Notes under the pieces: generated by a model
Told to the model about the DNA's origin: nothing
The model's database searches: none
Seen by the model: only the letters and a program-made list of their open reading frames with translations
Shown: piece after piece, positions 1 to 64,000 of the stretch
Position numbering within the stretch: the first letter of the stretch is position 1
Layout: the number at the start of each line of letters is the position of its first letter
NCBI GenBank assembly: GCA_023898465.1
Contig: CP060223.1
Coordinates: forward strand, 928,001 to 992,000
Source of the DNA: Candidatus Nomurabacteria bacterium
Lineage (GTDB): Bacteria > Patescibacteriota > Patescibacteriia > HK-STAS-PATE-3
Direction: 5' to 3'
Length of the DNA: 64,000 nucleotides
Made by a program: the position numbers and the translations under genes

Positions 1-537
1 AATGGTCATGCCACCTTAATGGCTGAAGCAGCGATTGGAAACGAACCTTTTGTTTTACTCTACCCGGATGACTTAATTGTTTCCAAAAAAAATTCTATCA
101 AGGAAATGATTCAGGTCTACGAGGAATTTCAAGCGCCAGTTATGGGCCTCTTACACGTAGAGAAAAAAGATGTAACAAAGTACGGCATTGCCAAAGTCAA
201 CCACATCCGTGAACATATCTACGAAGTCTCTCAGGTTATTGAGAAGCCAACTCTCGCACAAGCACCTTCTCAGCTCGCCTCATTAAAAGGCTTTGTTTTC
301 CCTCCGATAATTTTTGAATACTTACGCAAAGTACGACGCGGCAAAGATGGAGAAATATGGCTGCCAGATGCCGTAGACCTTTATAACAAAAAACATGCCG
401 TCTTTGGTTGTGAGCTTAATGGTGAAGTATTTGATCTTGGTTCTAAGCTAGGCTGGTTAAAAGCAAATGTTTCTTTTGCGCTTAAGCGACCAGAGCTGCG
501 TAAAGAATTCCGCGCCTATCTCAAAAAATTAGTCTAA
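1..537 (+). CDS. galU: UTP--glucose-1-phosphate uridylyltransferase (GalU-like), C-terminal part; 5' end lies upstream of window
   Basis: Frame is open from base 1. Translation (…GIAKV…EKP…GEIWLPDAVDLY…) matches the C-terminal sugar-nucleotidyltransferase region of GalU-type enzymes, recognised by eye with no search. Confidence 0.5.
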   Translation, partial: NGHATLMAEAAIGNEPFVLLYPDDLIVSKKNSIKEMIQVYEEFQAPVMGLLHVEKKDVTKYGIAKVNHIREHIYEVSQVIEKPTLAQAPSQLASLKGFVFPPIIFEYLRKVRRGKDGEIWLPDAVDLYNKKHAVFGCELNGEVFDLGSKLGWLKANVSFALKRPELRKEFRAYLKKLV

Positions 538-545
538 GGGGGAAC

Positions 546-1937
546 ATGCGACGTTACGTCATTCTCATAGGTATCGTACTCATACCGGTTCTGGCCGTAT
601 TTATTATCGTGTCCGGGGTTATTAATAAACCACAGCCAAATGTACAGGACGTACCATTAACCTTTTGGACAGTACAAGATGACACAAGCGCCTTTACTGA
701 CGTGATCGCAGCATATCAGCAAGCCCACCCCTACATTACCATCGAGGTCGTACAAAAGCGTGCTCAAGATTATGGTGAGGCACTTATTCAAGCATGGGCA
801 CGTGGGGACGGGCCTGATATTTTTTCTCTCCCTAATGCAGAGGTTGGAGAATATGCTGACTTTATTGCCCCATTACCTGAGGCAACACAGGTCTATCAAT
901 ATCAGAACAAACGCGTGCTTCTCAGTAGGCAGCTTGTGATTACACCGGTCACTTCAAGCTCTATCACCCCGGCCCGCCTCAGTAATGACTATGTAGATGT
1001 TATTGCCAGCGATGTTATCCGAGATGGACAAATATATGCACTCCCATTAAGCGTAGACACCTTAGCAGTCTACGTTAATCGCAACCTTCTAAACACTGCT
1101 AATATTGTTTCACCGGCAACAACCTGGCAAGAGCTTATTTCCCAAGTACCTGATCTCACTATTTTTGATGCGCAAAATAATATTATTCAATCTGGGATCG
1201 CACTTGGAACGGCTGAAAATGTTTCCTACTCAGCTGAAATACTCTCACTGCTCATGATGCAAAACGGTACACAAATGACTGACCCAACTGGAACACGTGT
1301 GCAATTTGATCAGGGAACAAAAGAATATAACGCGGGTGAACGAGCTGTTGATTTCTACACCGACTTCTCTGACGAAACAAAAGCAGTCTACAGCTGGTCA
1401 GGGGATAGCTCACACTCAATTGATAGTTTTATCGAAGGTAAGACTGCCTACTTAATTGGCACCTTAGCTGACCAGGCAACAATTCAGGAGCAAAACCCGG
1501 CACTCCGCTATGACATCGTGCCAATGTTCCACATCAATACCGATGGAACCGACACCAGCGGCAGCACGGGAACGCGTACAAAAATTAACTACGCAAAATA
1601 CTGGGTGCAGACAGTGGCAAAAAATTCCGCTCATAGCAATGAGGCTTGGAATTTTGTGCAATACATGAGTCAGTCAGGCGTCGTCGAGGCATATCTCAAC
1701 GCCAGCGGACGTATTTCTCCTCTCCGAAAAATATTAGCACAACAAGTGAATGTGCCGGCCTTACAAGTCTTTGCCAATCAAGCGCTCACTGCGCAAAATT
1801 GGTATCATGGAAACAGCTGGACACAAACTGAAGGCTATCTCAAGCAACTCATCACCGTTGTTGCTGAAAAAACAAAGTTGCCGTTGGAGGCTTTAAGCCA
1901 AGCTGCTAAACAAGTGCAGCTCACCTTTACTGAATAA
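546..1937 (+). CDS. extracellular solute-binding protein (ABC-transporter SBP family-1-like) with N-terminal TM anchor
   Basis: 463 aa with an N-terminal hydrophobic helix (ILIGIVLIPVLAVFIIV). Length and composition (LAVYVNRNLL, TTWQEL, NWYHG) are typical of periplasmic/extracytoplasmic sugar SBPs. SD-like GGGGGAAC lies upstream of ATG 546. Confidence 0.5.
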   Translation: MRRYVILIGIVLIPVLAVFIIVSGVINKPQPNVQDVPLTFWTVQDDTSAFTDVIAAYQQAHPYITIEVVQKRAQDYGEALIQAWARGDGPDIFSLPNAEVGEYADFIAPLPEATQVYQYQNKRVLLSRQLVITPVTSSSITPARLSNDYVDVIASDVIRDGQIYALPLSVDTLAVYVNRNLLNTANIVSPATTWQELISQVPDLTIFDAQNNIIQSGIALGTAENVSYSAEILSLLMMQNGTQMTDPTGTRVQFDQGTKEYNAGERAVDFYTDFSDETKAVYSWSGDSSHSIDSFIEGKTAYLIGTLADQATIQEQNPALRYDIVPMFHINTDGTDTSGSTGTRTKINYAKYWVQTVAKNSAHSNEAWNFVQYMSQSGVVEAYLNASGRISPLRKILAQQVNVPALQVFANQALTAQNWYHGNSWTQTEGYLKQLITVVAEKTKLPLEALSQAAKQVQLTFTE

Positions 1938-1940
1938 CGC

Positions 1941-2924
1941 ATGTTACGTTTACCCTCAACTCGATTCTGGATCATCTCGGGTTTAAGCATGCTTATTGTA
2001 CTTGGCGCAGTAATACCTGCCCGAGCGGAGATCTTACCAAACTGCGAAAAAACACTTTACAAAGTTGAGCTCAATGGAGATCTCGATTGCCCAGATGGAA
2101 CAAACAATTGTATTGATCCAAATGATTACATACAAACTGTACACGGTGATATCGAACAGGTAATGGTCAACCGGAGCTGTGGTTTCAATGACTTCATTCA
2201 GCTCTTTGTGAATCTCGCAAACTGGGGCTTGGCTATTATGGGTGCCCTGGCTGTTTTCTTCTACATGTACGCGGGCTTCCAATTCTTAACTGCCGGCGGT
2301 CGGAGCGAGAATGTCGAGCAGGGTAAAAAAATTCTCTGGGGCACCACTATGGGAGTGATTATCATGCTGACTGCGTGGGCCGTTATTGGTTTCTATATTG
2401 TTGCTACAACTGGCAGTAACCAAGGCTTTGTTTTTCCTAATGATCCTAACTTCCTAGCCCCTTGGTTTGGTCAGACCGAAACTTGTCGACAGACCTATAT
2501 AAAAAATTACGACCAATCTCAGTGTGGACAAAACAATCTTCATATAAACTGTTCAGACCCGATTGATGGAAGCGATGGACCTGTTACTCGTTTGCAAAGC
2601 ATACTTACTCAGCGAGCTTGTAACCCTGGAGGAATAGACGGCTGTTTTGGTTCAAACACTGAAAGTGGGCTCCGACAATTCCAGAGAGTGAATTGGCGCA
2701 GTGGAATTATTGAAGACGGGGTAGTGAATGCCGATGATTGGAGCACCCTACTCAACACTTCTACTGCGTATGATTGTTCAGTCCCGCTAGGTTGCTGCAT
2801 CAATCCTGATGAACCGAGTCTTTGTTATGATCAAATTCCAGAGGCCTACTGTAACCAGAATGGTTGGACCTTCCTACCAGATAGCTGTGCGAGTTACGAC
2901 TTTGACTGTGAAGGACCAAGTTAA
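1941..2924 (+). CDS. VirB2/TrbC-type (T4SS-pilin-like) two-TM core fused to Cys-rich extracellular domain with peptidoglycan-binding-like segment
   Basis: It has a signal peptide. The core FNDFIQLFVNLANWGLAIMG…FQFLTAGGRSENVEQGKKILWG…IMLTAWAVIGFYIV is homologous to the four downstream small paralogs. The C-terminal ~180 aa has >15 Cys and the motif LQSILTQRACNPGGIDGCFGSNTESGLRQFQRVNW, which resembles the PG_binding_1 consensus. Confidence 0.5.
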   Translation: MLRLPSTRFWIISGLSMLIVLGAVIPARAEILPNCEKTLYKVELNGDLDCPDGTNNCIDPNDYIQTVHGDIEQVMVNRSCGFNDFIQLFVNLANWGLAIMGALAVFFYMYAGFQFLTAGGRSENVEQGKKILWGTTMGVIIMLTAWAVIGFYIVATTGSNQGFVFPNDPNFLAPWFGQTETCRQTYIKNYDQSQCGQNNLHINCSDPIDGSDGPVTRLQSILTQRACNPGGIDGCFGSNTESGLRQFQRVNWRSGIIEDGVVNADDWSTLLNTSTAYDCSVPLGCCINPDEPSLCYDQIPEAYCNQNGWTFLPDSCASYDFDCEGPS

Positions 2925-2937
2925 TTTTCTATTGCAT

Positions 2938-3300
2938 ATGAATACACTACGAAAAAAACGCTTACCACTTATTCTCATGATCGCCGGACTCGTCCTCATG
3001 CCGCTGAGCGCCTTTGCGCAAAGCGGCTCGGCTGTAGCCATACCTAACCCGATTTCGTGTGGTAACTTAATTTGTCTCTTTGTAAACCTCATGCGCCTTA
3101 TTCTGGCCGGCTTAGGTGTCTTTGGCATGGTGATGTTTATTTGGGGAGGCTTTCTCATGCTTACTTCTGCGGGTAATGCTGATCGAATTCAAAAAGGAAA
3201 AGAAACCTTAGTGTGGTCAATTCTTGGTATTTTAGTAATTCTCGGCAGTTGGATACTCCTCAAATCAGTGATTGATGCAATTAACGGGGTTACTAACTAG
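2938..3300 (+). CDS. VirB2/TrbC-type T4SS-pilin-like small membrane protein (divergent paralog)
   Basis: ATG at 2938 follows the stop of the previous gene. It has a signal peptide (…PLSAFAQSGS) then two hydrophobic helices separated by the short loop TSAGNADRIQKGKE. The architecture matches the downstream paralogs. Confidence 0.5.
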   Translation: MNTLRKKRLPLILMIAGLVLMPLSAFAQSGSAVAIPNPISCGNLICLFVNLMRLILAGLGVFGMVMFIWGGFLMLTSAGNADRIQKGKETLVWSILGILVILGSWILLKSVIDAINGVTN

Positions 3301-3385
3301 GTTTGACGAAGTAGGAAGAGAGAGGTACGCTATATTCGACATAAGGTGAAGGAACACTTCACAATTGAAAGGGGGTGAGAAACAC

Positions 3386-3751
3386 ATGAAACAACGTACA
3401 CGACTGCTCGGCACACTAGCAGCATTTGCTATACTAGCACTTCCGTTGCTTGTTTCCGCCCAATCTGCTTTCACCGTAGAAAACATCGGTGGATCAGTTG
3501 GTCTCGGTACTGCTGACCTCAAAGATACCGTCATCAACATCATTCAATGGGTGCTTGGTATCCTCGCACTCGTTGCTGTCGTTATGATCATCATTGGTGG
3601 TTTCCAGTGGATGACTGCTGGTGGAAACGACGAAAAGGTGGAAAAGGCCAAGAAGATTATCTCAGCCGCGGTAATTGGTCTTATTATCATCTTGTTGGCT
3701 TGGGCTATTGTCATCTTCGTCGCAAATACAACGGCGAATGTCACTACCTAA
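3386..3751 (+). CDS. VirB2/TrbC-type T4SS-pilin-like protein, tandem copy 1
   Basis: SD AGGGGGTGAG lies 7 nt upstream of ATG 3386. It has a signal peptide (…LLVSAQSA), two TM helices, a WMTAGGNDEKVEKAKK loop and a C-terminal tail ANTTANVTT. Confidence 0.6.
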   Translation: MKQRTRLLGTLAAFAILALPLLVSAQSAFTVENIGGSVGLGTADLKDTVINIIQWVLGILALVAVVMIIIGGFQWMTAGGNDEKVEKAKKIISAAVIGLIIILLAWAIVIFVANTTANVTT

Positions 3752-3777
3752 TCCAATCACGTATTTGGACTTTTAGA

Positions 3778-3811
3778 ACATACCCAGCTCACTGCTGGGT
3801 ATGTTTTTATT
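3778..3811 (+). terminator. rho-independent terminator after pilin copy 1
   Basis: 11-bp stem acatacccagc/gctgggtatgt followed by TTTTTATT. Confidence 0.6.
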
Positions 3812-3836
3812 CAAAAAAGCCTTACTATGCTATAGT
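3807..3836 (+). promoter_or_regulatory. sigma70-like promoter for pilin copy 2 (TTATTC -35, 18-nt spacer, extended -10 TGcTATAGT)
   Basis: Sequence read directly. It sits between the copy-1 terminator and the copy-2 SD. Confidence 0.4.
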
Positions 3837-3873
3837 AGTATATATCTTTGAGAAGAAGAGGGGGTGAATATAC

Positions 3874-4230
3874 ATGAAGAAAGCTTTAATCGCAGTCGGT
3901 ACTTTGGCGCTCGTTGCTATGCCAATGCTTGCATCAGCCCAATCTGCTTTCACCGTTGAAAACGTTGGAGGATCCGTCGGTCTCGGTACCGCTGATTTGA
4001 AGGACACCGTCATCAACATCATTCAATGGGTGCTTGGTATTGTCGCCTTAATCGCTGTCGTTATGATCATCATTGGCGGTTTCCAGTGGATGACTGCTGG
4101 TGGAAACGACGAAAAGGTGGAAAAGGCCAAGAAGATTATATCTTCAGCCGTAGTCGGTTTGATTATTGTGTTACTCGCCTGGGCAATTGTTGTATTCGTT
4201 GCAAACACAACCTCAAACGTTACCGCCTAG
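3874..4230 (+). CDS. VirB2/TrbC-type T4SS-pilin-like protein, tandem copy 2
   Basis: SD GAGGGGGTGA precedes ATG 3874. It is ~85% identical to copy 1 over the mature region, and its tail is ANTTSNVTA. Confidence 0.65.
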   Translation: MKKALIAVGTLALVAMPMLASAQSAFTVENVGGSVGLGTADLKDTVINIIQWVLGIVALIAVVMIIIGGFQWMTAGGNDEKVEKAKKIISSAVVGLIIVLLAWAIVVFVANTTSNVTA

Positions 4231-4251
4231 CGTACACTTCGCAAATTCTGC

Positions 4252-4287
4252 AAAAGCCCTACCTTATACGAGGGCTTTTGCTTTTTC
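4252..4287 (+). terminator. rho-independent terminator after pilin copy 2
   Basis: Stem aaaagccct…agggctttt followed by gcttttt. Confidence 0.5.
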
Positions 4288-4316
4288 TGCGCAACTTTTA
4301 TTTTTCATGGTATACT
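4288..4316 (+). promoter_or_regulatory. extended -10 promoter (TGgTATACT) for pilin copy 3
   Basis: tggtatact at 4308-4316, ~30 nt upstream of the SD. The -35 is weak. Confidence 0.4.
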
Positions 4317-4344
4317 GAATGCATTACATCTTTAGGTAAAGGAG

Positions 4345-4725
4345 GTGAATGTCAGAATGACCATAAAACGATTTCTTCCCTTAGCGCTACTCGGACTTAC
4401 CTTGGTATTACTGCCTTCTACTGTAGCAGCTCAATCAACCGCCTTTACGATCGAAAATATTGGTGGATCAATCGGTCTCGGTACCGCTGATTTGAAGGAC
4501 ACCGTCATCAACATCATTCAATGGGTGCTTGGTATCCTTTCATTAGTAGCCGTTGTTATGATTATTTTTGGTGGCTTTACCTGGATGACTGCCGGAGGTG
4601 CTGAAGATAAAGTTGATCAAGCCAAGCGTATTATCACCGCTGCAGTAATTGGTCTTATCATCATCTTGTTGGCTTGGGCTATTGTCATCTTCGTCGCAAA
4701 TACAACGGCGAACGTTACCACTTAG
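4345..4725 (+). CDS. VirB2/TrbC-type T4SS-pilin-like protein, tandem copy 3 (start may be ATG 4357)
   Basis: SD AAAGGAGG lies upstream. It has the same two-TM architecture, and its C-terminal 30 codons are almost identical at the DNA level to copy 1. Confidence 0.6.
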   Translation: MNVRMTIKRFLPLALLGLTLVLLPSTVAAQSTAFTIENIGGSIGLGTADLKDTVINIIQWVLGILSLVAVVMIIFGGFTWMTAGGAEDKVDQAKRIITAAVIGLIIILLAWAIVIFVANTTANVTT

Positions 4726-4748
4726 GCTACACTAGAATCAAAACACAG

Positions 4749-4781
4749 ACCTCTCCATATTTGGGGAGGTTTTGTGCTTTT
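4749..4781 (+). terminator. rho-independent terminator after pilin copy 3
   Basis: Stem acctctcc/ggggaggt (one G-U wobble) followed by TTTTGTGCTTTT. Confidence 0.5.
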
Positions 4782-4809
4782 GGCTGACTCCGCTACACTA
4801 TGAACGCAT

Positions 4810-6816
4810 ATGTCTAAAATACCGGATAGAACACAGGCCTGGCTGCTAGGAATGATGATCTGTATGATTGTTATCTCTTTTGCAGGTCAATACGTAAAAT
4901 GGCAAAGTCTGGCCTATAACGGACTCGATTTGGGTATTTACACTCAAGTAGTATCAGAAACCAGCCAAGGGAATTTCTTTGGCTTCACCATTCACCCGCA
5001 CTCCTACTTGGGTGACCATGTTGAATTTTTACTATTACTCCTTGTGCCTCTTTTTTGGATTGTGGCTCATCCACTCTGGCTCTTGGCCGCACAAAGCCTT
5101 GTGTTGGCTTTAGGCGCTATCCCTATATTTCGCCTTGCACGCAAAAAACTAAATGGTAACTGGGCTCTAGGTTTAAGTGCAGCCTACCTTTTTTCGCCTT
5201 TCCTCTGGAATGCAAACATGTATGAATTTCACATGTTAGCTTTTGCAATTCCAATCTTACTTGCGGCACTACAAACCTACATCACTAAATCACTCAAGTG
5301 GCATTGGCTTTGGCTGGCTTTGGCCTTGCTCGTACGAGAAGATGTTGCCTTTGTAGTATTTGGCATTGGTATTGTGGCTGCAATTGAGCGGAGGAATTGG
5401 AAATGGTGGCTACCCACCTTTTTGGTTAGCGCTGCCTGGTTTGGATGTAGTATTTATCTCGCTGGATCCTTGGGCACTTTGGGTGAATATAAATTTCTCA
5501 AATACTATGGATGGCTCGGCCCCGATCTTGTTTCTATTATCGGAAACTTTTTTGGACATCCCTGGCTCGTACTCCAACGCGTGCTTCATCCGCAAGCGCT
5601 TGCTTTCTTGCTAGGCCTAGGACTCCCTTTTGCCTATTTGCCAATCTTCCGACTTCGTTGGCTTATCCCGATCTTACCTATCTACTTACAACTTTCTCTC
5701 TCAGGAGTTGCGCGAGAAATCTCACTAGAAATGCACTACGTGAGTTTGTTCTTACCATTTCTCTGGATTGGCTCTATTGAGGCAATACACAAACTTCGTA
5801 GTGAAATGGGAAAAACTCGACGAGGAAAATTTATCCAAGAATACGCCGGGGTTATTGTTAGCGTACTCGCTGTTGTGGCAATATATTGCTTCATCGTAAT
5901 CGGTCCGATTCGCGGCCTGGCACAAACCTGGTATCGACCAGATACGCAACGTGAACATGAACAGTTAGCCAGAGATGTGCTCAACATTGTACCCGATACC
6001 ACACCTCTCGCAACTGGATATCGCTTTATTTCATGGACAGCCACTCGACCCGTGTTGTACTCCTTGCACTATCTTTTTATTGGCCGGCAACAATATAGCG
6101 ATGAAAGTTTCCCACTTGACCCTAGCATCCAAACGCTGCTCATAGACCAAAGTGATTTTGTTACCTATCAATCAGTCTATCCGGAAGATAATACCGACTA
6201 CAAAGGTGGTGCCCAGCGCTTCCGCGATCTCATTGAAGAAAGAAAGCTTCAGCTCAATCTCATGGTTGACGATCTCTTGCTCTATACAAACACCCATACT
6301 ACATCCCAAAAAGAATTAGTGCGTATTGGAAATGAAGATCAACTAAGACAAAGCCTCTTTCAGACAAGCAACGGACTCATCTTGCACTCCTGGGAGAATA
6401 ATGAAGGAATCAACAAACTTCAAAGTGAATATGTGCATATTAACACGCACAACTACCTCACCCTCCCGCTCTCGTTTATCTGGTCTCAGCATGAAATAAC
6501 AACGCGTCATAATACCGTACTACTCACACTGACTCGGGGAGACGGCGCAGTGTATCAAAAAGAATATCCCATCGCCCCGCTCTGGCCGCAATCAGAGTGG
6601 CCATTAGATACTCCAATGATTACGCAACACCAATTTCTCATCCCGACCGACTTCGCCCAAAGTGATACCCAGATAGCAATGGATGTGATGTCGATTCGGG
6701 GTCGATTAAGTTTGGATACCCAACGCTCTATCGTGCCTCGCTACGATGAACACGACTCCTTGGGCCACCTTAATCTCGGAAATCTTATTCTACCGGACGC
6801 AAGCGATACAGAGTAA
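4810..6816 (+). CDS. DUF2079-like polytopic membrane protein (putative GT-C-type glycosyltransferase) with large C-terminal extracytoplasmic domain
   Basis: The N-terminal ~400 aa is multi-TM. The opening (…GLDLGIYTQVV…GDHVEFLLLLLVPLFWI…LLAAQSLVLALGAIPIFRLA) resembles the DUF2079 family signature from memory, and a ~270-aa soluble tail follows. Confidence 0.5.
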   Translation: MSKIPDRTQAWLLGMMICMIVISFAGQYVKWQSLAYNGLDLGIYTQVVSETSQGNFFGFTIHPHSYLGDHVEFLLLLLVPLFWIVAHPLWLLAAQSLVLALGAIPIFRLARKKLNGNWALGLSAAYLFSPFLWNANMYEFHMLAFAIPILLAALQTYITKSLKWHWLWLALALLVREDVAFVVFGIGIVAAIERRNWKWWLPTFLVSAAWFGCSIYLAGSLGTLGEYKFLKYYGWLGPDLVSIIGNFFGHPWLVLQRVLHPQALAFLLGLGLPFAYLPIFRLRWLIPILPIYLQLSLSGVAREISLEMHYVSLFLPFLWIGSIEAIHKLRSEMGKTRRGKFIQEYAGVIVSVLAVVAIYCFIVIGPIRGLAQTWYRPDTQREHEQLARDVLNIVPDTTPLATGYRFISWTATRPVLYSLHYLFIGRQQYSDESFPLDPSIQTLLIDQSDFVTYQSVYPEDNTDYKGGAQRFRDLIEERKLQLNLMVDDLLLYTNTHTTSQKELVRIGNEDQLRQSLFQTSNGLILHSWENNEGINKLQSEYVHINTHNYLTLPLSFIWSQHEITTRHNTVLLTLTRGDGAVYQKEYPIAPLWPQSEWPLDTPMITQHQFLIPTDFAQSDTQIAMDVMSIRGRLSLDTQRSIVPRYDEHDSLGHLNLGNLILPDASDTE

Positions 6817-8422
6817 GCTCGCCTGATTGGTATACTGTCTGAAGTGCAGAAATCGCGCTTGGATCAGCCACACTATTCCGCGTATCAAATTCACCCCATA
6901 GTAAATAATCCACACTCTGCTCTCGCAACCATCTTTCAAGGGCAGTATTTCCACTTTGGCGCGCTACAATAAAACCATCTGATTTGTCATTGTAATGCAA
7001 GGTTTCAATCGGGTGTCCAAATACCACTGCCCGACCCGCCCAAGCTGGTATATAGAGATTGCCAATTTTCCCAGCTGCAAAAACTGCACGAGTATCGGTG
7101 TGTGTTTTCATCCAGTCACTCATATCTTGATAAGATTGATCGACGTAGAGGTGGTATGGCGGCTGACGAAAAGTATCATTCGTCCAAAGATGTACATCCA
7201 TGCCCACTAAAGCAATCGGCGAAAGACTAAACACTACTACGGCCAGCATTGGAGTGGCTACATAGCGAGACCAGCTTACTAATGGAAATCGCTTGAATAC
7301 TATACGAAGACCAATAAAAGCAAATAAAGCTAGGGGGAGCATCCAACCTTCAGTTAGGCGGCGACTAAAACTAATCGGCAAAAAGAAAATACATGCTTGC
7401 CCAAACAACCACGCAAGCGGCATTGCGTAGGTGCTTCGATCACGACCTAGTTGAAACAAAGCAAGAAGGGCCAGCGGAATAAGAGCGCCATAGCTAATAA
7501 GTGTGGTAAAAAAGAATGGCATAGTATTCACATTCTGAGCCGCTCGGCTATTCGCAATTGGGTCAAAAAGTATTATCCCAACTTGGTAGAAAATCATTGG
7601 CAGCGCTAGTCCTCCTACAAGAAGCGCCCCCCACAAAGCCCGTGCCGTTTTATCCCGCTGCCATAAAAAAGTGAAGAGTATAAAAAGCACAAAAACCCCT
7701 ATCACTGTTGGTAAGTGAAAGGGGTGAAAGCTCATAAGTAAAAAAAGCGACAGGCCGCTTTGCAAAAAATACTGTATTTGCTTTTGCTGCACCCCGAGGT
7801 AATACCAATGAAAAATGAGAATAAGTAATGAGGTGGCTAAAATAAAATGCGGGCTCTGATACATCGTTAAAAATGTATACGCTTCACTTACCCAGAGATC
7901 CATCGGCCAAATCGCCCACTCAATAAATCCAAAAATGTATTTAATAAAAGGATATGCAATTGCTCCAAATCCTGCAGCAAAAAGAAAAAGCAAAATAGCA
8001 AATTTACGCTCACGCCATGCCGGAAGAAAATTGCGTAAGAAAATTTCGCTCGACCATAGGAGTAAGGGGATGAGGAGGATTCGGGCTAAATGAAAACTTA
8101 CTAATGCGGAAAGGTGCAGCCACTTTGCCATATATCCAACAACAATCCAGATTGGACTGAAAATAAAAGCGTCATGCGGCTCAGCAGTAAACAAATCCCT
8201 AAGCATCACCTGTCCCTGTTTTACCTGTTCTATGTAGGAAAAATAGACCGGCAAATCACCTGGAGCCAGTGTATGTCCTCCGGTAAAAATCATCCCATCT
8301 GCCTGCATCATCCACGCGTAGAGGTAAGGGAACGTTGTGAGAATAACTAAAGCGAGGGCTATCCACCAAAACCAACGACGTGGCATTTTTTCAGCATCTG
8401 GGTGAAGAGAAAAAAACTGCAT
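6785..8422 (-). CDS. large polytopic membrane protein, probable GT-C-like glycosyltransferase
   Basis: 545 aa with ≥10 hydrophobic helices followed by a soluble C-terminal domain. It is in an operon with a Dpm1-like GT2 (4-nt overlap). Confidence 0.45.
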   Translation of the reverse strand: MQFFSLHPDAEKMPRRWFWWIALALVILTTFPYLYAWMMQADGMIFTGGHTLAPGDLPVYFSYIEQVKQGQVMLRDLFTAEPHDAFIFSPIWIVVGYMAKWLHLSALVSFHLARILLIPLLLWSSEIFLRNFLPAWRERKFAILLFLFAAGFGAIAYPFIKYIFGFIEWAIWPMDLWVSEAYTFLTMYQSPHFILATSLLILIFHWYYLGVQQKQIQYFLQSGLSLFLLMSFHPFHLPTVIGVFVLFILFTFLWQRDKTARALWGALLVGGLALPMIFYQVGIILFDPIANSRAAQNVNTMPFFFTTLISYGALIPLALLALFQLGRDRSTYAMPLAWLFGQACIFFLPISFSRRLTEGWMLPLALFAFIGLRIVFKRFPLVSWSRYVATPMLAVVVFSLSPIALVGMDVHLWTNDTFRQPPYHLYVDQSYQDMSDWMKTHTDTRAVFAAGKIGNLYIPAWAGRAVVFGHPIETLHYNDKSDGFIVARQSGNTALERWLREQSVDYLLWGEFDTRNSVADPSAISALQTVYQSGELTLYRLRPVE

Positions 8423-9120
8423 TACTTCTGAGAGCGAAACAATAATGCAAGAATCATTTGAGCGTATTCACGAGCAATCGTGAATGAAATTTTACTCTTG
8501 CCATATTGGCGATCCTGAAAAACATAGCCGATTTCTGTGGTCTGAAGTGGACGCGCTCGAACCAAAATCTCTACTAAAAGTTTATACCCGCGCGGACGTA
8601 AAGTATGTGCAATGCGTGTATACACATCTCGTCGTACGGCAAAATATCCGCTCATAGGATCACGCTCTCGAATACCGAGCATCACCTGAGCAATCCTAGT
8701 AGCAAACCAACTCATGGCTTGGCGTCGCAGAGGCCAACCTAACATACCGCCGCCACTAACAAAGCGTGAACCGATAGCCACGTCATTACCTAACTGCACC
8801 GCCCTAATCATCTGCGGAATAATTGCCGTATCATGCGAAAGATCGGCATCCATGCAAATAAAAATTTCTGATCTGGCCTCTTCCATACCAGCCATCAGTG
8901 CAGAAGCAAGGCCTAACTTACCTGTTCGCTCAATAACCCTGACTGGATAGTGAGCAGCCAGCGAACGAACAAGCTGAGCGGTCCCATCTGGCGAAGCATC
9001 GTCAACCACAATTATCTCGACAACCAGCTGCAAGCGGGCAATCTGTCGAAGGCACGCCTCAATGTTCTCCTTTTCATTATAGGTTGGCAGGATAATGCTA
9101 GCTTTTGGCAAGGCGCTCAT
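8422..9120 (-). CDS. polyprenol-phosphate sugar synthase (Dpm1/GtrB-like GT2 glycosyltransferase)
   Basis: SIILPTYNEKENI…VVDDASPDGT…DADLSH… are classic GT-A/GT2 DxD-type motifs of dolichol/polyprenol-P-mannose/glucose synthases. Confidence 0.8.
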   Translation of the reverse strand: MSALPKASIILPTYNEKENIEACLRQIARLQLVVEIIVVDDASPDGTAQLVRSLAAHYPVRVIERTGKLGLASALMAGMEEARSEIFICMDADLSHDTAIIPQMIRAVQLGNDVAIGSRFVSGGGMLGWPLRRQAMSWFATRIAQVMLGIRERDPMSGYFAVRRDVYTRIAHTLRPRGYKLLVEILVRARPLQTTEIGYVFQDRQYGKSKISFTIAREYAQMILALLFRSQK

Positions 9121-10406
9121 GAAGATACGGATTTGGACTGATCGCTCGACCCTGATGAAGTATAAGGCAGGGCTGCTAATAGGAAAACAAGCGCGAGGTA
9201 ACCCAGGTGTGTGTCATTAAAATACCGGGCAAAAAACCAAAAAACAAGCAGGGTAAATCCATAGTACCAGAAGATATTTTGCAGGGAAATGTCTAGTCGA
9301 CTCTTCCTCAATAAAAGGAGAAAACTCGGGATTCCAATGCAGAGAGAAAAAACCCAAAATGGGAAATGTCCGTAGGGATCAATAACATGAAAAGTTGCCA
9401 TCCACTGGGCAATACCTAAACCTGATGCTGGATAACTCAACTCAGCGCTGCCGTTTGCATACTTCCAAACGTCATCATAAAAAGCTCCTGGCGACCAGAG
9501 AAAGAAAAAACCCATAACCACAATAAGGAGAAGTAGCGAAGGAAATAATGGACGATATACTTGCCGCCAAGGACCTGGTTTCCGGCGCTGCCATACTGCT
9601 ACGAGGTAAAATGGCACAAAGAGCCAGGCGGACTGCTTCATCAGTAAAGCAAAAACCAGAGCAAATCCCGAGCTCGTGTATCTGCCTCGATAAAGCGCTA
9701 GGGCTGCGAGGAAGAGGAAAAGCAATACGGTGATGTCATTCAACCCAGCCACAATAAACTTCAACATAAATGGATTCAACGCAGTAAGGATAATTGCTAG
9801 ATCTCTCCAAGGAGCTTGCACGGTTTTTGCTAAGAGTAAGAGGAAGGCAATCCAAAAAAGTAAGTACAGCGCACGTACATCAAACCAACCAGTAAATCGC
9901 TCTAGGCTCCATTGCCACGGCGCCACGATAAGGAAAGAGCCTGGTAAATACACATAGTGCTCCCAGGCTGGATTGGGTCGCGTGCTATCAGAAAAACGAT
10001 CAGGGAACACACCAAAAGCTGTACCACGATAATCACTCGCATAAGGATTTTTACCCTGTAGGAGAAAATGACTCGCTTCCTCAGTCTGGATTGCACCATC
10101 GTGCACATATGCTTCTAGTGGACGATAAGGTCGTACCAGCATCTGCAAGGTACAGACGGTCACTAGGATGCCTATGCTTAAGATAAGGACGATCCTTGTT
10201 CGCATCTCATCTGCTGATGGGGCAAAGATAAGACTTAATCCATACGCAAACACCAGCAACAAAGGCAGGATGCCAAACCAGAAAAGTGGTGTGGGGGAAA
10301 AGAAATAACTAAAGGCCTGCTGACCTGAAAAAACCTCGGCCATCACATAAAGCACGAGGAGAAGAATGAGAACAAAAGTAAAACGTCGAATCGTGATTCC
10401 GTTCAT
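9117..10406 (-). CDS. polytopic membrane protein, probable GT-C-like glycosyltransferase
   Basis: 429 aa, ~10 TM helices, and it overlaps its neighbours by 4 nt (operon). Confidence 0.45.
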   Translation of the reverse strand: MNGITIRRFTFVLILLLVLYVMAEVFSGQQAFSYFFSPTPLFWFGILPLLLVFAYGLSLIFAPSADEMRTRIVLILSIGILVTVCTLQMLVRPYRPLEAYVHDGAIQTEEASHFLLQGKNPYASDYRGTAFGVFPDRFSDSTRPNPAWEHYVYLPGSFLIVAPWQWSLERFTGWFDVRALYLLFWIAFLLLLAKTVQAPWRDLAIILTALNPFMLKFIVAGLNDITVLLFLFLAALALYRGRYTSSGFALVFALLMKQSAWLFVPFYLVAVWQRRKPGPWRQVYRPLFPSLLLLIVVMGFFFLWSPGAFYDDVWKYANGSAELSYPASGLGIAQWMATFHVIDPYGHFPFWVFSLCIGIPSFLLLLRKSRLDISLQNIFWYYGFTLLVFWFFARYFNDTHLGYLALVFLLAALPYTSSGSSDQSKSVSS

Positions 10407-12041
10407 TTACGGAGCAACTGCATAAATCTTAGCCTCCTTGTCTTCGTAGACCAGTGAGACCCCCTCTGTACCATCTACTAAACGATCCATAGCTACATGA
10501 TCTTTAGTAACAACTACGTACGATGCATGAAAAGTATCACGTAGAGTGGTACTCACCGTGCTCGGATCTGACTTCCCGGTGGTTAAATCAACCCAAGCCC
10601 AATAGCGATCTTCATCGTGGGCATACAAAAAGGTTGGATCTAAACCAGCAATATAGCGATGTGATGGATCATAGTAAAAAAGGAGTGGAAACTCATCCCA
10701 GTCACTATGTACGACAATCTCGTCTGATGGGGCATTTGCTTTTAACCAAGTGCCAACACCAGACAGGGTTGAGGCATCTTGCCCACCCGCTAGGTCGCGT
10801 CGCACATTTCGCAAGTCACGTACACCCACGCCAACCACTCCTATAACAACATAGGCGAGGATTATCACTGCGACCGTTTTTGAAAGGACGCTATGACGCC
10901 ACCCGGCCACAACATCTCGCAAAAGCGCTTTACCTGCCTTACCAGAGAGTGCGTCGCTGATGGAAAAAGCTCCAAACAACATACCAATCGGCACATAGTA
11001 TTCAACGTAGCGCTTGGACTTCAGGGTAAGCAGGAAAAAGAAAATGGTTAGCAAGAAGAGGGTCCAGGAGCGGACAGACTGCTTTCGTAATTGCAGAGCC
11101 ATACCGAATATCCCTAACACCACCACAATAGAAACAAAGATGGTGGTAGGAATAAGCTCACCGATGTGATACGGATACCACTCTCCGCCTACGCCAATGC
11201 TATGTTGCGCATTAATAATGCCAATCTTAAAAAGCTGGTATTCGTAAAATCGAATGTTGTGCGGGAAGCTAGGATTAAGCAATAGACCTGCCAGCATCCC
11301 ACCCCCAACCGCCAAACCTATGGTGATGTAAAGACGCCAAGAAGCTTCATGGTGTCGCCAACGATCATACTGCTCATGCAGACGAGTAAGGAGAGAACGA
11401 GAATCACTCTGATGGAGTATCCAATAACGGACTAAGCCCACCAGGCAAAACACCGCTGTACAAACAAGCAGCAGGGAAAATCCGCCGTATACCCAAACAA
11501 AAATCCATGAGTACACAAAAGCCCACTTTGCTCGGAAGTGAAACACCAACCATAAACCAGCCAAAAGAAGTGTCACTCCCAGAACAGGCGCTTTTGGTAA
11601 ACCCATCCGAAACATGAATGGATTCACAAACAAAAGCAACAAGGTAAATACAAATGCCCATCGCACTTGGAAGGAACGAAGGAGGCCATAGAACATGCCA
11701 GCCATCACTGCAGTGAGTAAAATAGTGGCGACTTTTATCCCGACCAGTGGATCAGCTATAGAAACAAACGGGATGAGAATAACGTGATAAAGAAAATGCT
11801 GATTAATGTAATTCTCACTCAGGGATGTAAAAGGCAGCCAGGGAAACTGCGTAAAAAAACCTTTGTCAGCTACCAGGGTTGCCATCCGAGCATGATAAAA
11901 AGAATCAGGATCAGCAAAAGCATCATGCAATTGCAAATACGATGCAATGACCAGGGCAATCATCATGATAAGCAGACCGGTCAGAAAGGGCGTCCGGCAA
12001 AAGATACGATAGATTTTATACCACCAAGCCTCCTTTTCCAT
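10407..12041 (-). CDS. ArnT/PMT-family-like (GT-C) membrane glycosyltransferase
   Basis: 544 aa and multi-TM. The first extracytoplasmic loop, DAFADPDSFYHARMATLVADKGFF, resembles the DExRYAE…SGDW motif of ArnT/PMT GT39/GT83 enzymes. It has a soluble C-terminal domain. Confidence 0.5.
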   Translation of the reverse strand: MEKEAWWYKIYRIFCRTPFLTGLLIMMIALVIASYLQLHDAFADPDSFYHARMATLVADKGFFTQFPWLPFTSLSENYINQHFLYHVILIPFVSIADPLVGIKVATILLTAVMAGMFYGLLRSFQVRWAFVFTLLLLFVNPFMFRMGLPKAPVLGVTLLLAGLWLVFHFRAKWAFVYSWIFVWVYGGFSLLLVCTAVFCLVGLVRYWILHQSDSRSLLTRLHEQYDRWRHHEASWRLYITIGLAVGGGMLAGLLLNPSFPHNIRFYEYQLFKIGIINAQHSIGVGGEWYPYHIGELIPTTIFVSIVVVLGIFGMALQLRKQSVRSWTLFLLTIFFFLLTLKSKRYVEYYVPIGMLFGAFSISDALSGKAGKALLRDVVAGWRHSVLSKTVAVIILAYVVIGVVGVGVRDLRNVRRDLAGGQDASTLSGVGTWLKANAPSDEIVVHSDWDEFPLLFYYDPSHRYIAGLDPTFLYAHDEDRYWAWVDLTTGKSDPSTVSTTLRDTFHASYVVVTKDHVAMDRLVDGTEGVSLVYEDKEAKIYAVAP

Positions 12042-12094
12042 ACGCTAAAGTATAGCATTCTCATGCCTACACGGCGAACTGCTGATTAGCGAAT

Positions 12095-13147
12095 TTACTT
12101 CAGCTGCGCTTTGAAATAATCCACCCAAGGAATCGGCGATGGATCTATGTCATGCTCCATAGCGAGCCAGAAGCTGAGATAGCCACTAAAGGTGAGGTGT
12201 AAAACTATCTCTTCTAAGCGCGACTGAGCAGAAACCTTCACATCATCAACGCTAAAGTGCTGTCGTTGAAAAACCTTTTTACTAATACCGTAACGTTTTT
12301 CATTTCGAGCATGTAAAAACTTTGAACGAAGCATGAGTACATGCAGGGCTACTTTAGGATGCGCTAAGCCCTCCATGAGGTGGTGATTTAATCCTGGGAT
12401 AGGGAAATGTAGCGCAAAATGCTTACTGTTTTCATGGAAGCGATTTCGATAGGCCAGGGCTACATTTTCTAAGTGCTCGCTCCCCACAATAAGCGGGATG
12501 CGAGTGCACAACTTCTTGGCTAACTGCAGAGTAGTATTTCGTTGTTGAGGCGCCTGCACTGACCATTGTTTACCAGCTCGTCGAGCCTTCTCTATTGCGC
12601 GATGTAATTCTGGAGTAGATACACGTAGCTGCCCAGCAGCCGCAAGTAGCCCCATAATACCAAAAAGCATGTATCCAGTACCCATGCGAGGTTGCTGGGA
12701 TGGATTATACCGTGCATCAAAAATATAGGCGGGAATTTTCCATTGCGTAGCCAACTTGGCCAATGTCCCACCCGAGGAAATAACCATGAGTTTGGCGCCA
12801 CGTTGTCGAGCCTGACGAAGCGCGCTCACACTTTCTTCCGTACCGCCTGAATAACTTGAGGCGATTACGAGAGTATCAGGACCAACATAGGCTGGAATAT
12901 CGTACTGCTCTATTACCTCAAAAGTCGCTTTTGATGAGGGACGCAAAAAATCCGCTGCGATCCGAGCTGGAAATGCAGAGCCACCCATACCAGCCACCAC
13001 AATTTTTTTCACTGCACGATAACTAGCAGGCACAGCTATGCGTGAGGATTCGTCCCAGGCTTGTGCAATCTGATCAGGAAAAGCATCGAGCGAACTTAAC
13101 ATTTGTTGCTTATCAAGTCTTTGGACTTTTTGTTGTAGTGTCATCAT
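12095..13147 (-). CDS. bifunctional phosphoglucose/phosphomannose isomerase (SIS domain, archaeal-type PGI/PMI)
   Basis: VVAGMGGSAFPARIAADF…LVIASSYSGGTEE…MVISSGG are tandem SIS-domain motifs characteristic of PGI/PMI. Confidence 0.7.
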   Translation of the reverse strand: MMTLQQKVQRLDKQQMLSSLDAFPDQIAQAWDESSRIAVPASYRAVKKIVVAGMGGSAFPARIAADFLRPSSKATFEVIEQYDIPAYVGPDTLVIASSYSGGTEESVSALRQARQRGAKLMVISSGGTLAKLATQWKIPAYIFDARYNPSQQPRMGTGYMLFGIMGLLAAAGQLRVSTPELHRAIEKARRAGKQWSVQAPQQRNTTLQLAKKLCTRIPLIVGSEHLENVALAYRNRFHENSKHFALHFPIPGLNHHLMEGLAHPKVALHVLMLRSKFLHARNEKRYGISKKVFQRQHFSVDDVKVSAQSRLEEIVLHLTFSGYLSFWLAMEHDIDPSPIPWVDYFKAQLK

Positions 13148-13193
13148 GCATTAAATAGTATCAGTCTTTATGGGCAAAGAAAAGGAAAGTATA

Positions 13194-13222
13194 TTGACCG
13201 TTCGGCTTTTTTTTGGTATAGT
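13194..13222 (+). promoter_or_regulatory. sigma70-type promoter (TTGACC-17-TATAGT, with TGg extended -10) upstream of yebC
   Basis: ttgaccgttcggcttttttttggtatagt read directly. Confidence 0.55.
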
Positions 13223-13283
13223 AATAGCAAGGAACTCACGGGGAGATGGCGCTTTTAGTGATGAAGTCTCCGCTCATCAAGCT

Positions 13284-14006
13284 ATGTCCGGACATTCCAA
13301 GTGGTCACAAATTAAACGACAAAAAGGTGCGGCGGATGTAAAACGCAGCAGTCTTTTTACTAAACTCGCTAATAATATTGCGGTAGCTGCCAGAGATGGA
13401 AAAGATCCTGACATGAATTTTCGTCTCCGTTTAGCTATAGATCGTGCTCGAGCCGCCAATATGCCCAATGACAATATTGACCGAGCAGTGAAACGGGGTG
13501 CTGGTGAACTTGAAGGACAGATTATTGAGGAGATCACCTACGAAGCCTATGGCCCGGGTGGCGCTGCACTCGTTATACGCGTGCTCAGTGATAATAAGAA
13601 TCGAAGCGCAAGCGAGGTACGGACGACGCTCAATAAATACAATGGCAATTTGGGAGCAGCAGGAAGTGTGGTATGGAACTTCACGCTCAAAGGCGTCATC
13701 CGCGTCGAACAAGAGCATGTGCAGGAAAAAGATATCGACACCTTAAGCCTAGAACTCGTTGATGCAGGAGCGGAGGATATAGCTCAATCTGAAGAGGGAC
13801 TAACAATCTTCACCGCCGTGTCAGGTCTGGCTGAAGTACAAAGTGCACTTCACAAACAAAATATCGCAATTGCCGAAGCTGGACTCGAATATGTGCCAAA
13901 CACTACTGTAGCGCTAGATGAAAAAGCTTCTGGACAAATGCACACCTTAATTGACGCTCTTGAAGAGCTTGATGACGTTGACGCCGTCTTCACCAATGCC
14001 CAATAA
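13284..14006 (+). CDS. yebC: YebC/PmpR-family DNA-binding regulatory protein
   Basis: MSGHSKWSQIKRQKGAADVKRSSLFTKL… is the canonical YebC N-terminus. The track's upstream in-frame extension is unlikely. Confidence 0.85.
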   Translation: MSGHSKWSQIKRQKGAADVKRSSLFTKLANNIAVAARDGKDPDMNFRLRLAIDRARAANMPNDNIDRAVKRGAGELEGQIIEEITYEAYGPGGAALVIRVLSDNKNRSASEVRTTLNKYNGNLGAAGSVVWNFTLKGVIRVEQEHVQEKDIDTLSLELVDAGAEDIAQSEEGLTIFTAVSGLAEVQSALHKQNIAIAEAGLEYVPNTTVALDEKASGQMHTLIDALEELDDVDAVFTNAQ

Positions 14007-14487
14007 GTCACGTCGCATTCTCGGAATTGACCCTGGCTATGGACGACTCGGTTACGGAGTGCTGGAGGAAAAAGATCGGACGCTCCACTGTGAAAGCTAC
14101 GGCTGCATCGAAACACCGGCGAAAGAAGAAGCACCAGTCCGGCTAGCTAAGATTGCCCAAGAGCTACGCAGCATTTTACAACGCTATCAACCTGACCTCA
14201 TCGCAGTAGAAAAACTTTTCTTTGCAAAAAACACCAAGACAGCCCTCGGGGTAAGTGAAGCACGGGGAGTAGTACTCCTGATTGCACAAGAATACGGTGC
14301 AGAAATACAAGAATTTACACCAGTAGAAGTAAAACTAGCCTTAACCGGCTACGGACAAGCAAATAAAGATCAAGTACAGCAGATGGTAGAACGCCTCCTC
14401 AAAGTAGAGGAAAAAATCGCCAGCGATGATGCGGCAGACGCACTGGCAATCGCCATCTGTGCCGCCCACACAAAAATACCTACATGA
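13996..14487 (+). CDS. ruvC: crossover junction endodeoxyribonuclease RuvC
   Basis: ILGIDPGYGRLGYGVLE…LIAVEKLFFAKNTKTALGVSEARG… It overlaps the end of yebC by 11 nt, the classic yebC-ruvC linkage. Confidence 0.85.
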   Translation: MPNKSRRILGIDPGYGRLGYGVLEEKDRTLHCESYGCIETPAKEEAPVRLAKIAQELRSILQRYQPDLIAVEKLFFAKNTKTALGVSEARGVVLLIAQEYGAEIQEFTPVEVKLALTGYGQANKDQVQQMVERLLKVEEKIASDDAADALAIAICAAHTKIPT

Positions 14488-15539
14488 GTTCGATGAAACA
14501 ACAAAGTGAACAGCTCATTCATGCCACCGAGCGAATCTTTCGTGAATGTGTGCAGACAAATGGGGCTATCACTATCTCTCCTGATAGTAAACTGGTAATA
14601 CCTCATCACGCTGCTTTTGTTACTGTGGCAGCACCTTTTGTTGGTTTAGAGCTTGCTCCAGAATTTTTTGCTTGGGTTAAAAAAACTCTAGAGAATGAGG
14701 AGAATAACGGAGCCTTAAGTAATGCCTATGATTGGGAGGGAAAAGCAACCCATTCGCCAGCCCGATTTGCACCCGAACAAAACGGCGCCATGCTCTGGAG
14801 TATTGATGCCTATATTGAACGACATCCAGAGGAGCTGGCTCATATGAAGGAATTAGTAAGCCTGCTCGTGCAAGGAATTACTCAGCACTGGAAAAAAAAT
14901 GGATTTTCGCGTACTACTAATGAGGTATGGGGGGAACATCATCACATAGGAGCGCCTGAGATGAATCAGCGCTTTACATATGCCCTAGCCGCCTGTGCAC
15001 ATGGGCTTGAACGTGCGGCCGCTCGCTATAAGCAACGGCGATGGAAAGCTATTGCCGGGCAAATGCGTGAGCATATAAATAATGCCTGGGATGAAAACAA
15101 AAAGACTTTTCATCGCGCGCTTGGTAAACATAATGATACAAGCATTGATAGTCTAACTCTCGGACTTTGCTGGCCTTATCATATTTACGAGGCAAAAGAG
15201 AAACGCATGCAGGCAGCTGTCGAACGCATTGAAGAGGTGCTTATTGATGGTGGTGGAGTGCACCGCTTCCAATATGATTACCACGACAGCGAAGGGGATG
15301 CAGAAGATGGTGGTGGTATTTGGCCAGCTCTTAATTTTTGGATGAGCATCTATTTTGTTGAACAAGGCGATGAGGCAAAGGCGCGGGCTTACTTCCAATG
15401 GGTATTAGAACGCGTGCATGAAGAACTCCCAGAACAAATGTTTAAAGATTTTCGTATCGGCATTACTCCTTTTGCCTGGAGTCACGCACTCTTTCTCTTG
15501 GCTGCTCATAGTTTAAAACTTCTCCCAAATGAAGCGTAA
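14484..15539 (+). CDS. GH15-family (glucoamylase/glucodextranase-like) (alpha/alpha)6 glycoside hydrolase
   Basis: The composition (…NGAMLWSIDAY…, …GGIWPALNFWMSIYF…) resembles the GH15 catalytic toroid. The family is inferred by eye. Confidence 0.5.
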   Translation: MSSMKQQSEQLIHATERIFRECVQTNGAITISPDSKLVIPHHAAFVTVAAPFVGLELAPEFFAWVKKTLENEENNGALSNAYDWEGKATHSPARFAPEQNGAMLWSIDAYIERHPEELAHMKELVSLLVQGITQHWKKNGFSRTTNEVWGEHHHIGAPEMNQRFTYALAACAHGLERAAARYKQRRWKAIAGQMREHINNAWDENKKTFHRALGKHNDTSIDSLTLGLCWPYHIYEAKEKRMQAAVERIEEVLIDGGGVHRFQYDYHDSEGDAEDGGGIWPALNFWMSIYFVEQGDEAKARAYFQWVLERVHEELPEQMFKDFRIGITPFAWSHALFLLAAHSLKLLPNEA

Positions 15540-17004
15540 ACTTCGCATCATGAACGTAGCTGCAGAAGTGGCTCCCTATGCCAAAACCGGGGGCCTGGCT
15601 GACGTAGTACATGCGCTACCAAAAGAATTAGTACACCAGGGCCATAGCGTCAGTATTATCATGCCCTGCTACGGCTTCATGAAAAAGCAAAATATTCCCA
15701 TGACTGAGGTGGATCGCTTCCGCATTAGTGTGGGGAGTAAAAACTTTGGAGCGACTATCTATCAAACTGAATTTTCACCAGGCTTAACAATCTACTTTGT
15801 TGCCAATCACGAACTCTTTGGTCGTTCGCGACTCTATGGCTACCCAAACGACAACACTCGCTTCATGTTCTTTTGTAAGGCCGTTGTACGCTTTATTAAA
15901 GAAATGAATAACCGGCCTCATGTCGTTCACTGCCATGATTGGCACACCGGGTTAATACCAAACTACCTCAAGCAAAAATTTAATCACGACCCATCTCTCC
16001 GCTCAATCGCAACACTCTACACGATTCACAACCTACCTTTCCAATTCGGATCAGACTGGTGGAAGGTGCCGCCAAAGCAGCAAGATGACGGACGCGGCGT
16101 ACCCCCTGAAACACCGACGAAGAAGTTGAATCGAGTAAACTTTGCCAAACGCGCCTTACTCAACGCCGACATCATCAACACGGTAAGTGAGCGCTATGCT
16201 GAAGAAATCCTCACCCCAGAATTTGGCCAAGACCTTGATGGAATACTCCGACGTCGAGAAGAAGATGTCTACGGCATTGTAAATGGCATTGACTACACCG
16301 TATATAATCCGGTGTATGATAAAAACATCCCGGTAAACTACGACTGGAACCAGCTCGATAAAAAACAGCTCAACAAAAACGCCTTGCAGCGTAAGGTTGG
16401 CCTAGAGCAAAAAGCTGATATCCCGCTCATCGGGGTAGTGAATCGCTTAAGTGAGCAAAAGGGATTTAACCTGCTACGTGAAATTGCCTACGTGCTCGTG
16501 AAGCTGCCTCTGCAGCTCGTTATTGTGGGAAGTGGACATCCGGATTATGTGCGCTTCTTTAAGCGCTTAGCAAAAAAATATCCTAAGCGGATTGGCTTTT
16601 ACTCTCCTTTTACCGAGGAGCTCGCTTCGCTTACCTATGCTGGCTCTGACATGTTCCTCATGCCCTCGCGCTATGAGCCATGTGGAATTTCCCAAATGAT
16701 CAGTTTACGATACGGCTCTATTCCGATTGTCCGAGAAACAGGCGGGCTCTCTGACACTATTACCAATTTCAATCCAAAGACGCAAAAAGGTATTGGCTTT
16801 GTATTTTCTGGATATACCAAGGAAGATTTTCTCATCGCTATTGTCCGAGCCCTCGAAACCTATCGCTATGCACAGGTCTGGGAACACCTCACCTGGCGAG
16901 CTATGAAAACGTCATACTCATGGGAGGTGCCAGCAAAAAAATATGCGCAGTTATATCGCTTAGCTTATCGACATAAACGGGCACGAAAGAAGGGGACAAC
17001 ATAA
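15529..17004 (+). CDS. glgA: glycogen/starch synthase (GT5, GlgA-like), paralog 1
   Basis: AKTGGLADVVHALPKEL… contains the KTGGL motif, with HCHDWHTGL… and a GT-B C-terminal half. Confidence 0.85.
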   Translation: MKRKLRIMNVAAEVAPYAKTGGLADVVHALPKELVHQGHSVSIIMPCYGFMKKQNIPMTEVDRFRISVGSKNFGATIYQTEFSPGLTIYFVANHELFGRSRLYGYPNDNTRFMFFCKAVVRFIKEMNNRPHVVHCHDWHTGLIPNYLKQKFNHDPSLRSIATLYTIHNLPFQFGSDWWKVPPKQQDDGRGVPPETPTKKLNRVNFAKRALLNADIINTVSERYAEEILTPEFGQDLDGILRRREEDVYGIVNGIDYTVYNPVYDKNIPVNYDWNQLDKKQLNKNALQRKVGLEQKADIPLIGVVNRLSEQKGFNLLREIAYVLVKLPLQLVIVGSGHPDYVRFFKRLAKKYPKRIGFYSPFTEELASLTYAGSDMFLMPSRYEPCGISQMISLRYGSIPIVRETGGLSDTITNFNPKTQKGIGFVFSGYTKEDFLIAIVRALETYRYAQVWEHLTWRAMKTSYSWEVPAKKYAQLYRLAYRHKRARKKGTT

Positions 17005-18248
17005 TGCGCTGGGCCGCCCTCCTACATATTTATCAACCTCCGCACTGGGATGCTCGCGTCATTGCTAAAGTAGTGAGTGAAAGCTATCGACCTTTAGTGG
17101 ATATTTTAACGCGAAATCCCAAGATTAAGATTACGCTAAACATCAACGCCTCGTTGACTGAGCAACTTGCTCGACATGGCTACCTCGATGTTATTGATGG
17201 ATTACGCAGCTTGGCTGAACGAGGACAAATTGAATTTACTGGCAGCGCAAAATACCACCCGATTTTACCCCTCCTGCCAGCTGATGAGGTACGTCGTCAA
17301 ATCCGCCTCAACACTGAAACAAACCGAGCTCTCTTTGGTGATATTTATCGCCCACGAGGATTTTTCCCGCCTGAGATGGCAGTCGATCTCGACCTCATCC
17401 GCATCTTAGTGGAAATGGGATTTGAATGGGTAGCAGTTGACGAATTAGCCGGTGAGAAAAAACTTGGCGATCTTCCTTTAAATAAAAAATATTTAGTTGA
17501 GCCTTTTGATATCTCTCTGGTTCTACGCAATCGTTTCATGAGCGACTATCTGGCCTTTGCGGCTCCAATTGATAAGCCAGGTGAATTTTTTGCTGAGGTA
17601 GAAAAAGAAAAACGCTCAAAGGAAATTCTCATCACTGCAATGGATGGAGAAAACCTTGGCCACCACCGTCCAGGCACTGAACGACTATGGGAGGAGTTAG
17701 TAACAAATCCTTCAGTCGAAATGGTCACCTTCACTGAAGCGCTGGAAGGTTTTAGCACGCAGGAAAAACTCATGGTGCAGGAAAGCAGTTGGTCGACTCG
17801 AGCAATTGATCGAGTCCGCAATGCACCTTATCCGCTTTGGCAGCATCCGGAAAATCAACTTCATCAACTACAGTGGTCGCTCACCACGCTCATCATCGAA
17901 GCGATTAACCAAGCAGAGAAGCGAAGTGACCACACCATTGAACAAGCTCGGATTGCTTTAGACGAGGCGCTGTCTTCTGATCAATACTGGTGGGCCTCAG
18001 CCACGCCCTGGTGGAGTGTGGAGATTATTAATGAAGGAGCCGAGCGACTTGGTAAAGTGTTAGAAGCGCTCAGTGAAGTGCCGCCCGCTACGCAGAAAGA
18101 AGCGCGACAGCTCATTCGCTCAATTCGAGAAACTTCACGTCGCTGGCAGGACAAAGGAGTTGCTTCTCAGCGTATGGCTGAATACAACAAAGAAACAAAG
18201 CAAGTACATTACATGGCTGGACAACGCATTGACGGTTCTGCCAAGTGA
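17004..18248 (+). CDS. GH57-family alpha-glucan-active enzyme, paralog 1
   Basis: The five GH57 conserved regions are recognisable: HIYQPP, GQIEFTGSAKYHPILP, GFFPPEMAVD, EWVAVDE and SDQYWWAS. Confidence 0.65.
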   Translation: MRWAALLHIYQPPHWDARVIAKVVSESYRPLVDILTRNPKIKITLNINASLTEQLARHGYLDVIDGLRSLAERGQIEFTGSAKYHPILPLLPADEVRRQIRLNTETNRALFGDIYRPRGFFPPEMAVDLDLIRILVEMGFEWVAVDELAGEKKLGDLPLNKKYLVEPFDISLVLRNRFMSDYLAFAAPIDKPGEFFAEVEKEKRSKEILITAMDGENLGHHRPGTERLWEELVTNPSVEMVTFTEALEGFSTQEKLMVQESSWSTRAIDRVRNAPYPLWQHPENQLHQLQWSLTTLIIEAINQAEKRSDHTIEQARIALDEALSSDQYWWASATPWWSVEIINEGAERLGKVLEALSEVPPATQKEARQLIRSIRETSRRWQDKGVASQRMAEYNKETKQVHYMAGQRIDGSAK

Positions 18249-18304
18249 TTGTACGGTAGGTGCGCATAGAACTTTCATTAGACAATTAATTCCTTAGAAA
18301 AAAC

Positions 18305-19675
18305 ATGTATTGGGCAAATTTCCTGCATATTTATCAACCACCAACCCAAAAACCATATTGGGTGAAGCGAGTCACTGAAGAGTCGTATCGAAAAATCGTT
18401 GCTGAATTAAAGCGCGCTCCGGGTGCTAAACTCACTCTGAACATTAGCGCGGTGCTTGTTGAATTGCTGGATAAGAATGGATGTGGAGATGTTATTGATG
18501 ACATTCGTCTCTTGCTCGAGCGTGGACAAATTGAATTAACCAGCTCAGCAAAGTTTCATCCATTACTACCAAAGATTCCCAAGGATGAAGTTATTCGACA
18601 AATCCAACTGAACGACGAAACGCATCGTAAATATTTTGGTGAACTCTACAAGCCGAAGGGATTTTTCCCACCTGAGATGGCCTTCTCTACCGATGTGGCA
18701 AAGATCGTAAAAGAGCTGGGCTATGAATGGATCATTGTTGATGAATTATCCTTCTCTCGCGAAATCGGCAATATTGATTACAGCAAGCGCTACACGGTTG
18801 AGGGTCTGGATGATTTTTCCATCTACTTCCGTGAACGGCGCATGAGCTACAAAATCCTTTCCGGACAATTAGGATCCGGCTCGCTTCTTATTCAGAGCCT
18901 GGGTGATCGATTAAAGAAAAATGAATACCTCCTAACTGCAATGGATGGAGAAACTTTCGGCCACCACCGTCCAGGTATGGAGCACCTCCTTTTTGAGATT
19001 TACGAATCAAAGGAACTCGAAACTATCCTTATCTCGGATATCCCAAAACACTTCCCAGAGTCCACGCCGATTGATCCTTTGCCATCCACTTGGGCGCTGA
19101 TGGAAAAAGACCTTGAAAAGAATGCGCCGTTTTCTCGCTGGCTTGATCCAGGTAACACAATTCATGAACGACAATGGGAATTAACCAACCTGGCGATTAA
19201 GGCGGTACATGCAAGCGATCAAAGCGATCCAAAATTTCCTGAGGTGCGGACAGCGCTTGATCGAGCAATTCACTCAGATCAATACTGGTGGGCCTCGGCA
19301 AAACCATGGTGGAGTATGGAAATGATTGAGGCAGGCGCTAAGGAGCTGTCTGATGTGGTATTAAACGCGCCAGGCTCAAGTGAAGAGGAGAAGGAACGAG
19401 CGAAACAGCTCTACCAAGAAATTATCTATACCGGCTTTGACTGGCAGCGATCTGGTTTAGTGGAAAAGCTTTCCCAGCAAGAGGATGAGGAAATACGACA
19501 GCGAACTGATGAAGCTATTCCTGAATTACCTGCTGAAGAAATTGATAAAATTATTGCGAACTTGCGCAAAGATATCGATGATGTGGTGAAGCGAGAAGAA
19601 TACGAGCGAGCAGCTCAATTGCGCAATCGCATTAAAGAACTCGAGCAATATCGAGACAAAAAAAGTAAAGAATAA
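18305..19675 (+). CDS. GH57-family enzyme, paralog 2, with C-terminal UVR-like motif
   Basis: HIYQPP, GQIELTSSAKFHPLLP, GFFPPEMAFS, EWIIVDE and SDQYWWAS. The C-terminal EEYERAAQLRNRIKELEQ matches the UVR (UvrB/UvrC) helix motif. Confidence 0.65.
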   Translation: MYWANFLHIYQPPTQKPYWVKRVTEESYRKIVAELKRAPGAKLTLNISAVLVELLDKNGCGDVIDDIRLLLERGQIELTSSAKFHPLLPKIPKDEVIRQIQLNDETHRKYFGELYKPKGFFPPEMAFSTDVAKIVKELGYEWIIVDELSFSREIGNIDYSKRYTVEGLDDFSIYFRERRMSYKILSGQLGSGSLLIQSLGDRLKKNEYLLTAMDGETFGHHRPGMEHLLFEIYESKELETILISDIPKHFPESTPIDPLPSTWALMEKDLEKNAPFSRWLDPGNTIHERQWELTNLAIKAVHASDQSDPKFPEVRTALDRAIHSDQYWWASAKPWWSMEMIEAGAKELSDVVLNAPGSSEEEKERAKQLYQEIIYTGFDWQRSGLVEKLSQQEDEEIRQRTDEAIPELPAEEIDKIIANLRKDIDDVVKREEYERAAQLRNRIKELEQYRDKKSKE

Positions 19676-19699
19676 GCAGGTTCTTATATAGAATACGTG

Positions 19700-19728
19700 C
19701 AGCGCGTCCAAATGGGCGCGCTGTTTGT
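19700..19728 (+). terminator. rho-independent terminator after GH57 paralog 2
   Basis: Stem cagcgcg/cgcgctg followed by TTTGT. Confidence 0.5.
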
Positions 19729-19735
19729 AAAAAAA

Positions 19736-19744
19736 TGCTACAAT
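19736..19744 (+). promoter_or_regulatory. extended -10 element TGCTACAAT, 9 nt before ATG 19754 (leaderless-type promoter)
   Basis: Read directly. The identical motif recurs at 55280. Confidence 0.4.
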
Positions 19745-19753
19745 AAGTGAAGC

Positions 19754-20677
19754 ATGTCACGACTTTCCGCTGAAAAAGTACACTCACTACTCAAACAAAA
19801 AGCTGTTTTTAAGGCTGAGATTACCCATGTGGTACTTGAGAAACACAAAGCCTTTTCTCATTCCAGTCGACTTGCTCGCTATATCGTGTCTCTGGCAAAT
19901 GGGCAAACAAAATATATCCGAGCAAATGTTTGGCCAATCTCAGCTTTTCGTATTGCAGAAGCGCTCAGCGCACAGCAAAGCTTAAAAGCGCCTCAACCGA
20001 TATACTACGACAAGAGTAGTCACACTATTCTTTACGAGGAACTAAATGGTGACACCCTGCGCAGCGTGCCGCTCACCGCAAAAGCATGGAAGCCCATTAT
20101 TCCTAAGGTTGCTCAACTCCTAGCCGCTTTTCATCAAACGCCACTACCTAAGGGCTTAGCACCTGAGACGCAAAGCGCCGCAAAGAAGCGAAGAAAAAAC
20201 CTTGTCCAAGGAATACAAAAGGCTGATAAGGGATATGGCGCACTAGCGAAAGTTGCGTGTAGCCAGCTCGAGTCACAGATTGCTCGCCAGGCCGGAAAAG
20301 TAAAGGCACTCACCCATGGCGATTTCCAGGCAAGTAATATACTCATCGCAAAAAAGAATCTCTCGCTTATTGACTTCACGCTGAGTCGACCAAATCATCC
20401 AGCCAGCGACCTTGGTCTCTGGTTAGTACATTGGCAGGCTATGACGCGCGATCACCTTAGTCACACACAAAGGGAAGAGTTGGGCTATCTCTTTTTACAG
20501 TACTACTTCTCAGCCGTGCCAAAGGCCTGGCACGCACCTATCCGAGCAATGCTTCCAGTCTATGTGAGCGAGGCCACGCTCGAGGTCGCCGCTACCACCT
20601 TGCTTATGTACGGCGCCCACGATACCAATGTTCGCGCATTACTTGATGAATTATTTTCTAGTTTGCACTATGTCTGA
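19754..20677 (+). CDS. APH/choline-kinase-like phosphotransferase (protein-kinase-like fold); possible sugar (malto)kinase
   Basis: HGDFQASNILIAKKNLSLIDFT…ASDLG contains the Brenner HGDxxxxN motif and a DxxxxxxD-like Mg site. Confidence 0.5.
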   Translation: MSRLSAEKVHSLLKQKAVFKAEITHVVLEKHKAFSHSSRLARYIVSLANGQTKYIRANVWPISAFRIAEALSAQQSLKAPQPIYYDKSSHTILYEELNGDTLRSVPLTAKAWKPIIPKVAQLLAAFHQTPLPKGLAPETQSAAKKRRKNLVQGIQKADKGYGALAKVACSQLESQIARQAGKVKALTHGDFQASNILIAKKNLSLIDFTLSRPNHPASDLGLWLVHWQAMTRDHLSHTQREELGYLFLQYYFSAVPKAWHAPIRAMLPVYVSEATLEVAATTLLMYGAHDTNVRALLDELFSSLHYV

Positions 20678-22130
20678 ACGCATCCTCTTTATCTCAGCCG
20701 AAGTAACACCGCTCGCAAAAGTCGGGGGACTGGCCGATGTGGTTGGCGCCCTACCTCCAGCTCTACGAAAACTGGGAGCTGACGCTCGTATCCTCATGCC
20801 AAAGTATGGCGTGATTGATGAAGAAAAATATCCCATGGAAATACGTGGGCAAGGCATCCCAGTCCAGATTGGACAAGGTACGGTGTATGTCGATCTATGG
20901 GAAACAAAATTACCTAATACTGACACTCCGGTCTATCTCATTGGTAATGACAAATTTTTCGGAGGAAGCCGTATCTATTTTGATGCTTCAGCTTTTGCCA
21001 GCCAGTTTGTGGAATTCGAGCGATTCCTTTTCTTTGCCATGTCGAGCGTGGCCGTGCTTGATGCACTCGAATGGAAGCCTACGATTATTCACTGCCATGA
21101 TTGGCACACCGGATTAATTCCCGCTTTACTCAAGCAGGAGAAGCCTCGCATCGCGACAGTCTTCACCATTCATAACCTAGGCAACCAAGGTAAATGGAAC
21201 ACGCCAGATATTTTCCGCTTCCTAGGTTTGCAAGCGCAGGATCGCGCATCATTTAGCCTGACCGACTCCCAGGGTAATTTTAATTGTTTGCTCCAAGGTG
21301 TAGTGAATGCAGATGCGGTAAATACGGTTAGTCCGAGCTATGCCAAAGAGATTCTCACTGCCGAGTATGGAGAGGGTCTCGAAAAAACACTTCAGCAACA
21401 AGGTGACCGCCTAATGGGAATACTGAATGGGATTGATGTTGAACGCTTTGACCCGAGTCGTAATCCTGACCTACCTGAACATTTCAGTGCGGAGAAGCTT
21501 GAGGGAAAAATACGAGCTAAGGAAGCGCTTCAAAAAGAATGCAATCTCGAAGTAAATAAAGAGGTCCCTCTTTTCAGCTTCATCGGTCGACTCACTGATC
21601 AAAAAGGTATGGACCTGATCGGACAATCAGTTGAACATATTTTGAAGCTTGGTGGTCAGCTGGTTCTACTCGGCAGTGGAATGGATGAATTTGAAAAAAT
21701 TGCCCAGGAAGCGGCGGCAAAATATCCCGGGAAGGTGTACACAAAAATTGGCTTTGACGCAGCACTGGCCCAACGGATATACGCCGGAAGTGACTTTTTC
21801 CTCATGCCCTCAAAATATGAGCCATGCGGACTGGGGCAAATAATTGCCATGCGCTATGGCACTATCCCAGTAGTCCGAGCAACTGGAGGCTTGAAAGATA
21901 CCGTGCCAGACTATACCATGAATAGTGCAGAGGGTAGGGGGTTTGCTTTTACGCCATATGCGGCCAGCGATCTCCAAGATGCTATTACCCGAGCGCATCA
22001 GCTTTATCAAAACCAAACCGAGTTTATTCAACTGCAAAAACGCATCATGGGTATTGACCTCTCCTGGAAGCAATCAGCTCGCCAATACCTTGATCTCTAT
22101 ACCCGCGCCCGACAAGAACAACGACCATGA
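20670..22130 (+). CDS. glgA: glycogen/starch synthase (GT5, GlgA-like), paralog 2
   Basis: MSERILFISAEVTPLAKVGGLADVVGALP…HCHDWHTGL… ATG 20670 overlaps the stop of the kinase gene. Confidence 0.85.
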   Translation: MSERILFISAEVTPLAKVGGLADVVGALPPALRKLGADARILMPKYGVIDEEKYPMEIRGQGIPVQIGQGTVYVDLWETKLPNTDTPVYLIGNDKFFGGSRIYFDASAFASQFVEFERFLFFAMSSVAVLDALEWKPTIIHCHDWHTGLIPALLKQEKPRIATVFTIHNLGNQGKWNTPDIFRFLGLQAQDRASFSLTDSQGNFNCLLQGVVNADAVNTVSPSYAKEILTAEYGEGLEKTLQQQGDRLMGILNGIDVERFDPSRNPDLPEHFSAEKLEGKIRAKEALQKECNLEVNKEVPLFSFIGRLTDQKGMDLIGQSVEHILKLGGQLVLLGSGMDEFEKIAQEAAAKYPGKVYTKIGFDAALAQRIYAGSDFFLMPSKYEPCGLGQIIAMRYGTIPVVRATGGLKDTVPDYTMNSAEGRGFAFTPYAASDLQDAITRAHQLYQNQTEFIQLQKRIMGIDLSWKQSARQYLDLYTRARQEQRP

Positions 22131-23128
22131 AACAAAGTGAAATCCGCCAAGATTACGTTCATAACCGAGTAGTCATTATCTCGCCAGGTCGCTCAAAGCG
22201 CCCGCATGATTTTCATCCTACTGGCACGCCGCACCAGGTTCATCGAGCTGAGTGTCCGTTTTGTCCTGAGCAAGTAGATAAGGTGAAGGCGGTAGCGAGC
22301 TACAAAGGTCAAAAGCCTTGGAGTATTAAGGTTATCAAAAACATCTTCCCGGCGGTTCGGAAAGATAATCCTAAGGCCTACGGTGATCAAGAGGTTGTTA
22401 TTGAAACGCCTGAACATGATTTAGAGCTATCAGAACTTTCTGTCGAGCATATTGAGCAACTTTTGAAAGTATATGCTGACCGTACTTGGGCGCAATCAAA
22501 AGACAAGAAGATTCAATACATCATGATCTTCAAAAACAACGGGGGTCGAGCTGGCGCTTCTATTGACCATGCTCACTCTCAAGTGTTTGCCACAAACTTC
22601 CTCCCACCGCACATTGTCGATAAGCTTCGCCGCGCTGAGGAATATCTTATCCGCTATGGAACTTGTTACTACTGTGACTTGATTGCGAAAGAGGGTAAGG
22701 GACCGCGCATGATCGAGAATAATGAATTTGTTTTTGTGGAAGCTCCCTATGCTTCATCGTATAATTACGAAGCTTGGATCTTGCCAAAGCGCCACCTCGA
22801 TAATATTACGAATCTCAATAAGGCGGAACGTCTGGCTTTTGCAAGGGCGCTAAAAAATATACTTGGCAAGTTAAATAGCATTGGCCTCCCATATAATTAC
22901 TACCTGCACCAGGTGGTTCGCTATGGAAATGAACACCTTTACTTCCGTGTAGCACCGCGTCGTGATGTATGGGCAGGAGTGGAATTAGGATCGCGACTTA
23001 TTGTGAATACCGTACCACCGGAAGACGCCGCCGCCTTTTACCGCGGTGACGATGAGAAAAAGAAAGGTAAGAAAAAGTCCGCAACGAAAAAGCTTTCTAA
23101 TAAACGAAAGTCCGCCAAGCGCAAATAG
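22127..23128 (+). CDS. GalT-like HIT-superfamily nucleotidyltransferase/phosphorylase with Lys-rich C-terminal tail
   Basis: CPFCPEQ (Zn site), ASIDHAHSQVFA (HxHxQ nucleotidyl-His motif). The C-terminal 30 aa are KKKGKKKSATKKLSNKRKSAKRK. Confidence 0.65.
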   Translation: MKQSEIRQDYVHNRVVIISPGRSKRPHDFHPTGTPHQVHRAECPFCPEQVDKVKAVASYKGQKPWSIKVIKNIFPAVRKDNPKAYGDQEVVIETPEHDLELSELSVEHIEQLLKVYADRTWAQSKDKKIQYIMIFKNNGGRAGASIDHAHSQVFATNFLPPHIVDKLRRAEEYLIRYGTCYYCDLIAKEGKGPRMIENNEFVFVEAPYASSYNYEAWILPKRHLDNITNLNKAERLAFARALKNILGKLNSIGLPYNYYLHQVVRYGNEHLYFRVAPRRDVWAGVELGSRLIVNTVPPEDAAAFYRGDDEKKKGKKKSATKKLSNKRKSAKRK

Positions 23129-23185
23129 CTCGTACTTGCCAAATCCCATGTCGTAGCCGAAGCATTGAGCTTCGGCGGCTTCAAT

Positions 23186-23262
23186 TGATAAAAGAAAACC
23201 CCGACCACAGCGCTAGTCCTCGTGCATAGACACGTGGATAGATGTGATCGGGGAAAGTACGG
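23186..23262 (-). terminator. terminator cassette A1 (minus strand; CCCCG…CGGGG stem then UUUUCUUUUAUC), repeated at 23897-23951
   Basis: Minus-strand read: GTACTTTCCCCGATCACA…AGCGCTGTGGTCGGGGTTTTCTTTTATCAATTGAAGC. Confidence 0.55.
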
Positions 23263-23264
23263 AG

Positions 23265-23843
23265 CTACTGGTAGATTGACTTCACCTGACCCCAACTCCT
23301 GCTGAGGGTTGGCACCGGCCCGATTGTACCATAGGTCCGGAAGAGCCAATCATACGGCTTTTCTTCGCCTGCACTGTAGGCGGTGCCGCCAGGGTATTCG
23401 CATCCACCTTCTACCCGTCGTTCGGTGGCCCAACCGTTGTTTGAATGCGAAACAGGATGAAGGTAGTAGGTGGCGCCAGGCTGAATGGTCACACCACCGA
23501 AGTCGAAACTGATCCAGTTGTCCCCGCCCGACTCAACGTCTTGCGTCGCAACAGCCAGAACACTCTCGCCAGGCACCACTGAGTTCTGGAGAAAGAGCGT
23601 CACCGTACCCGCGGCTGGGTAAAAGAACAGCTCAACACCGCACAAGTAGTCCATCGTCGGCGTGAAAGACTGCAACAAACAACTTGAAAGTTCTTCCTCT
23701 GGAGTGCAGTACATACTGTGTCCAAAAGTCGGACCGATGATTGGTTCACAGCTCTGGTCGAGGTCACCGCAGGGTGCTTGCGCATTCGCGCTGCTTGCAC
23801 ACAGCACCACCAAAGCAAAAACGAGGCCACTGAAACGCGACAT
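23265..23843 (-). CDS. secreted hypothetical protein (GC-rich island 1)
   Basis: Strong SD GGGAGGTG precedes the ATG. Signal peptide MSRFSGLVFALVVLCASSANAQA. It carries 6+ Cys, and the GC content is visibly higher than the flanks. Confidence 0.5.
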   Translation of the reverse strand: MSRFSGLVFALVVLCASSANAQAPCGDLDQSCEPIIGPTFGHSMYCTPEEELSSCLLQSFTPTMDYLCGVELFFYPAAGTVTLFLQNSVVPGESVLAVATQDVESGGDNWISFDFGGVTIQPGATYYLHPVSHSNNGWATERRVEGGCEYPGGTAYSAGEEKPYDWLFRTYGTIGPVPTLSRSWGQVKSIYQ

Positions 23844-23896
23844 GAGACACCTCCCACTTTGTTTGTAAGGAGCCTTGATTAGCTTTACTGCTTCAA

Positions 23897-23951
23897 TAAT
23901 AAACCCCGACCACAGCGCTGCGCAAGCACAGCCGTGGCCGGGGAAGTACTG
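23897..23951 (-). terminator. terminator cassette A2 (paralog of A1)
   Basis: Minus-strand read: AGTACTTCCCCGGCCAC…GCAGCGCTGTGGTCGGGGTTTATTATTGAAGC. Confidence 0.55.
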
Positions 23952-24470
23952 TCACCAGCCATCCATAGTGGTTGACTGGTAATGGAAGTTGCGCTCCTCG
24001 ATCATGCCGGGATCAACGAGACGATCTCCATAGTAACGCCAGTAGTAAGCCCAGCGTCTCATATCGTCGAAGCTCAGACGCCTCCCAGTACAAGAGAGAC
24101 ATAGGTCACCGGCCTCCAAGGTGCGGCAACGCAAATCCCAGTAGAGAGAACCCTCCGTATCGAGTGGGTATTGACGCCACTGACCCCTGCACCAAGCAAG
24201 AGCGTCGCGCAGATCACGGTCATTGCGCTGATGCCACTCCTGCACCAACTCAGCTTGGAACTCGGGCTCGAGGGTCACTCCCTGGGAAAGAGTGATGAGA
24301 AGATTCTGGGCGCTCCGATCTCCGCCGGCCTGACCCTGAATCGTTCTCCAGGGCTTGGCCTTCATAAACGCGAGGTCCCAGACCTTCTCTCGGTCGCTCC
24401 GAGCATCAGCCTGAGCTAATGTGGCGAAACCGAACAGCATCAACACTAGGACGGTAACCCGAATACGCAT
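23952..24470 (-). CDS. secreted hypothetical protein (GC-rich island 1)
   Basis: SD AAGGAGGA precedes the ATG. Signal peptide MRIRVTVLVLMLFGFATLAQA. It is Trp/Arg-rich. Confidence 0.5.
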   Translation of the reverse strand: MRIRVTVLVLMLFGFATLAQADARSDREKVWDLAFMKAKPWRTIQGQAGGDRSAQNLLITLSQGVTLEPEFQAELVQEWHQRNDRDLRDALAWCRGQWRQYPLDTEGSLYWDLRCRTLEAGDLCLSCTGRRLSFDDMRRWAYYWRYYGDRLVDPGMIEERNFHYQSTTMDGW

Positions 24471-24586
24471 GCATCTCCTCCTTGTTTCATGTGCGGTTGT
24501 CGATGTACAGCTGCGTACCGTATACTACGGGTAAGCAACCTTGTCAATCCTTATCCTTCGGAATTCAAGTTTATAACATTAGCATT

Positions 24587-24961
24587 ATGGGTAGTTTCAT
24601 CGAAATCAACGACACGCTCCAACTTACTACTGAGCAAGGCTTTCCCTCGGAGCTTACTTTAGAGAAACACTTGAAAAAGGCGTTCACTGTTGAGGATTTT
24701 AAAGACCAAGTCTTTGAATTTCACCACAAGCCGGACCTGCGGATCTACCACCTTAAACCTACTCGAGTATTTCTCGTTCATAACATTGATGGTAAGTGGT
24801 TGTATTGGGGCCACGCCATGATACTTGAAGAAACGCTCCACGCAGAAACGAAAACAACTTCCGGGAAATTTATCATCACAAAAATTTATTCACCCGAGCA
24901 CCAAAGAACAATGAGCACTATCGAAGTAAGCGAAGGCAAGGAGTATCCTTTTGATGAGTAA
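24587..24961 (+). CDS. hypothetical protein (host-like GC)
   Basis: ATG 24587 (MGSFIEIND…). The upstream part of the track ORF runs into the divergent region and is unlikely. Confidence 0.4.
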   Translation: MGSFIEINDTLQLTTEQGFPSELTLEKHLKKAFTVEDFKDQVFEFHHKPDLRIYHLKPTRVFLVHNIDGKWLYWGHAMILEETLHAETKTTSGKFIITKIYSPEHQRTMSTIEVSEGKEYPFDE

Positions 24962-25724
24962 ATCTCTAGTGCTGCAATCGTGGAACATTAACGGTATTCG
25001 GGCTGCAGTGCGTAAGGGCTTTACCGATTATCTCAAAAAAGAAAAACCTGATGTAATTGGTCTGCAGGAAATAAAAATAAGCGAAGAAGCGCGCTTGGCT
25101 ACTGAGTTTGATTTTGGAGGATATGTGGAGCATTGGCACTCAGCAAAAAAACCTGGATATTCCGGCACTGCGGTGTTGGTAAAAAACGGTATCGCACATA
25201 CAGCTCTGCCGAAACTAGCCTGGGACGACGAAGGACGAATTCAAGCCATCGATATGGGGAAGTATATTTTCCTTAATATCTACTTTCCTAATGCCAGTAA
25301 TGACGGCTTGAAGCGCCTAGCCTTTAAGATGCAGTGGAATGAAAAGCTGCTTAACTACCTCAAGCAACTTGAAAAGAAAAAACCACTTGTCATCACGGGT
25401 GACTATAATGTGGCACATGAAGAAATTGACCTAGCTCGACCGAAAGAAAATACCCAGAGCCCGGGCTTCACTCCTGAGGAGCGTACCTGGATGACGAAGT
25501 TTCTCAAAACAGGTTACGTTGATACTTGGCGTGAAGCCAATCCGAAGAAAGTACAATACACCTGGTGGAGTCAGCGCGGTGGCGCTCGCAGCCGAAATGT
25601 AGGCTGGAGGATTGACTACTTTTGTGTGAGTCAAAAATTCCTCAAACAAACAACTAAACCGGCTATCCTCGACCAAGTGATGGGCTCAGATCACTGTCCG
25701 GTTAGTTTAATAGTATCCTCATAG
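24951..25724 (+). CDS. xth: exodeoxyribonuclease III (EEP family)
   Basis: LVLQSWNINGIRAA…VIGLQEIK…GDYNVAHEEIDL…SDHCPV are canonical Xth/APE motifs. Confidence 0.85.
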   Translation: MMSKSLVLQSWNINGIRAAVRKGFTDYLKKEKPDVIGLQEIKISEEARLATEFDFGGYVEHWHSAKKPGYSGTAVLVKNGIAHTALPKLAWDDEGRIQAIDMGKYIFLNIYFPNASNDGLKRLAFKMQWNEKLLNYLKQLEKKKPLVITGDYNVAHEEIDLARPKENTQSPGFTPEERTWMTKFLKTGYVDTWREANPKKVQYTWWSQRGGARSRNVGWRIDYFCVSQKFLKQTTKPAILDQVMGSDHCPVSLIVSS

Positions 25725-25937
25725 CCGCTGCCTCCGGGCTTTGGCGATGATGAAGTAACGTTTATTCATCTCATATTCCATTGACATCTGCTTTGACTCA
25801 AGGTAATTCAGCTAACCATAGAAATACTGTGGTTAGCTCCTTGAAACAAGTCGAATTTGGAGTACTGCAACGCCTGCAGACAGCCAAAATCGACGCTTCC
25901 ATTAGCGTGACACTGAGCACGTTAAGTGGAGGTTATC

Positions 25938-26894
25938 ATGTCACGGCAAGAAACCTGTCCTCGATGTGTAAAGAAAAACGTTTACGGCGCTCCTCGCCTG
26001 AGAATCACCACTGGAATCACTTGGCTTTGTTACATTGCCTTGTTTACGGCGCTCCTCTGTCTCGCCATTTTCCTGGGAGAGCCAAGCTCTTTCAAGAAGA
26101 GCATTGTGCTCATGTTCATCATCGTTAACGCGGCAACTCTGCTAGGCGCCGCTCACGACCTCCTGATACCCAAGCGGGTTTGGATATGGCGCGATAGAGG
26201 AGACAGTGTACATATTCACAAGGAAGCTCCAACGCTTCCCGACTTCGACTTCTGTGGATTCAAACATCCACTCGTTATGGCCTGGATCAACCGGCCGTGG
26301 CGTCGAGCTGACCTAAGTTGGGGTGCTGACACCTCGGGCATGTGTCTTCCTGAAGTCACTATGTCTTGGACACGCAAACGTCCATACTTCATCGTCACCT
26401 ACCACCAGCTTGGGACGATAACGCAGACTATCCGGATTCGGATAACTGAACCATCCACCATGCTCGACACCCTGAACTGGATTCGCTTCGCACCCAACCC
26501 TTTCAACTTTCAGGCGCACCTCGAGTCGCTAGATAATGAGAGGAGAGTCTCCCATACACTACACGAGCAAACAGAGTGGCTTACCTGGCTCAATGAACTC
26601 GTGTGCGCGCTGTACGTGGCTACCGAGCGACGGCGTACCTCGCTTGGCCAATCTCCTCATGGTCAGTTTGTTCACGCTTATCTCGGCCACCTGCTTGGCT
26701 TCATGCGAGTCCACAACATAACAGGAAGGGAAAGCCCAAACCATGCGGTCCGGGTAGAGGATGAGGCAACACAGATCGCCGACACCATCGCGTCAGCTAA
26801 GCAGGAGGGGGGTAAACACTGGGCAGAACGAGCTGCGGACAAGGTTTGGGAAAACCGAAATCGAGCAGCGCTTGAACCCGTCACTGAGTCGTGA
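25938..26894 (+). CDS. hypothetical two-TM membrane protein (GC-rich island 2)
   Basis: SD GTGGAGGT precedes ATG 25938. It has two N-terminal TM helices then a ~230-aa soluble domain, with no recognisable family. Confidence 0.45.
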   Translation: MSRQETCPRCVKKNVYGAPRLRITTGITWLCYIALFTALLCLAIFLGEPSSFKKSIVLMFIIVNAATLLGAAHDLLIPKRVWIWRDRGDSVHIHKEAPTLPDFDFCGFKHPLVMAWINRPWRRADLSWGADTSGMCLPEVTMSWTRKRPYFIVTYHQLGTITQTIRIRITEPSTMLDTLNWIRFAPNPFNFQAHLESLDNERRVSHTLHEQTEWLTWLNELVCALYVATERRRTSLGQSPHGQFVHAYLGHLLGFMRVHNITGRESPNHAVRVEDEATQIADTIASAKQEGGKHWAERAADKVWENRNRAALEPVTES

Positions 26895-26937
26895 CAATTC
26901 TACGCGCCCTGATCTCTAGGAGATTGGGGCGCTTTTT
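26882..26937 (+). terminator. terminator cassette B1 (13-bp stem GCGCCCTGATCTC/GAGATTGGGGCGC then UUUUU), ~54-bp repeat
   Basis: It starts at the stop codon of the upstream gene and is ≥90% identical to 27936-27988. Confidence 0.6.
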
Positions 26938-27100
26938 ACATTGACGAAATTTTCTGCGCTTGCTAGCGTGAGTCCGCATGAGGAAATGCCTCACGTAAGC
27001 TCTTTACAATAGAGCAATCCTGTAACAAGCCGACGCAAGTAAGGCAATTTGCATCCGCTTGTTTCCCGCCTTGAAAAATCAGGGCCGGTAAGGAGTAAAA

Positions 27101-27931
27101 ATGACCTGCGCGAAAGAATCTACCAAAGAGTTGGATCTCACCAACTACCTACCTCTTCCCAGGGGCGGCTTGCGATGGACGGTCTCCACGCTATGCTTTT
27201 CCCTTGCTGCTTTTCTGGGACTCTTCTTGCTCTTCAAAATGGCCGTCAATAGTGAGGGGCTATGGTGGTCACGCCTGTTCTACGGCTGCCTGATTATCGC
27301 CATCTTAGTCTCACTACTTGGATTTTTTGGCTTGAAGCTACTCCGATTCAACTATGCGTATTGGAGAAGAAATGTGAGGGGTTACTACATCTCCTATCCG
27401 CAAATGGATCGAGTGTACTATCGTGGCGAGCGGGCCAAGGAAAGCTTGGCACTCGTAGAGATGCACCTAGCTCTGGGCGGTTGGCGCCATCAACTTGGGA
27501 GCTTTCATCGAGGCTTTGTGGTTACCTCGCGAGACACTTCCGCGGACTCCATCTTTTGGTATGGAGTAAAAATCGTTCAACAATCACCACAACCTTCAGG
27601 GCTTCGCGTGATCGTCTACAGTCACCGGAAAAAGGAACAAACACCACCAATGAGCCTACGGCATGCCAGCGTGCTTATCGGTAAGTTATGCCGCAACCAG
27701 AGCTCCTTGGAACTTGAGTTTGCAACCTTTCTCACCAGTGAAGATGGGCTCGTTAACGCCTGTATTCGCTTGCTTGAACGGATAAAGACAACCTCGCGCT
27801 TATCCTCTACACAAGAAGGTAGGGCCTTTGCTCGAGATCTTGCAACTGCGGCACTCAGTCACTCCATTCGTGGAACTCGGGAACACCGAGAACTTGTGGA
27901 TCTGCAAGAATACTGGGGTCGAACCAGGTAG
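27101..27931 (+). CDS. hypothetical two-TM membrane protein (GC-rich island 2)
   Basis: SD TAAGGAG precedes ATG 27101. It has two TM helices then a soluble domain. Confidence 0.5.
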   Translation: MTCAKESTKELDLTNYLPLPRGGLRWTVSTLCFSLAAFLGLFLLFKMAVNSEGLWWSRLFYGCLIIAILVSLLGFFGLKLLRFNYAYWRRNVRGYYISYPQMDRVYYRGERAKESLALVEMHLALGGWRHQLGSFHRGFVVTSRDTSADSIFWYGVKIVQQSPQPSGLRVIVYSHRKKEQTPPMSLRHASVLIGKLCRNQSSLELEFATFLTSEDGLVNACIRLLERIKTTSRLSSTQEGRAFARDLATAALSHSIRGTREHRELVDLQEYWGRTR

Positions 27932-27935
27932 ACTC

Positions 27936-27988
27936 ACTTCTCAGTGACAATCCTACGCGCCCTGATCTCTAGGAGATTGGGGCGCTTT
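27936..27988 (+). terminator. terminator cassette B2 (paralog of B1)
   Basis: cacttctcagtgacaatcctacgcgccctgatctctaggagattggggcgcttt. Confidence 0.6.
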
Positions 27989-29180
27989 ACTTTATCTGCA
28001 CAAACCGTCGCTTCCCAACCTGAAGCAAGGGTGCCTTTTTTGCATCCAATTCCTTTGCGCCATCTTTCTCTACCTTGCCATCAATACGGACCGCTCCTTG
28101 CTCAAGCATGCGACGTCCTTCTGACTTTGATGGCACCAACTTTGCGCTGACTAAAATTTCTAACAGCGTGCTTTTTTGCTTCAGGCTGAACTCTGGCACC
28201 TCGTCTGGAGTGGCACCTTTTTGAAATACATTTTGAAATTCAGTTGCCGCCTTATCCGCATCGTTTAAGGAATGATATTGTGCAACCAGAGTATGGGCCA
28301 GCTTTGCTTTGACGTCGCGGGGATTATGGCCTGACTTCAAGCCTTGCGCCATTTCCTCGATCTCGGATAATGGTAAACGACTTAGTAAGGTAAAAAACGT
28401 AACAATCTGCTCGTCAGGAATACGCATGAGCTTGCCATACATATCTTTAGGCGTGTCAGAGAGCAATATTGCGTTGCCATAACTCTGACTCATCTTGCGC
28501 TTCCCGTCAGTACCGACGAGCAAGGGCATAATTACTAAATCTTGCGGAGACTGTTTTGCAGCCTCTTGAAGTGGGCGCGCCTGCAGCTCGTTAAATGTTT
28601 GATCACGACCAATCACTGTCACGTCAGCTTTCAACATTACCGAATCATAACCCTGCAAAAGGGGGTAGGTAATTTCGTGCAATCCAATCTCTTTGCCCTC
28701 TTTCATGCGTTGCTGAAACATGTCCCGCTCAAGCATGCGCTGGACGCTCACCTGAGAGAGTAAGTGAAGAAAATCCTCGGCTGACATTTTATCGTACCAC
28801 TCAGCATTTGAACGTACTTCAACCTTCTTAATATCAAGTATTTTACCTAACTGTGTAACATATTTCTTGGCCAGGCGATGTACTTCTGCGGCCGAACGAA
28901 GCGCTCGACGCTCAGCTCGATCAGTTGGATCACCGAAACGGGCCGTAAAACCACCGATTAGGAACTGGATAGTGTGACCTGCTTCTTGAAATTGGCGCAA
29001 CTTTTCATAAATAACTGCGTGACCCAAATGGAGGTCGGCAGTGGTCGGATCAACTCCGTGCTTAATCTTTAGCTTCTTGCCTGAGGCTAGCTTCTTCTCT
29101 AAGGATGCTCGAACTACGACCTCCGCAACGCCTCGGTCAAGTAAATCGCTTCTCATTGATTGGGCCTGTTTTTTCGCCAT
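27987..29180 (-). CDS. tyrS: tyrosine--tRNA ligase
   Basis: Class I HIGH (TADLHLGHAV), KMSQS (KMSKS variant) and a C-terminal S4-like domain. At 397 aa it fits TyrRS rather than TrpRS. Confidence 0.8.
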   Translation of the reverse strand: MAKKQAQSMRSDLLDRGVAEVVVRASLEKKLASGKKLKIKHGVDPTTADLHLGHAVIYEKLRQFQEAGHTIQFLIGGFTARFGDPTDRAERRALRSAAEVHRLAKKYVTQLGKILDIKKVEVRSNAEWYDKMSAEDFLHLLSQVSVQRMLERDMFQQRMKEGKEIGLHEITYPLLQGYDSVMLKADVTVIGRDQTFNELQARPLQEAAKQSPQDLVIMPLLVGTDGKRKMSQSYGNAILLSDTPKDMYGKLMRIPDEQIVTFFTLLSRLPLSEIEEMAQGLKSGHNPRDVKAKLAHTLVAQYHSLNDADKAATEFQNVFQKGATPDEVPEFSLKQKSTLLEILVSAKLVPSKSEGRRMLEQGAVRIDGKVEKDGAKELDAKKAPLLQVGKRRFVQIK

Positions 29181-29263
29181 AAGAACAGTTGAAAGTATAG
29201 CAAAAAAATGCTAAGATAAGAACTGCTTCGGGGCGCATACTCGGCCCCGCTTCTCTACAACGA

Positions 29264-32140
29264 ATGCCTATCCCTACTCTCACCCCACGCTCTCGTAATA
29301 GTGCGGCTACCTGGCGCAGTGCTAAAAATATGCCGGGATCTGAGCGACCTCGCAAATCTCGCCCCATATGGAAACGGCGGGAATTTTGGGTGCGTCGCGC
29401 GCTTCCTGTTGCTGCCGGACTTTTTCTGATTGGCGTGCTAGGAGTGGTGGGATTATTTGCCTGGTACTCACGCGACCTGCCTGACCCAAACGGTATAGTC
29501 GATCGTTCAGTTGCGCAAAGCACTAAAATATATGCTCGCGACGGGGAAACTCTACTCTACGAGGTGCACGGCGAAGAACGTCGCACTGTTGTTGAGTTAG
29601 AAAAAATTCCATTTAACTTACAAAAAGCCACCATTGCCATTGAGGATAAAGATTTTTACAAGCACGGCGGCATTGATTTTCGTGGACTCTTCCGGGCTGT
29701 CTTTACAAACATTATTAATCTCGACGTAACGGGTCAGGGCGGTTCAACTATCACCCAGCAGTTTGTAAAAAACGCCATCCTTACTACTGAGAAGAGCTAC
29801 GTTCGAAAAATTAAAGAGGCGGTGCTGGCCTATCAAATTGAGAAACGCTTTACAAAAGATCAGATATTAAAGCTGTACTTCAATGAAATTCCCTATGGTC
29901 GTAATGCTTATGGCGCCGAAGCTGCCGCGCAGGTATATTTTGGCAAATCAGTCAGCGAGGTGAGTCTAGATGAAGCAGCGCTCTTAGCCGCCCTCCCTCA
30001 GGCTCCGTCCTACTACTCGCCTGATGGTAATCATGTTGATCTACTTGAAGGTCGGCAAGGTCGCGTCCTGCAAAACATGGCTGACCAGGGCTACATTACT
30101 CAAGAAGAAGCTGACGCAGCAAAAGAAGAGGACACGGTGGCGAAAATAATTCCACGCCGAGAAGTGATTAAAGCGCCGCACTTTGTTATCTATGTAAAAG
30201 AGCTACTCACTGAAAAATACGGCGAGAAGCAGATAGAGCAAGGGGGATTGCGAGTCATCACCACACTCGAGCCAAATCTGCAGCAAATGGCTGAGGATGC
30301 GGTGAGTAATGGTATGGCAAAAGTGGAGCGCTACGGTGGATCAAATGCGGCCCTGGTATCCCTAAACCCACAAACCGGCCAAATACTCGCTATGGTTGGC
30401 TCGCGCGACTACTTTGATGCCGAACATGATGGGAACGTAAACGTGGCCCTTAGACCACGTCAGCCTGGTTCCTCTTTTAAACCCATAGTCTATGCTCAGG
30501 CTTTTCGGGAGGGCTACACTCCGGAAACTATTTTATTTGACCTGATTACTAACTTTGGTGGCACACCAAACTATATTCCACAAAACTACAACGGCCGAGA
30601 AAATGGTCCAGTCACTATGCGTAAGGCTTTAGCTGGTTCTCTTAATGTCCCAGCAGTAAAAACACTTTATTTGGTTGGCGTAAATGATGCAGTGAATTTA
30701 GCAAAGAGCCTCGGCTACACCACACTGAATGATCCTGACCGCTATGGACTCTCGCTCACCTTAGGGGGCGGAGAAGTGAAGCTCTTAGAGCACACGGCTG
30801 CCTTTGGTGTTTTTGCAAATGAGGGCGTACGACAATCTACTGTTGCCATACTCCGAGTCGAAGATCGAAATGGAAAGATCTTAGAAGAAACAAACGAGGG
30901 TGAAGGAGAGCGCGTCTTGGATCAAAATGTTGCTCGCGAAATTTCCAGCGTACTCTCTGATAATGGAGCCCGGGCATATATTTTTGGCACGCAAAACTCC
31001 CTTATTCTGTCTGGTCGACCAGTTGCCGCAAAAACTGGTACTACAAATGATTTCCGAGATGCCTGGACCATGGGCTACACTCCTAACCTGGTTACCGGGG
31101 TATGGACAGGGAACAATGATAACTCTGAAATGAGCACCGGCGCTGATGGGTCAGTTATTGCGGCTCCGATTTGGAAAAGCTTTATGCAAGCAGCCACGGC
31201 CGGCGCTCCAGTGGTAAATTTCACCGCACCAAAGCCCAATGATGCAGAAAAACCAATACTCCAAGGTCGTTTAAGCTCTGGGGAAACCTTAACAGTAGAT
31301 ACGATCACTGGTAAGGAAATCCCAAGTGAGTGTGTAGATGAATGGCCCGAGGAGTTTAAGAAGCAGAAAGAATTAGAGCAGGTGCACACTATCCTTTATT
31401 TTGTGAATAAAGATAATCCCCGTGGACCAGTTCCTGATAACCCAGCCAGCGACCCTCAATTCACTCGTTGGGAAGAACCGGTCCGACGCTGGGCCGAAGA
31501 AAACGACAAGTTGGTCGATCGTCCAGCCAAGGAGGATTGTGATCTTCGAACAATAGCAAACACTCCAAAGGTAACAATTACTTCACCTGCGTCTGGAAGT
31601 ACTATTACGGGGAACAGTGTCTCGGTAAGCGCTACGGTGGACGCGACGCGCGCTATTACACTTACAAAATTCGTTATTGACGGGGTGGAAATAACCGAAG
31701 ACACAACCGCGCCTTTCCAAGCCTCGCTCGATGTGAGTGATCTTGAAAATGGTTATCATAAGTTAAAGGTTATTGCCTACGATACTGTTGAACAAGCAGG
31801 GTCTCAAACAATTGACGTAATTATTCAACACGAAAGCTCTGGCACAAGCATTTACTTCACTGCCCCAGTACCCGGCAGTCGTCATGCAATAAGCGATGGG
31901 GCGATATCAATTAGCGTTGTAGCCCAAAGCGCGATTGGTATTGATTCAGTAAAAGTAAATATCACCGACGCGAATGGTGTAGTCACAAAACTTTCCACTT
32001 CATCAGCTAGTGGATCACGCTATAGCACACAATGGACCCCTTTACTCGCAGGGGACTACACTATTCAAGCCATCATGACGGATGATGATGGTGAAACAAC
32101 CAGCACAGACAATCTCAGTGTTAGTATCACTGCGGATTAA
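29264..32140 (+). CDS. class A penicillin-binding protein (PBP1A-type transglycosylase/transpeptidase) with C-terminal Ig-like repeats
   Basis: GT51 motifs (EDKDFYKHGGID, GGSTITQQ), TPase motifs (SSFKP, SLN, KTGT) and an N-terminal TM anchor. The C-terminal ~200 aa has beta-rich repeats. Confidence 0.85.
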   Translation: MPIPTLTPRSRNSAATWRSAKNMPGSERPRKSRPIWKRREFWVRRALPVAAGLFLIGVLGVVGLFAWYSRDLPDPNGIVDRSVAQSTKIYARDGETLLYEVHGEERRTVVELEKIPFNLQKATIAIEDKDFYKHGGIDFRGLFRAVFTNIINLDVTGQGGSTITQQFVKNAILTTEKSYVRKIKEAVLAYQIEKRFTKDQILKLYFNEIPYGRNAYGAEAAAQVYFGKSVSEVSLDEAALLAALPQAPSYYSPDGNHVDLLEGRQGRVLQNMADQGYITQEEADAAKEEDTVAKIIPRREVIKAPHFVIYVKELLTEKYGEKQIEQGGLRVITTLEPNLQQMAEDAVSNGMAKVERYGGSNAALVSLNPQTGQILAMVGSRDYFDAEHDGNVNVALRPRQPGSSFKPIVYAQAFREGYTPETILFDLITNFGGTPNYIPQNYNGRENGPVTMRKALAGSLNVPAVKTLYLVGVNDAVNLAKSLGYTTLNDPDRYGLSLTLGGGEVKLLEHTAAFGVFANEGVRQSTVAILRVEDRNGKILEETNEGEGERVLDQNVAREISSVLSDNGARAYIFGTQNSLILSGRPVAAKTGTTNDFRDAWTMGYTPNLVTGVWTGNNDNSEMSTGADGSVIAAPIWKSFMQAATAGAPVVNFTAPKPNDAEKPILQGRLSSGETLTVDTITGKEIPSECVDEWPEEFKKQKELEQVHTILYFVNKDNPRGPVPDNPASDPQFTRWEEPVRRWAEENDKLVDRPAKEDCDLRTIANTPKVTITSPASGSTITGNSVSVSATVDATRAITLTKFVIDGVEITEDTTAPFQASLDVSDLENGYHKLKVIAYDTVEQAGSQTIDVIIQHESSGTSIYFTAPVPGSRHAISDGAISISVVAQSAIGIDSVKVNITDANGVVTKLSTSSASGSRYSTQWTPLLAGDYTIQAIMTDDDGETTSTDNLSVSITAD

Positions 32141-32455
32141 CTACCGTAAACGATATCGTATTGCCTGCAAGCGAACGCTATGCCCATAGCGTTTTTGATA
32201 GGCCGCAGCAAAGTCCTGACGTATCCTTGCCTCATGTGCGCGTAGTTGGTTTGCCAGAGCAGCTGAAGAAACGCGCAGGGTAATTATATTGTGCTTAAAA
32301 GTATCCAAACTAATATCAGCCTGGATGTTTTGTGTTAGTATTTGCTGAATACAACCCTTCATCACGTCAAAAACTTGAGTCGCTTCTACTTGAGGGACTA
32401 TGTTTGCCTTACGCAGGGATCGACCAATGAGTGATTGAAAGCTTTGCAGCGGCAC
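32141..32455 (-). CDS. small protein in the DUF721/DciA position immediately downstream of dnaN
   Basis: 104 aa and basic. It sits 4 nt after the dnaN stop. Assignment rests on the conserved location of DUF721 near ori in many bacteria, plus size; the sequence motif was not verified. Confidence 0.35.
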   Translation of the reverse strand: MPLQSFQSLIGRSLRKANIVPQVEATQVFDVMKGCIQQILTQNIQADISLDTFKHNIITLRVSSAALANQLRAHEARIRQDFAAAYQKRYGHSVRLQAIRYRLR

Positions 32456-32458
32456 GAT

Positions 32459-33556
32459 TTATTGCCGAATCGGCATAATAAGATAGGTGTAGGACTCTTT
32501 ATTCGTCGGACGAAATACTCCCGGTCCATCACTATCGGTTAACTCAATCTGCACCTCTTCACTACTCATACTTGCTAATCCATCAAGTAAGTAGCGGTAG
32601 TTAAATAAGATGCTTGTTCCTTCTCCGTCCACCTGTCCTTCGAGGTGGGTAGAGTGCTCACCAACTTGCGTATTGGCCGCCTCGATGGTGACGCCCTTTC
32701 CTGCCACAAAGGCTAGGGTAATATCATTAATCCCAGTTTTGCAAAAAAGACTTGCTGCTCGCACCTGTCGACTCAGCGCCTCTACGGAGAAGGTGGCAGT
32801 GGTAAGATGTTCTTTTGGAATAATCTCTTGGTATTCAGGATATTGACCTTCAATGAGACGAGAAACAAGCTCTATATCGCCAATACGGAAGAGTATCTGG
32901 TTCTCGCCTAATATAATACTCATTTCATTTTCCTCGGTATCTAATATCCGCACCACCTCTTGAAGAGCTCGACTTGGCACAATAACCGCTCGCGTGTCTC
33001 CACTTGCGTTAATGTTTATCTTTCGCTCGGCTAAACGATAGCTATCCGTAGCAGCCAGCACCATGTTGTTATTCTCGATTTTTACATAGATGCCGTTTAT
33101 CTCGGGTCGTGAATTATCATTTGCTGCAGCAAATAACACTTGAGTTAGAGCTTGGCGTAAATCGTTAGTGGCCGCTTTTGTTATGCTTTTTTCTTCCACG
33201 CTTGGGATGACTGGAAATTCATCAGCGGCAATTCCCTTCATGGTTGTAGTTGTTTCACCGGTGGTGATGTGTAAACCCTCTTCACGTAATTCAATATCGA
33301 TCCGTACATTCGATAAAAGATTCACAAAGTCGTGAAGAAGTCGACCCTGTATGGTATACGCGCCTGGTGTTTCTACTTTTGCTCGGACCATGCAAGTAAC
33401 ACCAATTTCAAGATTTGTTGCTGATAGACGTATGCCGGTTGACTCCGCGGTAAGAAGAATATTTCCTAAAATTGGTAAGGCTGCGTTCTTTCCTACAGCT
33501 CGTGACACAATGGTTAATCCACGGATAAGGTTTTCTTGTGTACAGGAGAATTTCAT
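32459..33556 (-). CDS. dnaN: DNA polymerase III beta sliding clamp
   Basis: MKFSCTQENLIRGL… with three-domain length and positioned after dnaA. Confidence 0.85.
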   Translation of the reverse strand: MKFSCTQENLIRGLTIVSRAVGKNAALPILGNILLTAESTGIRLSATNLEIGVTCMVRAKVETPGAYTIQGRLLHDFVNLLSNVRIDIELREEGLHITTGETTTTMKGIAADEFPVIPSVEEKSITKAATNDLRQALTQVLFAAANDNSRPEINGIYVKIENNNMVLAATDSYRLAERKININASGDTRAVIVPSRALQEVVRILDTEENEMSIILGENQILFRIGDIELVSRLIEGQYPEYQEIIPKEHLTTATFSVEALSRQVRAASLFCKTGINDITLAFVAGKGVTIEAANTQVGEHSTHLEGQVDGEGTSILFNYRYLLDGLASMSSEEVQIELTDSDGPGVFRPTNKESYTYLIMPIRQ

Positions 33557-33808
33557 AGTAGATATTTTATATAAAACAGGAAGTAGTAATAGTAAGGGCT
33601 GGGGAAATGTGGATGAATGTGAGAGGGGTAAGTTTTAGGTAAGTAATCCGGGCTTATTTTACTTTTCATTTTTTTCTCTCATGTGTATATCATCGGCATC
33701 CTTATGTGCACGGTGTGTGAGAGGAAAGGGGATGAAAAATGTCATGTACACTTATCCAGTTTTTGTGCGGATACCATCCCCAAAGATATCCCAATACTTA
33801 TCCGCAGC
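33557..33808. promoter_or_regulatory. oriC part 1: DnaA-box cluster plus AT-rich stretch between dnaA and dnaN
   Basis: tgtggatga (33608), ttatccag (33752), tgcggata (33765) and ttatccgca (33798) are 7-8/9 matches to TTATCCACA. The AT-rich tract is ttttacttttcatttttttctctc. Confidence 0.55.
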
Positions 33809-35191
33809 TTATCCTGAGCCGTAGAGACGCTGAAGAATCAAGCGCAGGTTTTCCTGAAGGCGCTCATCCTCACGCAGCTGACCAGAAATTTTTGTTACCG
33901 CATGCATAGCAGTCGTGTGATCCCGATTACCTAACTCATAACCAATACTCGGGAAAGAGCTTTGAAGCTCCTCACGCATAAGATACATAGCAATTTGTCG
34001 GGGGACTACCAATTCTTTCTTACGGCTCACCCCAAGGAGATCAGCGATTTCAAGCTCGTAAAAATCAGCCACTACTTCAATAACCTGCCGCGGAGTAACA
34101 CCACCGCGTTTTGTTGAGCGCGTAACCGAAGAAAGTAGCTCTTTTACTGTATCCATGGTAAGTGATTTACCGCTTAACTCTTGGTAAGCCACCACACGAT
34201 TGAGGGCGCCCTCTAGTTCACGAATATTACTTTGTACATTTGTGCCGATGTAATGCAAAATTTCAGAAGAAAGTAAAAGGTTTTTTTCTCGACACTTCAC
34301 ATCCAGGATAGCAATACGCGTTTCTAGGTCTGGCTGGGCAATATCCGCAATCATTCCCCACTCAAAACGAGAGACAAGACGGTTTTCTAGTGAAGGAATT
34401 GATTTTGGTGGACGATCAGAAGTAATAATAATTTGTTTATTCGCCTGATGGAGCGCATTAAAGGTATGAAAAAACTCTTCTTGAGTTCCTTCCTTACCTG
34501 CCAAGAACTGGATATCGTCTACCAAGAGCACATCAACGCCACGGTAGCGATTTTTAAACTCCTCACCGTTTCCCTTACTAATAGCGCGAATGAATTCATT
34601 AGTAAATTTTTCTGAGGAGACGTAGAGCACACGCTTCGAAGAGTCCTGGGCAAGCACCTGATGGCCAATTGCCTGCATAAGGTGCGTTTTACCTAAGCCA
34701 GCACCCCCATAAATAAACAAAGGGTTATAAATTAACCCAGGTCGTTCTGCTACTGCTACGCAGGCCGCTTTTGCGAGTTCATTGGATTTGCCGGTAATGA
34801 AGGTGCCAAAGGTGTAGCGAGGATTTAAGGTAGCGTTTTCTGGTATCTTAGCGGTGGACGGGGCATCACTCACCACGTTCTGCGCTACGGGCGTCTCAGC
34901 CACGGCTACTTTTTGTAGGTTTTGGGCAGCTGGGGCTTTGCTTGGTGATTCTACTTTATAAGAAACCTGCACCTGAGCAGATCCAAGTGCCGATTTTACA
35001 GCTTTAAGTATTGATTCGTGGTATTTGCTCTCCAACCAGGCCTTAGTAAATGTATTAGGAACCCCGATAACCACACTATTTTCATCTTGGGACGCAACAA
35101 AAGTGTTACTAAACCAAGTAGTGAAATTTGGTCGGCTAATAAGTAGTTCTAATTCGCCTAATACGGCCTGCCAAAGCTGTTCATTGGTCAT
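33809..35191 (-). CDS. dnaA: chromosomal replication initiator DnaA
   Basis: Walker A GGAGLGKTHL, the AAA+ sensor and a C-terminal DnaA-box binding domain (…TAMHAV…). Confidence 0.9.
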   Translation of the reverse strand: MTNEQLWQAVLGELELLISRPNFTTWFSNTFVASQDENSVVIGVPNTFTKAWLESKYHESILKAVKSALGSAQVQVSYKVESPSKAPAAQNLQKVAVAETPVAQNVVSDAPSTAKIPENATLNPRYTFGTFITGKSNELAKAACVAVAERPGLIYNPLFIYGGAGLGKTHLMQAIGHQVLAQDSSKRVLYVSSEKFTNEFIRAISKGNGEEFKNRYRGVDVLLVDDIQFLAGKEGTQEEFFHTFNALHQANKQIIITSDRPPKSIPSLENRLVSRFEWGMIADIAQPDLETRIAILDVKCREKNLLLSSEILHYIGTNVQSNIRELEGALNRVVAYQELSGKSLTMDTVKELLSSVTRSTKRGGVTPRQVIEVVADFYELEIADLLGVSRKKELVVPRQIAMYLMREELQSSFPSIGYELGNRDHTTAMHAVTKISGQLREDERLQENLRLILQRLYGSG

Positions 35192-35374
35192 AAAGCATGG
35201 GGAAATACTCCCAAAAAGACCGTGGATAACTATAGCATAAGCAAAATAAATTGGCTAAAATTAGCCAAAAAAATAGAAAATGTGGATAACTTGTTCATAC
35301 CATGTGTATCAAGCGGTTGAAAAATAGGCGCATTGTACCTTTTTCAAGAAGCTGATAAAATAGCAAAGATTTCT
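35192..35374. promoter_or_regulatory. oriC part 2 / dnaA promoter region with DnaA boxes
   Basis: A perfect box tgtggataa (35281-35289, reverse complement TTATCCACA) and an 8/9 box cgtggataa (35221-35229). Confidence 0.6.
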
Positions 35375-35512
35375 ATGCCTAAGCGTACCTATCAACCAAA
35401 AAAGCGAAAAAGAGCAAAAACACACGGCTTTTTGGCGCGGAAACGAACAAAGACCGGACGACGAGTGGTGCAACGACGCCGACGTAAGGGTCGGGCTCGT
35501 TTAGCGCAATAA
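35375..35512 (+). CDS. rpmH: 50S ribosomal protein L34
   Basis: [45 protein letters not shown]. It falls below the track's length cutoff and was read manually. Confidence 0.9.
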
Positions 35513-35513
35513 A

Positions 35514-35858
35514 ATGTTGCCGGCAGCTGCTCGCCTCCGCAAGGAGCAAGACGTACAACGGGTACGGCGTTTTGGTCGTCAGGCTCGAACTACCCACCTG
35601 GCGGTAAGGGTGGCGAAAAGCTCAGTAAAAGGTCCCCGCCTCACCGTGGTTGTGGCAAAACGGGTAGATAAGCGAGCAACAGTGCGTAATAGTATAAAGC
35701 GAAAAATCAGAGCGCAGCTGCAAGAGCTCTATCCCAAACTTTTAACTCACTGTGATATCCTCATAAGTACCCAGCCCTCAACAAAGAATTGCACAAGCAG
35801 TGATTTGCGGGCTGATCTCGAATTCCTATTTCGACGCTTACGACTTTTTCACTCATGA
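35514..35858 (+). CDS. rnpA: ribonuclease P protein component
   Basis: LRKEQDVQRVRRFG… is basic, ~114 aa, and follows rpmH. Confidence 0.8.
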   Translation: MLPAAARLRKEQDVQRVRRFGRQARTTHLAVRVAKSSVKGPRLTVVVAKRVDKRATVRNSIKRKIRAQLQELYPKLLTHCDILISTQPSTKNCTSSDLRADLEFLFRRLRLFHS

Positions 35859-36100
35859 CGAGTATTAGCATCTTCCTTATACGAGCCTACCAGCGGAGTC
35901 TTTCGCCTGACCATGGATGGTTGCGCGCACGCTATCCTTATGGATACTGCCGATTTCACCCAACCTGTTCTATGTATGCCATTGAAGCTCTTCAGCGGCA
36001 TGGTTTTTTCCGTGGTACATACTTAGCAGTTCGTCGCCTGCTACGTTGTCATCCTTTTCACGAACCTAGTATTGATCCAGTTCCTAAATCACAGCAATGA
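35855..36100 (+). CDS. yidD: membrane protein insertion efficiency factor YidD
   Basis: LIRAYQRSLSP…CRFHPTCSMYAIEAL…HG. Confidence 0.85.
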   Translation: MTSISIFLIRAYQRSLSPDHGWLRARYPYGYCRFHPTCSMYAIEALQRHGFFRGTYLAVRRLLRCHPFHEPSIDPVPKSQQ

Positions 36101-36882
36101 ACATCATCGACATCCTTCTCTTTAATCCACTCTTTAACGGGCTCATTGGTACCTATCATATTTTGCCAGGGCAAGATATGGGAGTGGCGATTATTGTGTT
36201 AACCATAGTAGTGCGTGGGATTTTGGCGTATCCCTCAGCCAAGTCAATCAAAGCTCAACGCGAACTGCAGTTGATCCAGCCAAAACTTGAAGCCCTGAAA
36301 GAGCAGTACAAAGATAATAAGGAACAGATGGGTCAAAAACTCATGGAGTTTTATAAGGAGCACAAAGTAAATCCTTTTTCATCTTGTTTACCAACACTCA
36401 TTCAACTTCCCATAATCTTTGTGTTGTATCGAGTGTTTATTAATGGGCTAGCCCTGGACCCAGAAACCGGCACCTTGGTTGCTCATCAAATTGATCGTTT
36501 GTATGGCTCCTTGCATACTATTTATGCCACAACGCCAATTCACACGACAGCCTTTGGTTTTTTGGATCTCACGGCACCTCATAATATTTTATTAGCCCTA
36601 GTCACTGGCGCCTTGCAGTTTTGGCAATCGAGAATGTTAGTGGCCCGACAAGCGCCAATTAAATCAAAAGGTGCTCGAGACGAAAACATGGCTGCGAGCA
36701 TGAGCAAGCAGATGATGTATATTTTCCCGCTAATCACAGCGTACTTTGCCTATCTCTTCCCAGCCGGACTTGCGTTGTATTGGCTGACCTCTACGCTTTT
36801 CCAAGTTGTGCAGCAGTATATTCTTTTCCGTCGCGTTCATCCATCTAAGGAGCTTGATGACCTCACCGCTTCGCAAACATAG
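36097..36882 (+). CDS. yidC: membrane protein insertase YidC (short, Gram-positive/CPR type)
   Basis: 261 aa with five TM helices and a conserved Arg-containing TM1 (…VRGIL…). It lies in rpmH-rnpA-yidD-yidC synteny. Confidence 0.8.
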   Translation: MNIIDILLFNPLFNGLIGTYHILPGQDMGVAIIVLTIVVRGILAYPSAKSIKAQRELQLIQPKLEALKEQYKDNKEQMGQKLMEFYKEHKVNPFSSCLPTLIQLPIIFVLYRVFINGLALDPETGTLVAHQIDRLYGSLHTIYATTPIHTTAFGFLDLTAPHNILLALVTGALQFWQSRMLVARQAPIKSKGARDENMAASMSKQMMYIFPLITAYFAYLFPAGLALYWLTSTLFQVVQQYILFRRVHPSKELDDLTASQT

Positions 36883-37135
36883 CCTATTTCATCTACCCGT
36901 TGAAACAAAAAGTGGCCAAGCCCTGGGTCACATTGATGATATTGAACTTGATCCGATGACGCAACAAGTTCTTCGGTATTATGTGAAAAGCGGTCATCTA
37001 GTTGCCGCGCTTTTGCAAAAAGAGCTCATCGTTGCCGCTGAGCAAGTACTGAGTATTACTGAAGAAAAAATGGTGGTGGATGACCTCGTGCTACCACAAG
37101 CTGATGAAGGTATTGCCTCAGCTACGAGCGCCTGA
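36857..37135 (+). CDS. PRC-barrel-like domain protein
   Basis: SD AAGGAG lies 4 nt before ATG 36857. LFHLPVETKSGQALGHIDDIELDPMTQQVLRYYV has a PRC-barrel-like pattern. It overlaps the yidC 3' end. Confidence 0.45.
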   Translation: MTSPLRKHSLFHLPVETKSGQALGHIDDIELDPMTQQVLRYYVKSGHLVAALLQKELIVAAEQVLSITEEKMVVDDLVLPQADEGIASATSA

Positions 37136-37594
37136 TGGTTTTGTGACGCTAATTTCCCTCCCCATTTTCCCTTTCGGAGTGATGGTTATCCGATAGGTAG
37201 GCACTTGAGGCCACTCAAGCCTTTTTCCTTTTGGCCACTCAACTACAGTCACAGTATTTTTTTGCCCAAGGTATTCACTCATACCTAGGTCTTCTACTTC
37301 AGCAAAGCTACCTAGGCGATAGGCATCAATGTGCATGAGTCGTTGTATTTTCTTCCCCAGGGTTGAATACATTTTTACCAGCACAAAGGTGGGGCTACGG
37401 ACCGGCTCCTTTACCCCAAGTGATTTTGCTAGGGCCTGGGTAAAGGTGGTTTTTCCAGCCCCTACCGGGCCGTAAAGCAGGACTAATGTGCCGCCCAGGT
37501 TTTGGCGGGAGAATTTTTGGGCAAAGCGGCGGGTATCAGCCGGACTGCTGCTGTAGTAGGTTTCTGGGGTGGCCAGATGTCTTGACGTAGGCAT
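37118..37594 (-). CDS. tsaE: tRNA threonylcarbamoyladenosine biosynthesis ATPase TsaE
   Basis: LLYGPVGAGKTTFTQALAKSLGV (P-loop) and ~158 aa. Confidence 0.8.
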   Translation of the reverse strand: MPTSRHLATPETYYSSSPADTRRFAQKFSRQNLGGTLVLLYGPVGAGKTTFTQALAKSLGVKEPVRSPTFVLVKMYSTLGKKIQRLMHIDAYRLGSFAEVEDLGMSEYLGQKNTVTVVEWPKGKRLEWPQVPTYRITITPKGKMGREISVTKPSGARS

Positions 37595-37641
37595 AATCTA
37601 TAGCTATACTATCCTATTCTTTATCTACCCAGCAATTTTTC

Positions 37642-38793
37642 ATGGAACTCTCGACCAAGGAGCAAGTTGTTGATGCGCTGCGTTCGCGTGAAAGCATCCT
37701 CATCGTATTGCCAAAAAATCCCAGCCCAGATGCCATAGCTTCTGGGGCGGCCCTGTCTACTATTTTGCGGGCCATGCAAAAAGAAATCCGGATTGTTTCG
37801 AGTGATTTTCAATTTCCTTCCTCACTAGGCTTTTTGCCTGCTCGGCCTGATATCCATACCGACCTGGACGCTGACCGTAAGCTGGTTATTAGTCTCGCTC
37901 TCAAGGAGACCAAACTAGGCGAGCTATCGTATGACGTGCAAGATGACATGTTGAAAATTTTTATTACCCCAAAGGGAAAAGGTTTCCATGAAAAGGATGT
38001 GAAGGCGTCATTAGGAGAATATAACTTTTCACTCATCATCACCCTCGACACACCATCCCTGCAAAGCCTGGGTCCGCTTTTTGAACAAAACGCCGATCTC
38101 TTTTATCAGGTTCCGATTGTAAACATTGATCATCATCCGACAAACGATTCCTTTGGGCAGATTAACTATGTTGATTTAGTAGCGACGTCGACCTCAGAAA
38201 TTGTGCTTGATCTTATTCAAGAGCTAAAACCTGATGTGTTAGATGACGCTATGGCAACAAATTTACTGACTGGAATTATCACAAAGACCCGATGCTTCCG
38301 TAGTCCAAGCGTTACCCCAAAAGCGCTCTCTGTCGCCTCTCATTTAATTGAGATGGGAGCAAAGCGAGAAGATATTGTGCGACATCTTTATCAAACACAT
38401 TCACTCACCGCTCTGAAACTATGGGGACGAGCCTTAGCACGATTAAAAGAGGCGCATCACGGACAGTTTGTCTGGACTATTTTGAATCGCCAGGACTTCC
38501 AAAAATCTGGAGCGGATGCCCGAGCCTTGCACGGAGTAATTGATGAGTTGATTGTAAACATGCCTCGCGCTCGAGTGATTCTAGTAGTCTATGAGGGGGA
38601 AGATGGTCAAATTCATGGTTTGGCCCAGAGCGATAAGCAAATTCGTAATCTTGCCTTGTTTAAAGACTTTCAACCAAGCGGCACAGACGAGTACGCTGAG
38701 TTGCGTTTCCCAGATGAGAGCCTTGAAATTGTGGAAGCAAAAGTAGCAGAGCGAGTCGAAGCATATTTTCGAACGCAAGGACTTCTCTCCTAA
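37642..38793 (+). CDS. nrnA: DHH/DHHA1 phosphoesterase (NrnA-like bifunctional oligoribonuclease/pAp phosphatase)
   Basis: NIDHHPTND (DHH motif), with upstream DxD motifs and a DHHA1-like C-terminus. Confidence 0.7.
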   Translation: MELSTKEQVVDALRSRESILIVLPKNPSPDAIASGAALSTILRAMQKEIRIVSSDFQFPSSLGFLPARPDIHTDLDADRKLVISLALKETKLGELSYDVQDDMLKIFITPKGKGFHEKDVKASLGEYNFSLIITLDTPSLQSLGPLFEQNADLFYQVPIVNIDHHPTNDSFGQINYVDLVATSTSEIVLDLIQELKPDVLDDAMATNLLTGIITKTRCFRSPSVTPKALSVASHLIEMGAKREDIVRHLYQTHSLTALKLWGRALARLKEAHHGQFVWTILNRQDFQKSGADARALHGVIDELIVNMPRARVILVVYEGEDGQIHGLAQSDKQIRNLALFKDFQPSGTDEYAELRFPDESLEIVEAKVAERVEAYFRTQGLLS

Positions 38794-38851
38794 GCAGTAG
38801 CCCCCAGGTTCCGTTCTCCTCCTGAAGCGTGTATACTTGAGAGGCTGTATT

Positions 38852-40561
38852 ATGGTAGCTACATCCTCATCTTCCAACACTAGTTCATCTCACTCCATCC
38901 CGATTGCTCCAAAAGAAGTCGAGCAGCGTTTTGATAGAAAAATGGAGCAAATGAAGCAGCGAGAATTAGAGCGTCAGGTGCGCGATGAGGCCATTCGGCG
39001 AGGTTTGGGATATACCACCTTAGTAGGAGTGCCGATTGACCAAGACAGCCTCAAGGCCATACCCCGCGAAACTGCGCTGCAAAGGAAAATGATTTGCTTC
39101 AACCGTAGTCGCGAAGAAATGCGTGTAGCCGTACTTGATCCGAATCAAGAGGGTTTGGATGAGTTGCTGCAAAAATTAAGTGAGGAACAAAACCTGGCGA
39201 TCGGTCTCTACCTTGTTTCGCCAAAAAGTATTCAGGCAGCCTTAACGCAGTATGATACTTTGCCGCAAATTAAACCCCAAGTGAGTGGCGTGCAAGTAAC
39301 AGAAAAAGATTTGAATCGCTTCCGCAAAGAACCAACCCTACTCAAAGACCTGGAGGATCAACTCAATCGCATTCCAGTTACTGATGTGTTGAGTTTATTA
39401 CTCGCTAGTGCAACACAATCCCGAGCAACAGATATTCATATTGAGGCTGAGGAAAATGACGTGAAGATTCGCTTCCGTATTGATGGCATCCTACATACCG
39501 TTGCTACCTTACCAAAAGAGTCATGGAAAAAACTTATTAGCCGTATCAAGATTTTGGCCGGCCTGAAGCTAAACATTGAAGACAAGCCACAGGATGGTCG
39601 CATTACTTTACGACTCAGCGACGATGAAGTTGATATCCGTGTTTCCACCGTACCTACTGCCTATGGCGAGAGCGTGGCCCTTCGTTTACTTCTCGCTTCA
39701 GAGGCTGGACTTACCTTAGACGACCTGGGATTGCGTGGACAAGCCTTCGAGCAGTTGAAGCGAGAAATTAGTCGACCAAATGGCATGATAATTACCACTG
39801 GTCCAACCGGGTCCGGTAAAACCACGACGCTCTATGCTTTCTTAAAGCAGTTAAATCGACCAGAAACAAAAATCCTTACCCTGGAGGATCCGATTGAATA
39901 TAAGCTGGAAGGCATTAATCAGAGCCAAGTGAATCCCGAGGAAGGGTACAATTTTGTGCGCGGATTAAAGCACGCCCTCCGACAAGACCCAGACATTGTT
40001 ATGGTCGGTGAAATTCGTGATTTGGAAACTGCCGAGATTGCTATACAAGCGACACTGACTGGTCACTTAGTGATAAGCACGCTGCATACCAATAATGCGG
40101 CCGGTGCAGTGCCGCGTTTCTTATCGCTTGGCGTGAAGCCATTCTTACTCGCTCCCGCCCTGAATGCAGTTATTGGTCAGCGTCTGGTACGGCGCTTGTG
40201 TCAGGAATGTAAAAAGCCAGCTGAGTTGGATGGTGAGACAAGCCAGCGGATTAAAGAGTATTTAGAAAAAATTCCCGAGGATTCAAAGTTCCGACCAGAC
40301 ATGTCAAAACCGCTTACCTTCTACATCGGCGGCGGCTGTGAAGTCTGCGGCGGCATTGGCTATCAGGGTCGTGTTGGTATCTACGAAGTGATGACCATGA
40401 ACCAAGAGTTGGAAAAGCTAGTACTGGCCGGAAACACGTCTGAATATGATATTGAGGCTAATGCGGTAAAGCACGGCATGATTACCATGGTGCAGGACGG
40501 TTTACTAAAAGCACTCGACGGCATTACTTCAGTAGACGAAGTCTTCCGCGTCGCGGAATAA
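38852..40561 (+). CDS. pilB: type IV pilus / type II secretion assembly ATPase (PilB/GspE family)
   Basis: GPTGSGKTTTLYA (Walker A), DPIE…, a CxxC…CxxC tetracysteine and an N-terminal GSPII_E_N-like domain. SD GAGAGG precedes ATG 38852. Confidence 0.85.
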   Translation: MVATSSSSNTSSSHSIPIAPKEVEQRFDRKMEQMKQRELERQVRDEAIRRGLGYTTLVGVPIDQDSLKAIPRETALQRKMICFNRSREEMRVAVLDPNQEGLDELLQKLSEEQNLAIGLYLVSPKSIQAALTQYDTLPQIKPQVSGVQVTEKDLNRFRKEPTLLKDLEDQLNRIPVTDVLSLLLASATQSRATDIHIEAEENDVKIRFRIDGILHTVATLPKESWKKLISRIKILAGLKLNIEDKPQDGRITLRLSDDEVDIRVSTVPTAYGESVALRLLLASEAGLTLDDLGLRGQAFEQLKREISRPNGMIITTGPTGSGKTTTLYAFLKQLNRPETKILTLEDPIEYKLEGINQSQVNPEEGYNFVRGLKHALRQDPDIVMVGEIRDLETAEIAIQATLTGHLVISTLHTNNAAGAVPRFLSLGVKPFLLAPALNAVIGQRLVRRLCQECKKPAELDGETSQRIKEYLEKIPEDSKFRPDMSKPLTFYIGGGCEVCGGIGYQGRVGIYEVMTMNQELEKLVLAGNTSEYDIEANAVKHGMITMVQDGLLKALDGITSVDEVFRVAE

Positions 40562-40592
40562 GGAAAGCAGCTCCGTCAATTGACTAGAGCTG

Positions 40593-40841
40593 CTATGTGT
40601 TGAGTGCGGTGATCACTGAATGATCAACTAGCACGCCTTGACGTCCTTCCACCTCTACCGGAAGCGTGATTCCAGAAAGGCTTAACCTCTCAGTATCACT
40701 CTTCCAAAGAAGAAGAACGTAGTTGTTGAGGAGCTCGCCCGGGGGCAGTGCATACACATCGAAGTGATCGCTTGAGGCGATCGGATCGCTGCTTGCAGCC
40801 CTTTGAGCACGCTCGAGTAGCCCGTCAGAGAGTTGTATCAT
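40593..40841 (-). CDS. hypothetical small protein (downstream of kinase gene, same strand)
   Basis: SD GGGAGG lies 9 nt upstream of the ATG. No family was recognised. Confidence 0.3.
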   Translation of the reverse strand: MIQLSDGLLERAQRAASSDPIASSDHFDVYALPPGELLNNYVLLLWKSDTERLSLSGITLPVEVEGRQGVLVDHSVITALNT

Positions 40842-40918
40842 AGCTGATTTCCTCCCACATTTGGTTGTTCTCTGATGAGGGTCGTGGAATATACCATGGT
40901 TGTTTTATTTGGTCAAGA

Positions 40919-41650
40919 CTACGCGGCAATTAACTCATCCGAGTAGGCTCGTTCAGTAATTTCATTTAATATATATTCGTCACGGCGAAGGTTTGAGATG
41001 GTGACCATTTGACCATCCTTAAACATCTCTGCTTGATAAATTTCTTGATCTGACTCCGAGCTGAGAGTGACTTTTGCATCACCGAAATCGATAATATAAA
41101 AATTTCCCTCATTATCAATCATCACATTTCCGAAGTGTAAATCACGATGATAAATATTTGCTTCGTGCAGCTGTAAAATCATTTGCTTGAGCTGGTCCCT
41201 CATTTCCTTAATTTCGCTTTTCTCAAAACGACGTCCTTCCCTTTTCATATCACGAAACCATTGTTCAAGTGTGCGACCCTCGATTGCCTTCATAGCAAGT
41301 AAGGCGTGAAAATCGCCATTGCCTTCTCGACTTTCAATATATGCTAAGAGAGGAGGAACCCGTATTCCCGCCCGTTCTGCTTCTTGATGAATTTCAAATT
41401 CTCGGCGGAGGGTGTTTACTGTTGCGTGAGGGTCATGGATTGTTTTTGTGCACGTTTTATCAGAGTAGAAAGGATCTTGACCAACCCAGACTTCTCCTGA
41501 TTTTCCAATTCCGAGCTGTTCTCGTCTCTCATATTGTTCTTGAAAATGCTCCAGTAGCTCTCGAGCTGTCTCATCTATTTCAAATTCCTTAGCCTCAGCG
41601 TTTCGACCTCGGAAATATTCAGTGGTAAATTGGGCGCGTTCAATGCTCAT
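40919..41650 (-). CDS. small eukaryotic-like protein kinase-fold protein (Ser/Thr kinase-like)
   Basis: Gly-rich loop LGIGKSGEVWVG, catalytic loop YHRDLHFGNVMI and a DFG motif IIDFGDA. Confidence 0.6.
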   Translation of the reverse strand: MSIERAQFTTEYFRGRNAEAKEFEIDETARELLEHFQEQYERREQLGIGKSGEVWVGQDPFYSDKTCTKTIHDPHATVNTLRREFEIHQEAERAGIRVPPLLAYIESREGNGDFHALLAMKAIEGRTLEQWFRDMKREGRRFEKSEIKEMRDQLKQMILQLHEANIYHRDLHFGNVMIDNEGNFYIIDFGDAKVTLSSESDQEIYQAEMFKDGQMVTISNLRRDEYILNEITERAYSDELIAA

Positions 41651-41661
41651 GTATTGAGGTA

Positions 41662-44202
41662 TTAACTGCTGCTCAAACTACTTAGTTGTTCCTTCAGGTT
41701 GCTAATATCCTCCTGCGTGGAAGCGCGTAATTCCTCCGGGATACGTGGATTATTGAGCATCGCCTCTTTTTTGGCAATGAGCTGCGTTAAACGCTCTCCT
41801 TCTTTTTCTAACCATTCGGCAAAGGCGGCGACTCGCGGGCGAGGGAAGCTTAATTCCAAGGCCCCGAGCTGAAGCTTGCTCGCATCCTTAGCTGCCGGGC
41901 CAAATGAAATCTTGGTGAGTTTTTCTAAGAGCTCAGTCGCATATCCCGTCTTACTGAGTAAGTGCGCGTGTTCTTCAGTGCTAATTCCGCTATGGGCCTT
42001 AAATGCGCGCAGTGATTGTACGGTTTGTTGGAAGCGTTGGAATTCTTTTTCTGCCTCCAGGTCAATAAAGGTTTTTTGCGGCTGCGGCCAGGCGCTAACA
42101 ATGAGCATTGAGCCCTTGGGATAGAGTTCGCGCCAAATGCGTTCAGTGAAAAAGGGGAGGTAGGGATGGAGCATCTTCAAGATGTGCTCGAGCACGTGTC
42201 GGATGACCGCCGGGTTATTTTCCGTTTTGGCAACTTCTAAATACCAGTCAGCAAATTCATGCCAGGCGAAAGTATATACTTCCTCAGCAGCCGCGCTAAA
42301 ACGATAAGCGTTGAGATGTTCAGTACTTGTTTTAATGCAAGTCTGAAGTCGGGAGAGAATCCATTGGTCAGCCAGACTATGGGCTGCCAAAGTAGTTTCT
42401 TTTTCTTCCACGCCCTGCAAAAGCGCAAAGCGGCTAATATTCCAGAGCTTGTTTACAAAGTTGCGATACGCAGCAATTTTTTGCTCTGATAAACGAGTGT
42501 CATTTCCCGGCGTTGTCCCAATAATGAGGGAGAGTCGTGTGGCGTCAGCGCCATACTTATCAGCCATCTCAAGCGGGTCAATACCATTACCGAGAGACTT
42601 TGACATTTTTCGTCCATGTTCATCACGCACCAGGCCGTGGAGATAGACTGTTTGAAATGGAACCTCTTGTAGGGCATAGGTAGACATGAGAATCATGCGG
42701 GCTACCCAGAAGAAGAGTATGTCATAACCTGTTTCCATGACGCTGGTTGGATGGAAGCGTTTGAGATCCTCAGTCTGCTTTGGCCAACCCAAAGTAGAGA
42801 AGGTCCATAAGCCAGATGAGAACCAGGTATCAAGCGTATCTGATGATTGTTGCCACTCCTTTCCCTTAGGGGCTTTTTCGCCAACATGGATTTCCTTTTG
42901 CTCAGGATTTTTTTCTGATGGACGTTCCCAAACTGGCAAACGATGACCGTACCAAATTTGTCGCGAGATATTCCAATCATGCAGATTTTCCATCCAGTGC
43001 TGGTAAATCTTTTTAAAGCGAGATGGCACGAAAGCTATTTCATCTTGAGTAGCTACCTCTAAAGCTCGCTGCTTCAGGCTTTTTCCATTCAATTTCTTTG
43101 TTGGGGTATCAACACTAATAAACCATTGTTCAGACGGGAGAGGCTCTAGCGCAGTGCCGCAGCGATAACAGGTTGCCAGGTTGTGGTTGTAGTTTTCGTC
43201 AATGTGATCAACCAGTCCTTTTTCTTGAAGAATCTCTACCACCTTCTTTCTCGCTTCTTGTACATCGATGCCAGCATAGGTGCCAGCAGCTTCGGTGAGC
43301 TTGCCTTGTTCATTGATAATTTTTTCGACCGGCAGTTGATATTTTTTAGCCAACTCAAAATCAAGTAGGCTATGACCCGGTGTGATCGTCATTGCACCAC
43401 TGCCAAGTTTCGGATCAGCTGATTCGTCCGCAATCACTCGAGCAGTGATTGGGCCATTGATCCACTCCAGTGCGAATTCTTTATCGATCATATCTCGGTA
43501 GCGCGTATCATCCGGATGAACAATAATTACCTTATCGCCGAATTTCGTTTCTGGACGGGCGGTACCAATAATCACCGGACCGTATTTGAAATAGTAGAAG
43601 GGTGCTTTTTCTTCCTTATACTCGACCTCGTCATCAGCTAAAGTGGATTGACAGCGAGTGCACCAATTTACTACCCGTTGACCACGGTAAATGAGACCGT
43701 CTTCATACATTTGTATAAACATGGTTTGGACGGCCTTGCTTAGACCCTCATCAAGTGTGAAGCGTTCACGGCTCCAATCACAAGAAGCACCGAGTCGTTT
43801 CATCTGTTCGGTAATTTGACCTTGCGATTCTTTTACAAATTTTTCTACCAGCTTGAGAAATTTTTCTCGACCCAAATCGTCCTTAGTTTTTTTTTCAGCC
43901 TTAAGTTTCTTCTCCACAACATTTTGAGTTGCAATTGCAGCATGATCTGTGCCGGGTAACCAGAGCGTTCGTTCACCCTTCATCCGATGATAGCGTACGA
44001 GGGTGTCTTGAAGAGCAATCATCACAGCGTGACCCATATGAAGATTTGCTGTGGTGTTTGGTGGCGGTAAGGCAATCGAAAAAGTAGGGGCACTCTCTGG
44101 TACTTTTAATTTATCTGGATTAAAGGCGCCGGACTTTTCCCACGCTTCGTAAATACCTTTTTCTTCTTCTTTTGGATTGTAGGTTTTGGAGAGCTCTTTC
44201 AT
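41662..44202 (-). CDS. valS: valine--tRNA ligase
   Basis: PPPNTTANLHMGHAV (HIGH), KMSKSLGN, an editing CP1 domain and a C-terminal coiled coil. 846 aa. Confidence 0.85.
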   Translation of the reverse strand: MKELSKTYNPKEEEKGIYEAWEKSGAFNPDKLKVPESAPTFSIALPPPNTTANLHMGHAVMIALQDTLVRYHRMKGERTLWLPGTDHAAIATQNVVEKKLKAEKKTKDDLGREKFLKLVEKFVKESQGQITEQMKRLGASCDWSRERFTLDEGLSKAVQTMFIQMYEDGLIYRGQRVVNWCTRCQSTLADDEVEYKEEKAPFYYFKYGPVIIGTARPETKFGDKVIIVHPDDTRYRDMIDKEFALEWINGPITARVIADESADPKLGSGAMTITPGHSLLDFELAKKYQLPVEKIINEQGKLTEAAGTYAGIDVQEARKKVVEILQEKGLVDHIDENYNHNLATCYRCGTALEPLPSEQWFISVDTPTKKLNGKSLKQRALEVATQDEIAFVPSRFKKIYQHWMENLHDWNISRQIWYGHRLPVWERPSEKNPEQKEIHVGEKAPKGKEWQQSSDTLDTWFSSGLWTFSTLGWPKQTEDLKRFHPTSVMETGYDILFFWVARMILMSTYALQEVPFQTVYLHGLVRDEHGRKMSKSLGNGIDPLEMADKYGADATRLSLIIGTTPGNDTRLSEQKIAAYRNFVNKLWNISRFALLQGVEEKETTLAAHSLADQWILSRLQTCIKTSTEHLNAYRFSAAAEEVYTFAWHEFADWYLEVAKTENNPAVIRHVLEHILKMLHPYLPFFTERIWRELYPKGSMLIVSAWPQPQKTFIDLEAEKEFQRFQQTVQSLRAFKAHSGISTEEHAHLLSKTGYATELLEKLTKISFGPAAKDASKLQLGALELSFPRPRVAAFAEWLEKEGERLTQLIAKKEAMLNNPRIPEELRASTQEDISNLKEQLSSLSSS

Positions 44203-44209
44203 TGGAGAT

Positions 44210-44530
44210 TTTCTTGGATAAATAAAAACGCCTTACTGTTTGTAAGGGTCCACGATGTTGCATCGGGACGGTACCACCTTACTCGCCCTCCGTAGCCTCG
44301 TGCGAAGGAGGGCTTCCGAAGAACTCTTCATTGACGCATGCTGACGGATGCGATCCGGCCAACTTACCTCAGTACCACCTAGGGTACAGGATTCAGTTAG
44401 CAGCTTCCCCAAGGGACACAATGTCTAATACATAGCCAGACAATCTTGGGTTAAGTGCTTTTCGTGAAATGAGAAATAACTGCTTCGATAGTAGGCTTTT
44501 TTCATAAGTCAGTCAAGAACGCTTGACCAA
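44210..44530 (-). promoter_or_regulatory. putative T-box riboswitch leader of valS
   Basis: The minus-strand leader (~330 nt) contains AGUAAGGUGGUACCGUC, which resembles the T-box consensus AGGGUGGNACCGCG. A terminator follows 20 nt downstream, before ATG: ccttacaaacagtaagg then CGUUUUU. The Stem I specifier loop was not resolved. Confidence 0.4.
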
Positions 44531-44597
44531 GTTTTATTATCTACGCTAGGGTCAGAATAGATTTTGCAATGGCTGTTTGACAATGGAGGAAAAAGCG

Positions 44598-44909
44598 ATG
44601 AGCTGCAATCCACGGAATGTGCGGAATCGTCGACGGAATCTGTACGTAGCCCTTGGCCGTTTGGGGTTGCCACCGGATCAGCATCAGGAAGAGAAGCGGA
44701 AGATACGTGATGCCTGTCGTCATGGCAGGGCCTACGTGTTGCCTCCTCGCCGCGGTCGATCCATTTCCAAGCCGGTCTGTCGACCGTGTAATGGGAAGGG
44801 AAAGCGCGACTGTCATCTCTGTAATGGCAGGAGTAGTGGATGCTACTACTGCAATTACACTGGCAAGAAGACTTGCAACGTTTGCATGGGTGAGGGAGTG
44901 ACTACCTAG
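44598..44909 (+). CDS. small protein with four CxxCxGxG repeats (DnaJ-type zinc-finger-like), GC-rich island 3
   Basis: CRPCNGKG, CHLCNGRS, CYYCNYTG, CNVCMGEG. SD GGAGG lies 8 nt before ATG 44598. Confidence 0.4.
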   Translation: MSCNPRNVRNRRRNLYVALGRLGLPPDQHQEEKRKIRDACRHGRAYVLPPRRGRSISKPVCRPCNGKGKRDCHLCNGRSSGCYYCNYTGKKTCNVCMGEGVTT

Positions 44910-44924
44910 GAGTAAGGAGCTTCG

Positions 44925-45176
44925 ATGTCACAGAAGCGGCGTGGGCACTTGCTCATGCAAACGAACGTGGTAGGACTTGGACTTATCGCGATTTGGTATA
45001 CACCAGTTGGAAAAAGTCGACACGAGCTTGTTTCCTGGACAGTTACTTTTTCCTGTGGAGAAGTGTGTAGAATCAGAGGCCGCAGCCAGCACGAAATCAT
45101 AGCAACGTCTCGTCGTGAACACGGTGAATGTCGTCTGGGGTCTGCCTGTAGAGTGATTGCCTGCGACGAGCTGTGA
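44925..45176 (+). CDS. hypothetical small protein (GC-rich island 3)
   Basis: Good SD AAGGAG, then 5 nt, then the ATG. It has a hydrophobic N-terminal segment. Confidence 0.3.
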   Translation: MSQKRRGHLLMQTNVVGLGLIAIWYTPVGKSRHELVSWTVTFSCGEVCRIRGRSQHEIIATSRREHGECRLGSACRVIACDEL

Positions 45177-45458
45177 CACTTCCTTGCTCGGTTGTTGTCC
45201 GAGGCTGCTTGTCGTATACTAGATCTAGCGCCTCTCTTGCGAGGCATCAACAGAGCACCTTCACATACAGAAGGAGGATCTCATGAAGATCAGGTCTCCC
45301 GTGAGCGTTGTCGTATCTCCGACTGCCGATGTTGATCGGCTCAACGCCTCCGGGAAGGAGGTGGTCCTAATCGAGAGGTCCTAGGAGGCGTTGTGGGTTT
45401 CTGACGGCCATACTGTGTGTGGCCGTCGTTTCTTTGCCGCAGAATCCAGGGAGGGAGT

Positions 45459-45635
45459 ATGTCGAAGGAGGAATCGAATTCTGCCCTAGGGGACTTTGTC
45501 TCAACCGTGCTGGGTTTCCTCGGTGCGCTCGCAGTCATGTTTGCTGCGTTGCTCGGCGCCCTGCTTCTCGCCTTCGTGAAAACACCGGATCTCGATCCAT
45601 ATGATGATCGTGGTCCGGTCTCTCGACAGCATTGA
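45459..45635 (+). CDS. hypothetical small membrane protein (GC-rich island 3)
   Basis: GGGAGGGAG precedes ATG 45459. It has one TM helix (VLGFLGALAVMFAALLGALLLAFV). Confidence 0.3.
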   Translation: MSKEESNSALGDFVSTVLGFLGALAVMFAALLGALLLAFVKTPDLDPYDDRGPVSRQH

Positions 45636-45673
45636 CTGACATCCACCTCTCTAGGCAACTAGGGAGGTTTTGC

Positions 45674-46723
45674 TTAGGTTGTTTTTGATAGACTCCAGTT
45701 TGGGTCAGCCTTGAGTAACTTCCAATCTGTATATTTTTTTTGCTTCGCCTGGAAATACCCCGCTGCGGCAATCATTGCTGCGTTATCAGTGCAGTAAGGG
45801 AGATTAGGTTTCAAAAAAGTGACGGCTGGAAATCGACGCGCGACAGCCGCGCTAAGTTCAGCGCGGAGCCGCCCATTGGCGGCCACGCCGCCGGCCAGCA
45901 GCAAAGTGTTGACCTTATGTTCTTGCAGGGCCCGCAGCGTTTTTCCAATCAACACATCAACTACCGCCTGTTCAAAAGAGGCGGCAATATCAGGCAAGTC
46001 TTTTTTCTTTGGATGATGCTTTTCTAAATGATAGCGCACGGCAGTTTTTAATCCAGCAAAAGAGAATTCAAGGTTAGCGCTTTTCAGCATTGGTCGCGGC
46101 CAGCTGTAGGCTTTTGGATTCCCTGTGCTAGCCAGCGTACTTAAGACTGGTCCACCCGGATAACCTAAACCCATTAACTTGGCCACTTTATCAAAGGCTT
46201 CGCCGGCGGCGTCGTCGCGCGTCTCACCAAGCAGTTGGAATTTCCCATAACCACGCATGAGTACAAGTTCAGTGTGACCTCCTGACACGAGTAGTCCCAA
46301 GGCTGGGAAAGGTGCCTTAAGTATACTTGGCGTATTTCCCTCCGCATCTGGTAACCAATTTGCATAGAGGTGGCCGGCCAGATGGTTCACTCCTACTAAA
46401 GGTTTTTTTAAAGTCCAAGCCAACGTCCGCCCTACTTCAACTCCAACCATTAGGGCTGACATGAGTCCTGGGCCGGCTGTCACTGCAATGACATCAATAT
46501 CTTCAAGTGTTATTTTAGCCTCATGCAGGGCAGCATCAAGGCCGGGAATAATAACTTCAAGGTGCATGCGCGCAGCTACTTCAGGCACTACGCCACCAAA
46601 TTTTGCATGAGTCTTTACCTGTGAGGCAACAAAGTGACTACGGACAAGAAAATGATCAGCCTTTCTCTCGAGAATGGCGATTGAGGTTTCGTCACAAGAT
46701 GATTCAATGCCGAGGATGATCAT
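45674..46723 (-). CDS. tsaD: tRNA N6-adenosine threonylcarbamoyltransferase TsaD
   Basis: MIILGIESSCDETSIAIL…, the Kae1/TsaD metal-binding HxxH region and 349 aa. Confidence 0.9.
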   Translation of the reverse strand: MIILGIESSCDETSIAILERKADHFLVRSHFVASQVKTHAKFGGVVPEVAARMHLEVIIPGLDAALHEAKITLEDIDVIAVTAGPGLMSALMVGVEVGRTLAWTLKKPLVGVNHLAGHLYANWLPDAEGNTPSILKAPFPALGLLVSGGHTELVLMRGYGKFQLLGETRDDAAGEAFDKVAKLMGLGYPGGPVLSTLASTGNPKAYSWPRPMLKSANLEFSFAGLKTAVRYHLEKHHPKKKDLPDIAASFEQAVVDVLIGKTLRALQEHKVNTLLLAGGVAANGRLRAELSAAVARRFPAVTFLKPNLPYCTDNAAMIAAAGYFQAKQKKYTDWKLLKADPNWSLSKTT

Positions 46724-47298
46724 GTGAGTTGTTTCCGTCGAATGAGGAGTAAGACGCTGAGTGAACCATCAAGCAAGACAATTGCAGCCGGGTAGAGCCA
46801 GGTACTTGGTACTATAGTGTCCAGAGCCAGAAGTGCAAAGACGTGGGCAATTGCGGCAAAAGCGTAGGATAGCACCTTTTCCTCATGCGGATAATGGTAA
46901 CCTTTTCGAAAAGTAGGAAGTGAGCCAAAAAAATCAACCAAGACAATAAGTACGATGGATGCTAGAGGCTCTTTTGTGAGTATCCAAAGGAGTAAAGAAA
47001 AAGCTGCGGCACTCAAGGCAATCCAATCAAAGCGTAAGAAGCGGCGATCTCCCCATTTCAGCGCGCCAATAAATATAAGCAGGCAAGATATGGAGTTAAT
47101 CCCAGTGACCCAGGCGCCTGGCCCGGCATCTTTCGCAATCTGAGCAGCAAAGGCGATAATGTTGAGCGTACCCCAGACTAACCAGGAAAAGGCATGTGGT
47201 TTGAGCTCTTTGCGTAGAACGCCGCGGACATATAAAAGGTCTCCAGATATGAGCAGTAGCGAGCCGATAATGCCAAAAAGTGTGGTCATACTTTGCAT
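46720..47298 (-). CDS. hypothetical integral membrane protein (~6 TM), co-transcribed upstream of tsaD
   Basis: Its stop overlaps the tsaD start by 4 nt and the whole protein is hydrophobic. Confidence 0.5.
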   Translation of the reverse strand: MQSMTTLFGIIGSLLLISGDLLYVRGVLRKELKPHAFSWLVWGTLNIIAFAAQIAKDAGPGAWVTGINSISCLLIFIGALKWGDRRFLRFDWIALSAAAFSLLLWILTKEPLASIVLIVLVDFFGSLPTFRKGYHYPHEEKVLSYAFAAIAHVFALLALDTIVPSTWLYPAAIVLLDGSLSVLLLIRRKQLT

Positions 47299-47396
47299 GC
47301 TGATATTGTAGCACGCGCATTGACATTTTCATGTTTTTTGCTACAGTAGCCTGTCGTTCATTACACTTGAATAGTCAGGAAAGGGAGGGCTATCAC

Positions 47397-47726
47397 ATGT
47401 TTTCGGTCTGGAATCTCGTCTGGGTGATACTCCTTGGATGCGTCTTTCTCTACTTCGGTCCTGTGCGGTTGCGGCGGCGTCGCAATAAGGTACGGCGAGA
47501 CGTGCTTGGGATGTTGTCGAAAAGGACCGTGCGAACGACAAGGCCTGAGCTGGTGTCGATGGTACGAGAAAGGCACAAGCATCCAACAGCTTTGATCGAA
47601 GAAGCGATTCGGGATCTCGTTAATCAGGGCAAGATTCTCAAACTCTCCTTCTCTGAGGGTTCGCGCAGCTACACGAACTACGTGATAGCTCAGCGAGACA
47701 GCTCGGAAGAAGGTCGTTCCCCTTAG
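47397..47726 (+). CDS. hypothetical N-terminally anchored small protein (GC-rich island 4)
   Basis: TM helix VWNLVWVILLGCVFLYF followed by an Arg-rich soluble part. Confidence 0.35.
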   Translation: MFSVWNLVWVILLGCVFLYFGPVRLRRRRNKVRRDVLGMLSKRTVRTTRPELVSMVRERHKHPTALIEEAIRDLVNQGKILKLSFSEGSRSYTNYVIAQRDSSEEGRSP

Positions 47727-47734
47727 GTTTCGAC

Positions 47735-48034
47735 GTGAGAGGAGACGAAGTGCACGAGGCGCATATTCATGTGACTTGCTCCACAGATGAGCATGATCGC
47801 ACGAAGGACTTTTTTGAAGATCACATCGCTGATGTGGTCGATGGCTACCGAGGCGCGGGAGCAGATACCCAGATTGAAGCTGAAGGAATGATTCGGGTGA
47901 GTTTCAACTTTCCTTCAGTGGAGATGCGGGAACGTTTTTGTCGGATGGAACAACGAGCATTGAGCTTGATGCTTCGGCATGCAGGAATCAATGCGAGTTG
48001 CAGATTGTGTGCAGACGAATGCACGCAAGGATAG
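47735..48034 (+). CDS. hypothetical protein (GC-rich island 4); GTG start, alternatively GTG 47750
   Basis: The ORF has GAGAGGAG upstream of the second GTG. No family was recognised. Confidence 0.3.
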   Translation: MRGDEVHEAHIHVTCSTDEHDRTKDFFEDHIADVVDGYRGAGADTQIEAEGMIRVSFNFPSVEMRERFCRMEQRALSLMLRHAGINASCRLCADECTQG

Positions 48035-48046
48035 AGAGGGGGCACC

Positions 48047-48673
48047 GTGCGTTTCTGGACTCTGTTTTTGATCCTGTGTTGTCTCTGTGCAAATACCGCC
48101 TTTGCGCGTTCACTGACCTTCACGGCCGGTGAGACTGCGGTGGCCAAGGGTGGCGGCATCGAGTACGCACAGCGTTCTGGTCAGGTTGAGTGGGCAGCCT
48201 TTGCTTATCTCAACGGCAACGTCAACGAGGGCAAAGCGCTCTTGAGCGCTGACCCCACATCGTGGTGTCGGGTTATGGCTGGTCCGATTGTGGGCCTGCA
48301 ATACCAGGACACCCTGGGCGCGCGTCTCTATGGCGGGGCTGAAGCCAAGGTGTTACCGCACTTTGGTAAAGAGCACCTCACCATCAAGGCGGCAACTCGA
48401 CACCGAGGAAGCACACGCTTCCATCATCTGGTGGTAGTGAATTGGATGCATGACTGGTCGCCGAGTATTTCGGCTGGTCCGGTCTACCAACCAATTCTGC
48501 GATCTGATCATTCCCTACCCTGGGATCACCGATTTGGCGTGCAAGTGAACTATAGTCAGAATAGTCACTTCACGTTGATGAGCGAGGTGCGAATGTCGAC
48601 CGGGTCGGCTGACGCGTCCTATGGTGTGTACCATCGGGTGAGTGGCCACATCGAACTGGCCTTCAAGTTCTGA
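48047..48673 (+). CDS. secreted hypothetical protein with signal peptide and C-terminal aromatic residue (beta-barrel-like)
   Basis: SD GAGGGGG, then 4 nt, then GTG. Signal peptide MRFWTLFLILCCLCANTAFA. It has alternating hydrophobic patterns and ends …HIELAFKF. Confidence 0.4.
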   Translation: MRFWTLFLILCCLCANTAFARSLTFTAGETAVAKGGGIEYAQRSGQVEWAAFAYLNGNVNEGKALLSADPTSWCRVMAGPIVGLQYQDTLGARLYGGAEAKVLPHFGKEHLTIKAATRHRGSTRFHHLVVVNWMHDWSPSISAGPVYQPILRSDHSLPWDHRFGVQVNYSQNSHFTLMSEVRMSTGSADASYGVYHRVSGHIELAFKF

Positions 48674-48679
48674 CTCCGA

Positions 48680-48737
48680 CCCCGTCTCTCGTAATCCGAT
48701 ACTGTCGGAGAAACGAGAGGCGGGGTTTTCTTTTATC
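48680..48737 (+). terminator. rho-independent terminator (CCCCGTCTCTCG/CGAGAGGCGGGG then UUUUCUUUUAUC); tail identical to cassette A1
   Basis: CGGGGTTTTCTTTTATCAA is shared with the 23186-23262 element. Confidence 0.6.
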
Positions 48738-48745
48738 AAAAGGAA

Positions 48746-48774
48746 AAAGCGCTGATGCAATGCACCAGCGCTTT
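48746..48774 (-). terminator. terminator hairpin for convergent DUF218 gene (AAAGCGCTG/CAGCGCTTT then U-tract on minus strand)
   Basis: 9-bp perfect stem. The minus-strand downstream sequence is TTTTTCCTTTTGAT. Confidence 0.5.
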
Positions 48775-48778
48775 GTAG

Positions 48779-49336
48779 CTAGCTAAATCGTCGAACCAAG
48801 AAGGCCGACCAACCAAGCAGATCCCACACTAGGAAGGAAAGGAAATGCCGGAAGCGTTTCTGGCAGTTACCTCCATAAGACGAGCGGGCCTTTATGACTA
48901 TGATCTCGATGCCGGAGCCATGCCACACATAGCGGAAAATCGCTCGAGCTCGCCGGGCGTGCCAAGGGTGAGTGACTAGCGCCACGCTACGCCATTCGGG
49001 GTGCTGACGCGTGATGCGCAGGACCTCGATCGCGTTATTGATAGTGCCGATTGAGCCGTTCTCCAGTATCATGTATACATTGCGTGCTCGCGCCTCGATC
49101 AAACGCTTCATCGCGATGGCTTCAGTCATGTGACCATCGTTGCCGTTGCCACCGCTCAGGACAATGCACCGAGCTAGTTCAGCTTGGTAGAGATTGAGAC
49201 CCTTGCGAGCGATTGATGCACTTTGGCGACTGGCTTGCGTGCCATCTGGCGAGAGGCCACAGCCGAGACAGATCACTGCATCGACGGGTTGTTCCGGGTT
49301 GATTCGTTCGTCTGGTATTTCCAGTCGGTGAACCAT
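48779..49336 (-). CDS. DUF218 (YdcF/SanA/ElyC-like) domain protein
   Basis: AVICLGCGLS… and …VLSGGNGNDGHMTEAIAMKRLI… match the DUF218 signature (vLGgg…G.tEA). Confidence 0.55.
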   Translation of the reverse strand: MVHRLEIPDERINPEQPVDAVICLGCGLSPDGTQASRQSASIARKGLNLYQAELARCIVLSGGNGNDGHMTEAIAMKRLIEARARNVYMILENGSIGTINNAIEVLRITRQHPEWRSVALVTHPWHARRARAIFRYVWHGSGIEIIVIKARSSYGGNCQKRFRHFLSFLVWDLLGWSAFLVRRFS

Positions 49337-49528
49337 CCGCCGGATCCGTTTTTTAAGCCTGTTCGTATATCACCCCCATGGTTGCGATCTGTGAAAGAAC
49401 GTCCTGTTTGGTCGATAAAGTAGCACAGCGCCAGCTAGAGTCAAGTTGTCCTTCACTTGACGGAGAAAGACGTTTTTAGATATAGTGCACGTAGACAGAT
49501 TTTGGTGGCTCTCAAACGGGAGTCACCT

Positions 49529-51655
49529 ATGTTTTTACGCGCATGTATAGTATTGCTCTTTGTCTTTACGCAAAGCGTTCCCTTCTTTCCTGTGACACAG
49601 GCAATTGAAATCCCAACTGTTGTGATAAATGAGCTTATGTGGATGGGTTCATCCGCTTCCTCGGCTGACGAATGGATAGAGCTGCGTAATACTAGCGATC
49701 AACAGATAGATATTTCTGGATGGAAAATGACCAAGAAGAGCGGTGAAGACAACGCGCTCATGTTAACTATTCCAGAAAATCAATTCATTGCCCCACGGGC
49801 ATATTACCTCATTGCGAACTATGCTGATGATGCGACAAATTCACATTTAGCCATAGCACCTGATTTGGTTGAGACCGACGTCGCATTAGTAAACTCGGCC
49901 TTGCAGATTGGGCTTTATACTTCCCAAGATGAACTTATTGACAGTGCGGATGACGGAGTGGGCAAGCCCTTGGCAGGTGAGTACACATCAGGTGAAATAT
50001 GGAAATCAATGGAGCGAGTACGTGAGCCAAGTGATGGAACTAGGCCGGAGGATTGGAAGACCTCAAGCGCTCAAGTGAATTTTGATGCCGCTTCCCCAGA
50101 GTATGGTACGCCAGGGGCAGAGAATAGTAATACTGCGCCAGCGGCAAATGCTGGAGAAGATTTCTCTATCCAGGTCGGTGAAACAGCGACATTTGACGCT
50201 TCACTTTCTGAAGATGCTGACCATGACACACTTAGTTACTCATGGGATTTTGACGACGGCGGAGTTGCGAGTGGGATAACTCCTACGCACGTGTATCAAC
50301 ATGAAGGGGAATACCACGTAGTTCTGATTGTTTCCGATGGGATGCTTACATCGAGTGATGAGGTGCTGGTGAGTGTAAGCTTAGAATCAGTCTTACCAAC
50401 ACCAGAGACTCAAGAGGATAATCCAGGGGAAGAGGAGTCTAGCGATCCTGAATATATGCGGGGTAATGTGCTGCTCAATGAAGTCTTCCCTAATCCAAGT
50501 GGGCGAGATCAAGAAGCAGAGTTTATCGAGCTCTATAATGCGGATGACAAAGCGGTTTCGCTGAGCGGCTGGAAAGTAACCAATGATAAAAGCTCATATC
50601 ACTTTGATGATCAAGTAATTGCACCTGGAGCCTTTCTCTCCATATCATATTCGACGAGTAAAGTCTTGCTGCGCAATAGCGGCGGTGTAGTTCGACTAGT
50701 AAACCCCTTCAATGAAATAGTGAGCGGGTTAGAGTACGGCGTGGCCGAAGAAGCAATGAGCTTTGCTCGAGTGAATGATACGACACATTGGGAATGGACA
50801 AGCCTGCCCACCCCCGGGAGTGAAAATGAGATTGAGCAAGATATTTCTTCTTCAAACACGGAAGTAGAAGGAGATAGCAACGCAATAATTTTAGAAAAGA
50901 CAAACGAGACTAATACAAGCCTTCCAAAAAATATTAAGGTGGCTGAAATTGCCGGACTTGATCCAAAAACCCTTGTGCAAGTTGAAGGTGTGGTGACCGC
51001 CGCGCCAGGCATGTTCTCCGTTTCGTCATTTTGGCTGCAGGATGAGAGTGGGGCAGCCGAGGTTTCATCAACAAATAAACTATTCCCAGAGCTAGAGCTT
51101 GGCAATCTCGTGCGCGTGATTGGTACGGTGTCGAGTGCTGGAGAGGGCTTACGCATAAACCAGCGCAAAGATGAAATTGAAGTAATTGGTGTGAGCGTTG
51201 TAGCTCCTGAGGAATTGCAAAGCGATGATCTTAATGAGGCACTCATTGGTCATCTCGTGAGCGTCCAGGGACAGATAACAAAATCAGCCAAGACAAAACT
51301 CACCTTGCGTGATGAGCAGGGTGAATTGGCCGTCGTCGCCAAGAAAGGCACTGAGCTTGATCTCAGTAGTTTCAGCGTTGATGAGCCCGTGCAGATTCTC
51401 GGCATACTTGGATGGACAAGCGCTGGGCCACAAATTTGGCCAAGGACTATTGAAGATATTCAAATTGCCGGAGAGGTTTTAGGCGAAGCAACAAGCTTAG
51501 AAGCTCAAACTCCACTTACTGACTCGACAGCCATCGTGAATGATGATCGAAAAGTATTTCCCACCTGGTTAGTTATGGTAATCATCGGTGTCATGTTAAG
51601 TCTGGGAGCGTGGTGGTACTGGAAACATCGCGTCGATACCACTTCCCATGTCTAA
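49529..51655 (+). CDS. membrane-anchored surface protein: LTD - PKD - LTD - tandem OB-fold (ExeM/NucH-like DNA-binding) - C-terminal TM
   Basis: - LTD motifs: VVINELMWMGSS…DEWIELRNTSDQQIDISGWKM and VLLNEVFPNPSGRDQEAEFIELYNADDKAVSLSGWKV.
- PKD: YSWDFDDGG…THVYQHEGEYHVVLIVSDG.
- OB-like: VQVEGVVTAAPGMFSVSSFWLQDESG and GHLVSVQGQITKSAK…LRDEQGELAVV.
- C-terminal anchor: WLVMVIIGVMLSLGAWWYW.
- No nuclease (EEP) domain was recognised. Confidence 0.55.
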   Translation: MFLRACIVLLFVFTQSVPFFPVTQAIEIPTVVINELMWMGSSASSADEWIELRNTSDQQIDISGWKMTKKSGEDNALMLTIPENQFIAPRAYYLIANYADDATNSHLAIAPDLVETDVALVNSALQIGLYTSQDELIDSADDGVGKPLAGEYTSGEIWKSMERVREPSDGTRPEDWKTSSAQVNFDAASPEYGTPGAENSNTAPAANAGEDFSIQVGETATFDASLSEDADHDTLSYSWDFDDGGVASGITPTHVYQHEGEYHVVLIVSDGMLTSSDEVLVSVSLESVLPTPETQEDNPGEEESSDPEYMRGNVLLNEVFPNPSGRDQEAEFIELYNADDKAVSLSGWKVTNDKSSYHFDDQVIAPGAFLSISYSTSKVLLRNSGGVVRLVNPFNEIVSGLEYGVAEEAMSFARVNDTTHWEWTSLPTPGSENEIEQDISSSNTEVEGDSNAIILEKTNETNTSLPKNIKVAEIAGLDPKTLVQVEGVVTAAPGMFSVSSFWLQDESGAAEVSSTNKLFPELELGNLVRVIGTVSSAGEGLRINQRKDEIEVIGVSVVAPEELQSDDLNEALIGHLVSVQGQITKSAKTKLTLRDEQGELAVVAKKGTELDLSSFSVDEPVQILGILGWTSAGPQIWPRTIEDIQIAGEVLGEATSLEAQTPLTDSTAIVNDDRKVFPTWLVMVIIGVMLSLGAWWYWKHRVDTTSHV

Positions 51656-51661
51656 AAATAC

Positions 51662-51690
51662 TTGCCGTAAAGGAAAAAATATGCTATACT
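51662..51690 (+). promoter_or_regulatory. sigma70-type promoter TTGCCG-17-TATACT upstream of beta-helix protein gene
   Basis: cttgccgtaaaggaaaaaatatgctatact read directly. Confidence 0.45.
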
Positions 51691-51702
51691 TCCCTTACAA
51701 AA

Positions 51703-53529
51703 ATGCAAAAGAAAAAAATAGACAAGCGATCATTGTCATGGCAGCTTCTGACACTACTAGGCGTTTTTCTTTTTGTTGTTGTAGCGCAAAAGAGCTTAGC
51801 TGATACGGCGTACTATGTTGATCAAAACAATGTAAGTTGTTCAGATGCGGGACCTGGCTCACCTTCTGTTCCTTTCTGTAGTTTAGTGCCCACACAGGGA
51901 GTAGTGGCTCCAGGAGATACGGTATATATAGCTGACGGGCGCTATGGTGATCCCCTCAGCTTTACTGTTTCAGGGACTGAGGGTAATCCTATTCGCTACA
52001 TCGCTCAAGGCGAGAACGTTGTCCTTGGTGTTTTTGAAGACTTGGTAGATGAAAATTTTACCAAAACTCCCGGGTACACCAATGTGTATGAAATAGCTTT
52101 ACCCATAAGCGATCCTGACCATCGTTTGTTCCAAACCTATTTCCCCGACATCCTGGTAGACGATCCGGACAATGATTCATACTTTACCATGAAAGATGCG
52201 GATGGTCCTTTAGGACTCACTGAGACGGATGATTTGACCCTTGTCGATGAAAACGAGGGGTCCTGGATGATTAGTGGTGAGACTATTTATGCGCATGCTT
52301 ATGGCAGCCGTGTTCCAAGCACTGCATCAACAGATTTTGTGTATACCTACGATAAATGGCAATTAGGAATTGGGGCATCAATTTCCTATCTTGTGTTTGA
52401 CGGTTTCCAATTTCACTACAACGGAGAGTATAACTTTGTCGTAAACGGCACGCACAATACATTTTATAATATTAAAAAAACAAGTGGCTTTGAAATACGA
52501 GGAAGTGATAACTACGCTGAAGGGATAACCGCGAGCCACGAAATAACTCGGAATGCTCCTAGTGGGAGCTTTTACAGTGGCGCAAGTGGTTACGGTTTGT
52601 TTATCCGAGGTACAAATAACACCTTAAAAGATATTCACGTATTTCATAATTGGAATAATATTGGAGTGAATGGAAGCAACATCACTATTCAAAGCGGCGA
52701 GATTCATGGCTCACCAAATCATTGTTTTCAACCTCAACACAATGATGGATTGACCATACAAAATCTAAAATCTTGGAATTGCCAAGATGGCTATGGATAT
52801 ATCTCGGGTGATGTTACTAATGCAGTTTTTGAGAATGGGACCGTGCAGTCGAGTATTCTTTTTCAAGACCTAATTGTTGCTGCACATTATCCAAATAGCA
52901 ATCTTACTTTTCGGAATATGCTATTTAATGACTGTAAGATTATTACCGGAGGATATGGCGTTAACGAGTGTAGCTATGAAAGCACAGTCACAATAGAAAA
53001 CTCGATTTTTTTCTGTGATAATATTTCGAATTTTGAGATTCAGCATTGCGTTGCACCAGGAAATCTTGAGACCTATTCCTCGATCGCTGCATATCAGGCA
53101 AATTGTGGAGACAACTGTATGACCTTAAATAACGTTCAGTTGATCGATACAAACCATACTAACGTTATTCAGGGTGGTAAGTGGCCAGGTGAAACACCGC
53201 TCTGGGATATTCATATTCCAAATGAAAGTAGTGTAGCCTTTGATGCCGGATCTTCATTAGCTAGCTCAAGTATTGACTACGAAGGCGACACTCGACCACA
53301 AGGGCTTAGATACGACATTGGCGCTGACGAATTACCAGTTGTAGATTCAGGAGGAGAAGAATGTACACCTGATTGGCAATGTGACGCTTGGGCATCGTGC
53401 AGCAATGGCAATCAAACGCGAACTTGCCATGATAGTAATAGCTGTGGCACTGAGAGTGGACGACCGAGTCAGAGCAGATCCTGCGACTCCTATGTACCGG
53501 GCAGAATAACTAACTTACGCGTCGAGTAA
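51703..53529 (+). CDS. secreted right-handed parallel beta-helix (pectate-lyase-fold) protein with C-terminal Cys-rich module
   Basis: - Signal/TM: LLTLLGVFLFVVVA.
- VPFCSLVPTQGVVAPGDTVYIADGRYGD is a beta-helix N-terminal cap-like segment, followed by Asn/Gly-rich repeats.
- C-terminal module: CTPDWQCDAWASCSNGNQTRTCHDSNSCGTESGRPSQSRSCD. Confidence 0.5.
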   Translation: MQKKKIDKRSLSWQLLTLLGVFLFVVVAQKSLADTAYYVDQNNVSCSDAGPGSPSVPFCSLVPTQGVVAPGDTVYIADGRYGDPLSFTVSGTEGNPIRYIAQGENVVLGVFEDLVDENFTKTPGYTNVYEIALPISDPDHRLFQTYFPDILVDDPDNDSYFTMKDADGPLGLTETDDLTLVDENEGSWMISGETIYAHAYGSRVPSTASTDFVYTYDKWQLGIGASISYLVFDGFQFHYNGEYNFVVNGTHNTFYNIKKTSGFEIRGSDNYAEGITASHEITRNAPSGSFYSGASGYGLFIRGTNNTLKDIHVFHNWNNIGVNGSNITIQSGEIHGSPNHCFQPQHNDGLTIQNLKSWNCQDGYGYISGDVTNAVFENGTVQSSILFQDLIVAAHYPNSNLTFRNMLFNDCKIITGGYGVNECSYESTVTIENSIFFCDNISNFEIQHCVAPGNLETYSSIAAYQANCGDNCMTLNNVQLIDTNHTNVIQGGKWPGETPLWDIHIPNESSVAFDAGSSLASSSIDYEGDTRPQGLRYDIGADELPVVDSGGEECTPDWQCDAWASCSNGNQTRTCHDSNSCGTESGRPSQSRSCDSYVPGRITNLRVE

Positions 53530-53530
53530 T

Positions 53531-55024
53531 ATGCCCCAAACCGAACAAATCGTTGCGACAAAGACATGGTTGCAAGTGTCTATCAGTAGCACTCTAGCCT
53601 CTTTTATACTCATTTCTTTAACCGGTTTGAGTATGGGGCTTATTTCTTTTCAATCAGATATTTTTCCCATTTTCCAACAGCAAGAAGCGACGAGTCAATA
53701 CGATAATAGCAATTCAGCAAAATTAATATGGACGGCGCCAGGTGATGATGGATATACCGGACAAGCGAGCGGCTATGATATTCGCTATGCTCAGACTCCC
53801 ATTACATCCGCAAGCTGGAGTTCAGCCACTCAGGTAGCCAACACACTGCAACCAAAAGTTGCTGGGGCATCTGAATCGTTTCGAGTGACCGGCCTCCTGT
53901 CCGCCAAAACCTACTATTTTGCAGTGAGGGCGTATGATGAGGTGGGTAACTACGGAGAGATTTCGAATGTACCAAGTATAACGACAGCCTGCTATGTTTC
54001 GTGGTCCTGCGATGAGTGGTCAGCTTGTGTGGACGGTCAGCAGGTGAGGACTTGTAGTGATACAAATAGCTGTGCTTCAGATGAGGGTAGACCAGAGGAA
54101 AGCCGAGCGTGCGGAGCGGGGGGTCCATCACCTGAGCCGATTATTGTGGGTACACATACTGGATATCCGCCACACCTACGGGTGCTAGATAGCAACGGCG
54201 GTCTCATGAGTCAGTTTTATGCCTACGCAGAAAATTTCCGTAACGGGGTAAACTTTTCTTTTGGTGATGTTGATGGTGATGGCAAAAAAGATATCGTCGT
54301 AGGAACCATTGGAAAATCAGCCGCGCATATCCGAATCTTTCGCCAGGATGGAAGCCTCCTTTCGCAATTTTTTGCCTACCCAGCGCAGTGGCGCATAGGA
54401 GTGAGTGTGAGTACCGGTGATCTCGATGGCGACGGAAAGGATGAGATTATTGTTTTACCGAATACTCGCTCGCCTGCCCATGTGCGAATTTTTTCTTACA
54501 CCGGACAATTACAAAATCAATTTTATGTTTTCCCTTCCCAGTGGAGACTGGAATTAAATCTAGAGAGTGGAGATGTAAACGGAGATGGGAAAGACGAGAT
54601 TGTTGTTTCTACTACTGAGGGTTATACGCCGCATGTCCGTATTTTTTCTGGTACTGGTAATTTAGTCGGACAATTTTTTGCCTATGATTTAGGATATCGT
54701 GGTGGGGTCCCGATCGCCACCGGTGACACAAATGGGGACGGGAAGGATGAAATAATTACTGGCACAGGGCCAGGCTATCGACCGCATGTCCGTATACTGG
54801 ATTTAGATGGATCAGTCGTTGGTCAGTTTAATGCCTATGATCCAAATTATCGTGGCGGACTAACACTCTCCTCGACTGATGTGGATGGTGATGGGGTTGA
54901 TGAGGTTATCGTCGGTACTATGCCAGGCTATCCTGCTCATGTGCGAGCGCTTACCAATACCGGCGACCTCGTTAGCCAGTTTTATGCCTATCCGCCTGAA
55001 TGGAAGATTGGAGTGAAGTTGTAA
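53531..55024 (+). CDS. membrane-anchored protein: FN3 domain - Cys-rich module - seven FG-GAP/VCBS repeats (integrin-alpha-type beta-propeller)
   Basis: - FN3: AKLIWTAPGDDGYTGQASGYDIRY…YYFAVRAYDEVGN.
- Cys module: CYVSWSCDEWSACVDGQQVRTCSDTNSCASDEGRPEESRAC.
- Seven repeats of the form GDVDGDGKKDIVVGT…HVRIF. Confidence 0.6.
   Translation: MPQTEQIVATKTWLQVSISSTLASFILISLTGLSMGLISFQSDIFPIFQQQEATSQYDNSNSAKLIWTAPGDDGYTGQASGYDIRYAQTPITSASWSSATQVANTLQPKVAGASESFRVTGLLSAKTYYFAVRAYDEVGNYGEISNVPSITTACYVSWSCDEWSACVDGQQVRTCSDTNSCASDEGRPEESRACGAGGPSPEPIIVGTHTGYPPHLRVLDSNGGLMSQFYAYAENFRNGVNFSFGDVDGDGKKDIVVGTIGKSAAHIRIFRQDGSLLSQFFAYPAQWRIGVSVSTGDLDGDGKDEIIVLPNTRSPAHVRIFSYTGQLQNQFYVFPSQWRLELNLESGDVNGDGKDEIVVSTTEGYTPHVRIFSGTGNLVGQFFAYDLGYRGGVPIATGDTNGDGKDEIITGTGPGYRPHVRILDLDGSVVGQFNAYDPNYRGGLTLSSTDVDGDGVDEVIVGTMPGYPAHVRALTNTGDLVSQFYAYPPEWKIGVKL
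54130..55021 (+). repeat. seven tandem ~130-bp coding repeats (FG-GAP blades)
   Basis: Recurring …GY(P/T)PH(L/V)R(V/I)…G…QF(Y/F)AY…GD(V/L)(D/N)GDGKDEI(V/I)V… units. Confidence 0.7.
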
Positions 55025-55055
55025 TCTAGTTGCAAAGAAAAGCCAGTCTGTATAG

Positions 55056-55211
55056 CTACAGACCGGCTCGGTGGGCGCGCCTTTGCAGGAGGAGATAAGG
55101 AACCAGGAAGAAAAGCGTGCCAAAGGTGAGACCAATGAGCATGCCCACACCAGTGAGCAAGAGGCCACAAAGGCCAAAAACGGCACAGGTCAACAATTTC
55201 AGAATTTTCAT
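55056..55211 (-). CDS. small hydrophobic peptide (51 aa, two TM-like segments); below track cutoff
   Basis: Minus-strand SD GGGAGGG, then 4 nt, then ATG. Translation: MKILKLLTCAVFGLCGLLLTGVGMLIGLTFGTLFFLVPYLLLQRRAHRAGL. Confidence 0.25.
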   Translation of the reverse strand: MKILKLLTCAVFGLCGLLLTGVGMLIGLTFGTLFFLVPYLLLQRRAHRAGL

Positions 55212-55279
55212 GTTTCCCTCCCAGGAGCGCCGCTAGTATAGTACGGCTTATTTGGTATGTAAAATCCCGCACAAGAGCG

Positions 55280-55288
55280 TGCTACAAT
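55280..55288 (+). promoter_or_regulatory. extended -10 element TGCTACAAT, 6 nt before ATG 55295 (leaderless-type)
   Basis: It is identical to the motif at 19736. Confidence 0.4.
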
Positions 55289-55294
55289 ATACTT

Positions 55295-56314
55295 ATGCGC
55301 GCAAAATACTTCTTAGGAGCCCTTATTCTCACCTTCGGGATTGTTGCTTTAGCGTGGTACGTGGGTGATCCTGTCCAATCGGTTGGAGCGGAGGATAAAC
55401 AGACCAAGGAAGCTATTTCACGAGGCTTGGATTTTTTAGCACAAAGCCATCATCCTTATACTTTTGATGATGCGTATTTGCAGTATCTCTACCCAGACGA
55501 GAATCTCTCGTGTCCTTTACCTAATTGTCAGCTTAGTTATCGTCTGCTTGATGCATACTTCGCCGTTGCCATGCTTCGTGATCGATTAAGTGCAAAAGAA
55601 AAGCAGAGCATCCAAGACGTGCTTGAGGAACAAGAGGCAGTTTTTGAAATCCTCTTGCCTACATGGCGCACTGCACCGATCGAAGGCACCTTACGAAGTG
55701 AAGCGGCAAGTAGCGAGAGTGTAGCCTTGGATACCTATTGTCTTCTCGGCTATCTCACTAAAGATAAAGCAATGGCAGAGCACGCATTGGAATATCTCTC
55801 ACCATCAGGCGAGTGGTTTGCAGCTGATCATTTTACTAGTGATCAGTGGCGGAATATTGCTGATGAAACATGGTGCATTCGTTTGCTTGCTGTAACCGAA
55901 ACCTATCCGGAGCAGTTTGCCAACATGGTTGAAACAAAAACTATTGAGGTTCGCGGTTTTCTCCAATCGCAAAAACCGGTCGCTGAAAAAATAGCCGCAG
56001 TCTATCATGTATTGCTTATGATACAAGAGCCGGGAATTACCCAATCAGCCGAACAAATTCCCGTTTTACAAGAGACAGCTGCCGCACTTATTGCGAGCGC
56101 GAGCACACAACTTGATGCGGTGACAATGGCAAACAGTCTTGAAATGTTAACCCTAAGTCACTTTTCCACTGACTCGTATGTGAGTGGCTTACGCGAAGGT
56201 CTCTTGCGATCGCAAAGCACGGACGGTGCGTGGCGTTACGGCGATGACAATCAGTATGCCGTGTTTGCTACCCTTCGCAGTTTATTAGGATTAACCAGTG
56301 ATCGAGTGGAATGA
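55295..56314 (+). CDS. secreted/anchored prenyltransferase-squalene-oxidase-repeat (alpha/alpha-toroid) protein
   Basis: N-terminal TM helix ALILTFGIVALAWYV. The C-terminal repeat DGAWRYGDDNQYAVFATLRSLLGL matches the terpenoid-cyclase/prenyltransferase repeat signature. Confidence 0.45.
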   Translation: MRAKYFLGALILTFGIVALAWYVGDPVQSVGAEDKQTKEAISRGLDFLAQSHHPYTFDDAYLQYLYPDENLSCPLPNCQLSYRLLDAYFAVAMLRDRLSAKEKQSIQDVLEEQEAVFEILLPTWRTAPIEGTLRSEAASSESVALDTYCLLGYLTKDKAMAEHALEYLSPSGEWFAADHFTSDQWRNIADETWCIRLLAVTETYPEQFANMVETKTIEVRGFLQSQKPVAEKIAAVYHVLLMIQEPGITQSAEQIPVLQETAAALIASASTQLDAVTMANSLEMLTLSHFSTDSYVSGLREGLLRSQSTDGAWRYGDDNQYAVFATLRSLLGLTSDRVE

Positions 56315-57180
56315 ATATGAAAAAGATATTTTTACTCGATGTATTTTTTCTCCTAGCACTGCAGTATATTTTTTTTCATGGCCTAGGGGCAACGTATCGC
56401 TGGGTAAACTCCAGCCTCGTACATATTCCCATCTTCCTGGCTTGGTTTAATATACAAATGCTCTTTCTCTGTCTTGCTACACTGGTTTTGGTAATGGTGG
56501 GACTTGCTCTACGCGGAAAATCTTTTGTTTGGTTAGGATTCGAGGCACTTCCTAAAAATACAGTATCAAGTATAGGGTTGTTTATTGCATTGAGTTTTCC
56601 CATTGCGCTCCTTGGTCGATTAATCGTATCTGATTTTGATGCATGGTATGCCAATGGAGCTGGCCTGCTGAGCTGGGCAGGTGTTGGCGCCTTTGTCGTA
56701 ACCTTAGTTTTTTCAGTGTTGAAAGAGGAATTATTGCAACGCTTCATGCAAAGGATGCTCATGGAGCACTTGAGCAACTTGAGTATTGCGATTGTTATGG
56801 CAAGCAGCTTTGCCTTGGCGCACTATTTTACTCCCGTGGCCTATGGCGTCAGCTCAGTGGTGAGTGTAGCGTTTATTGCTTTCCTTCTGGCTGTGCTTTA
56901 TCTCCGTACGAAAAATATACTTGTCACATTCTTTTTTCATTTTTGCTTTAATCTCATTATCACTATTCAGATTAGTTTGCACGCCCGGGGCGATGGCGTA
57001 GGAGAATTCCTGCTTTGGAGTCTTTGGGGATTAGCCTTTCTCTGGACCCTTAAGCCAGCCTGGAAAGCATTACGTGAAAGTTTATCTTTTTCCTCAAGCG
57101 ATCTCCAGCCAAAAACACTTGTATTTCTTACACTCTTTGGATTTCTCCTCCCTCTGCTCTACACCTTTCTGCTGAACTAA
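56311..57180 (+). CDS. CPBP-family intramembrane glutamic endopeptidase (CAAX protease/Abi-like)
   Basis: Motif 1 EELLQR, motif 2 FALAH, motif 3 HFCFN. Eight TM helices. Confidence 0.7.
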   Translation: MNMKKIFLLDVFFLLALQYIFFHGLGATYRWVNSSLVHIPIFLAWFNIQMLFLCLATLVLVMVGLALRGKSFVWLGFEALPKNTVSSIGLFIALSFPIALLGRLIVSDFDAWYANGAGLLSWAGVGAFVVTLVFSVLKEELLQRFMQRMLMEHLSNLSIAIVMASSFALAHYFTPVAYGVSSVVSVAFIAFLLAVLYLRTKNILVTFFFHFCFNLIITIQISLHARGDGVGEFLLWSLWGLAFLWTLKPAWKALRESLSFSSSDLQPKTLVFLTLFGFLLPLLYTFLLN

Positions 57181-57194
57181 GGTACTCTGCAAAT

Positions 57195-59981
57195 ATGGCA
57201 AAAAAGGAAAAAACATTTGTTATCTTTGACGGCAATGCGTTAATTCACCGTTCTTTTCACGCACTTCCGCCCTTAACAATCAAAGATGGACGCATGGTAA
57301 ATGCGGTCTATGGATTTACTGCTGTGCTTTTAAAAGTGGTGAAGGAGTTAAAGCCTGAATACTGGGCAGTAGCCTTTGATGTGTCTGGCCCGACTTTTCG
57401 TCATAAGATGTATAAGGAGTATAAGGCTACTCGGCAAAAAGCACCGCAGGAATTGTATGATCAAATTCCCATGGTGAAACAGGTGGTGGAGAGTTTTCAT
57501 ATCCCTGTTTTAGAAAAAGCCGGCTACGAAGCTGATGATGTGATTGGTACAGCCGTGCATCAAGTAAAAAATGTCAGGAGCATTATTGTGACAGGTGATG
57601 GCGATAGTCTGCAGCTAGTAAGTCCACAGACGCAGGTTTATAAAATCCAAAAGGGTATCACTGACACAAAGCTTTTTGGAGTCGCGGATGTAAAAGAAAA
57701 GTACGGACTCACGCCGGAGCAAATTATTGACTATAAAGCATTGCGCGGTGATCCGTCTGATAATATCCCAGGTGTTCGTGGTATTGGTGAAAAAACCGCA
57801 ACGCAGCTTTTGCAAGACTTCGACACTCTAGAAAAAATATACGCCGCTCTTGATGCAGGAGGGAAGAAAGCAGAGAAAATTTCAGAGCGCATCCAAAAAT
57901 TATTACACGAGCATAAGAAAGAAGCGGAGCTTTCTAAAAAACTAGCCACCATTGATATTGCCATGCCGCTGGAACTTCAACTAGAGGATTGCGCAGTGCA
58001 GCACTATGATCGCAGCGAAGTAGCAAAGCTTTTTCAGGAGTTTGAATTTAAGAGTTTATTAAACCGTTTGCCAGATATCGCGACAAGCGAAAAAAGTTCT
58101 CTAGAGCCTACTAGCACGCAGGCGAGTTTACAGTTTACCACCGAGGCAAGTCCGAAGAAGAAAGTAAAAGATAATGGCGCAACATATCAGTGCATTACCA
58201 CCGAAGCTGGTCTCAAAAAAGTGCTTGAAGAAATAGAAAAGGCGCCTGAGTTAGCGGTTGATACCGAAACCACAGGCGTAGATCCTTTCCGAGATCGCCT
58301 CATTGGTATCAGCCTTTCGTGGAAGCCCGGCCTAGCAGCCTATGTCCCGGTTGATGCTCATCCAGATCTAGTGAAGACTGCTACTTTCAATAAACTGAAA
58401 GGGCTACTGGTCGATACAAATCTTCCGAAGATCGGTCATAATATCAAGTTTGATCTCGAGGTGTTATGCCAAGCCGGTTTAAGCATTGCGCCATTGAGCT
58501 TTGATAGCATGATTGCTGCGTATCTCATTAACTCGGGCACGCGACGCTACGGGCTCGATGATCTGGTGTTCACTGAGTTGGGTTACGAGATGCAGCCAAT
58601 TGAAGAGCTGATCGGCCCGAAAGGCAAAAAGCAAAAAACCATGGATCAGGTGCCGGTAGAAGAAGTATCATGGTATGCCTGTGAAGATGCTGACTACACC
58701 TTACGTCTGGCCCAACATTTGCGAGCAAAGTTAAAGGAGCAAAATATTCTCGGTCTTTTTAGTAAAATTGATATGCCCCTAGTTGGCGTGTTAGCTGAGA
58801 TGGAGCAAAGCGGGATAAAAATTGACGCAGAGTTTTTAGAAAAAATGGGCAAGCAGGTTGGTAAAGATATTGGAAAGTTAGAAAAGAAGATTCATGAGGT
58901 GGCTGGAAGTGAGTTTAATATCCAATCTCCTCTCCAGTTGAAAAAAGTTTTGTTTGAGCAACTTGAGCTTGATACCAGAGGTATCGGCAAAACGAAAACC
59001 GGACTTTCAACTGCGGCAAGTGAATTAGAAAAATTGAAGGACCTGCATCCTATCATTCCACTCATCTTAGAATTTCGTGAATTAGCCAAGTTAAAAAATA
59101 CTTACTTGGATGCCTTACCTGAATTGGTTAATCCAAAAACCGGCCGGGTACACACCGACTTTAATCAGACCATTGCTGCCACCGGGCGTCTCTCCTCGGT
59201 AAATCCTAATTTGCAAAACATTCCTATCCGCACGGAATTAGGCAATGAGATTCGTAAGGCCTTTGTTACCGAGCGTGGCTACCGACTCATTTCCGTTGAC
59301 TACTCGCAGATCGAATTGCGAGTTATTGCATCAATTGCGAATGATCCAAAGATGATTGCTACTTTCCAGCGCGGAGAAGATATTCATACCATGACCGCCA
59401 GTGCTATTCATGATGTGCCGCCAGAAAAGGTGAGCAAAGAGCTGCGTCGTACAGCAAAAGAAGTGAACTTTGGCGTGATCTACGGCCTAGGATATGTAGG
59501 CCTGGCCCAGCGGCAAGGTATTAGCCGAGATGAAGCGCGCGCTTTTATTGAAAAGTATTTTTTCACCTATACCAAAGTGAAAGAGTGGATTGAGCAGACG
59601 AAACTCCTGGCTGCTGAGCAGGGTTATGTTGAGACGCTGTATGGACGACGACGCTACTTACCAGAAATCGTTTCCTCCAATCATATGATCCGAGCGCAGG
59701 CTGAGCGTATTGCGGTCAACATGCCGATCCAGGGCACAGCAGCGGACCTGATGAAACTAGCTATGTTAAAAGTAGCTGAAGAGCTGCCAAAGGAGTTTCC
59801 AAAGGCGCGCATGTTACTCCAAGTACATGACGAGTTGGTATTTGAAGCGCCGGCTGATGAAGCAGAAGCGGTCGCTCGCTTGGTGAAGAAGCTTATGGAA
59901 GAAGTAGCTGAGCTACGTGTGCCAGTCTTAGCCGAAGCAGAAATCGGCTTGAACTGGGGTGAGATGAAGGCATTGGAGTAA
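57195..59981 (+). CDS. polA: DNA polymerase I (5'-3' exonuclease, 3'-5' exo-like and polymerase domains)
   Basis: The N-terminal 5' nuclease has LVIFDGNALIHRSFHA. Polymerase motif A is ISVDYSQIELR, motif B is RRTAKEVNFGVIYG and motif C is VHDELVFE. Confidence 0.9.
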   Translation: MAKKEKTFVIFDGNALIHRSFHALPPLTIKDGRMVNAVYGFTAVLLKVVKELKPEYWAVAFDVSGPTFRHKMYKEYKATRQKAPQELYDQIPMVKQVVESFHIPVLEKAGYEADDVIGTAVHQVKNVRSIIVTGDGDSLQLVSPQTQVYKIQKGITDTKLFGVADVKEKYGLTPEQIIDYKALRGDPSDNIPGVRGIGEKTATQLLQDFDTLEKIYAALDAGGKKAEKISERIQKLLHEHKKEAELSKKLATIDIAMPLELQLEDCAVQHYDRSEVAKLFQEFEFKSLLNRLPDIATSEKSSLEPTSTQASLQFTTEASPKKKVKDNGATYQCITTEAGLKKVLEEIEKAPELAVDTETTGVDPFRDRLIGISLSWKPGLAAYVPVDAHPDLVKTATFNKLKGLLVDTNLPKIGHNIKFDLEVLCQAGLSIAPLSFDSMIAAYLINSGTRRYGLDDLVFTELGYEMQPIEELIGPKGKKQKTMDQVPVEEVSWYACEDADYTLRLAQHLRAKLKEQNILGLFSKIDMPLVGVLAEMEQSGIKIDAEFLEKMGKQVGKDIGKLEKKIHEVAGSEFNIQSPLQLKKVLFEQLELDTRGIGKTKTGLSTAASELEKLKDLHPIIPLILEFRELAKLKNTYLDALPELVNPKTGRVHTDFNQTIAATGRLSSVNPNLQNIPIRTELGNEIRKAFVTERGYRLISVDYSQIELRVIASIANDPKMIATFQRGEDIHTMTASAIHDVPPEKVSKELRRTAKEVNFGVIYGLGYVGLAQRQGISRDEARAFIEKYFFTYTKVKEWIEQTKLLAAEQGYVETLYGRRRYLPEIVSSNHMIRAQAERIAVNMPIQGTAADLMKLAMLKVAEELPKEFPKARMLLQVHDELVFEAPADEAEAVARLVKKLMEEVAELRVPVLAEAEIGLNWGEMKALE

Positions 59982-60022
59982 AGGAAGGAGCCCGAGAAAT
60001 TTCTCAGGCTCCATAGTCGAGT

Positions 60023-60229
60023 TCAGCTCGCATGAGCGAATCGGCGTGCGGCGAGGTCATAGTCAACTTCTTTGGCACAGGTCCGCACCGTCTCGGCGCT
60101 TGCCTGGACAAAAGGCGAGCGGCAACCGGGCTCAGAGCAAGCCTGCACCGTACGGCCAGGTACATCGTGCCGCATGACCGTTCCCTTGCAGCCCTGCACT
60201 ACGCAAGGTCCAACCGTTGTACCCGACAT
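60023..60229 (-). CDS. small Cys-rich hypothetical protein in a GC-rich patch
   Basis: Minus-strand AAGGAGTGAG, then 3 nt, then ATG 60229. 68 aa with GPCVVQGCKG…ACSEPGC…RTC. Confidence 0.25.
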   Translation of the reverse strand: MSGTTVGPCVVQGCKGTVMRHDVPGRTVQACSEPGCRSPFVQASAETVRTCAKEVDYDLAARRFAHAS

Positions 60230-60385
60230 CAACTCACTCCTTTCAGGTCTCACTGTTTCTTGGATATCCGCGAAGCACATGACTCCTCCTCTGCTGCAAG
60301 TCAAAAATGCGCCCCATGAGCTAAAGAGCGTAACATACGACGTCAGATTTACTCATTAGCCTACTTGTGTCAAGATAGCTGAGCT

Positions 60386-61363
60386 ATGATTATCTTCTTG
60401 CACGGTCCAGACACGTATCGTTCAAAGCAGCGCTTACAGGCTTTGCGGACGGCTTTTCAGGAGAAGTATGACAAAGACGGACAGAGTATTGTTCGTCTAC
60501 ACGGGGCTGAATTAAGTGTGGAACAGTTTCGTCAGGCAGTCCATACAGTCGGTCTCTTTAGCCAACGTCGCTGCATTCTTATTGAGGAGCTGCTCGGACA
60601 GGGTAAAGCAGCTGTCCAAGATGGAGTCTTGCAGGCGCTTGAGCAAGATATCGTGCCAAAAGATTTTGTGCTTATTTTTTGGGAAGCTGATTTACCAGTT
60701 GCAAAAGGAAAGGCAGCGCGCGGCGAGAGCGCTTTGCACACATATCTCCTGAAACAAAAAACTGAGACTTTTCCCTTACTCGATATTGCACATGTACATG
60801 GGTGGATTACCCAATATGTGCAAAGCGCTCAGGCAAAGATTGCTCCGGCAGCCGTGCAGCAACTTATTGATCGCATCGGATCTGATTTGTGGCGCATGCA
60901 AAGTGAGCTAGAAAAACTGATTGCCTTAGCCGGAGAAGGAGCGATTAGCGTCGAGCTTACCAAGCAAATAGCTCAACAATCAGCTGAGGTAAAAATCTTT
61001 GCCTTCAGCGATGCGCTGGCCGCGCGCAATCCCAGTCGGGCAATTATTGAGTTACAACGCTTATTACATGATGGCATGCATCCCTTAGCCTTGGTGCAGA
61101 TGATTGCTCGTCAGTTGCAAACGCTACTTCTCGTAGATGAGGCAGCTCAGGACACTCAAAACTCGGCCACGATCGCTAAGCGACTCGGCGTCCACCCTTT
61201 TGTAGCAAAAAAATCGCTCGAGCAGGTTCGTCGCTTCACTCGAGCCGAGCTTCTCACCTTACATGAGCGTTTAGTTGAGCTTGATCACAAACTCAAATCC
61301 AGCCGAGTCGATCCGACCGTGCTGGTTGAGGAATATATACTAGGTTTTTCGACTAAGCGATAG
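60386..61363 (+). CDS. holA: DNA polymerase III delta subunit (HolA-like)
   Basis: MIIFLHGPDTYRSKQRL…, 325 aa, of the AAA+ clamp-loader delta type. Confidence 0.65.
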   Translation: MIIFLHGPDTYRSKQRLQALRTAFQEKYDKDGQSIVRLHGAELSVEQFRQAVHTVGLFSQRRCILIEELLGQGKAAVQDGVLQALEQDIVPKDFVLIFWEADLPVAKGKAARGESALHTYLLKQKTETFPLLDIAHVHGWITQYVQSAQAKIAPAAVQQLIDRIGSDLWRMQSELEKLIALAGEGAISVELTKQIAQQSAEVKIFAFSDALAARNPSRAIIELQRLLHDGMHPLALVQMIARQLQTLLLVDEAAQDTQNSATIAKRLGVHPFVAKKSLEQVRRFTRAELLTLHERLVELDHKLKSSRVDPTVLVEEYILGFSTKR

Positions 61364-61616
61364 TCTTGACCAACTTGCTCAAGCGGGACTTCATTCGACT
61401 GCCGGTGTTTGGTTTGATGACCTTATTTTGGACAGCCTTGTCATAGGCCTTGAGAGCCTTTTTCAAAAAGTCTTGTGCCTGATCTTTTGCTTTGTTGGTA
61501 ACTGCTCGGCGAGTGTGCTTCACAAGATAGCGCAATTCGGTTTTCACCTTATCGTTGCGATCTTTCTTACGAGCATCTTGTCGGAGTGCCTTAGCGGCTG
61601 CTTTAGAGTTTGGCAT
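61353..61616 (-). CDS. rpsT: 30S ribosomal protein S20
   Basis: MPNSKAAAKALRQDARKKDRNDKVKTELRYLVK…. Confidence 0.8.
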   Translation of the reverse strand: MPNSKAAAKALRQDARKKDRNDKVKTELRYLVKHTRRAVTNKAKDQAQDFLKKALKAYDKAVQNKVIKPNTGSRMKSRLSKLVKTIA

Positions 61617-61658
61617 AGCAATAGGTATGAATACGCGGGCCAGTGTACCAGTCAATCC

Positions 61659-62180
61659 TTATTTTGGCAAGTCCTGGGCCGCTGGCGCCTTTCCTTTACC
61701 ATTTTGGAACTGTTTTTTGAGGATAGATGATTTAAACTCCTCAGGTCGATACGCATCAATCCGGACAATCGAGCAGCGGAGGCGACGGCGTTTTAATTCG
61801 CGTTTTAGGTTTCGGGTAAAGGCTTTTTGATCATAGCCAAGCGCAATAACATCTGGTCGATAGTCATCAAGGACGCGATAGACATGGCGTTCATTGCCCA
61901 GGACAGCCTTAGTGACCGGCTTCAAGCGCTCGACTGAAATCCGACGCGTTTCTTCATCCCGGAGCGGCCAGGCCTTTTTCACGGTCAGCACAGTGCGATC
62001 ACGACCAACTACCACGATGAGCTCTTCACCATGCTTGCGGGCCTGCTCTAGGTAGTACTTGTGTCCAGGGTGGAGTAAATCAAAAGTGCCAAATGCTAAG
62101 ACCCGTCGTTTCCGACTCTGATTTCGGGGCATTGTACGCGGCATTTGAGTTGTAGTATTTGGGGTAGGCATTGCGTGCAC
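61659..62180 (-). CDS. cytidylyltransferase-like nucleotidyltransferase (HxGH; RibL/FMN-adenylyltransferase- or TagD-like); true start probably internal Met (~62132)
   Basis: RVLAFGTFDLLHPGH contains the (T/H)xGH motif of the nucleotidyltransferase alpha/beta phosphodiesterase superfamily. Confidence 0.5.
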   Translation of the reverse strand: MHAMPTPNTTTQMPRTMPRNQSRKRRVLAFGTFDLLHPGHKYYLEQARKHGEELIVVVGRDRTVLTVKKAWPLRDEETRRISVERLKPVTKAVLGNERHVYRVLDDYRPDVIALGYDQKAFTRNLKRELKRRRLRCSIVRIDAYRPEEFKSSILKKQFQNGKGKAPAAQDLPK

Positions 62181-62267
62181 GAGTGTAGCATAAAAAGGAA
62201 AAGTGGCAAGCTGTAGGGACTGATAAGAGTCTATCCTAAGTCCCGACTTGAATCACTTCCTATTTTG

Positions 62268-64000
62268 TTATTTCTTTCCCCACCTACCCCGACCGGGTAG
62301 ATTGGCGTGACTTCGTTTGCCGCGCCGCGCGCGTAGGCTGCTTGTCCGCTTGGTCGGTTTCATTTGCGCGCGCAGTTCACTAATCTGATCGCGCAGCCGG
62401 GCAGCTTTTTCAAATTCCAAATTCCGAGCGGCTAAGTCCATGTGCCCTTCTAGCTCTCGAATAAGTTTAGGCAGCTCCTCGGCCGGGATGTCACCCATGC
62501 TTGGTTCGGGTGTTTCTTCTTCTACGCGTTTTTGGCCCGAGAGGCGATCCTCTTTGATAGCCTTTTTGATTCCTTTTGGAGTGATGCCGTGAGTTGTGTT
62601 GTAGTCCTGCTGGATTTTTCTGCGTCGTTCAGTTTCTTTTATAGCCCGGCGCATCGAGCCAGTCATTTTATCAGCGTACATAATAACGGTGCCATTGATA
62701 TGGCGCGCGGCGCGGCCCATAGTTTGGATGAGGGAGGTTTCAGAACGAAGATAGCCTTCTTTGTCAGCATCCAGAATAGCTACCAGAGAAACTTCTGGCA
62801 GATCGAGCCCTTCCCGCAGCAGGTTAATACCCACCACCACGTCATAGGTGCCAAGCCGTAAGTCACGGAGGATTTCCAATCGCTCCATTGTGTCCACATC
62901 GGCGTGAAGGTAGTGCACCTTAATACGCAGCTCGCGTAAATACTCAGCCAGGTCCTCAGCCATTCGTTTCGTAAGCGTCGTGATGAGGACGCGTTCCTTT
63001 GCGTGAATACGCTTTTCCACCTCTTCAACCAGGTTATCGATCTGATGCTTGGTTGGTCGGATCTCTATCACCGGATCGAGTAAGCCGGTCGGGCGGATAA
63101 CCTGCTCTACCACTTGACTACTGCGCTGTATCTCTAGATCGGTTGGCGTGGCTGAGACGTAAACAGTCTGCCCGGTGCGTTGTTCGAATTCATCTACTCG
63201 CAGCGGTCGGTTATCCAGTGCAGCTGGCAGGCGGAATCCAAAGTTCACCAGGTTTTGTTTGCGTGCTCGATCGCCCTCGTACATCCCGCGGATTTGCGGT
63301 AGGGTAATATGCGACTCATCAATGAAGAGGAGGAAGTCTTTTGGGAAGAAGTCGAGCAAGGTGTAGGGTGGCATGCCAGGTTTGCGGAAGGAGAAAAAGC
63401 GAGAATAATTTTCCACTCCATTGCAATAACCAGTAGCGGCAATCATTTCCATATCAAAGCGAGTGCGCTCTTCTATACGCTGCGCTTCAATCAGCTTATC
63501 GTGCTGTTTAAACCACTGCACGCGCTCGACCATTTCAGCTTCAATAGCCTGGAGAATCTCTTTTATTTTGTCTTTAGGAGTGACAAAGAGGCGAGCCGGA
63601 TAAATAGTGGTGGACTGCATAGTTTCGAGCGCATCACCGCTCAGAGGGTCGAGCTCAACAATGCGGTCAATCTCATTTCCAAAGAAGCTCACTCGCAAAC
63701 CGGTTTCTGCGTAGGCTGGATACACATCCACTGTATCGCCACGCACCCGGAAAGTACCGCGCCGGAAATCCTGCTCATTTCGCTGGTACAGGTTTTCTAC
63801 CAGCTGCTTCTGAAAATCATAGGGCGCTAATTGTTTTCCAAGCTTTAGGTCAATCGCAACACCTTGATATTCCTCTGGTGAACCAATACCGTAGATGCAA
63901 GAAACAGAGGCGACGATGATAACATCTTTGCGAGTGAGTAAGTCACGCGTGGCTGCATTGCGCAATCGTTCAATCTCCTCGTTAATTTGTGTTTCCTTTT
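62268..64000 (-). CDS. uvrB: excinuclease ABC subunit B, C-terminal ~575 aa (N-terminus beyond window end)
   Basis: Helicase motifs (DESHIT…, …[10 protein letters not shown]…), and a C-terminal UVR motif [16 protein letters not shown]. The frame continues open to base 64000. Confidence 0.85.

Follow-up and report, generated by a model that had tools for sequence, protein, structure and literature searches.

A tandem array of PF18895 pilin genes with short gene-conversion tracts in a Patescibacteria chromosome

Tandem arrays of VirB2-like pilin genes have been described from Patescibacteria by Quinonero-Coronel et al. (2025, Microb Genom; PMC12102498), who, using PF18895 and PF04956, found 441 arrays of 2–11 pilin genes in 383 assemblies, pilins of one array sharing on average 25% and never more than 54% identity. 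In that survey VirB4 was present in 2,407 of ~3,035 Patescibacteria assemblies (~80%), often far from the pilins, and a pilin gene lay near virB4 in 1,135 of 1,948 assemblies. Arrays of VirB2 paralogs were speculated to help in adapting to different hosts, and the tandem VirB2 paralogs of Bartonella and Anaplasma phagocytophilum were discussed as a source of surface variation (PMC12102498). In Candidatus Southlakia epibionticum ML1, six PF18895 pilins (SEML1_0014–0019) adjoin a VirB4/VirB6/PrgI cluster, and all are essential by Tn-seq (Wang et al. 2023, Cell; PMC10633639).

The window analysed here, 64 kb long, belongs to a Patescibacteria MAG of 1.08 Mb (contig of 1,082,586 bp) with ABY1/Kerfeldbacteria-like relatives. 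On its + strand, at 1941–4725, are five consecutive genes, g1–g5, within the following neighbourhood.

19–537, + strand: 3′ part of an NTP_transferase gene of the sugar-1-phosphate nucleotidylyltransferase type (PF00483, E=1.5e-8), which heads the conserved module
546–1937, + strand: SBP_bac_1 gene for a carbohydrate-type, membrane-anchored extracellular solute-binding protein (SBP; PF01547, E=1.6e-17)
1941–2924, + strand: g1, ‘long’ pilin, 327 aa (PF18895, 29.7 bits)
2938–3300, + strand: g2, short divergent (minor-type) pilin, 120 aa (PF18895, 32.1 bits)
3386–3751, + strand: g3, major-type pilin, copy 1, 121 aa (PF18895, 55.8 bits; NCBI locus tag H6760_04660)
3874–4230, + strand: g4, major-type pilin, copy 2, 118 aa (PF18895, 58.1 bits; H6760_04665)
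4357–4725, + strand: g5, major-type pilin, copy 3, 122 aa (PF18895, 47.6 bits; H6760_04670)
4810–6816, + strand: gene for a DUF2079 polytopic membrane protein (PF09852, E=1.3e-58), directly downstream of the array

For g5, a GTG start at 4345 was rejected in favour of the ATG at 4357. The locus is of an already described kind, the tandem VirB2-like pilin array typical of ultra-small Patescibacteria. It shares with the surveyed arrays the presence of at least two tandem PF18895/PF04956 genes in the chromosome, a setting often away from virB4 and an occurrence that includes ABY1, and differs in the similarity of its paralogs, which in g3–g5 are 68–82% identical over their whole length compared with the published maximum of 54%; this excess appears to be new. 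The parts of that publication consulted here contain no mention of an SBP/NTP-transferase linkage, a PG-binding first pilin or gene conversion (PMC12102498). The likeness to the Southlakia array extends to the family, the tandem arrangement of short signal-peptide pilins, the Patescibacteria chromosome and the presence of several paralogs. There, however, the six pilins are divergent in sequence and individually essential (PMC10633639), whereas here three similar copies carry conversion tracts.

All five proteins score above the PF18895 (T4SS_pilin) gathering cut-off of 26.6 bits, and, as the protein alignment shows, every one begins with a cleavable Sec-type signal peptide (for example, LASA↓QS), behind which a pair of hydrophobic helices flanks a short basic loop; this bears out an initial sequence-only reading of the locus as a five-gene array with VirB2/TrbC-type topology. 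In the AF2 model of g4, helices span residues 2–21, 42–73 and 79–117, with a pLDDT of 88–95 over the hairpin. The Lys-rich loop quoted in that reading, WMTAGGNDEKVEKAKK, is exact in g3 and g4 only; g5 has WMTAGGAEDKVDQAKR, and g1 and g2 diverge further. The Pfam check proposed with it gave a divided answer, with five of five passing PF18895 and none reaching the 27.9 bits of PF04956 (TrbC/VirB2), for which the best match was g3 (24.0 bits, E=4.5e-5), followed by g2 (17.7 bits), the others having no match. Against NF045849 (cut-off 40 bits), g4 passes at 41.5 bits, and g3 (39.5), g2 (32.2), g5 (30.2) and g1 (14.8) fall below. This NCBIfam model is that of the Mbov_0395 family, a pilin-like conjugal transfer protein of Mycoplasma ICEs; its members are likewise hairpin proteins resembling pilins, from bacteria that are wall-less or monoderm, but sit in mobile conjugative elements, unlike the core chromosomal neighbourhood found here.

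PF18895 and PF04956 are often both present in homologues, the nearest of which are all from Patescibacteria/Kerfeldbacteria, and the pilin family is a very large one, counting 77,963 clusters (50% identity, E<=1e-3). A comparison of the family profile with Agrobacterium VirB2 by hhalign gave a probability of 3.9%, with a weak in-register alignment at a G-x-x-W-M motif. A fold search for conjugative pilins, for which a helical hairpin is an uninformative query, returned one pilin match, the Aeropyrum conjugation pilus 8dfu with g1 (E=3.6). On these profile matches, membership of g1–g5 in the T4SS-pilin superfamily is supported, and direct homology to bona fide VirB2 is weak. With Agrobacterium VirB2 (T-pilin) and TrbC/TraA (PF04956) the proteins share small size, a signal peptide and two hydrophobic helices with a short basic loop; they differ in falling below the PF04956 threshold and in having a short, ordinary signal peptide rather than a long leader, and the present host is monoderm, with no adjacent virB operon and no sign of pilin cyclisation or acetylation. 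Assignment to the type IV pilins (PilA class, PilB-assembled) was rejected: the N-termini are ordinary Sec signals ending A-x-A↓Q, and the Pfam type IV pilin model (N_methyl) has no match among g1–g5. Because the prepilin-peptidase motif G↓F/M-x-x-x-E is absent, g1–g5 are not substrates of a type IV pilus.

The first two genes stand apart from the rest, with identities of 27–37% to other array members (27% for g2 and g4), a divergence in line with that of the surveyed arrays. The long pilin g1 is composed of a signal peptide, a Cys-rich N-terminal segment, the T4SS_pilin hairpin (residues 91–151) and a Cys-rich extracytoplasmic C-terminal domain, the last carrying PG_binding_1 at residues 214–265 (PF01471, 27.1 bits), the PG-binding domain of the long pilin in the present locus. 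Its AF2 model has a pLDDT of 61, and Foldseek matches, 8dfu aside, are to PG-binding domains only and weak. Among 43 first-position long pilins of related arrays, PF18895 is found in 40 and PG_binding_1 in 16. A g2-type gene occupies the same position in related loci; here it starts 13 nt past g1, lacks a strong SD and has no terminator behind it, folding having found no stable hairpin at 3301–3360.

Strong SD sequences occur only ahead of g3–g5, with GGGGGTGA for g3 (about 3372–3379) and g4, and GGAGGTGA for g5, and each of these genes is followed by an intrinsic terminator.

3775–3815, + strand: intrinsic terminator after g3, a 14-bp stem followed by UUUUUAUU (−26.7 kcal/mol, z=−6.8)
4250–4290, + strand: intrinsic terminator after g4, followed by CUUUUUCU (−19.4 kcal/mol, z=−4.8)
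4747–4782, + strand: intrinsic terminator after g5, from the terminator scan (fold −24.1 kcal/mol, z=−4.1)

Upstream of g4 (TGCTATAGT) and g5 (TGGTATACT) is a TGn-extended −10-like element, which g3 lacks, having CGCTATATT instead; taken together, the results of the promoter scan were at chance level (7 found, 6.2 expected). The claim that every copy has its own SD, extended −10 promoter and terminator is accordingly kept for the SD and terminator of all three and for the −10 element of g4 and g5, and dropped for that of g3. As the sequence-only reading had it, with a strong SD and a terminator of their own, g3–g5 look like independently expressed structural subunits, and highly expressed ones.

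Upstream, the NTP-transferase, SBP, g1 and g2 genes are tightly packed, being separated by 8, 3 and 13 nt, and no terminator lies among them; the SBP gene ends 3 nt ahead of g1. The full NTP-transferase gene, read on a Logan contig (L086) of 100% identity, encodes 293 aa, and in 49 related loci the SBP gene is likewise preceded by a homologue of it. The SBP has an N-terminal hydrophobic helix without a lipobox Cys, and its nearest solved relatives are sugar-, maltose- and oligosaccharide-binding proteins. In 46 of 52 related arrays the gene immediately before the first pilin gene encodes an SBP, an arrangement present in 0 of 17 lone-pilin loci; reciprocal look-up of the linkage in other ABY1 lineages succeeded in 3/3 cases, and there SBP identity drops to 30–40% while the remaining neighbours change. 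We describe a conserved operon, which appears to be new, of NTP-transferase, membrane-anchored SBP_bac_1, long pilin, minor pilin and one to three major pilins. The downstream genes are less constant: the DUF2079 gene follows the array in 39 loci and, like the glycosyltransferase-like genes, is kept in closer relatives only. No relatives of the family were found on plasmids or viral contigs.

In the 64 kb window, a Pfam scan of ORFs of at least 110 aa detected no VirB4, VirD4, VirB6 or PrgI, the sole secretion ATPase among them being a PilB/T2SSE gene (38837–40561), in agreement with the reported lack of T4SS machinery; the Southlakia array, in contrast, adjoins VirB4, VirB6 and PrgI, the operon here having an SBP and an NTP-transferase in their place. 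The same holds for the 85 related loci compared, none of which has a VirB4-type P-loop ATPase ORF within 10 kb of this pilin subfamily; its only conserved partners are the SBP and the NTP-transferase, neither a known T4SS component. Three genomes with SBP-linked arrays and no VirB4 within 10 kb (L046, L059, L065) are nevertheless all listed as VirB4-positive (3/3), as are 7 of the 9 Kerfeldbacteria MAGs that occur in a sampled section of Table S1 (PMC12102498). Since VirB4 is common in the phylum and these three array-bearing relatives are VirB4-positive, ‘orphan’ most likely means that the VirB4 machinery is encoded elsewhere in the genome. The earlier suggestion that the array acts independently of a conjugation machine is not supported, such arrays being common in Patescibacteria and VirB4 being frequently non-adjacent.

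An envelope structure independent of any T4SS would nonetheless accommodate several of these observations. The NTP-transferase/SBP/pilin operon would then be self-contained and its hairpins would assemble without VirB4 into a surface filament, a sheath or a wall-embedded array, anchored to peptidoglycan by g1 and with the sugar-binding-type SBP as functional partner. The linkage of SBP and NTP-transferase to arrays and its absence from lone pilins, its persistence at low SBP identity, the 85 loci lacking a nearby VirB4-like gene and the PG-binding domain of g1 are consistent with such a structure, as is the fusion of many family members to giant extracellular proteins of 1,900–2,700 aa (for example, L051 and L071). 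VirB4-independent assembly is not known for any VirB2-like pilin; most Patescibacteria encode VirB4, as do the three array-bearing genomes that could be checked, and gene order kept in reduced, syntenic genomes is not by itself proof of joint function. We regard this reading as unlikely.

Less probable again is that ‘pilin’ is only a family name and that g1–g5 are small bitopic or hairpin membrane proteins for carbohydrate handling or envelope glycosylation, acting with the SBP, the NTP-transferase, the downstream polytopic membrane proteins and GT2. Sugar and envelope genes do abound around the array (NTP_transferase, carbohydrate-type SBP, DUF2079, GT2), together with three unannotated polytopic membrane proteins whose orthologues have weak MptA_B, GT87 or PMT_2 matches; a C-terminal FVAxTTxNVT motif is kept in 50 of 66 major copies, and in fold searches a pilin hairpin looks no different from any other membrane hairpin of two helices. 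Yet the SBP gene has no ABC permease or ATPase gene beside it in the loci examined, the glycosyltransferase-like genes are confined to closer relatives, and the high-expression signals and several gene copies are in keeping with a structural subunit made in bulk. Members of the family are moreover genetically tied to T4SS clusters in Saccharibacteria and, by NCBIfam naming, to Mycoplasma ICEs. We consider this second alternative improbable.

The three major copies are old paralogs carrying a three-way mosaic of identical or near-identical tracts of 64–86 nt.

3575–3660, partner 4054–4139, + strand: g3/g4 conversion tract, 86 nt with one mismatch, containing a 62-nt identical run
3671–3738, partner 4645–4712, + strand: g3/g5 conversion tract, 68 nt with one mismatch, containing a 53-nt identical run
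3977–4040, partner 4472–4535, + strand: g4/g5 conversion tract, 64 nt, identical

The last 35 nt of the g4/g5 tract are common to all three copies (g3: 3527–3561). Phylogenetically informative sites are clustered in blocks (permutation p<5e-5 per pair), also at synonymous codons alone (p=0.003, 0.003 and 0.0002 for the three pairs), and gene conversion between g3–g5 is statistically solid. DNA alignment thus recovers the identical run of more than 60 nt described for copies 2 and 3 (g4/g5), the near-identical 3′ end of copies 1 and 3 (g3/g5) and the recombination proposed from them. The homogenization described with them is patchy, not gene-wide: it holds within the tracts, and outside them third positions are 46–63% identical and dS is 0.8–1.5. 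With dN/dS of 0.08–0.11, selection is indicated to be purifying, not diversifying; the mature parts are 76–91% identical, with conservative changes, and across g3–g5 and many related arrays mature-region identity is 72–91%. The number of major copies differs between species, from 1 to 3, and a significant conversion signal is present in only 3 of ~20 multi-copy arrays, recurring sporadically in other species (L004, L009); such sporadic conversion appears to be new for these arrays. A second sampling of the strain, the short-read contig L086, is 100% identical up to the array and breaks at window position 3556, inside the block common to all three copies; the contig ends at the array and is therefore uninformative on variation within it.

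Neisseria pilE/pilS also builds mosaics, by passing short pieces of DNA non-reciprocally from one pilin gene copy to another; it is a type IV pilin system with one expressed locus, silent promoterless donors and a dedicated G4/RecA pathway. That pilin class is unrelated, and the copies here are all complete with their own expression signals; a cassette-type variation of this kind was rejected, every copy having an SD, a start codon and a terminator, and dN/dS being low. The arrays of Bartonella and Anaplasma, which also have several virB2 copies in tandem, are thought to diversify, whereas the copies here, with dN/dS of about 0.1, become more similar, not more diverse, over the tracts exchanged by recombination. 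Programmed antigenic or phase variation, in which recombination among g3–g5 would yield pilin variants altering the surface or host range, draws on the three-way mosaic, the varying copy number and the published speculation on host adaptation (PMC12102498), but is very improbable, as purifying selection counts against it, the proteins are near-identical, promoterless silent cassettes are absent, neither an invertible promoter nor a recombinase lies nearby, and conversion is significant in so few arrays; the potential for such variation raised in the sequence-only reading is not borne out.

The reading to which we give somewhat better than even weight is that the locus is a chromosomal structural-subunit operon of a Patescibacteria-type VirB2-like (PF18895) system, with VirB4-driven assembly and conversion as a by-product. 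Sec/YidC would insert the pilins into the membrane, from which an ATPase complex of VirB4 type, its genes lying elsewhere in the genome, would extract and polymerize them, as is proposed for the S. epibionticum system, whose PF18895 array is essential (PMC10633639). The product may be a filament or a wall-spanning conduit; the literature consulted, in the parts covered, contains no visualization of a filament built of PF18895 proteins in any organism. The bulk of the subunits would be supplied by g3–g5, while g2 and g1, the latter wall-binding, would be present in small amounts as minor or base components, and the SBP-type protein is likely to be a conserved partner. As old duplicates, g3–g5 would be kept nearly identical as proteins by purifying selection, and occasional exchanges among them, short and non-reciprocal, would leave the tracts that make up the mosaic. 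Gene conversion in such arrays would then follow incidentally from tandem repetition and not be a programmed device for variation.

Five consecutive plus-strand genes at 1941–4725 encode pilin-like proteins, referred to here as g1–g5, of which g1 is a long first pilin, g2 a short divergent one and g3–g5 are copies of a major type.

Pilin genes of the array
1941–2924, + strand, g1, 327 aa
2938–3300, + strand, g2, 120 aa
3386–3751, + strand, g3, 121 aa (NCBI protein H6760_04660)
3874–4230, + strand, g4, 118 aa (NCBI protein H6760_04665)
4357–4725, + strand, g5, 122 aa (NCBI protein H6760_04670)

All five proteins surpass the gathering threshold of Pfam family PF18895 (T4SS_pilin), and g4 passes the NCBIfam model NF045849 (Mycoplasma-ICE 'pilin-like conjugal transfer protein'); the match of g3 to PF04956 (TrbC/VirB2), at 24.0 bits, is under the 27.9 cut-off. 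The VirB2/TrbC topology proposed in the sequence-only reading is evident in the alignment, where an ordinary Sec signal peptide with A-x-A↓Q at its end is followed in each protein by a hydrophobic helix, a short Lys-rich loop and a second hydrophobic helix; the hairpin of g4 is modelled by AlphaFold2 with pLDDT 88–95. In g1 the hairpin is bordered on both sides by Cys-rich extracytoplasmic segments, the C-terminal one containing a PG_binding_1 domain. The start of g5 is taken as ATG 4357, which is preceded by the Shine–Dalgarno sequence GGAGGTGA; GTG 4345 falls within that element.

The assignment as pilins is based on the PF18895 and NF045849 profiles, sub-threshold matches to PF04956 and linkage to T4SS clusters in Saccharibacteria, since structural and pairwise comparisons give weak results: fold searches with the g4 model returned generic helical hairpins alone, a PDB sequence search with the family profile gave no significant match, and hhalign placed the family in register with Agrobacterium VirB2 (query sequence 99.2% identical to annotated virB2 genes) at a probability of 3.9%. 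The family is large, with 77,963 clusters at 50% identity (E ≤ 1e-3). Many members are giants of 1,900–2,700 aa in which one pilin hairpin lies at the N-terminus (for example L051:9962–17278 and L071:9845–16615 on related contigs, and others among homologues P0297–P0396); further members have 2–17 hairpins per predicted polypeptide (P0253, 1,775 aa, has 17 such stretches), through real fusion or a gene-calling artefact. Assembly by the type IV pilus machinery of the PilB gene 34 kb away is ruled out because the signal peptides of g1–g5 are of the wrong class, and sortase pili are ruled out by the lack of LPXTG. A mobile-element origin of the array was rejected because a search of viral contigs and plasmids with the pilin found nothing.

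Upstream of g1 lie a partial NTP-transferase gene (19–537) and a gene for a membrane-anchored SBP_bac_1 protein (546–1937; SBP). Gaps of 8 nt (NTP-transferase/SBP), 3 nt (SBP/g1) and 13 nt (g1/g2) keep the genes tightly packed through g2; neither g1 nor g2 has a convincing Shine–Dalgarno sequence, and no hairpin lies 3′ of g2. Of the signals that the sequence-only reading had given to every major copy, a strong Shine–Dalgarno sequence precedes, and a stable stem-loop with a U-tract follows, each of g3, g4 and g5 (z-scores −6.8, −4.8 and −4.1), whereas the TGn-extended −10 element is present upstream of g4 and g5 and absent upstream of g3. A generic promoter scan performed at chance level, so the promoters stay at the level of consensus matches. 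An Rfam scan of the window found no RNA family, including no riboswitch or leader ahead of the pilins. To judge from these signals, the layout fits one operon for components of low abundance, with highly translated major-subunit genes behind it that are each terminated separately.

The window belongs to the core chromosome, with dnaN-dnaA and rnpA-yidC at 32.4–36.9 kb and with valS, tyrS, polA, uvrB, a class A PBP, glycogen genes and the PilB-type ATPase. The source MAG (contig of 1,082,586 bp, locus tags H6760_) is labelled 'Candidatus Nomurabacteria bacterium'; close homologues are all from Patescibacteria, mostly labelled Kerfeldbacteria, lineages placed in GTDB class ABY1 in the survey of Quinonero-Coronel et al. 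(2025; PMC12102498). A same-strain contig, L086 (Logan SRR12358676), is 100% identical to positions 1–3556 and extends the window leftwards by 2 kb, adding a bactofilin, a DAG kinase and the full NTP-transferase. GC skew is negative to ~40 kb and positive beyond 44 kb, which puts the array ~30 kb to the left of the likely origin; from its position on the plus strand it would be transcribed head-on to replication.

Elsewhere in the window, a 45-nt direct repeat (26891–26935 and 27944–27988; 98% identical) containing a GC-rich hairpin (GCGCCC...GGGGCGC) flanks an ORF with no Pfam match (27101–27931, 276 aa) in a region of GC 0.52, against about 0.46 elsewhere, and may represent either a terminator that was duplicated or the insertion of a small cassette. 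An 85-nt tRNA-Met called by ARAGORN at 38578–38662, within the 3′ end of a DHH-family ORF (37642–38793), is doubtful; Rfam at its gathering threshold found no tRNA there or elsewhere in the window. The glycogen genes (15529–22130) include two paralogous pairs, Glyco_transf_5 synthases (15529–17004 and 20628–22130) and GH57 proteins (17004–18248 and 18305–19675), with 45–65 nt stretches at 80–84% identity in common. A run of three large predicted surface proteins comprises candidate adhesins of an epibiont.

Large predicted surface proteins
49457–51655, LTD+PKD protein
51610–53529, protein of 639 aa, choice-of-anchor Q domain, weak beta-helix match
53531–55024, FG-GAP/fn3 protein

Comparison with 80 related loci (one genome per species) places the array within a conserved module. 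With the major pilin as profile, these loci have 1–11 pilin genes each, and the closer relatives have the same architecture: a long first pilin of 256–666 aa, a short divergent pilin and 1–3 major-type copies. Among 43 long first pilins, PF18895 is found in 40 and PG_binding_1 in 16. An SBP_bac_1 homologue ends at most 300 nt from the first pilin gene in 46 of the 52 arrays with enough upstream sequence and in none of 17 lone-pilin loci, and an NTP-transferase gene precedes the SBP gene in 49 loci. The linkage of SBP and pilins persists where SBP identity is just 30–40% and other neighbours differ, and in the reciprocal direction PF18895 genes lie downstream of SBP homologues from Falkowbacteria, Uhrbacteria and Kuenenbacteria (3/3); a search of the accessible literature found no mention of it. 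The SBP of the window has an N-terminal membrane helix, and the solved structures closest to it are of sugar-binding proteins; its gene is not accompanied by genes for an ABC permease or ATPase.

The C-termini of g3–g5 (3717–3748, 4196–4227 and 4691–4722) have a conserved FVAxTTxNVT motif, and 50 of 66 major-type copies have an NxS/T sequon within their final 14 residues, versus 25 of 194 other short pilins. On the 3′ side of the array, 4810–12041 encodes a DUF2079 protein, three unannotated polytopic membrane proteins and a GT2 protein; orthologues of some of the polytopic proteins have weak MptA_B, GT87 or PMT_2 matches. Glycosylation of an exposed C-terminal tail of the major pilins is possible.

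In Southlakia epibionticum, six PF18895 genes (SEML1_0014–0019), all essential for epibiotic growth, adjoin a VirB4/VirB6/PrgI cluster (Wang et al. 2023; PMC10633639), whereas a Pfam scan of window ORFs of at least 110 aa found no VirB4, VirD4, VirB6 or PrgI, as the sequence-only reading had stated for the first three. No VirB4-like P-loop ORF lies within 10 kb of the pilins in any related locus, and a search of 1.3 Mb of ABY1 DNA found no VirB4, RecG or RadA; the survey reports that ABY1 virB4 loci tend to sit near comF, recG and radA. It also reports VirB4 in 2,407 of about 3,035 assemblies, VirB2-like pilins in 1,948 VirB4-positive assemblies, near virB4 in only 1,135 of them, and 441 arrays of 2–11 pilin genes in 383 assemblies (PMC12102498). 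With arrays and distant virB4 genes already published, a pilin array lacking T4SS neighbours is not by itself unusual for the phylum. A 2025 review describes these as the only monoderm T4SSs with potential pili.

The genomes of three SBP-linked arrays with 8–11 pilin genes and no VirB4 nearby (L046, L059 and L065) are ABY1 and all VirB4-positive in the survey's table; in one sampled part of that table, VirB4 is recorded for 7 of 9 Kerfeldbacteria and 19 of 29 ABY1 draft MAGs (PMC12102498). The claim that an orphan array implies a filament independent of a secretion machine is not upheld by these entries, and the orphan appearance most likely comes from scattered gene organization and not from a novel machine. 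The locus represents a known type of system in variant form, not a novel type.

We favour, with moderate confidence, a mechanism in which g3–g5 would be the bulk subunit of a Patescibacteria VirB2-like polymer, with g2 and the wall-binding g1 as minor or base components; the pilins would enter the membrane via Sec/YidC and be assembled by a VirB4-type complex whose genes lie elsewhere, with the SBP as a conserved partner. Of this scheme, the data establish the family membership, the topology, the operon structure, the conserved module, the conversion and the purifying selection, while polymerization, a need for VirB4 and the parts played by g1, g2 and the SBP are predicted. The near-constant presence of the SBP and the lack of VirB4 around the arrays would also suit an envelope structure built around the SBP without VirB4, which we consider unlikely given the VirB4-positive relatives. 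A more elaborate form of this idea, in which the ABY1-wide operon would build a VirB4-independent, peptidoglycan-anchored filament or conduit with the SBP integral to it (for example as a glycan-sensing or glycan-capturing tip or base) and the neighbouring polytopic proteins that resemble glycosyltransferases may modify the major subunit at its C-terminal NVT, is speculative and distinctly improbable; if true, such a filament would put the VirB2 fold to a new use beyond type IV secretion. Slightly less probable again is a function in sugar or envelope processes that involves no pilus, for which the sugar-binding relatives of the SBP might speak and against which the linkage of family members to T4SS clusters in Saccharibacteria may be set.

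The g3, g4 and g5 proteins are 68–82% identical (76–91% in the mature part), the survey's reported within-array identity having a mean of 25% and a maximum of 54% (PMC12102498). Aligning the DNA of the three copies maps one near-perfect tract per pair, bearing out the long identical runs and gene conversion claimed from sequence.

Conversion tracts
3575–3660 = 4054–4139, g3/g4, 86 nt, one mismatch
3671–3738 = 4645–4712, g3/g5, 68 nt, one mismatch
3977–4040 = 4472–4535, g4/g5, 64 nt, identical

The 88 informative sites fall in long blocks (permutation p < 5e-5 for each pair), and clustering persists for synonymous codons alone (p = 0.003, 0.003 and 0.0002), so protein-level constraint cannot explain the mosaic. 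Outside the tracts, third positions are 46–63% identical and dS is 0.8–1.5: the mosaic is gene conversion between old tandem paralogs, and the homogenization proposed earlier is real in the tracts but does not extend to whole genes. In related arrays, where major copies are typically 72–90% identical (against the published maximum of 54%), conservation between species is highest, at up to 99%, for the copy closest to the downstream gene, and upstream copies are often nearest to their own paralog (15 of 43 copies). Significant synonymous-site clustering is found in this window and in two related loci, L004 (88-nt run) and L009 (90-nt run), and is absent in most arrays; conversion is thus recurrent and sporadic. 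The near-identity of the DNA-exchanging major copies explains why short-read assemblies break inside arrays, as contig L086 does within a 35-nt block common to g3, g4 and g5, and draft MAGs probably contain more arrays of this kind than are counted.

Programmed antigenic variation, for which the sequence-only reading had seen potential in this exchange, is the least probable explanation, because selection on g3–g5 is purifying (dN/dS 0.08–0.11) and silent cassettes are absent. A search of JGI metagenomes for strain variants with the exact shared 35-mer gave no match.

A large part of bacterial diversity consists of Patescibacteria, whose lifestyle seems to be one of attachment to host cells. 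In S. epibionticum, the single species of the group tested, the VirB2-like pilins are essential (PMC10633639). The present results overturn no current view; the features worth recording are the ABY1-wide NTP-transferase/SBP/pilin operon, major copies of high identity that undergo gene conversion, and a first pilin with a PG-binding domain. They offer three handles on such systems: a conserved partner set, comprising a membrane-anchored sugar-binding-type protein and an NTP-transferase, upstream of ABY1 arrays; a predicted division of the subunits into a wall-binding, a minor and a highly expressed major type; and a major subunit gene kept in 1–3 near-identical, DNA-exchanging copies.

Follow-up and report, generated by a model that had tools for sequence, protein, structure and literature searches.

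GC-rich islets of unrelated signal-peptide and membrane protein genes with repeated terminators in a Candidatus Nomurabacteria chromosome: candidate horizontally acquired single-gene units

Two small GC-rich islets that flank xth in a Patescibacteria chromosome (closed, ~1.08 Mb and labelled Candidatus Nomurabacteria) look like ordinary piecemeal gene acquisition, with their repeated terminators as the one unexplained detail. We analyzed a 64-kb stretch of this chromosome (hereafter the window) and propose, at a probability of about one half, that the islets are built of moron-like units, each a single gene gained by horizontal transfer and ending in a family-type terminator. The original prediction had pointed to GC-rich segments flanking xth, and these are indeed compositionally foreign by GC, GC3, tetranucleotide and codon statistics.

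The islets occupy intergenic gaps among housekeeping genes. Islet 1 (23131..24480, with no strand assigned) extends from the stop codon of a galT-like gene to the promoter region of the sm124-xth operon, and islet 2 (25725..27990, likewise unstranded) from the stop codon of xth to that of tyrS. The operon between them (24587..25724, plus strand), in which the sm124 stop overlaps the xth start and xth matches PF03372 (1.7e-29), is of native composition and constitutes the context separating the islets rather than a part of either. The wider setting is that of a chromosome: dnaA, dnaN, tyrS and polA are present, and the 64-kb window yielded no phage genes. The mean GC of the window is 0.470; islet 1 stands at 0.553 (peak 0.58) against a background of 0.467, a level reached by 0.2% of equal-size windows outside the islets, and islet 2 at 0.513 (peak 0.555), which is matched by 3% of background windows. 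The sm124-xth segment has a GC of 0.442, and the immediate surroundings of the islets are at ~46% (0.44-0.47). The ~55-60% GC originally ascribed to both islets thus applies to islet 1 and was overstated for islet 2. The GC3 of the four islet genes, P192 (0.61), P172 (0.64), P318 (0.58) and P276 (0.54), exceeds the 0.36-0.50 of core genes, their codon adaptation is 2.8-6.1 sd below that of the core set, and the tetranucleotide distance of islet 1 to the core has a z of 3.9. Islets of similar composition are also present at 44.5-45.7 and 47.3-49.35 kb, giving a total of at least four. A point against acquisition is that imported genes tend to be AT-richer, and less often GC-richer, than their host. 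Composition alone suggests that the insertion of the islets was recent.

Islet 1 codes on the minus strand for two signal-peptide proteins, P192 (23265-23843) and P172 (23952-24470), and islet 2 on the plus strand for two proteins with a pair of TM helices and a soluble domain, P318 (25938-26894; N-terminal CPRC motif, TM-like segments at 23-52 and 51-77, soluble domain of ~240 aa) and P276 (27101-27931; soluble domain of ~190 aa). Both of these pairings had been foreseen, as had the strong Shine-Dalgarno sequences, which precede all four genes (GGAGG or AAGGAG, at a distance of 6-9 nt from the start codon; AAGGAG, 7 nt upstream, in the case of P276). The same genes are called by the Logan gene caller in two other samples, and an alternative GTG start of P318 at 25926 gives the 322 aa of the earlier reading. 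The coding sequences within each islet are unrelated, as claimed, with neither BLASTP nor shuffle-tested alignment recovering any similarity between the partners (local z = 0.5 and -0.2). P318 is an ORFan that matches only itself among 5.8 billion proteins; P276 has no family, phage, plasmid or IMG/VR matches; and P172, a cluster singleton (USN53436.1) with a poor single-sequence AF2 model (pLDDT 45), has no match in Pfam, PHROG, NCBIfam, PADLOC, phage, plasmid or IMG/VR and is not part of the P192 family.

P192 was likewise recovered only as itself in a k-mer search; exhaustive HMMER searches detected 103 remote homologues, the best of which is 45% identical. Six of the 31 aligned homologues weakly match PF13313 (DUF4082; best E = 3e-5), and P192 itself falls below the Pfam thresholds with no PF13313 match. 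Its AF2 model (pLDDT 85) is an all-beta sandwich of the jelly-roll type, for which the PDB matches are generic (TM below 0.5). P192 thus resembles DUF4082 in its predicted fold, in the partial matches of its homologues to PF13313, and in the cell-surface sorting signals borne by members of its family, which otherwise carry PEP-CTERM, IPTL-CTERM or archaeal-type anchors. It differs in ending in a (S/T)WGx(I/V)KxxY(R/Q) motif (SWGQVKSIYQ in P192), which is no known sorting signal. We accordingly predict P192 to be a divergent DUF4082-like secreted beta-sandwich protein. One member of its family is found on a 66% GC, non-CPR contig. The ORFan status of P318 and the distance of P192 from its best relative indicate that the islet genes are probably not core genes of the lineage.

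Each islet 1 gene is followed by the anticipated hairpin-plus-U-tract element with GTACTT(T)CCCCG, which can be delimited as an 83-nt unit, T1a (23178-23260, minus strand), starting 4 nt past the P192 stop codon, and a 60-nt unit, T1b (23890-23949, minus strand), starting 2 nt past that of P172. The two have in common the blocks GTACTT(T)CCCCG, AGCGCTGTGGTCGGGGTTT and ATTGAAGC, and 54 of the 60 T1b positions are identical when 23 nt of insertions are allowed; their ends are alike and their interiors different, and the changes in the 5' arm are wobble-compatible, so that pairing is retained. A more distant third member of this class, T3 (48674..48739, plus strand), lies 25 kb away on the 3' side of an unrelated GC-rich gene, P208 (48047-48673, plus strand), and shares with T1a both ends, namely the 19-nt CGGGGTTTTCTTTTATCAA tail and the post-stop CTCCG. 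These three are the only sites of the CCCCG...CGGGGTTT class in the window. The T1a hairpin (-34.6 kcal/mol, z -3.6) is followed by UUUUCUUUU, that of T1b (-36.8 kcal/mol, z -4.9) by UUUAUUAUU, and that of T3 (-39 kcal/mol, z -6.5) again by UUUUCUUUU.

In islet 2, a different unit of 45 nt lies 3' of P318 as T2a (26891-26935, plus strand) and 3' of P276 as T2b (27944-27988, plus strand), with the two copies bracketing P276. They are identical at 44 of 45 positions, and the homology ends exactly at the edges of the unit. A 14-nt 5' arm leads to a 13-bp stem with a 3-nt loop (26904-26932 in T2a), which has 8 GC pairs, folds at -29.5 kcal/mol (z -4.8) and is followed by a T-tract (TTTTT or TTTACTTTAT). 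The repeat predicted for islet 2 is therefore real in its placement after each gene and its 13-bp-stem terminator, its length being 45 nt and not 54. The TGA stop codon of P318 lies inside T2a, and the final T residues of T2b overlap the stop codon of the convergent tyrS (27987-27989). The 5' arm is unpaired and conserved at 13 of its 14 positions. Terminator function alone would leave this conservation unexplained.

Logan contigs from short reads stop precisely at each T2 copy, one of them inside T2a, so that they give no independent support for linkage across T2. Such breaks are what might be seen if GC-rich foreign pieces had been joined into a MAG at short repeats during assembly or binning, an artefact that we hold to be extremely doubtful: the source is a single contig of 1,082,586 nt; L001 and L002, assembled independently from other samples, each carry galT, the islet 1 genes, the two T1 units, sm124 and xth as one contiguous stretch, and L001 also links xth to P318; and P276, in the sample that also yielded the remainder, forms a Logan contig of its own, 1077 nt long and with one of the two repeats at either end.

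The direct, adjacent arrangement of the repeats, together with the like architectures of P318 and P276 (short N-terminus, two TM helices, soluble domain) and the similar sizes of the signal-peptide proteins P192 and P172, might be taken to reflect local tandem duplication of a gene with its terminator. The coding parts would then have diverged, or one would have been replaced, while selection or gene conversion kept the terminators, and the products would be native, fast-evolving surface proteins rather than imports. We consider this improbable: no residual protein similarity accompanies T2 units that are 98% identical even at unpaired positions, divergence alone is insufficient for a GC3 that is 0.1-0.2 above the core, and P192 has a family of its own with P172 outside it.

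All five units combine a hairpin with a T-tract (z-scores -3.6 to -6.5), start 0-12 nt past the stop codons of P192, P172, P318, P276 and P208, and are in the sense orientation, and none of the dinucleotide shuffles of the window gave either repeat twice. G·U pairs occur in the stems, making their stability asymmetric between the sense and antisense strands: T2 folds at -29.5 kcal/mol on the strand of the islet genes versus -18.7 kcal/mol on the antisense, and for T2b the latter, tyrS-sense fold is without a U-tract. These G·U pairs and the far better fold of the sense strand argue that the units belong to the islet genes as RNA terminators and are not DNA recombination sites. As judged from sequence and predicted folding, the repeated elements are thus Rho-independent terminators of the islet genes, acting at the RNA level. 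The original prediction was right to see repeated, discrete terminators here, as the fold energies, T-tracts and sharp edges attest. Its notion of a fixed terminator module with cassette-style replacement upstream has not been borne out, the units belonging to the islet genes and not to galT or tyrS.

The RNA character of the stems also bears on a possible equivalence to integron-like cassette arrays (CALIN), in which T1 and T2 would be attC-type sites served by a recombinase encoded elsewhere. The islets do share with integron cassettes a series of unrelated, co-oriented ORFs and, after every ORF, a structured repeat that is conserved at the ends but variable in the center, and the 60-83 nt of T1 fall inside the attC range. 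An attC site is defined by an imperfect palindrome, 57-141 nt long, between R'' (RYYYAAC) and R' (GTTRRRY) cores, with IntI not being required for a CALIN. Neither core is present on either strand in the ~150-200-nt stretches around each of the five units, T2 is merely 45 nt long, the G·U (G·T) pairs and U-tracts speak for RNA and not for folded single-stranded DNA, and the islet genes, in contrast to integron cassettes, bear their own expression signals in the form of Shine-Dalgarno sites and likely promoters. Neither IntI nor any other tyrosine recombinase is encoded by the ORFs scanned in the window. This equivalence is already largely refuted, and we accord it next to no weight.

The claimed lack of mobility genes stands more generally: integrase, tyrosine recombinase and transposase domains are missing from all tested ORFs of the 64-kb window and the flanking Logan contigs. 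This weighs against T1 and T2 being small mobile palindromic elements of the REP/BIME or MITE kind, which would insert or be copied independently of genes and act as terminators only secondarily. REP/BIME are proteobacterial palindromic elements mobilized by RAYT Y1 transposases; like the present units, they are imperfect palindromes of 30-45 nt just 3' of genes, are repeated after unrelated genes, at times function as terminators or mRNA stabilizers, and have a short conserved unpaired arm by the stem. The discrete units with their sharp edges, conserved ends and variable interiors, the conserved arm ahead of the T2 stem, the three T1-class copies across 25 kb, and the P318 and tyrS stop codons at unit edges would all suit such elements. 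We nevertheless deem them unlikely. Within the ~70 kb of genome read there are just three T1-class and two T2 copies, all five in sense orientation after GC-rich islet genes, with no core gene in the 64 kb having a copy behind it; the arm has CTAC 5' of the stem and not the GTAG-5' arrangement; and no Y1/RAYT gene was seen in the tested ORFs. Moreover, direct repeats of at least 8 nt that could represent target-site duplications are absent from the islet boundaries, and neither T1 nor T2 turned up again in viral contigs (IMG/VR), in JGI metagenomes or across the 1.39 Mb of related loci, leaving the proposal of a mobile terminator-like element unsubstantiated.

We therefore return to piecemeal acquisition, under which a unit would comprise a promoter-like TTGAC(A/G)-17-TAnnnn element, a strong Shine-Dalgarno site, a reading frame encoding an exported or membrane protein, and a terminator of high stability. 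Promoter-like sites were picked out by eye for P318 (TTGACA-17-TAATTC), P276 (TTGACG-17-TAGCGT) and P172 (TTGACA-17-TATACG); when a consensus promoter scan was run, nothing ahead of the islet genes passed its threshold. Such units could have been acquired horizontally with no recombinase dedicated to the task, DNA uptake followed by recombination being the simplest route. Because T1a, T1b and T3 share their ends and differ inside, with T3 lying 25 kb away, the source may have been a GC-richer pool of unrelated genes bearing terminators of the family type. The near-identical T2 pair would represent either a recent copy made upon addition of the second unit or gene conversion across 1 kb. Among the relatives available, even the closest, whose xth is 72-81% identical, show no shared synteny with the locus.

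Morons are defined by their own promoter and terminator and by a GC unlike that of their neighbors (PMC3594210). The islet units similarly differ in GC from the adjacent genes, have their own terminator and probably their own promoter, and are wedged between conserved genes without disruption and with no recombinase attached. The resemblance is functional and not one of membership, as the islets sit in a Patescibacteria chromosome and are not extra insertions within a phage genome; further, near-identical terminators on neighboring unrelated units are neither defining of nor commonly reported for morons. Patescibacteria are already known to harbor genomic islands (PMC12455944), and the present islets are like them in their atypical composition, their accessory or hypothetical genes and their location in streamlined CPR genomes. 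They differ in being far smaller (1.3-2.3 kb, with two genes each) and in having neither mobility genes nor a tRNA anchor.

A bolder variant holds that T1 and T2 are the handles of an integrase-independent CPR gene-cassette system, in which SD-ORF-terminator modules for surface proteins would be swapped into intergenic gaps via uptake and homologous or short-homology recombination at stereotyped terminators. A terminator doubling as a recombination anchor would account for the bracketing of P192 and P276 by direct repeats as well as for the conservation of the unpaired T2 arm, though we give this variant little credence. If the islets are instead piecemeal acquisitions, the terminators would likely serve to insulate convergent or neighboring core genes from read-through and, as a by-product, the direct repeats bracketing the distal genes P192 and P276 could mediate their loss or exchange.

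Two GC-rich islets flank the sm124-xth operon of what is a Patescibacteria chromosome, and they stand out by composition from a window whose mean GC content is 47.0%. Islet 1 (23131-24480) has 55.3% GC, a value matched by 0.2% of equal-length windows outside the islets, and islet 2 (25725-27990) has 51.3% GC with peaks of 55.5%, matched by 3% of background windows; the operon between them is of native composition (44.2% GC). The shift lies at synonymous sites: GC3 is 0.54-0.64 in the four islet genes versus 0.36-0.50 in the core genes, against which the codon usage of the islet genes scores 2.8-6.1 standard deviations low. The tetranucleotide distance of islet 1 to the core has a z-score of 3.9. 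The GC-rich islands that the original prediction placed beside xth are thus real and were well described, with minor quantitative corrections; sliding GC, tetranucleotide and codon-adaptation comparisons all bear them out.

The islet proteins match the GenBank 'Candidatus Nomurabacteria bacterium' entries H6760_04750-04775, which lie on a single 1,082,586-nt contig encoding USN53436.1 to USN53440.1, and the window also encodes dnaA, dnaN, rnpA, yidC, tyrS, polA, a PilB-type ATPase and pilin-like genes. Logan contigs, short-read assemblies from two other samples, confirm islet 1 and the junction between xth and P318 (a gene of islet 2), and it is very improbable that the islets are an assembly artefact. 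The same contigs stop exactly at both copies of the repeat T2, leaving the islet 2 gene P276 as a 1077-nt piece bounded by T2 copies. A 45-nt repeat should cause such breaks, and for the linkage across T2 the evidence is thus the original long contig.

The genes, named by protein length in amino acids, are P192 (23265-23843) and P172 (23952-24470) on the minus strand of islet 1, both with a signal-peptide-like N-terminus, and P318 (25938-26894) and P276 (27101-27931) on the plus strand of islet 2, both encoding two TM-like segments and, behind them, a soluble domain. All four have a Shine-Dalgarno sequence, GGAGG or AAGGAG, 6-9 nt before the start codon. P318 was earlier given 322 residues by counting from an upstream GTG; the gene stands, and the gene caller begins it at an ATG, for 318. 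Exact look-ups of tyrS and of the 322-aa form returned no match because the gene caller picked other start codons. The GenBank version of P276 (USN53440.1) has 230 aa and lacks the first TM helix; the 276-aa start is preceded by AAGGAG at 7 nt and recurs in the Logan assembly.

Behind each of these genes stands a repeat unit, of one class in either islet. In islet 2, the two T2 copies (26891-26935 and 27944-27988) are identical at 44 of 45 positions, and their flanks beyond the 45 nt have no significant similarity; T2 is a discrete unit. The repeat reported for this islet is therefore real, at 45 nt rather than the 54 nt first assigned to it. Its 14-nt arm (GTGACAATYCTAC) is unpaired and precedes a 13-bp stem, closed by a 3-nt loop, and a T-tract; the first copy contains the stop codon of P318, and the final T residues of the second overlap that of the convergent tyrS. 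In islet 1, T1a (23178-23260, 83 nt) begins 4 nt past the stop codon of P192 and T1b (23890-23949, 60 nt) 2 nt past that of P172. They have in common GTACTT(T)CCCCG, AGCGCTGTGGTCGGGGTTT and ATTGAAGC, with differing interiors, and 54 of the 60 T1b positions are identical in T1a if 23 nt of insertions are allowed. A fifth unit, T3 (48674-48739), lies 25 kb away, directly 3' of the unrelated GC-rich gene P208, and has in common with T1a a post-stop CTCCG and a 19-nt tail. The CCCCG...CGGGGTTT class comprises only T1a, T1b and T3 in the window; its two matches in 1.3 Mb of other loci are not hairpin-like. An 11-7-11 reading of the T2 palindrome as a Xer/dif-like site was dropped, since T2 appears to lack the ATAA...TTAT core of dif.

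Each of the five units forms a highly stable hairpin (-26 to -39 kcal/mol, z -3.6 to -6.5) with a U-rich tract behind it, in agreement with the hairpin-plus-U-tract terminators of the original prediction. The T2 stem carries two G·U pairs, so that the sense strand folds at -29.5 kcal/mol versus -18.7 kcal/mol for the antisense strand, whose fold has no U-tract. T1a and T1b have one and the same 3' arm; their 5' arms (CCCCGATCACA and CCCCGGCCACG, respectively) differ, and wobble pairs let either one pair with it. This strand asymmetry and wobble-kept pairing argue for a function at the RNA level, tied to the islet genes and not to galT or tyrS; core-gene terminators in the window are shorter and unrelated to T1 and T2. 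T1 and T2 are therefore read as predicted Rho-independent terminators of self-contained units, which is well supported in silico. Rfam has no match in the islet region or in the window.

Discrete palindromes in near-identical copies would also fit a REP/MITE-like mobile element, which we consider unlikely. T1 and T2 have no copies in IMG/VR, across 1.39 Mb of related loci or within about 5.4 kb of extra flanking genome reached via edge proteins. The one IMG/VR match to the T-rich tail of T1 is an ordinary phage terminator, equal to the chance expectation for a 19-mer in such a collection, and the one match to a degenerate T2 hairpin in JGI metagenomes is an unrelated perfect-palindrome terminator lacking the 5' arm. 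Neither integrase nor transposase was seen originally, and these and RAYT domains are indeed absent from the ORFs tested and from the Logan annotation of overlapping contigs. That successive genes, each with a 3' repeat, form an integron-like array is hardly tenable: attC core motifs (RYYYAAC / GTTRRRY) are lacking around all five units. The islet boundaries have no direct repeats. Like units behind neighbouring genes could also be the remnant of diverged tandem duplication, a rather improbable account. BLASTP finds no relationship between the partner genes of either islet, and shuffle-tested local alignment (z = 0.5 and -0.2) rejects hidden paralogy of the partner proteins, so that the partners are unrelated, as was first proposed.

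None of the four proteins has a match in Pfam, PHROG, NCBIfam or PADLOC. By tblastn, P172, P276 and P318 have no phage match and P172 and P276 no plasmid match; IMG/VR holds no relatives of P172 or P276, and among 5.8 billion proteins P318 matches only itself. A single-sequence AF2 model of P172 is uninformative (pLDDT 45). P192 appears ORFan-like in a word-indexed search, and exhaustive HMMER searching recovers 103 remote homologues, the best 45% identical. Together, these results place the genes outside the conserved core of the lineage. In the P192 family, a domain of some 120 aa lies between a signal peptide and exchangeable C-terminal anchors, viz., PEP-CTERM, IPTL-CTERM, archaeal-type TM tails or a terminal (S/T)WGx(I/V)KxxYR, the type in which P192 itself ends (23265-23300). 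In the alignment, the motif TP..(S/T)WGx(I/V)KxxYR-COOH sits where other members have their anchors; it could serve as a C-terminal sorting or anchoring signal of a kind so far unrecognised. DUF4082 matches 6 of 31 members weakly, and a PDB sequence-profile search with the family found no match. An AlphaFold model of P192 from the family alignment is a confident jelly-roll sandwich (pLDDT 85) with only generic structural neighbours. One member comes from a contig of 66% GC, clearly outside the CPR, and the spread of the family across non-CPR organisms is consistent with the import of at least P192.

Relatives of xth belong to Parcubacteria, Falkowbacteria and Patescibacteria MAGs. In 80 GTDB species representatives they are at most 63% identical and have no neighbours in common with this locus; the five closest homologues among 5.8 billion proteins are 68-81% identical, and the three contigs examined (81%, 78% and 72%) have 52-56% GC and wholly different neighbours. 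Heavy rearrangement in this clade or mobility of xth itself would account for this; the GC content of the islets resembles that of these three contigs.

The best-supported picture is that the islets are a set of moron-like units (for the definition, PMC3594210) in a CPR chromosome. Each unit would have come by horizontal transfer as one compact gene, coding for an exported or membrane protein and bringing its own Shine-Dalgarno site, terminator and probably promoter, and would have entered the gap between housekeeping genes with no recombinase dedicated to the task. The kinship of T3 and T1a, 25 kb apart, makes it most likely that the terminators move along with a shared pool of genes rather than belonging to the chromosome as fixed modules. 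The T2 copies are 98% identical, unpaired arm included, which points to a recent copy or gene conversion. Genomic islands are known in Patescibacteria (PMC12455944); as it stands, the islets are a neat instance of small-scale gene acquisition of a familiar kind, in which the terminators are the unusual part, with a cassette system or a mobile terminator as no more than a possibility.

Small genes of no known function also occupy two other GC-rich islets (52-54% GC), at 44460-45660 and 47300-49350; the phenomenon therefore recurs in this genome. The former holds P110 (44577-44909), with four DnaJ-type CxxCxGxG motifs, and a 58-aa TM peptide (45459-45636); the latter holds P109, P99 and P208 (47397-48673), apparently one operon, and P185 (48779-49336, minus strand), a DUF218 protein. 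P208 (48047-48673) has a signal peptide and no match in Pfam, PDB (sequence-profile) or PHROG; its C-terminus, ...GHIELAFKF, resembles the aromatic-terminal strand of outer-membrane beta-barrels, which is odd in a CPR bacterium, where a single membrane is presumed. Upstream of an 846-aa gene (41662-44202, minus strand, probably valS), a 250-nt stretch (44203-44450) that is GC-rich and apparently structured looks like a T-box or other leader, with no Rfam family at threshold. At 3365-4712, a small gene is present as three diverged copies in tandem, with 82-100% identity over 64-260 nt; an overlapping Logan contig has T4SS_pilin-like annotations here. ARAGORN calls an 85-nt tRNA-Met (38578-38662) within the 3' part of a DHH-family ORF (37642-38793) where Rfam has no tRNA, so that either the tRNA or the ORF end is doubtful. 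The clustering of dnaN, dnaA, rnpA, yidD and yidC (32459-36882) probably places the replication origin inside the window, with dnaA-dnaN at 32.4-35.2 kb and the islets 6-15 kb from the probable origin.

CPR bacteria combine tiny genomes and dependence on host cells with a scarcity of classical mobile elements, so that little is understood of how they acquire accessory surface genes. The islets show compact, self-insulated single-gene units for exported or membrane proteins beside essential genes and near dnaA-dnaN, with no recombinase nearby; their interest is modest unless the repeats prove, in strain-level variants or genome-wide, to mediate exchange. If the terminators have a role beyond that of a by-product, the same units next to different genes in other strains being one example, they would point to a simple route of gene-cassette exchange that needs no recombinase. 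If they are a mere by-product, this would be small-scale horizontal acquisition, tidy but ordinary, in which the four proteins stay uncharacterised candidates for symbiont-host surface interaction.

Follow-up and report, generated by a model that had tools for sequence, protein, structure and literature searches.

Small genes and a structured RNA in the valS–tsaD gap of a Candidatus Nomurabacteria genome

Gene content of the valS–tsaD gap

The window analysed here is a stretch of 64,000 nucleotides from a MAG labelled Candidatus Nomurabacteria (Patescibacteria), and all coordinates refer to this stretch unless another locus is named. The gap between its valS and tsaD genes is 1.47 kb long and contains three real small genes, unannotated or uncharacterised, together with one structured RNA. 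The genes, designated ORF1, ORF2 and ORF4, are encoded on the strand opposite valS and tsaD. The GenBank annotation lacks ORF1 and ORF2, and its NCBI accessions for valS, ORF4 and tsaD run consecutively; annotation pipelines routinely miss small genes such as these two. The neighbours of ORF1 were valS, tsaD and small ORFs without Pfam matches, and no methyltransferase, cyclase, protease or exporter was found near them. The features of the locus are as follows.

44203–44481, minus strand: T-box-like leader of valS, the left edge of the cassette (sequence reading; terminator and promoter scans)
44280–44265, minus strand: T-box-like motif AAGGUGGUACCGUCCC in the valS leader, conserved in L001 and L003
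44247–44231, minus strand: terminator hairpin of the valS leader, followed by a U-run (terminator scan)
44516–44488, minus strand: valS promoter-like sequence TTGACT-17-TACTAT (promoter scan)
44512–44527, no strand assigned: 16-bp palindrome GTCAAG-N4-CTTGAC, conserved in L001 (sequence reading and promoter scan)
44598 (ATG) to 44909 (TAG), plus strand: ORF1, a basic zinc-finger mini-protein of 103 aa, pI 10.1 (homologues; sole open frame in L086)
44610–44723, plus strand: N-terminal half of ORF1, a predicted two-helix hairpin (residues 5–20 and 26–42), pI 11.7 (AlphaFold2)
44778–44897, plus strand: zinc half of ORF1, with four Cys pairs (C61/64, C72/75, C82/85, C93/96) at a period of 10–11 residues
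44925–45176, plus strand: ORF2, a basic protein of 83 aa that contains Cys and His and ends in DEL; Shine-Dalgarno site AAGGAG at 44914–44919
45192–45220, plus strand: possible internal promoter, TTGTTG, 17-nt spacer, TATACT (sequence reading)
45229–45390, plus strand: conserved structured RNA of ~160 nt (fold z-score, RNAalifold)
45402–45436, plus strand: intrinsic terminator T1, a 12-bp stem then UUUCUUU, ending ~20 nt before the ORF4 Shine-Dalgarno site
45459–45635, plus strand: ORF4, an acidic single-pass membrane protein of 58 aa (hypothetical protein USN53457.1, H6760_04860)
45645–45676, plus strand: terminator T2, 3′ of ORF4 and convergent with the tsaD stop, conserved in L087 (terminator scan)
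45674–45676, minus strand: tsaD stop codon

Read by eye, the valS leader sequence GUAAGG-UGGUACC-GUCC...GGAC-CCUUAC overlaps the terminator CCUUAC...GUAAGG and its U-run, and the T-box sequence lies in a 7-nt antiterminator bulge that competes with the terminator. The Rfam T-box family (RF00230) did not match the leader, whether the gathering score or E ≤10 was applied and also with the search restricted to 336 nt, and no Stem I or specifier codon was recognised. The palindrome carries back-to-back −35-like hexamers, TTGACT on the minus strand for valS and TTGACC on the plus strand for ORF1. The plus-strand hexamer would serve as part of an ORF1 promoter, the −10 element of which is weak or uncertain. 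The kinase adjoining valS was considered as a Bud32-like partner of TsaD and rejected; its PDB matches were generic Hanks-type kinases.

ORF1, ORF2 and the zinc-finger module

ORF1 is preceded by the Shine-Dalgarno site GGAGG (44585–44589), which lies 8 nt 5′ of the start codon and is conserved in L001 and L086. The exact ORF1 sequence was missing from the protein collection searched. Its homologues were P0001 (67% identity), P0003 (E 2e-11 in the HMMER scan) and an ORF in L003 (tblastn, 9e-9), and in L086 the ORF1 frame was the only one still open. All eight Cys were invariant across the five or six sequences compared, which included four homologous sequences, and the possibility that ORF1 is a chance Cys-rich frame, allowed for in an earlier reading made from the sequence only, fails on this conservation. 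ORF1 was also the sole frame with at least three CxxC, and the sole one with at least two CxxCxGxG, among 302 frames of the window (stop-to-stop, at least 60 aa). A zinc-finger gene adjoined valS in the same divergent arrangement in L001, L003 and L086/L089, giving four lineages including that of the window. The full HMMER scan of 1.84 billion representatives returned P0001 and P0003 as the only true relatives of ORF1, plus generic proteins with CxxCxGxG arrays. A profile search with the zinc half gave no further members, and neither did alignments of ORF1 and ORF2 against JGI metagenome contigs and IMG/VR. PHROGs, NCBIfam, PADLOC and PDB sequence searches of ORF1, ORF2 and ORF4 revealed nothing significant.

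ORF2 begins 15 nt past the ORF1 stop codon and there is no terminator between them, so the two genes are probably co-transcribed. The dN/dS of ORF1 was 0.42 and that of ORF2 ~0.4 (both against L001), which indicates moderate constraint only. A homologue of ORF2, detectable at protein level only, was present at the same locus in L002 (7683–7997, minus strand) with 42% identity over 60 aa, the same DEL end and its own Shine-Dalgarno site. Comparison with these relatives identifies ORF2 as protein-coding, although it had no family or PDB match. The alternative is that the block of ~95% identity at 44890–45150 is a non-coding RNA and ORF2 a chance frame within it. Nucleotide identity was 94–98% in this block compared to 79% overall, the ORF2 dS was just 0.17 (against L001) and the ATG start codon of the window was ACG in L001. 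However, the fold z-scores of +0.12 and +1.43 showed no excess structure, the block had no Rfam match, and a part of tsaD had an equally low dS. Additionally, the ORF2 frame was open in both the window and L001, an 83-aa frame on the minus strand (44928–45179) was stopped in L001, and ORF2 has the protein homologue in L002. A non-coding RNA at this position was rejected on these grounds as extremely improbable. Patescibacteria genomes are tiny, and conserved lineage-specific small genes such as these are for that reason likely to matter.

The C-terminal half of ORF1 reads CRPCNGKG-KRD-CHLCNGRS-SG-CYYCNYTG-KKT-CNVCMGEG. The earlier reading described four CxxCxGxG repeats; all four motifs it quoted are present exactly, but the strict pattern is found in motifs 1 and 4 only, with motif 2 being CHLCNGRS and motif 3 CYYCNYTG. 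In P0003 and L003, motif 2 is CxC. Its Cys pairs suggest that the zinc half binds two Zn2+. The N-terminal half has 16 Lys/Arg per 58 residues and a conserved signature, RxRRRxLxIALG..G.P.D....EKxKI..AC. AlphaFold2 gave a pLDDT of 78–88 over the N-terminal half in two runs (3 and 5 sequences) and of <50 over the zinc half in both, with no confident model of the latter, and a Foldseek search of the model against the PDB produced no match with E <1. ORF1 had no TM segment. A membrane-tethered sensor, one of the roles named for such zinc ribbons in the earlier reading, is not supported, as the TM helix is that of ORF4, a separate gene behind a terminator.

The statement that ORF1 has no J-domain was borne out by both Pfam and profile comparison. 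There was no Pfam match to PF00226, and the loop equivalent to HPD is LPPD or YPQD, without His. A degenerate J-domain (helix II, HPD loop, helix III) was considered for the N-terminal half and rejected, as hhalign against three J-domains gave a probability of 0.8%. The assignment of the Cys motifs to the DnaJ-CR family was not upheld. The gathering score of PF00684 (32.7 bits) was not reached, with no match for ORF1, its zinc half alone or P0001 even at E ≤10; P0003 scored 8.1 bits, and P0004 and P0007, which are distant profile matches of the ORF1 family, scored weakly. When ORF1 was compared by hhalign with the CR domains of three genuine DnaJ proteins (L024, L035 and L053), 11 columns, a single motif, aligned at 56% probability. 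The best Pfam match for ORF1, P0001 and P0004 was BSD2_CRD (PF25436), which was sub-threshold in each case (cut-off 27 bits). The scores were 13.2 bits for full ORF1, 16.5 bits for its zinc half (E = 0.0097), 20.1 bits for P0001 (7e-4) and 19.3 bits for P0004 (1.4e-3), and PDB BSD2 matched ORF1 at E = 5. The anti-TRAP family (PF15777) had no match for ORF1, P0001 or P0003. By these profile comparisons ORF1 is placed in no known family by any library searched, and its homologues mark it as a genuine, conserved small protein that has DnaJ-type Cys knuckles and no J-domain.

Published work identifies CXXCXGXG as a Zn-binding motif of DnaJ, anti-TRAP and cysimiditides (10.1101/2024.10.02.616296). 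The CR domain of DnaJ (PF00684) binds two Zn2+ and takes part in substrate binding. ORF1 shares with it the four Cys pairs in CxxCxGxG-type motifs but lacks the J-domain, the G/F region and the C-terminal substrate domains. Its module is ~40 residues with spacers of 2–3 residues, whereas the CR domain is ~65–70 residues with long hairpins between its motifs in an interleaved, V-shaped two-zinc fold; in the window just motifs 1 and 4 follow the strict pattern, and motif 2 takes the CxC form in two relatives. The BSD2/ZnJ2 plastid proteins (PF25436) are also small and J-domain-less, with tandem CxxCxGxG pairs at an 11-residue period. Proteins of this type have a holdase-type function without Hsp70 stimulation, and stand-alone ZnJ2 works as a holdase (PMC5818400). 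BSD2 differs in the ~20-residue spacer between its motif pairs and in its plastid/Rubisco context; the basic helical N-terminal half is unique to ORF1, the host of which belongs to the Patescibacteria. Anti-TRAP (RtpA) of Bacillus is, like ORF1, a bacterial mini-protein (~53 aa) in which a DnaJ-like Cys motif binds zinc. It acts by binding the protein TRAP and occurs in a T-box-controlled context. However, anti-TRAP has one zinc site made of two motifs, compared to the four motifs and extra N-terminal domain of ORF1, and the T-box-like leader of the present locus belongs to valS, on the other strand, and not to ORF1. Archaeal zinc-finger micro-proteins (e.g. Haloferax HVO_2753) are very small and consist of a single domain with four C(P)xCG motifs; few of their partners are known. 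Compared with ORF1 by description only, they belong to another domain of life, have the CPxCG flavour and are without the basic helical hairpin.

Two Zn2+ are most likely bound by the C-terminal 40 residues of ORF1, which would form a compact double knuckle like those of DnaJ-CR/BSD2. BSD2, ZnJ2 and anti-TRAP suggest by analogy that this module most likely works by gripping a partner protein, as a holdase or adaptor, and less likely as an enzyme; the basic helical hairpin probably docks on nucleic acid or an acidic partner. Should ORF1 prove to combine a basic hairpin with such a minimal two-zinc module, hardly any smaller DnaJ-CR-like unit would be known, and the protein would offer a tractable model for Hsp70-free partner recognition by zinc knuckles.

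So strongly basic an N-terminal half would be no less expected in a nucleic-acid binder than in a chaperone, and ORF1 could be a small DNA/RNA-binding regulator of the shared divergent promoter region or of the valS leader rather than a protein gripper. Such a role would fit a half-protein of pI 11.7 with 16 Lys/Arg in 58 residues, the divergence from valS that is conserved in four lineages, the palindrome covering both −35 boxes and the T-box-like leader next door. We consider it unlikely, given that the L086/L089 lineage keeps the zinc-finger gene with an intergenic region of 123 nt and no T-box motif, that ORF1 matches no fold or family known to bind DNA or RNA, and that characterised CxxCxGxG modules bind proteins. 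Extremely small odds attach to a Cys-rich peptide, either a RiPP-like precursor of the cysimiditide type or a metal-buffering/redox peptide. A cysimiditide precursor has two CxxCxGxG motifs flanking a modified Asp and an adjacent PIMT-like methyltransferase (10.1101/2024.10.02.616296). No neighbour of ORF1 is a methyltransferase; a cyclase, protease and exporter are likewise absent nearby, and the N-terminal half is conserved and structured, which is not a leader-and-core layout. In favour of such a peptide are the occurrence of Zn-tetracysteine CXXCXGXG motifs in RiPP precursors, the thiol-oxidoreductase activity of DnaJ cysteine-rich domains in vitro and the small size of ORF1 beside other small Cys-containing ORFs.

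The structured RNA and ORF4

The region between ORF2 and ORF4 contains a conserved structured RNA and a terminator, which the earlier reading did not report. The RNA element had a fold z-score of −3.9 in the window and −4.3 in L001. RNAalifold returned 51–55 pairs, six of them compensatory, from only two distinct alleles and with the structure derived from the same sequences. In the two sequences 100% of cells paired, compared to 38–57% when the partners were slid. There was no Rfam match to 45229–45390, and a covariance model (R1) found no second copy in the window or related loci. The promoter-like TTGTTG-17-TATACT was fully conserved in L001 and L087. A 33-aa ORF at 45283–45384 was rejected as a gene, because 1-nt and 2-nt indels between the alleles disrupt its frame and its Shine-Dalgarno site and AUG sit inside conserved helices.

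L001 and L087 both preserve the T1 stem; the differences are one compensatory pair and changes in the loop. The segment 45229–45436 thus has a conserved structured element followed directly by an intrinsic terminator 5′ of an ORF, as in a terminator-type leader, and the promoter-like site, multi-helix RNA of ~160 nt, terminator, Shine-Dalgarno site and small ORF are in the order typical of such leaders. It differs from riboswitches and attenuators in having no Rfam family match, and two distinct alleles of it are known. Short of a systematic search, no alternative antiterminator fold and no ligand came to light for this segment. The RNA element could equally be a structured 3′ UTR of the ORF1–ORF2 mRNA.

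ORF4, which has a Shine-Dalgarno site, is preceded by GGGAGGGAG and has one clear hydrophobic span, FVSTVLGFLGALAVMFAALLGALLLAFV, and a conserved C-terminus, PDLDPY(D/E)DRG..SRQH. L087 carries an uninterrupted copy that differs by seven conservative and several synonymous changes, and this identifies ORF4 as coding. Against it, the copy in L001 had a TTG start and a 1-nt frameshift. Two further small ORFs with Shine-Dalgarno sites, one with a single TM helix, had been described behind ORF1, and both stand by virtue of the L002 homologue of ORF2 and the intact ORF4 of L087.

In the arrangement seen, ORF1 and ORF2, probably on one transcript, are followed by the structured RNA ending in T1, with ORF4 directly after and having its own terminator, T2. 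Expression of ORF4 would need read-through of T1, and the structured RNA would therefore act as an attenuator or leader. Few regulatory elements have been described in the phylum, and the structured RNA 5′ of ORF4 is a candidate for one.

Origin and history of the cassette

The segment 44540–45670 had a GC content of 0.535 compared to a window mean of 0.470, which placed it in the top 2.5% of 1131-bp windows. The GC-richer segment of ~1.1 kb described earlier is therefore real but modest. GC3 was 0.58 in ORF1 and 0.69 in ORF4, compared to 0.42–0.45 in housekeeping genes. In L086 and L003, GC3 of the zinc-finger gene equalled that of the host, and GC2 was high everywhere. The GC excess is mostly from amino-acid composition, mainly at codon position 2, because of the high Arg, Gly, Pro and Cys content of the ORF1 protein.

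These values, in particular the raised GC and GC3 in the window, were compatible with the recent acquisition of a foreign island between valS and tsaD that the sequence-only reading had suggested. The distance between tsaD and valS was 35–37 nt in L004 and L005, which are more distant Patescibacteria, compared to 954–2355 nt in nearer relatives; the gap is thus absent in the former. The cargo of the slot also varies, with a RAYT-like transposase in L006, and dS against L001 was low. An insertion slot with contents that turn over is consequently well founded, but not its recent date. The same gene was at the same, valS-divergent position in lineages (L003, and the MAG behind L086/L089) with TsaD just 70–71% identical to that of the window, and its GC3 has ameliorated in L086 and L003. 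The gap of the window contained neither repeats nor an integrase, tRNA gene or mobile-element signature; there were no internal repeats around the cassette, from which the only tRNA gene is 6 kb away, and no relatives in viral contigs. Low dS was found within tsaD itself, which had a dS of >2 over codons 1–160 and ~0.3 over codons 161–280; the low values therefore stem from recombination of alleles among sister lineages rather than from inserted foreign DNA. Recent acquisition is largely refuted by this evidence and we regard it as very improbable.

The 35–37 nt distance in more distant relatives suggests that the insertion is old and took place at clade level. The cassette appears, partly on direct evidence and partly by inference from these comparisons, to be old within the clade and clade-wide, with differential loss and mosaic recombination. 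It would evolve by differential gene loss and by homologous recombination between lineages. The whole explanation, taken jointly, is of a resident, clade-specific valS–tsaD cassette with a two-zinc, partner-binding ORF1 and an RNA-gated ORF4, and we put it at slightly better than even. It is quite unlikely that the locus represents both a Patescibacteria-restricted family of two-domain zinc mini-proteins that join a basic helical hairpin to a minimal double CxxC knuckle (J-domain-independent chaperone/adaptor or valS-tied regulator) and a new class of ~160-nt cis-regulatory RNA that gates a small membrane protein via a terminator. The present practical value of the analysis is the corrected local annotation and the removal of the claim of recent horizontal acquisition.

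L087, with 89% DNA identity to the window, has a RidA-like gene at the place of ORF2. The order there is the 3′ end of the RidA-like gene, ~30 nt resembling the 3′ end of ORF2, and the RNA element. The RidA-like gene is absent from the window, and ORF2 is absent from L087. The ancestral order would have been zinc-finger gene, RidA-like gene, ORF2, with the RNA and ORF4 behind. Contigs 22 and 27 of JAZDMR01 were considered as a join giving zinc-finger gene, RidA, ORF2-like gene and tsaD in one genome; the contig ends do not overlap, which leaves this join unsupported. L087 is itself a mosaic, in which the RNA region is of the L001 type and the ORF4 region of the window type.

Gene content of the valS-tsaD gap

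The gap between valS and tsaD in the window was 1471 nt long. The gap and its neighbours had the following organisation:

41662-44202, minus strand: valS, left neighbour of the gap
44598-44909, plus strand: ORF1, from ATG at 44598 to TAG at 44909, 103 aa, GGAGG 8 nt upstream of the start
44925-45176, plus strand: ORF2, 83 aa, beginning 15 nt past the ORF1 stop, AAGGAG upstream
45402-45428, plus strand: terminator with a U-tract, directly after the RNA structure at 45229-45390
45459-45635, plus strand: ORF4, 58 aa, preceded by GGGAGGGAG, one obvious transmembrane span
45674-46723, minus strand: tsaD, right neighbour of the gap

A sequence-only reading had placed here a zinc-finger mini-protein gene (ORF1) followed by two small ORFs with Shine-Dalgarno sites, one with a single transmembrane helix; these two are ORF2 (AAGGAG) and ORF4 (GGGAGGGAG). 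The GC enrichment that it described was also recovered, the segment having a GC content of 0.535 compared to 0.470 for the window (top 2.5% of equal-length windows). As the GC3 of the zinc-finger gene was that of the host in two related contigs (L086 and L003) and its GC2 was high everywhere, the "GC-rich island" signal is mostly a product of amino-acid composition.

The accessions of ValS, ORF4 and TsaD were consecutive (USN53456.1, USN53457.1 and USN53458.1), an exact-sequence look-up of ORF1 found no match in the protein collection and the exact ORF2 sequence was contained only in Logan and ENA gene calls; the GenBank annotation therefore lacks ORF1 and ORF2, while ORF4 was annotated by NCBI. 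The cassette comprises three genuine small genes, only one of which is annotated, and a candidate regulatory RNA, and the original observation is correct and of ordinary to moderate interest. NCBI annotation skipped the zinc-finger gene in both MAGs that could be checked (window 44598-44909; L089 5540-5926) and ORF2 in the window's record, and calls of the two genes were inconsistent among other gene callers (Logan, ENA). An ENA contig, L084, was identical to the window over 798 nt but not over its initial 72 nt (1-72); the mismatch could come from a chimera at the contig end or from strain variation within ORF1.

ORF1 and its zinc-knuckle motifs

The C-terminal half of ORF1 contained all four cysteine motifs originally quoted (CRPCNGKG-KRD-CHLCNGRS-SG-CYYCNYTG-KKT-CNVCMGEG), and three CxxC or more occurred in no other of the window's 302 stop-to-stop frames of 60 aa or longer. 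Among 5.8 billion clustered proteins, a search recovered a single relative, P0001 (67% identity), encoded on Logan contig L001 with the gene order of the window. P0003 (128 aa, E 2e-11) came from a full HMMER scan against 1.84 billion representatives; on its contigs (L086, L089/L090) the kinase gene and valS were followed, on the opposite strand, by the zinc-finger gene and a RidA-like gene. A further copy was found by tblastn on L003, between valS and tsaD and again followed by a RidA-like gene; its N-terminus was cut off by a 100-N scaffold gap. The eight cysteines were kept in all sequences compared, the residues between them were variable and the second motif was reduced to CxC in two lineages. 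As the homologues preserve the cysteines, the possibility of a chance Cys-rich frame whose spacing no homologue maintains does not hold, and ORF1 is a real gene. Its dN/dS against L001 was 0.42. Antisense frames over ORF1 were also open in the window and L001, as often happens in genes rich in Arg and Gly; in L086 the ORF1 frame was the sole open frame over the gene.

No known family was found for ORF1 in any library searched. The only match, BSD2_CRD (Pfam), fell below the cut-off (13-20 bits vs 27), PF00684 (Pfam) did not match, and NCBIfam, PHROGs, PADLOC and PDB sequence searches gave nothing or insignificant matches. An hhalign comparison with CR domains from three true DnaJ proteins encoded at other loci aligned one motif only, and the ORF1 module, at 40 residues with spacers of 2-3 residues, was far more compact than the DnaJ CR domain. 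The description as DnaJ-type repeats thus stands for the motifs and falls for family membership: judged by sequence, ORF1 resembles a DnaJ-CR/BSD2-type zinc knuckle at motif level and cannot be shown to belong to those families.

The N-terminal half was conserved (RxRRRxLxIALG..G.P.D....EKxKI..AC) and predicted by two AlphaFold2 runs to form a two-helix hairpin (pLDDT 78-88), with the zinc half below 50 in both. A Foldseek search of the PDB with the model gave no match with E below 1, and a decayed J-domain was rejected as an explanation of the hairpin (0.8% probability). ORF1 is a new small family in which a known zinc-knuckle motif is reused in a new two-domain arrangement. Because zinc is bound by the CXXCXGXG motifs of DnaJ, anti-TRAP and cysimiditide peptides (10.1101/2024.10.02.616296) and the stand-alone protein ZnJ2 is a holdase (PMC5818400), we infer its function to be that of a two-zinc partner-binding module on a basic hairpin. 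A nucleic-acid-binding regulator is a serious alternative; the N-terminal half is very basic, with a pI of 11.7.

ORF2, the structured RNA and ORF4

Identity to L001 was 94-98% in the block at 44890-45150 and 79% overall, and the ORF2 ATG was replaced by ACG in L001; an RNA gene was therefore considered first. Four results spoke against it. Neither strand of the block folded more stably than expected (z +0.12 and +1.43), and Rfam gave no match. The ORF2 frame was open in both the window and L001, whereas an 83-aa minus-strand frame covering the same region had a stop in L001. An ORF2 homologue, detectable at protein level only (42% identity over 60 aa), was encoded by L002 at the same locus adjoining tsaD, with its own Shine-Dalgarno site and a TTG start, and shared WY.P.GK, W.VTFSCG, His66, Cys69, Cys75 and the DEL end. 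Finally, low synonymous divergence was not confined to ORF2, as tsaD codons 161-280 also had a dS of ~0.3. Family searches with ORF2 detected no family. A palindromic REP-like element, GTAGGCGAAGTTGGCCAGCTTCGCCTAC, was repeated several times around the ORF2-like gene of L002 (7000-8148, e.g. 7940-8040); it yields 'RRSWPTSP' in several frames, and two assemblies made independently (L002, L088) have contig ends at this element.

Compared to shuffled controls, the ORF2-ORF4 interval had a much stronger fold (z -3.9 in the window, -4.3 in L001), and RNAalifold gave one consistent multi-helix structure over 45229-45390. With two sequences there were 51 pairs, 0 broken and 6 compensatory, and with three 55 pairs and 6 compensatory, from two distinct alleles only and with the structure derived from those same sequences. 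In the two-sequence alignment all cells paired, compared to 38-57% when partners were slid by 1-3 columns. A 33-aa ORF inside the element (45283-45384) was rejected as a gene, its Shine-Dalgarno site and AUG being buried in helices and its frame broken between alleles.

Only ~20 nt separate the end of the terminator stem from the ORF4 Shine-Dalgarno site, so that a promoter does not fit, and a conserved TTGTTG-17-TATACT lies upstream at 45192-45220. Site, RNA and terminator therefore have, by position, the layout of a putative terminator-type leader for ORF4. The RNA could instead be a structured 3' end of an ORF1-ORF2 transcript that is read through for ORF4. ORF4 was intact in the related contig L087, with conservative and synonymous changes; the L001 copy had a TTG start and a frameshift.

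Age of the slot and its neighbours

From 45155 on, L087 matched the window at 89% identity; before this point it carried the 3' end of a RidA-like gene, then ~30 nt resembling the 3' end of ORF2. This suggests an ancestral order of zinc-finger gene, RidA-like gene, ORF2, RNA and ORF4, with losses differing by lineage. In the JAZDMR01 MAG, one contig ended with valS, the zinc-finger gene and RidA, and another with an ORF2-like gene, a CDP-alcohol transferase gene and tsaD; the ends of the two contigs did not overlap. Against L001 (window 44174-46862), tsaD codons 1-160 were saturated (dS >2) and codons 161-280 were not (dS ~0.3), and L087 (window 45155-49444) was L001-type in the RNA region and window-type in the ORF4 region. 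This mosaic indicates frequent homologous recombination among these Patescibacteria lineages.

The zinc-finger gene adjoined valS in every context visible, no repeats or integrase were found in the window's gap and viral contigs held no ORF1 or ORF2 relatives. With the host-like GC3, this leaves the proposed recent acquisition unsupported and favours an old insertion at the level of the clade. The nearest tRNA gene, the sole one in the window, was 6 kb from the cassette. Gap lengths differed among relatives: the gap was 954 nt in L003, which has the zinc-finger gene, and 35-37 nt in L004 and L005, which are labelled Patescibacteria or Saccharibacteria and have a TsaD 52-53% identical to that of the window. 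In L006 it reached 2355 nt, with unrelated cargo including a RAYT-like transposase. This cargo (3439-5787) comprised ORFs of 165 aa and 187 aa, the latter resembling a REP-associated tyrosine transposase, and a TrmB-like regulator of 252 aa; the slot gathers different inserts in different lineages.

The valS leader (44203-44481, minus strand) had a textbook T-box antiterminator (GUAAGG-UGGUACC bulge-helix-CCUUAC) and a terminator (CCUUAC...GUAAGG plus U-run), and no Rfam T-box match at E<=10; it is possibly a divergent T-box of Patescibacteria whose Stem I is unusual. The motif was kept in L001 (1-330) and L003 (7949-8007) and absent from L086/L089, where just 123 nt separate valS from the zinc-finger gene. 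ValS length varied widely in the clade, from 846 aa in the window (41662-44202) to 984 aa in L003 (8008-10962; insertion of ~125 aa) and 1151 aa in L086 (2422-5877; inserted histidine-phosphatase domain, His_Phos_1, precomputed Pfam). A short 243-aa protein-kinase-like gene always followed valS (window 40919-41650, minus strand; L003 10952-11596; L086 1665-2411), so tsaD, valS and the kinase gene are syntenic. A Bud32-like TsaD partner was rejected, since PDB sequence matches were just generic Hanks-type kinases (PknA/B, CK1). Just past a 192-aa membrane protein, three GC-richer orphan ORFs (131, 99 and 208 aa; 47331-48673) gave one weak winged-helix match and no Pfam or PADLOC family; they were conserved and called as genes in L087 (774-2050) and L082.
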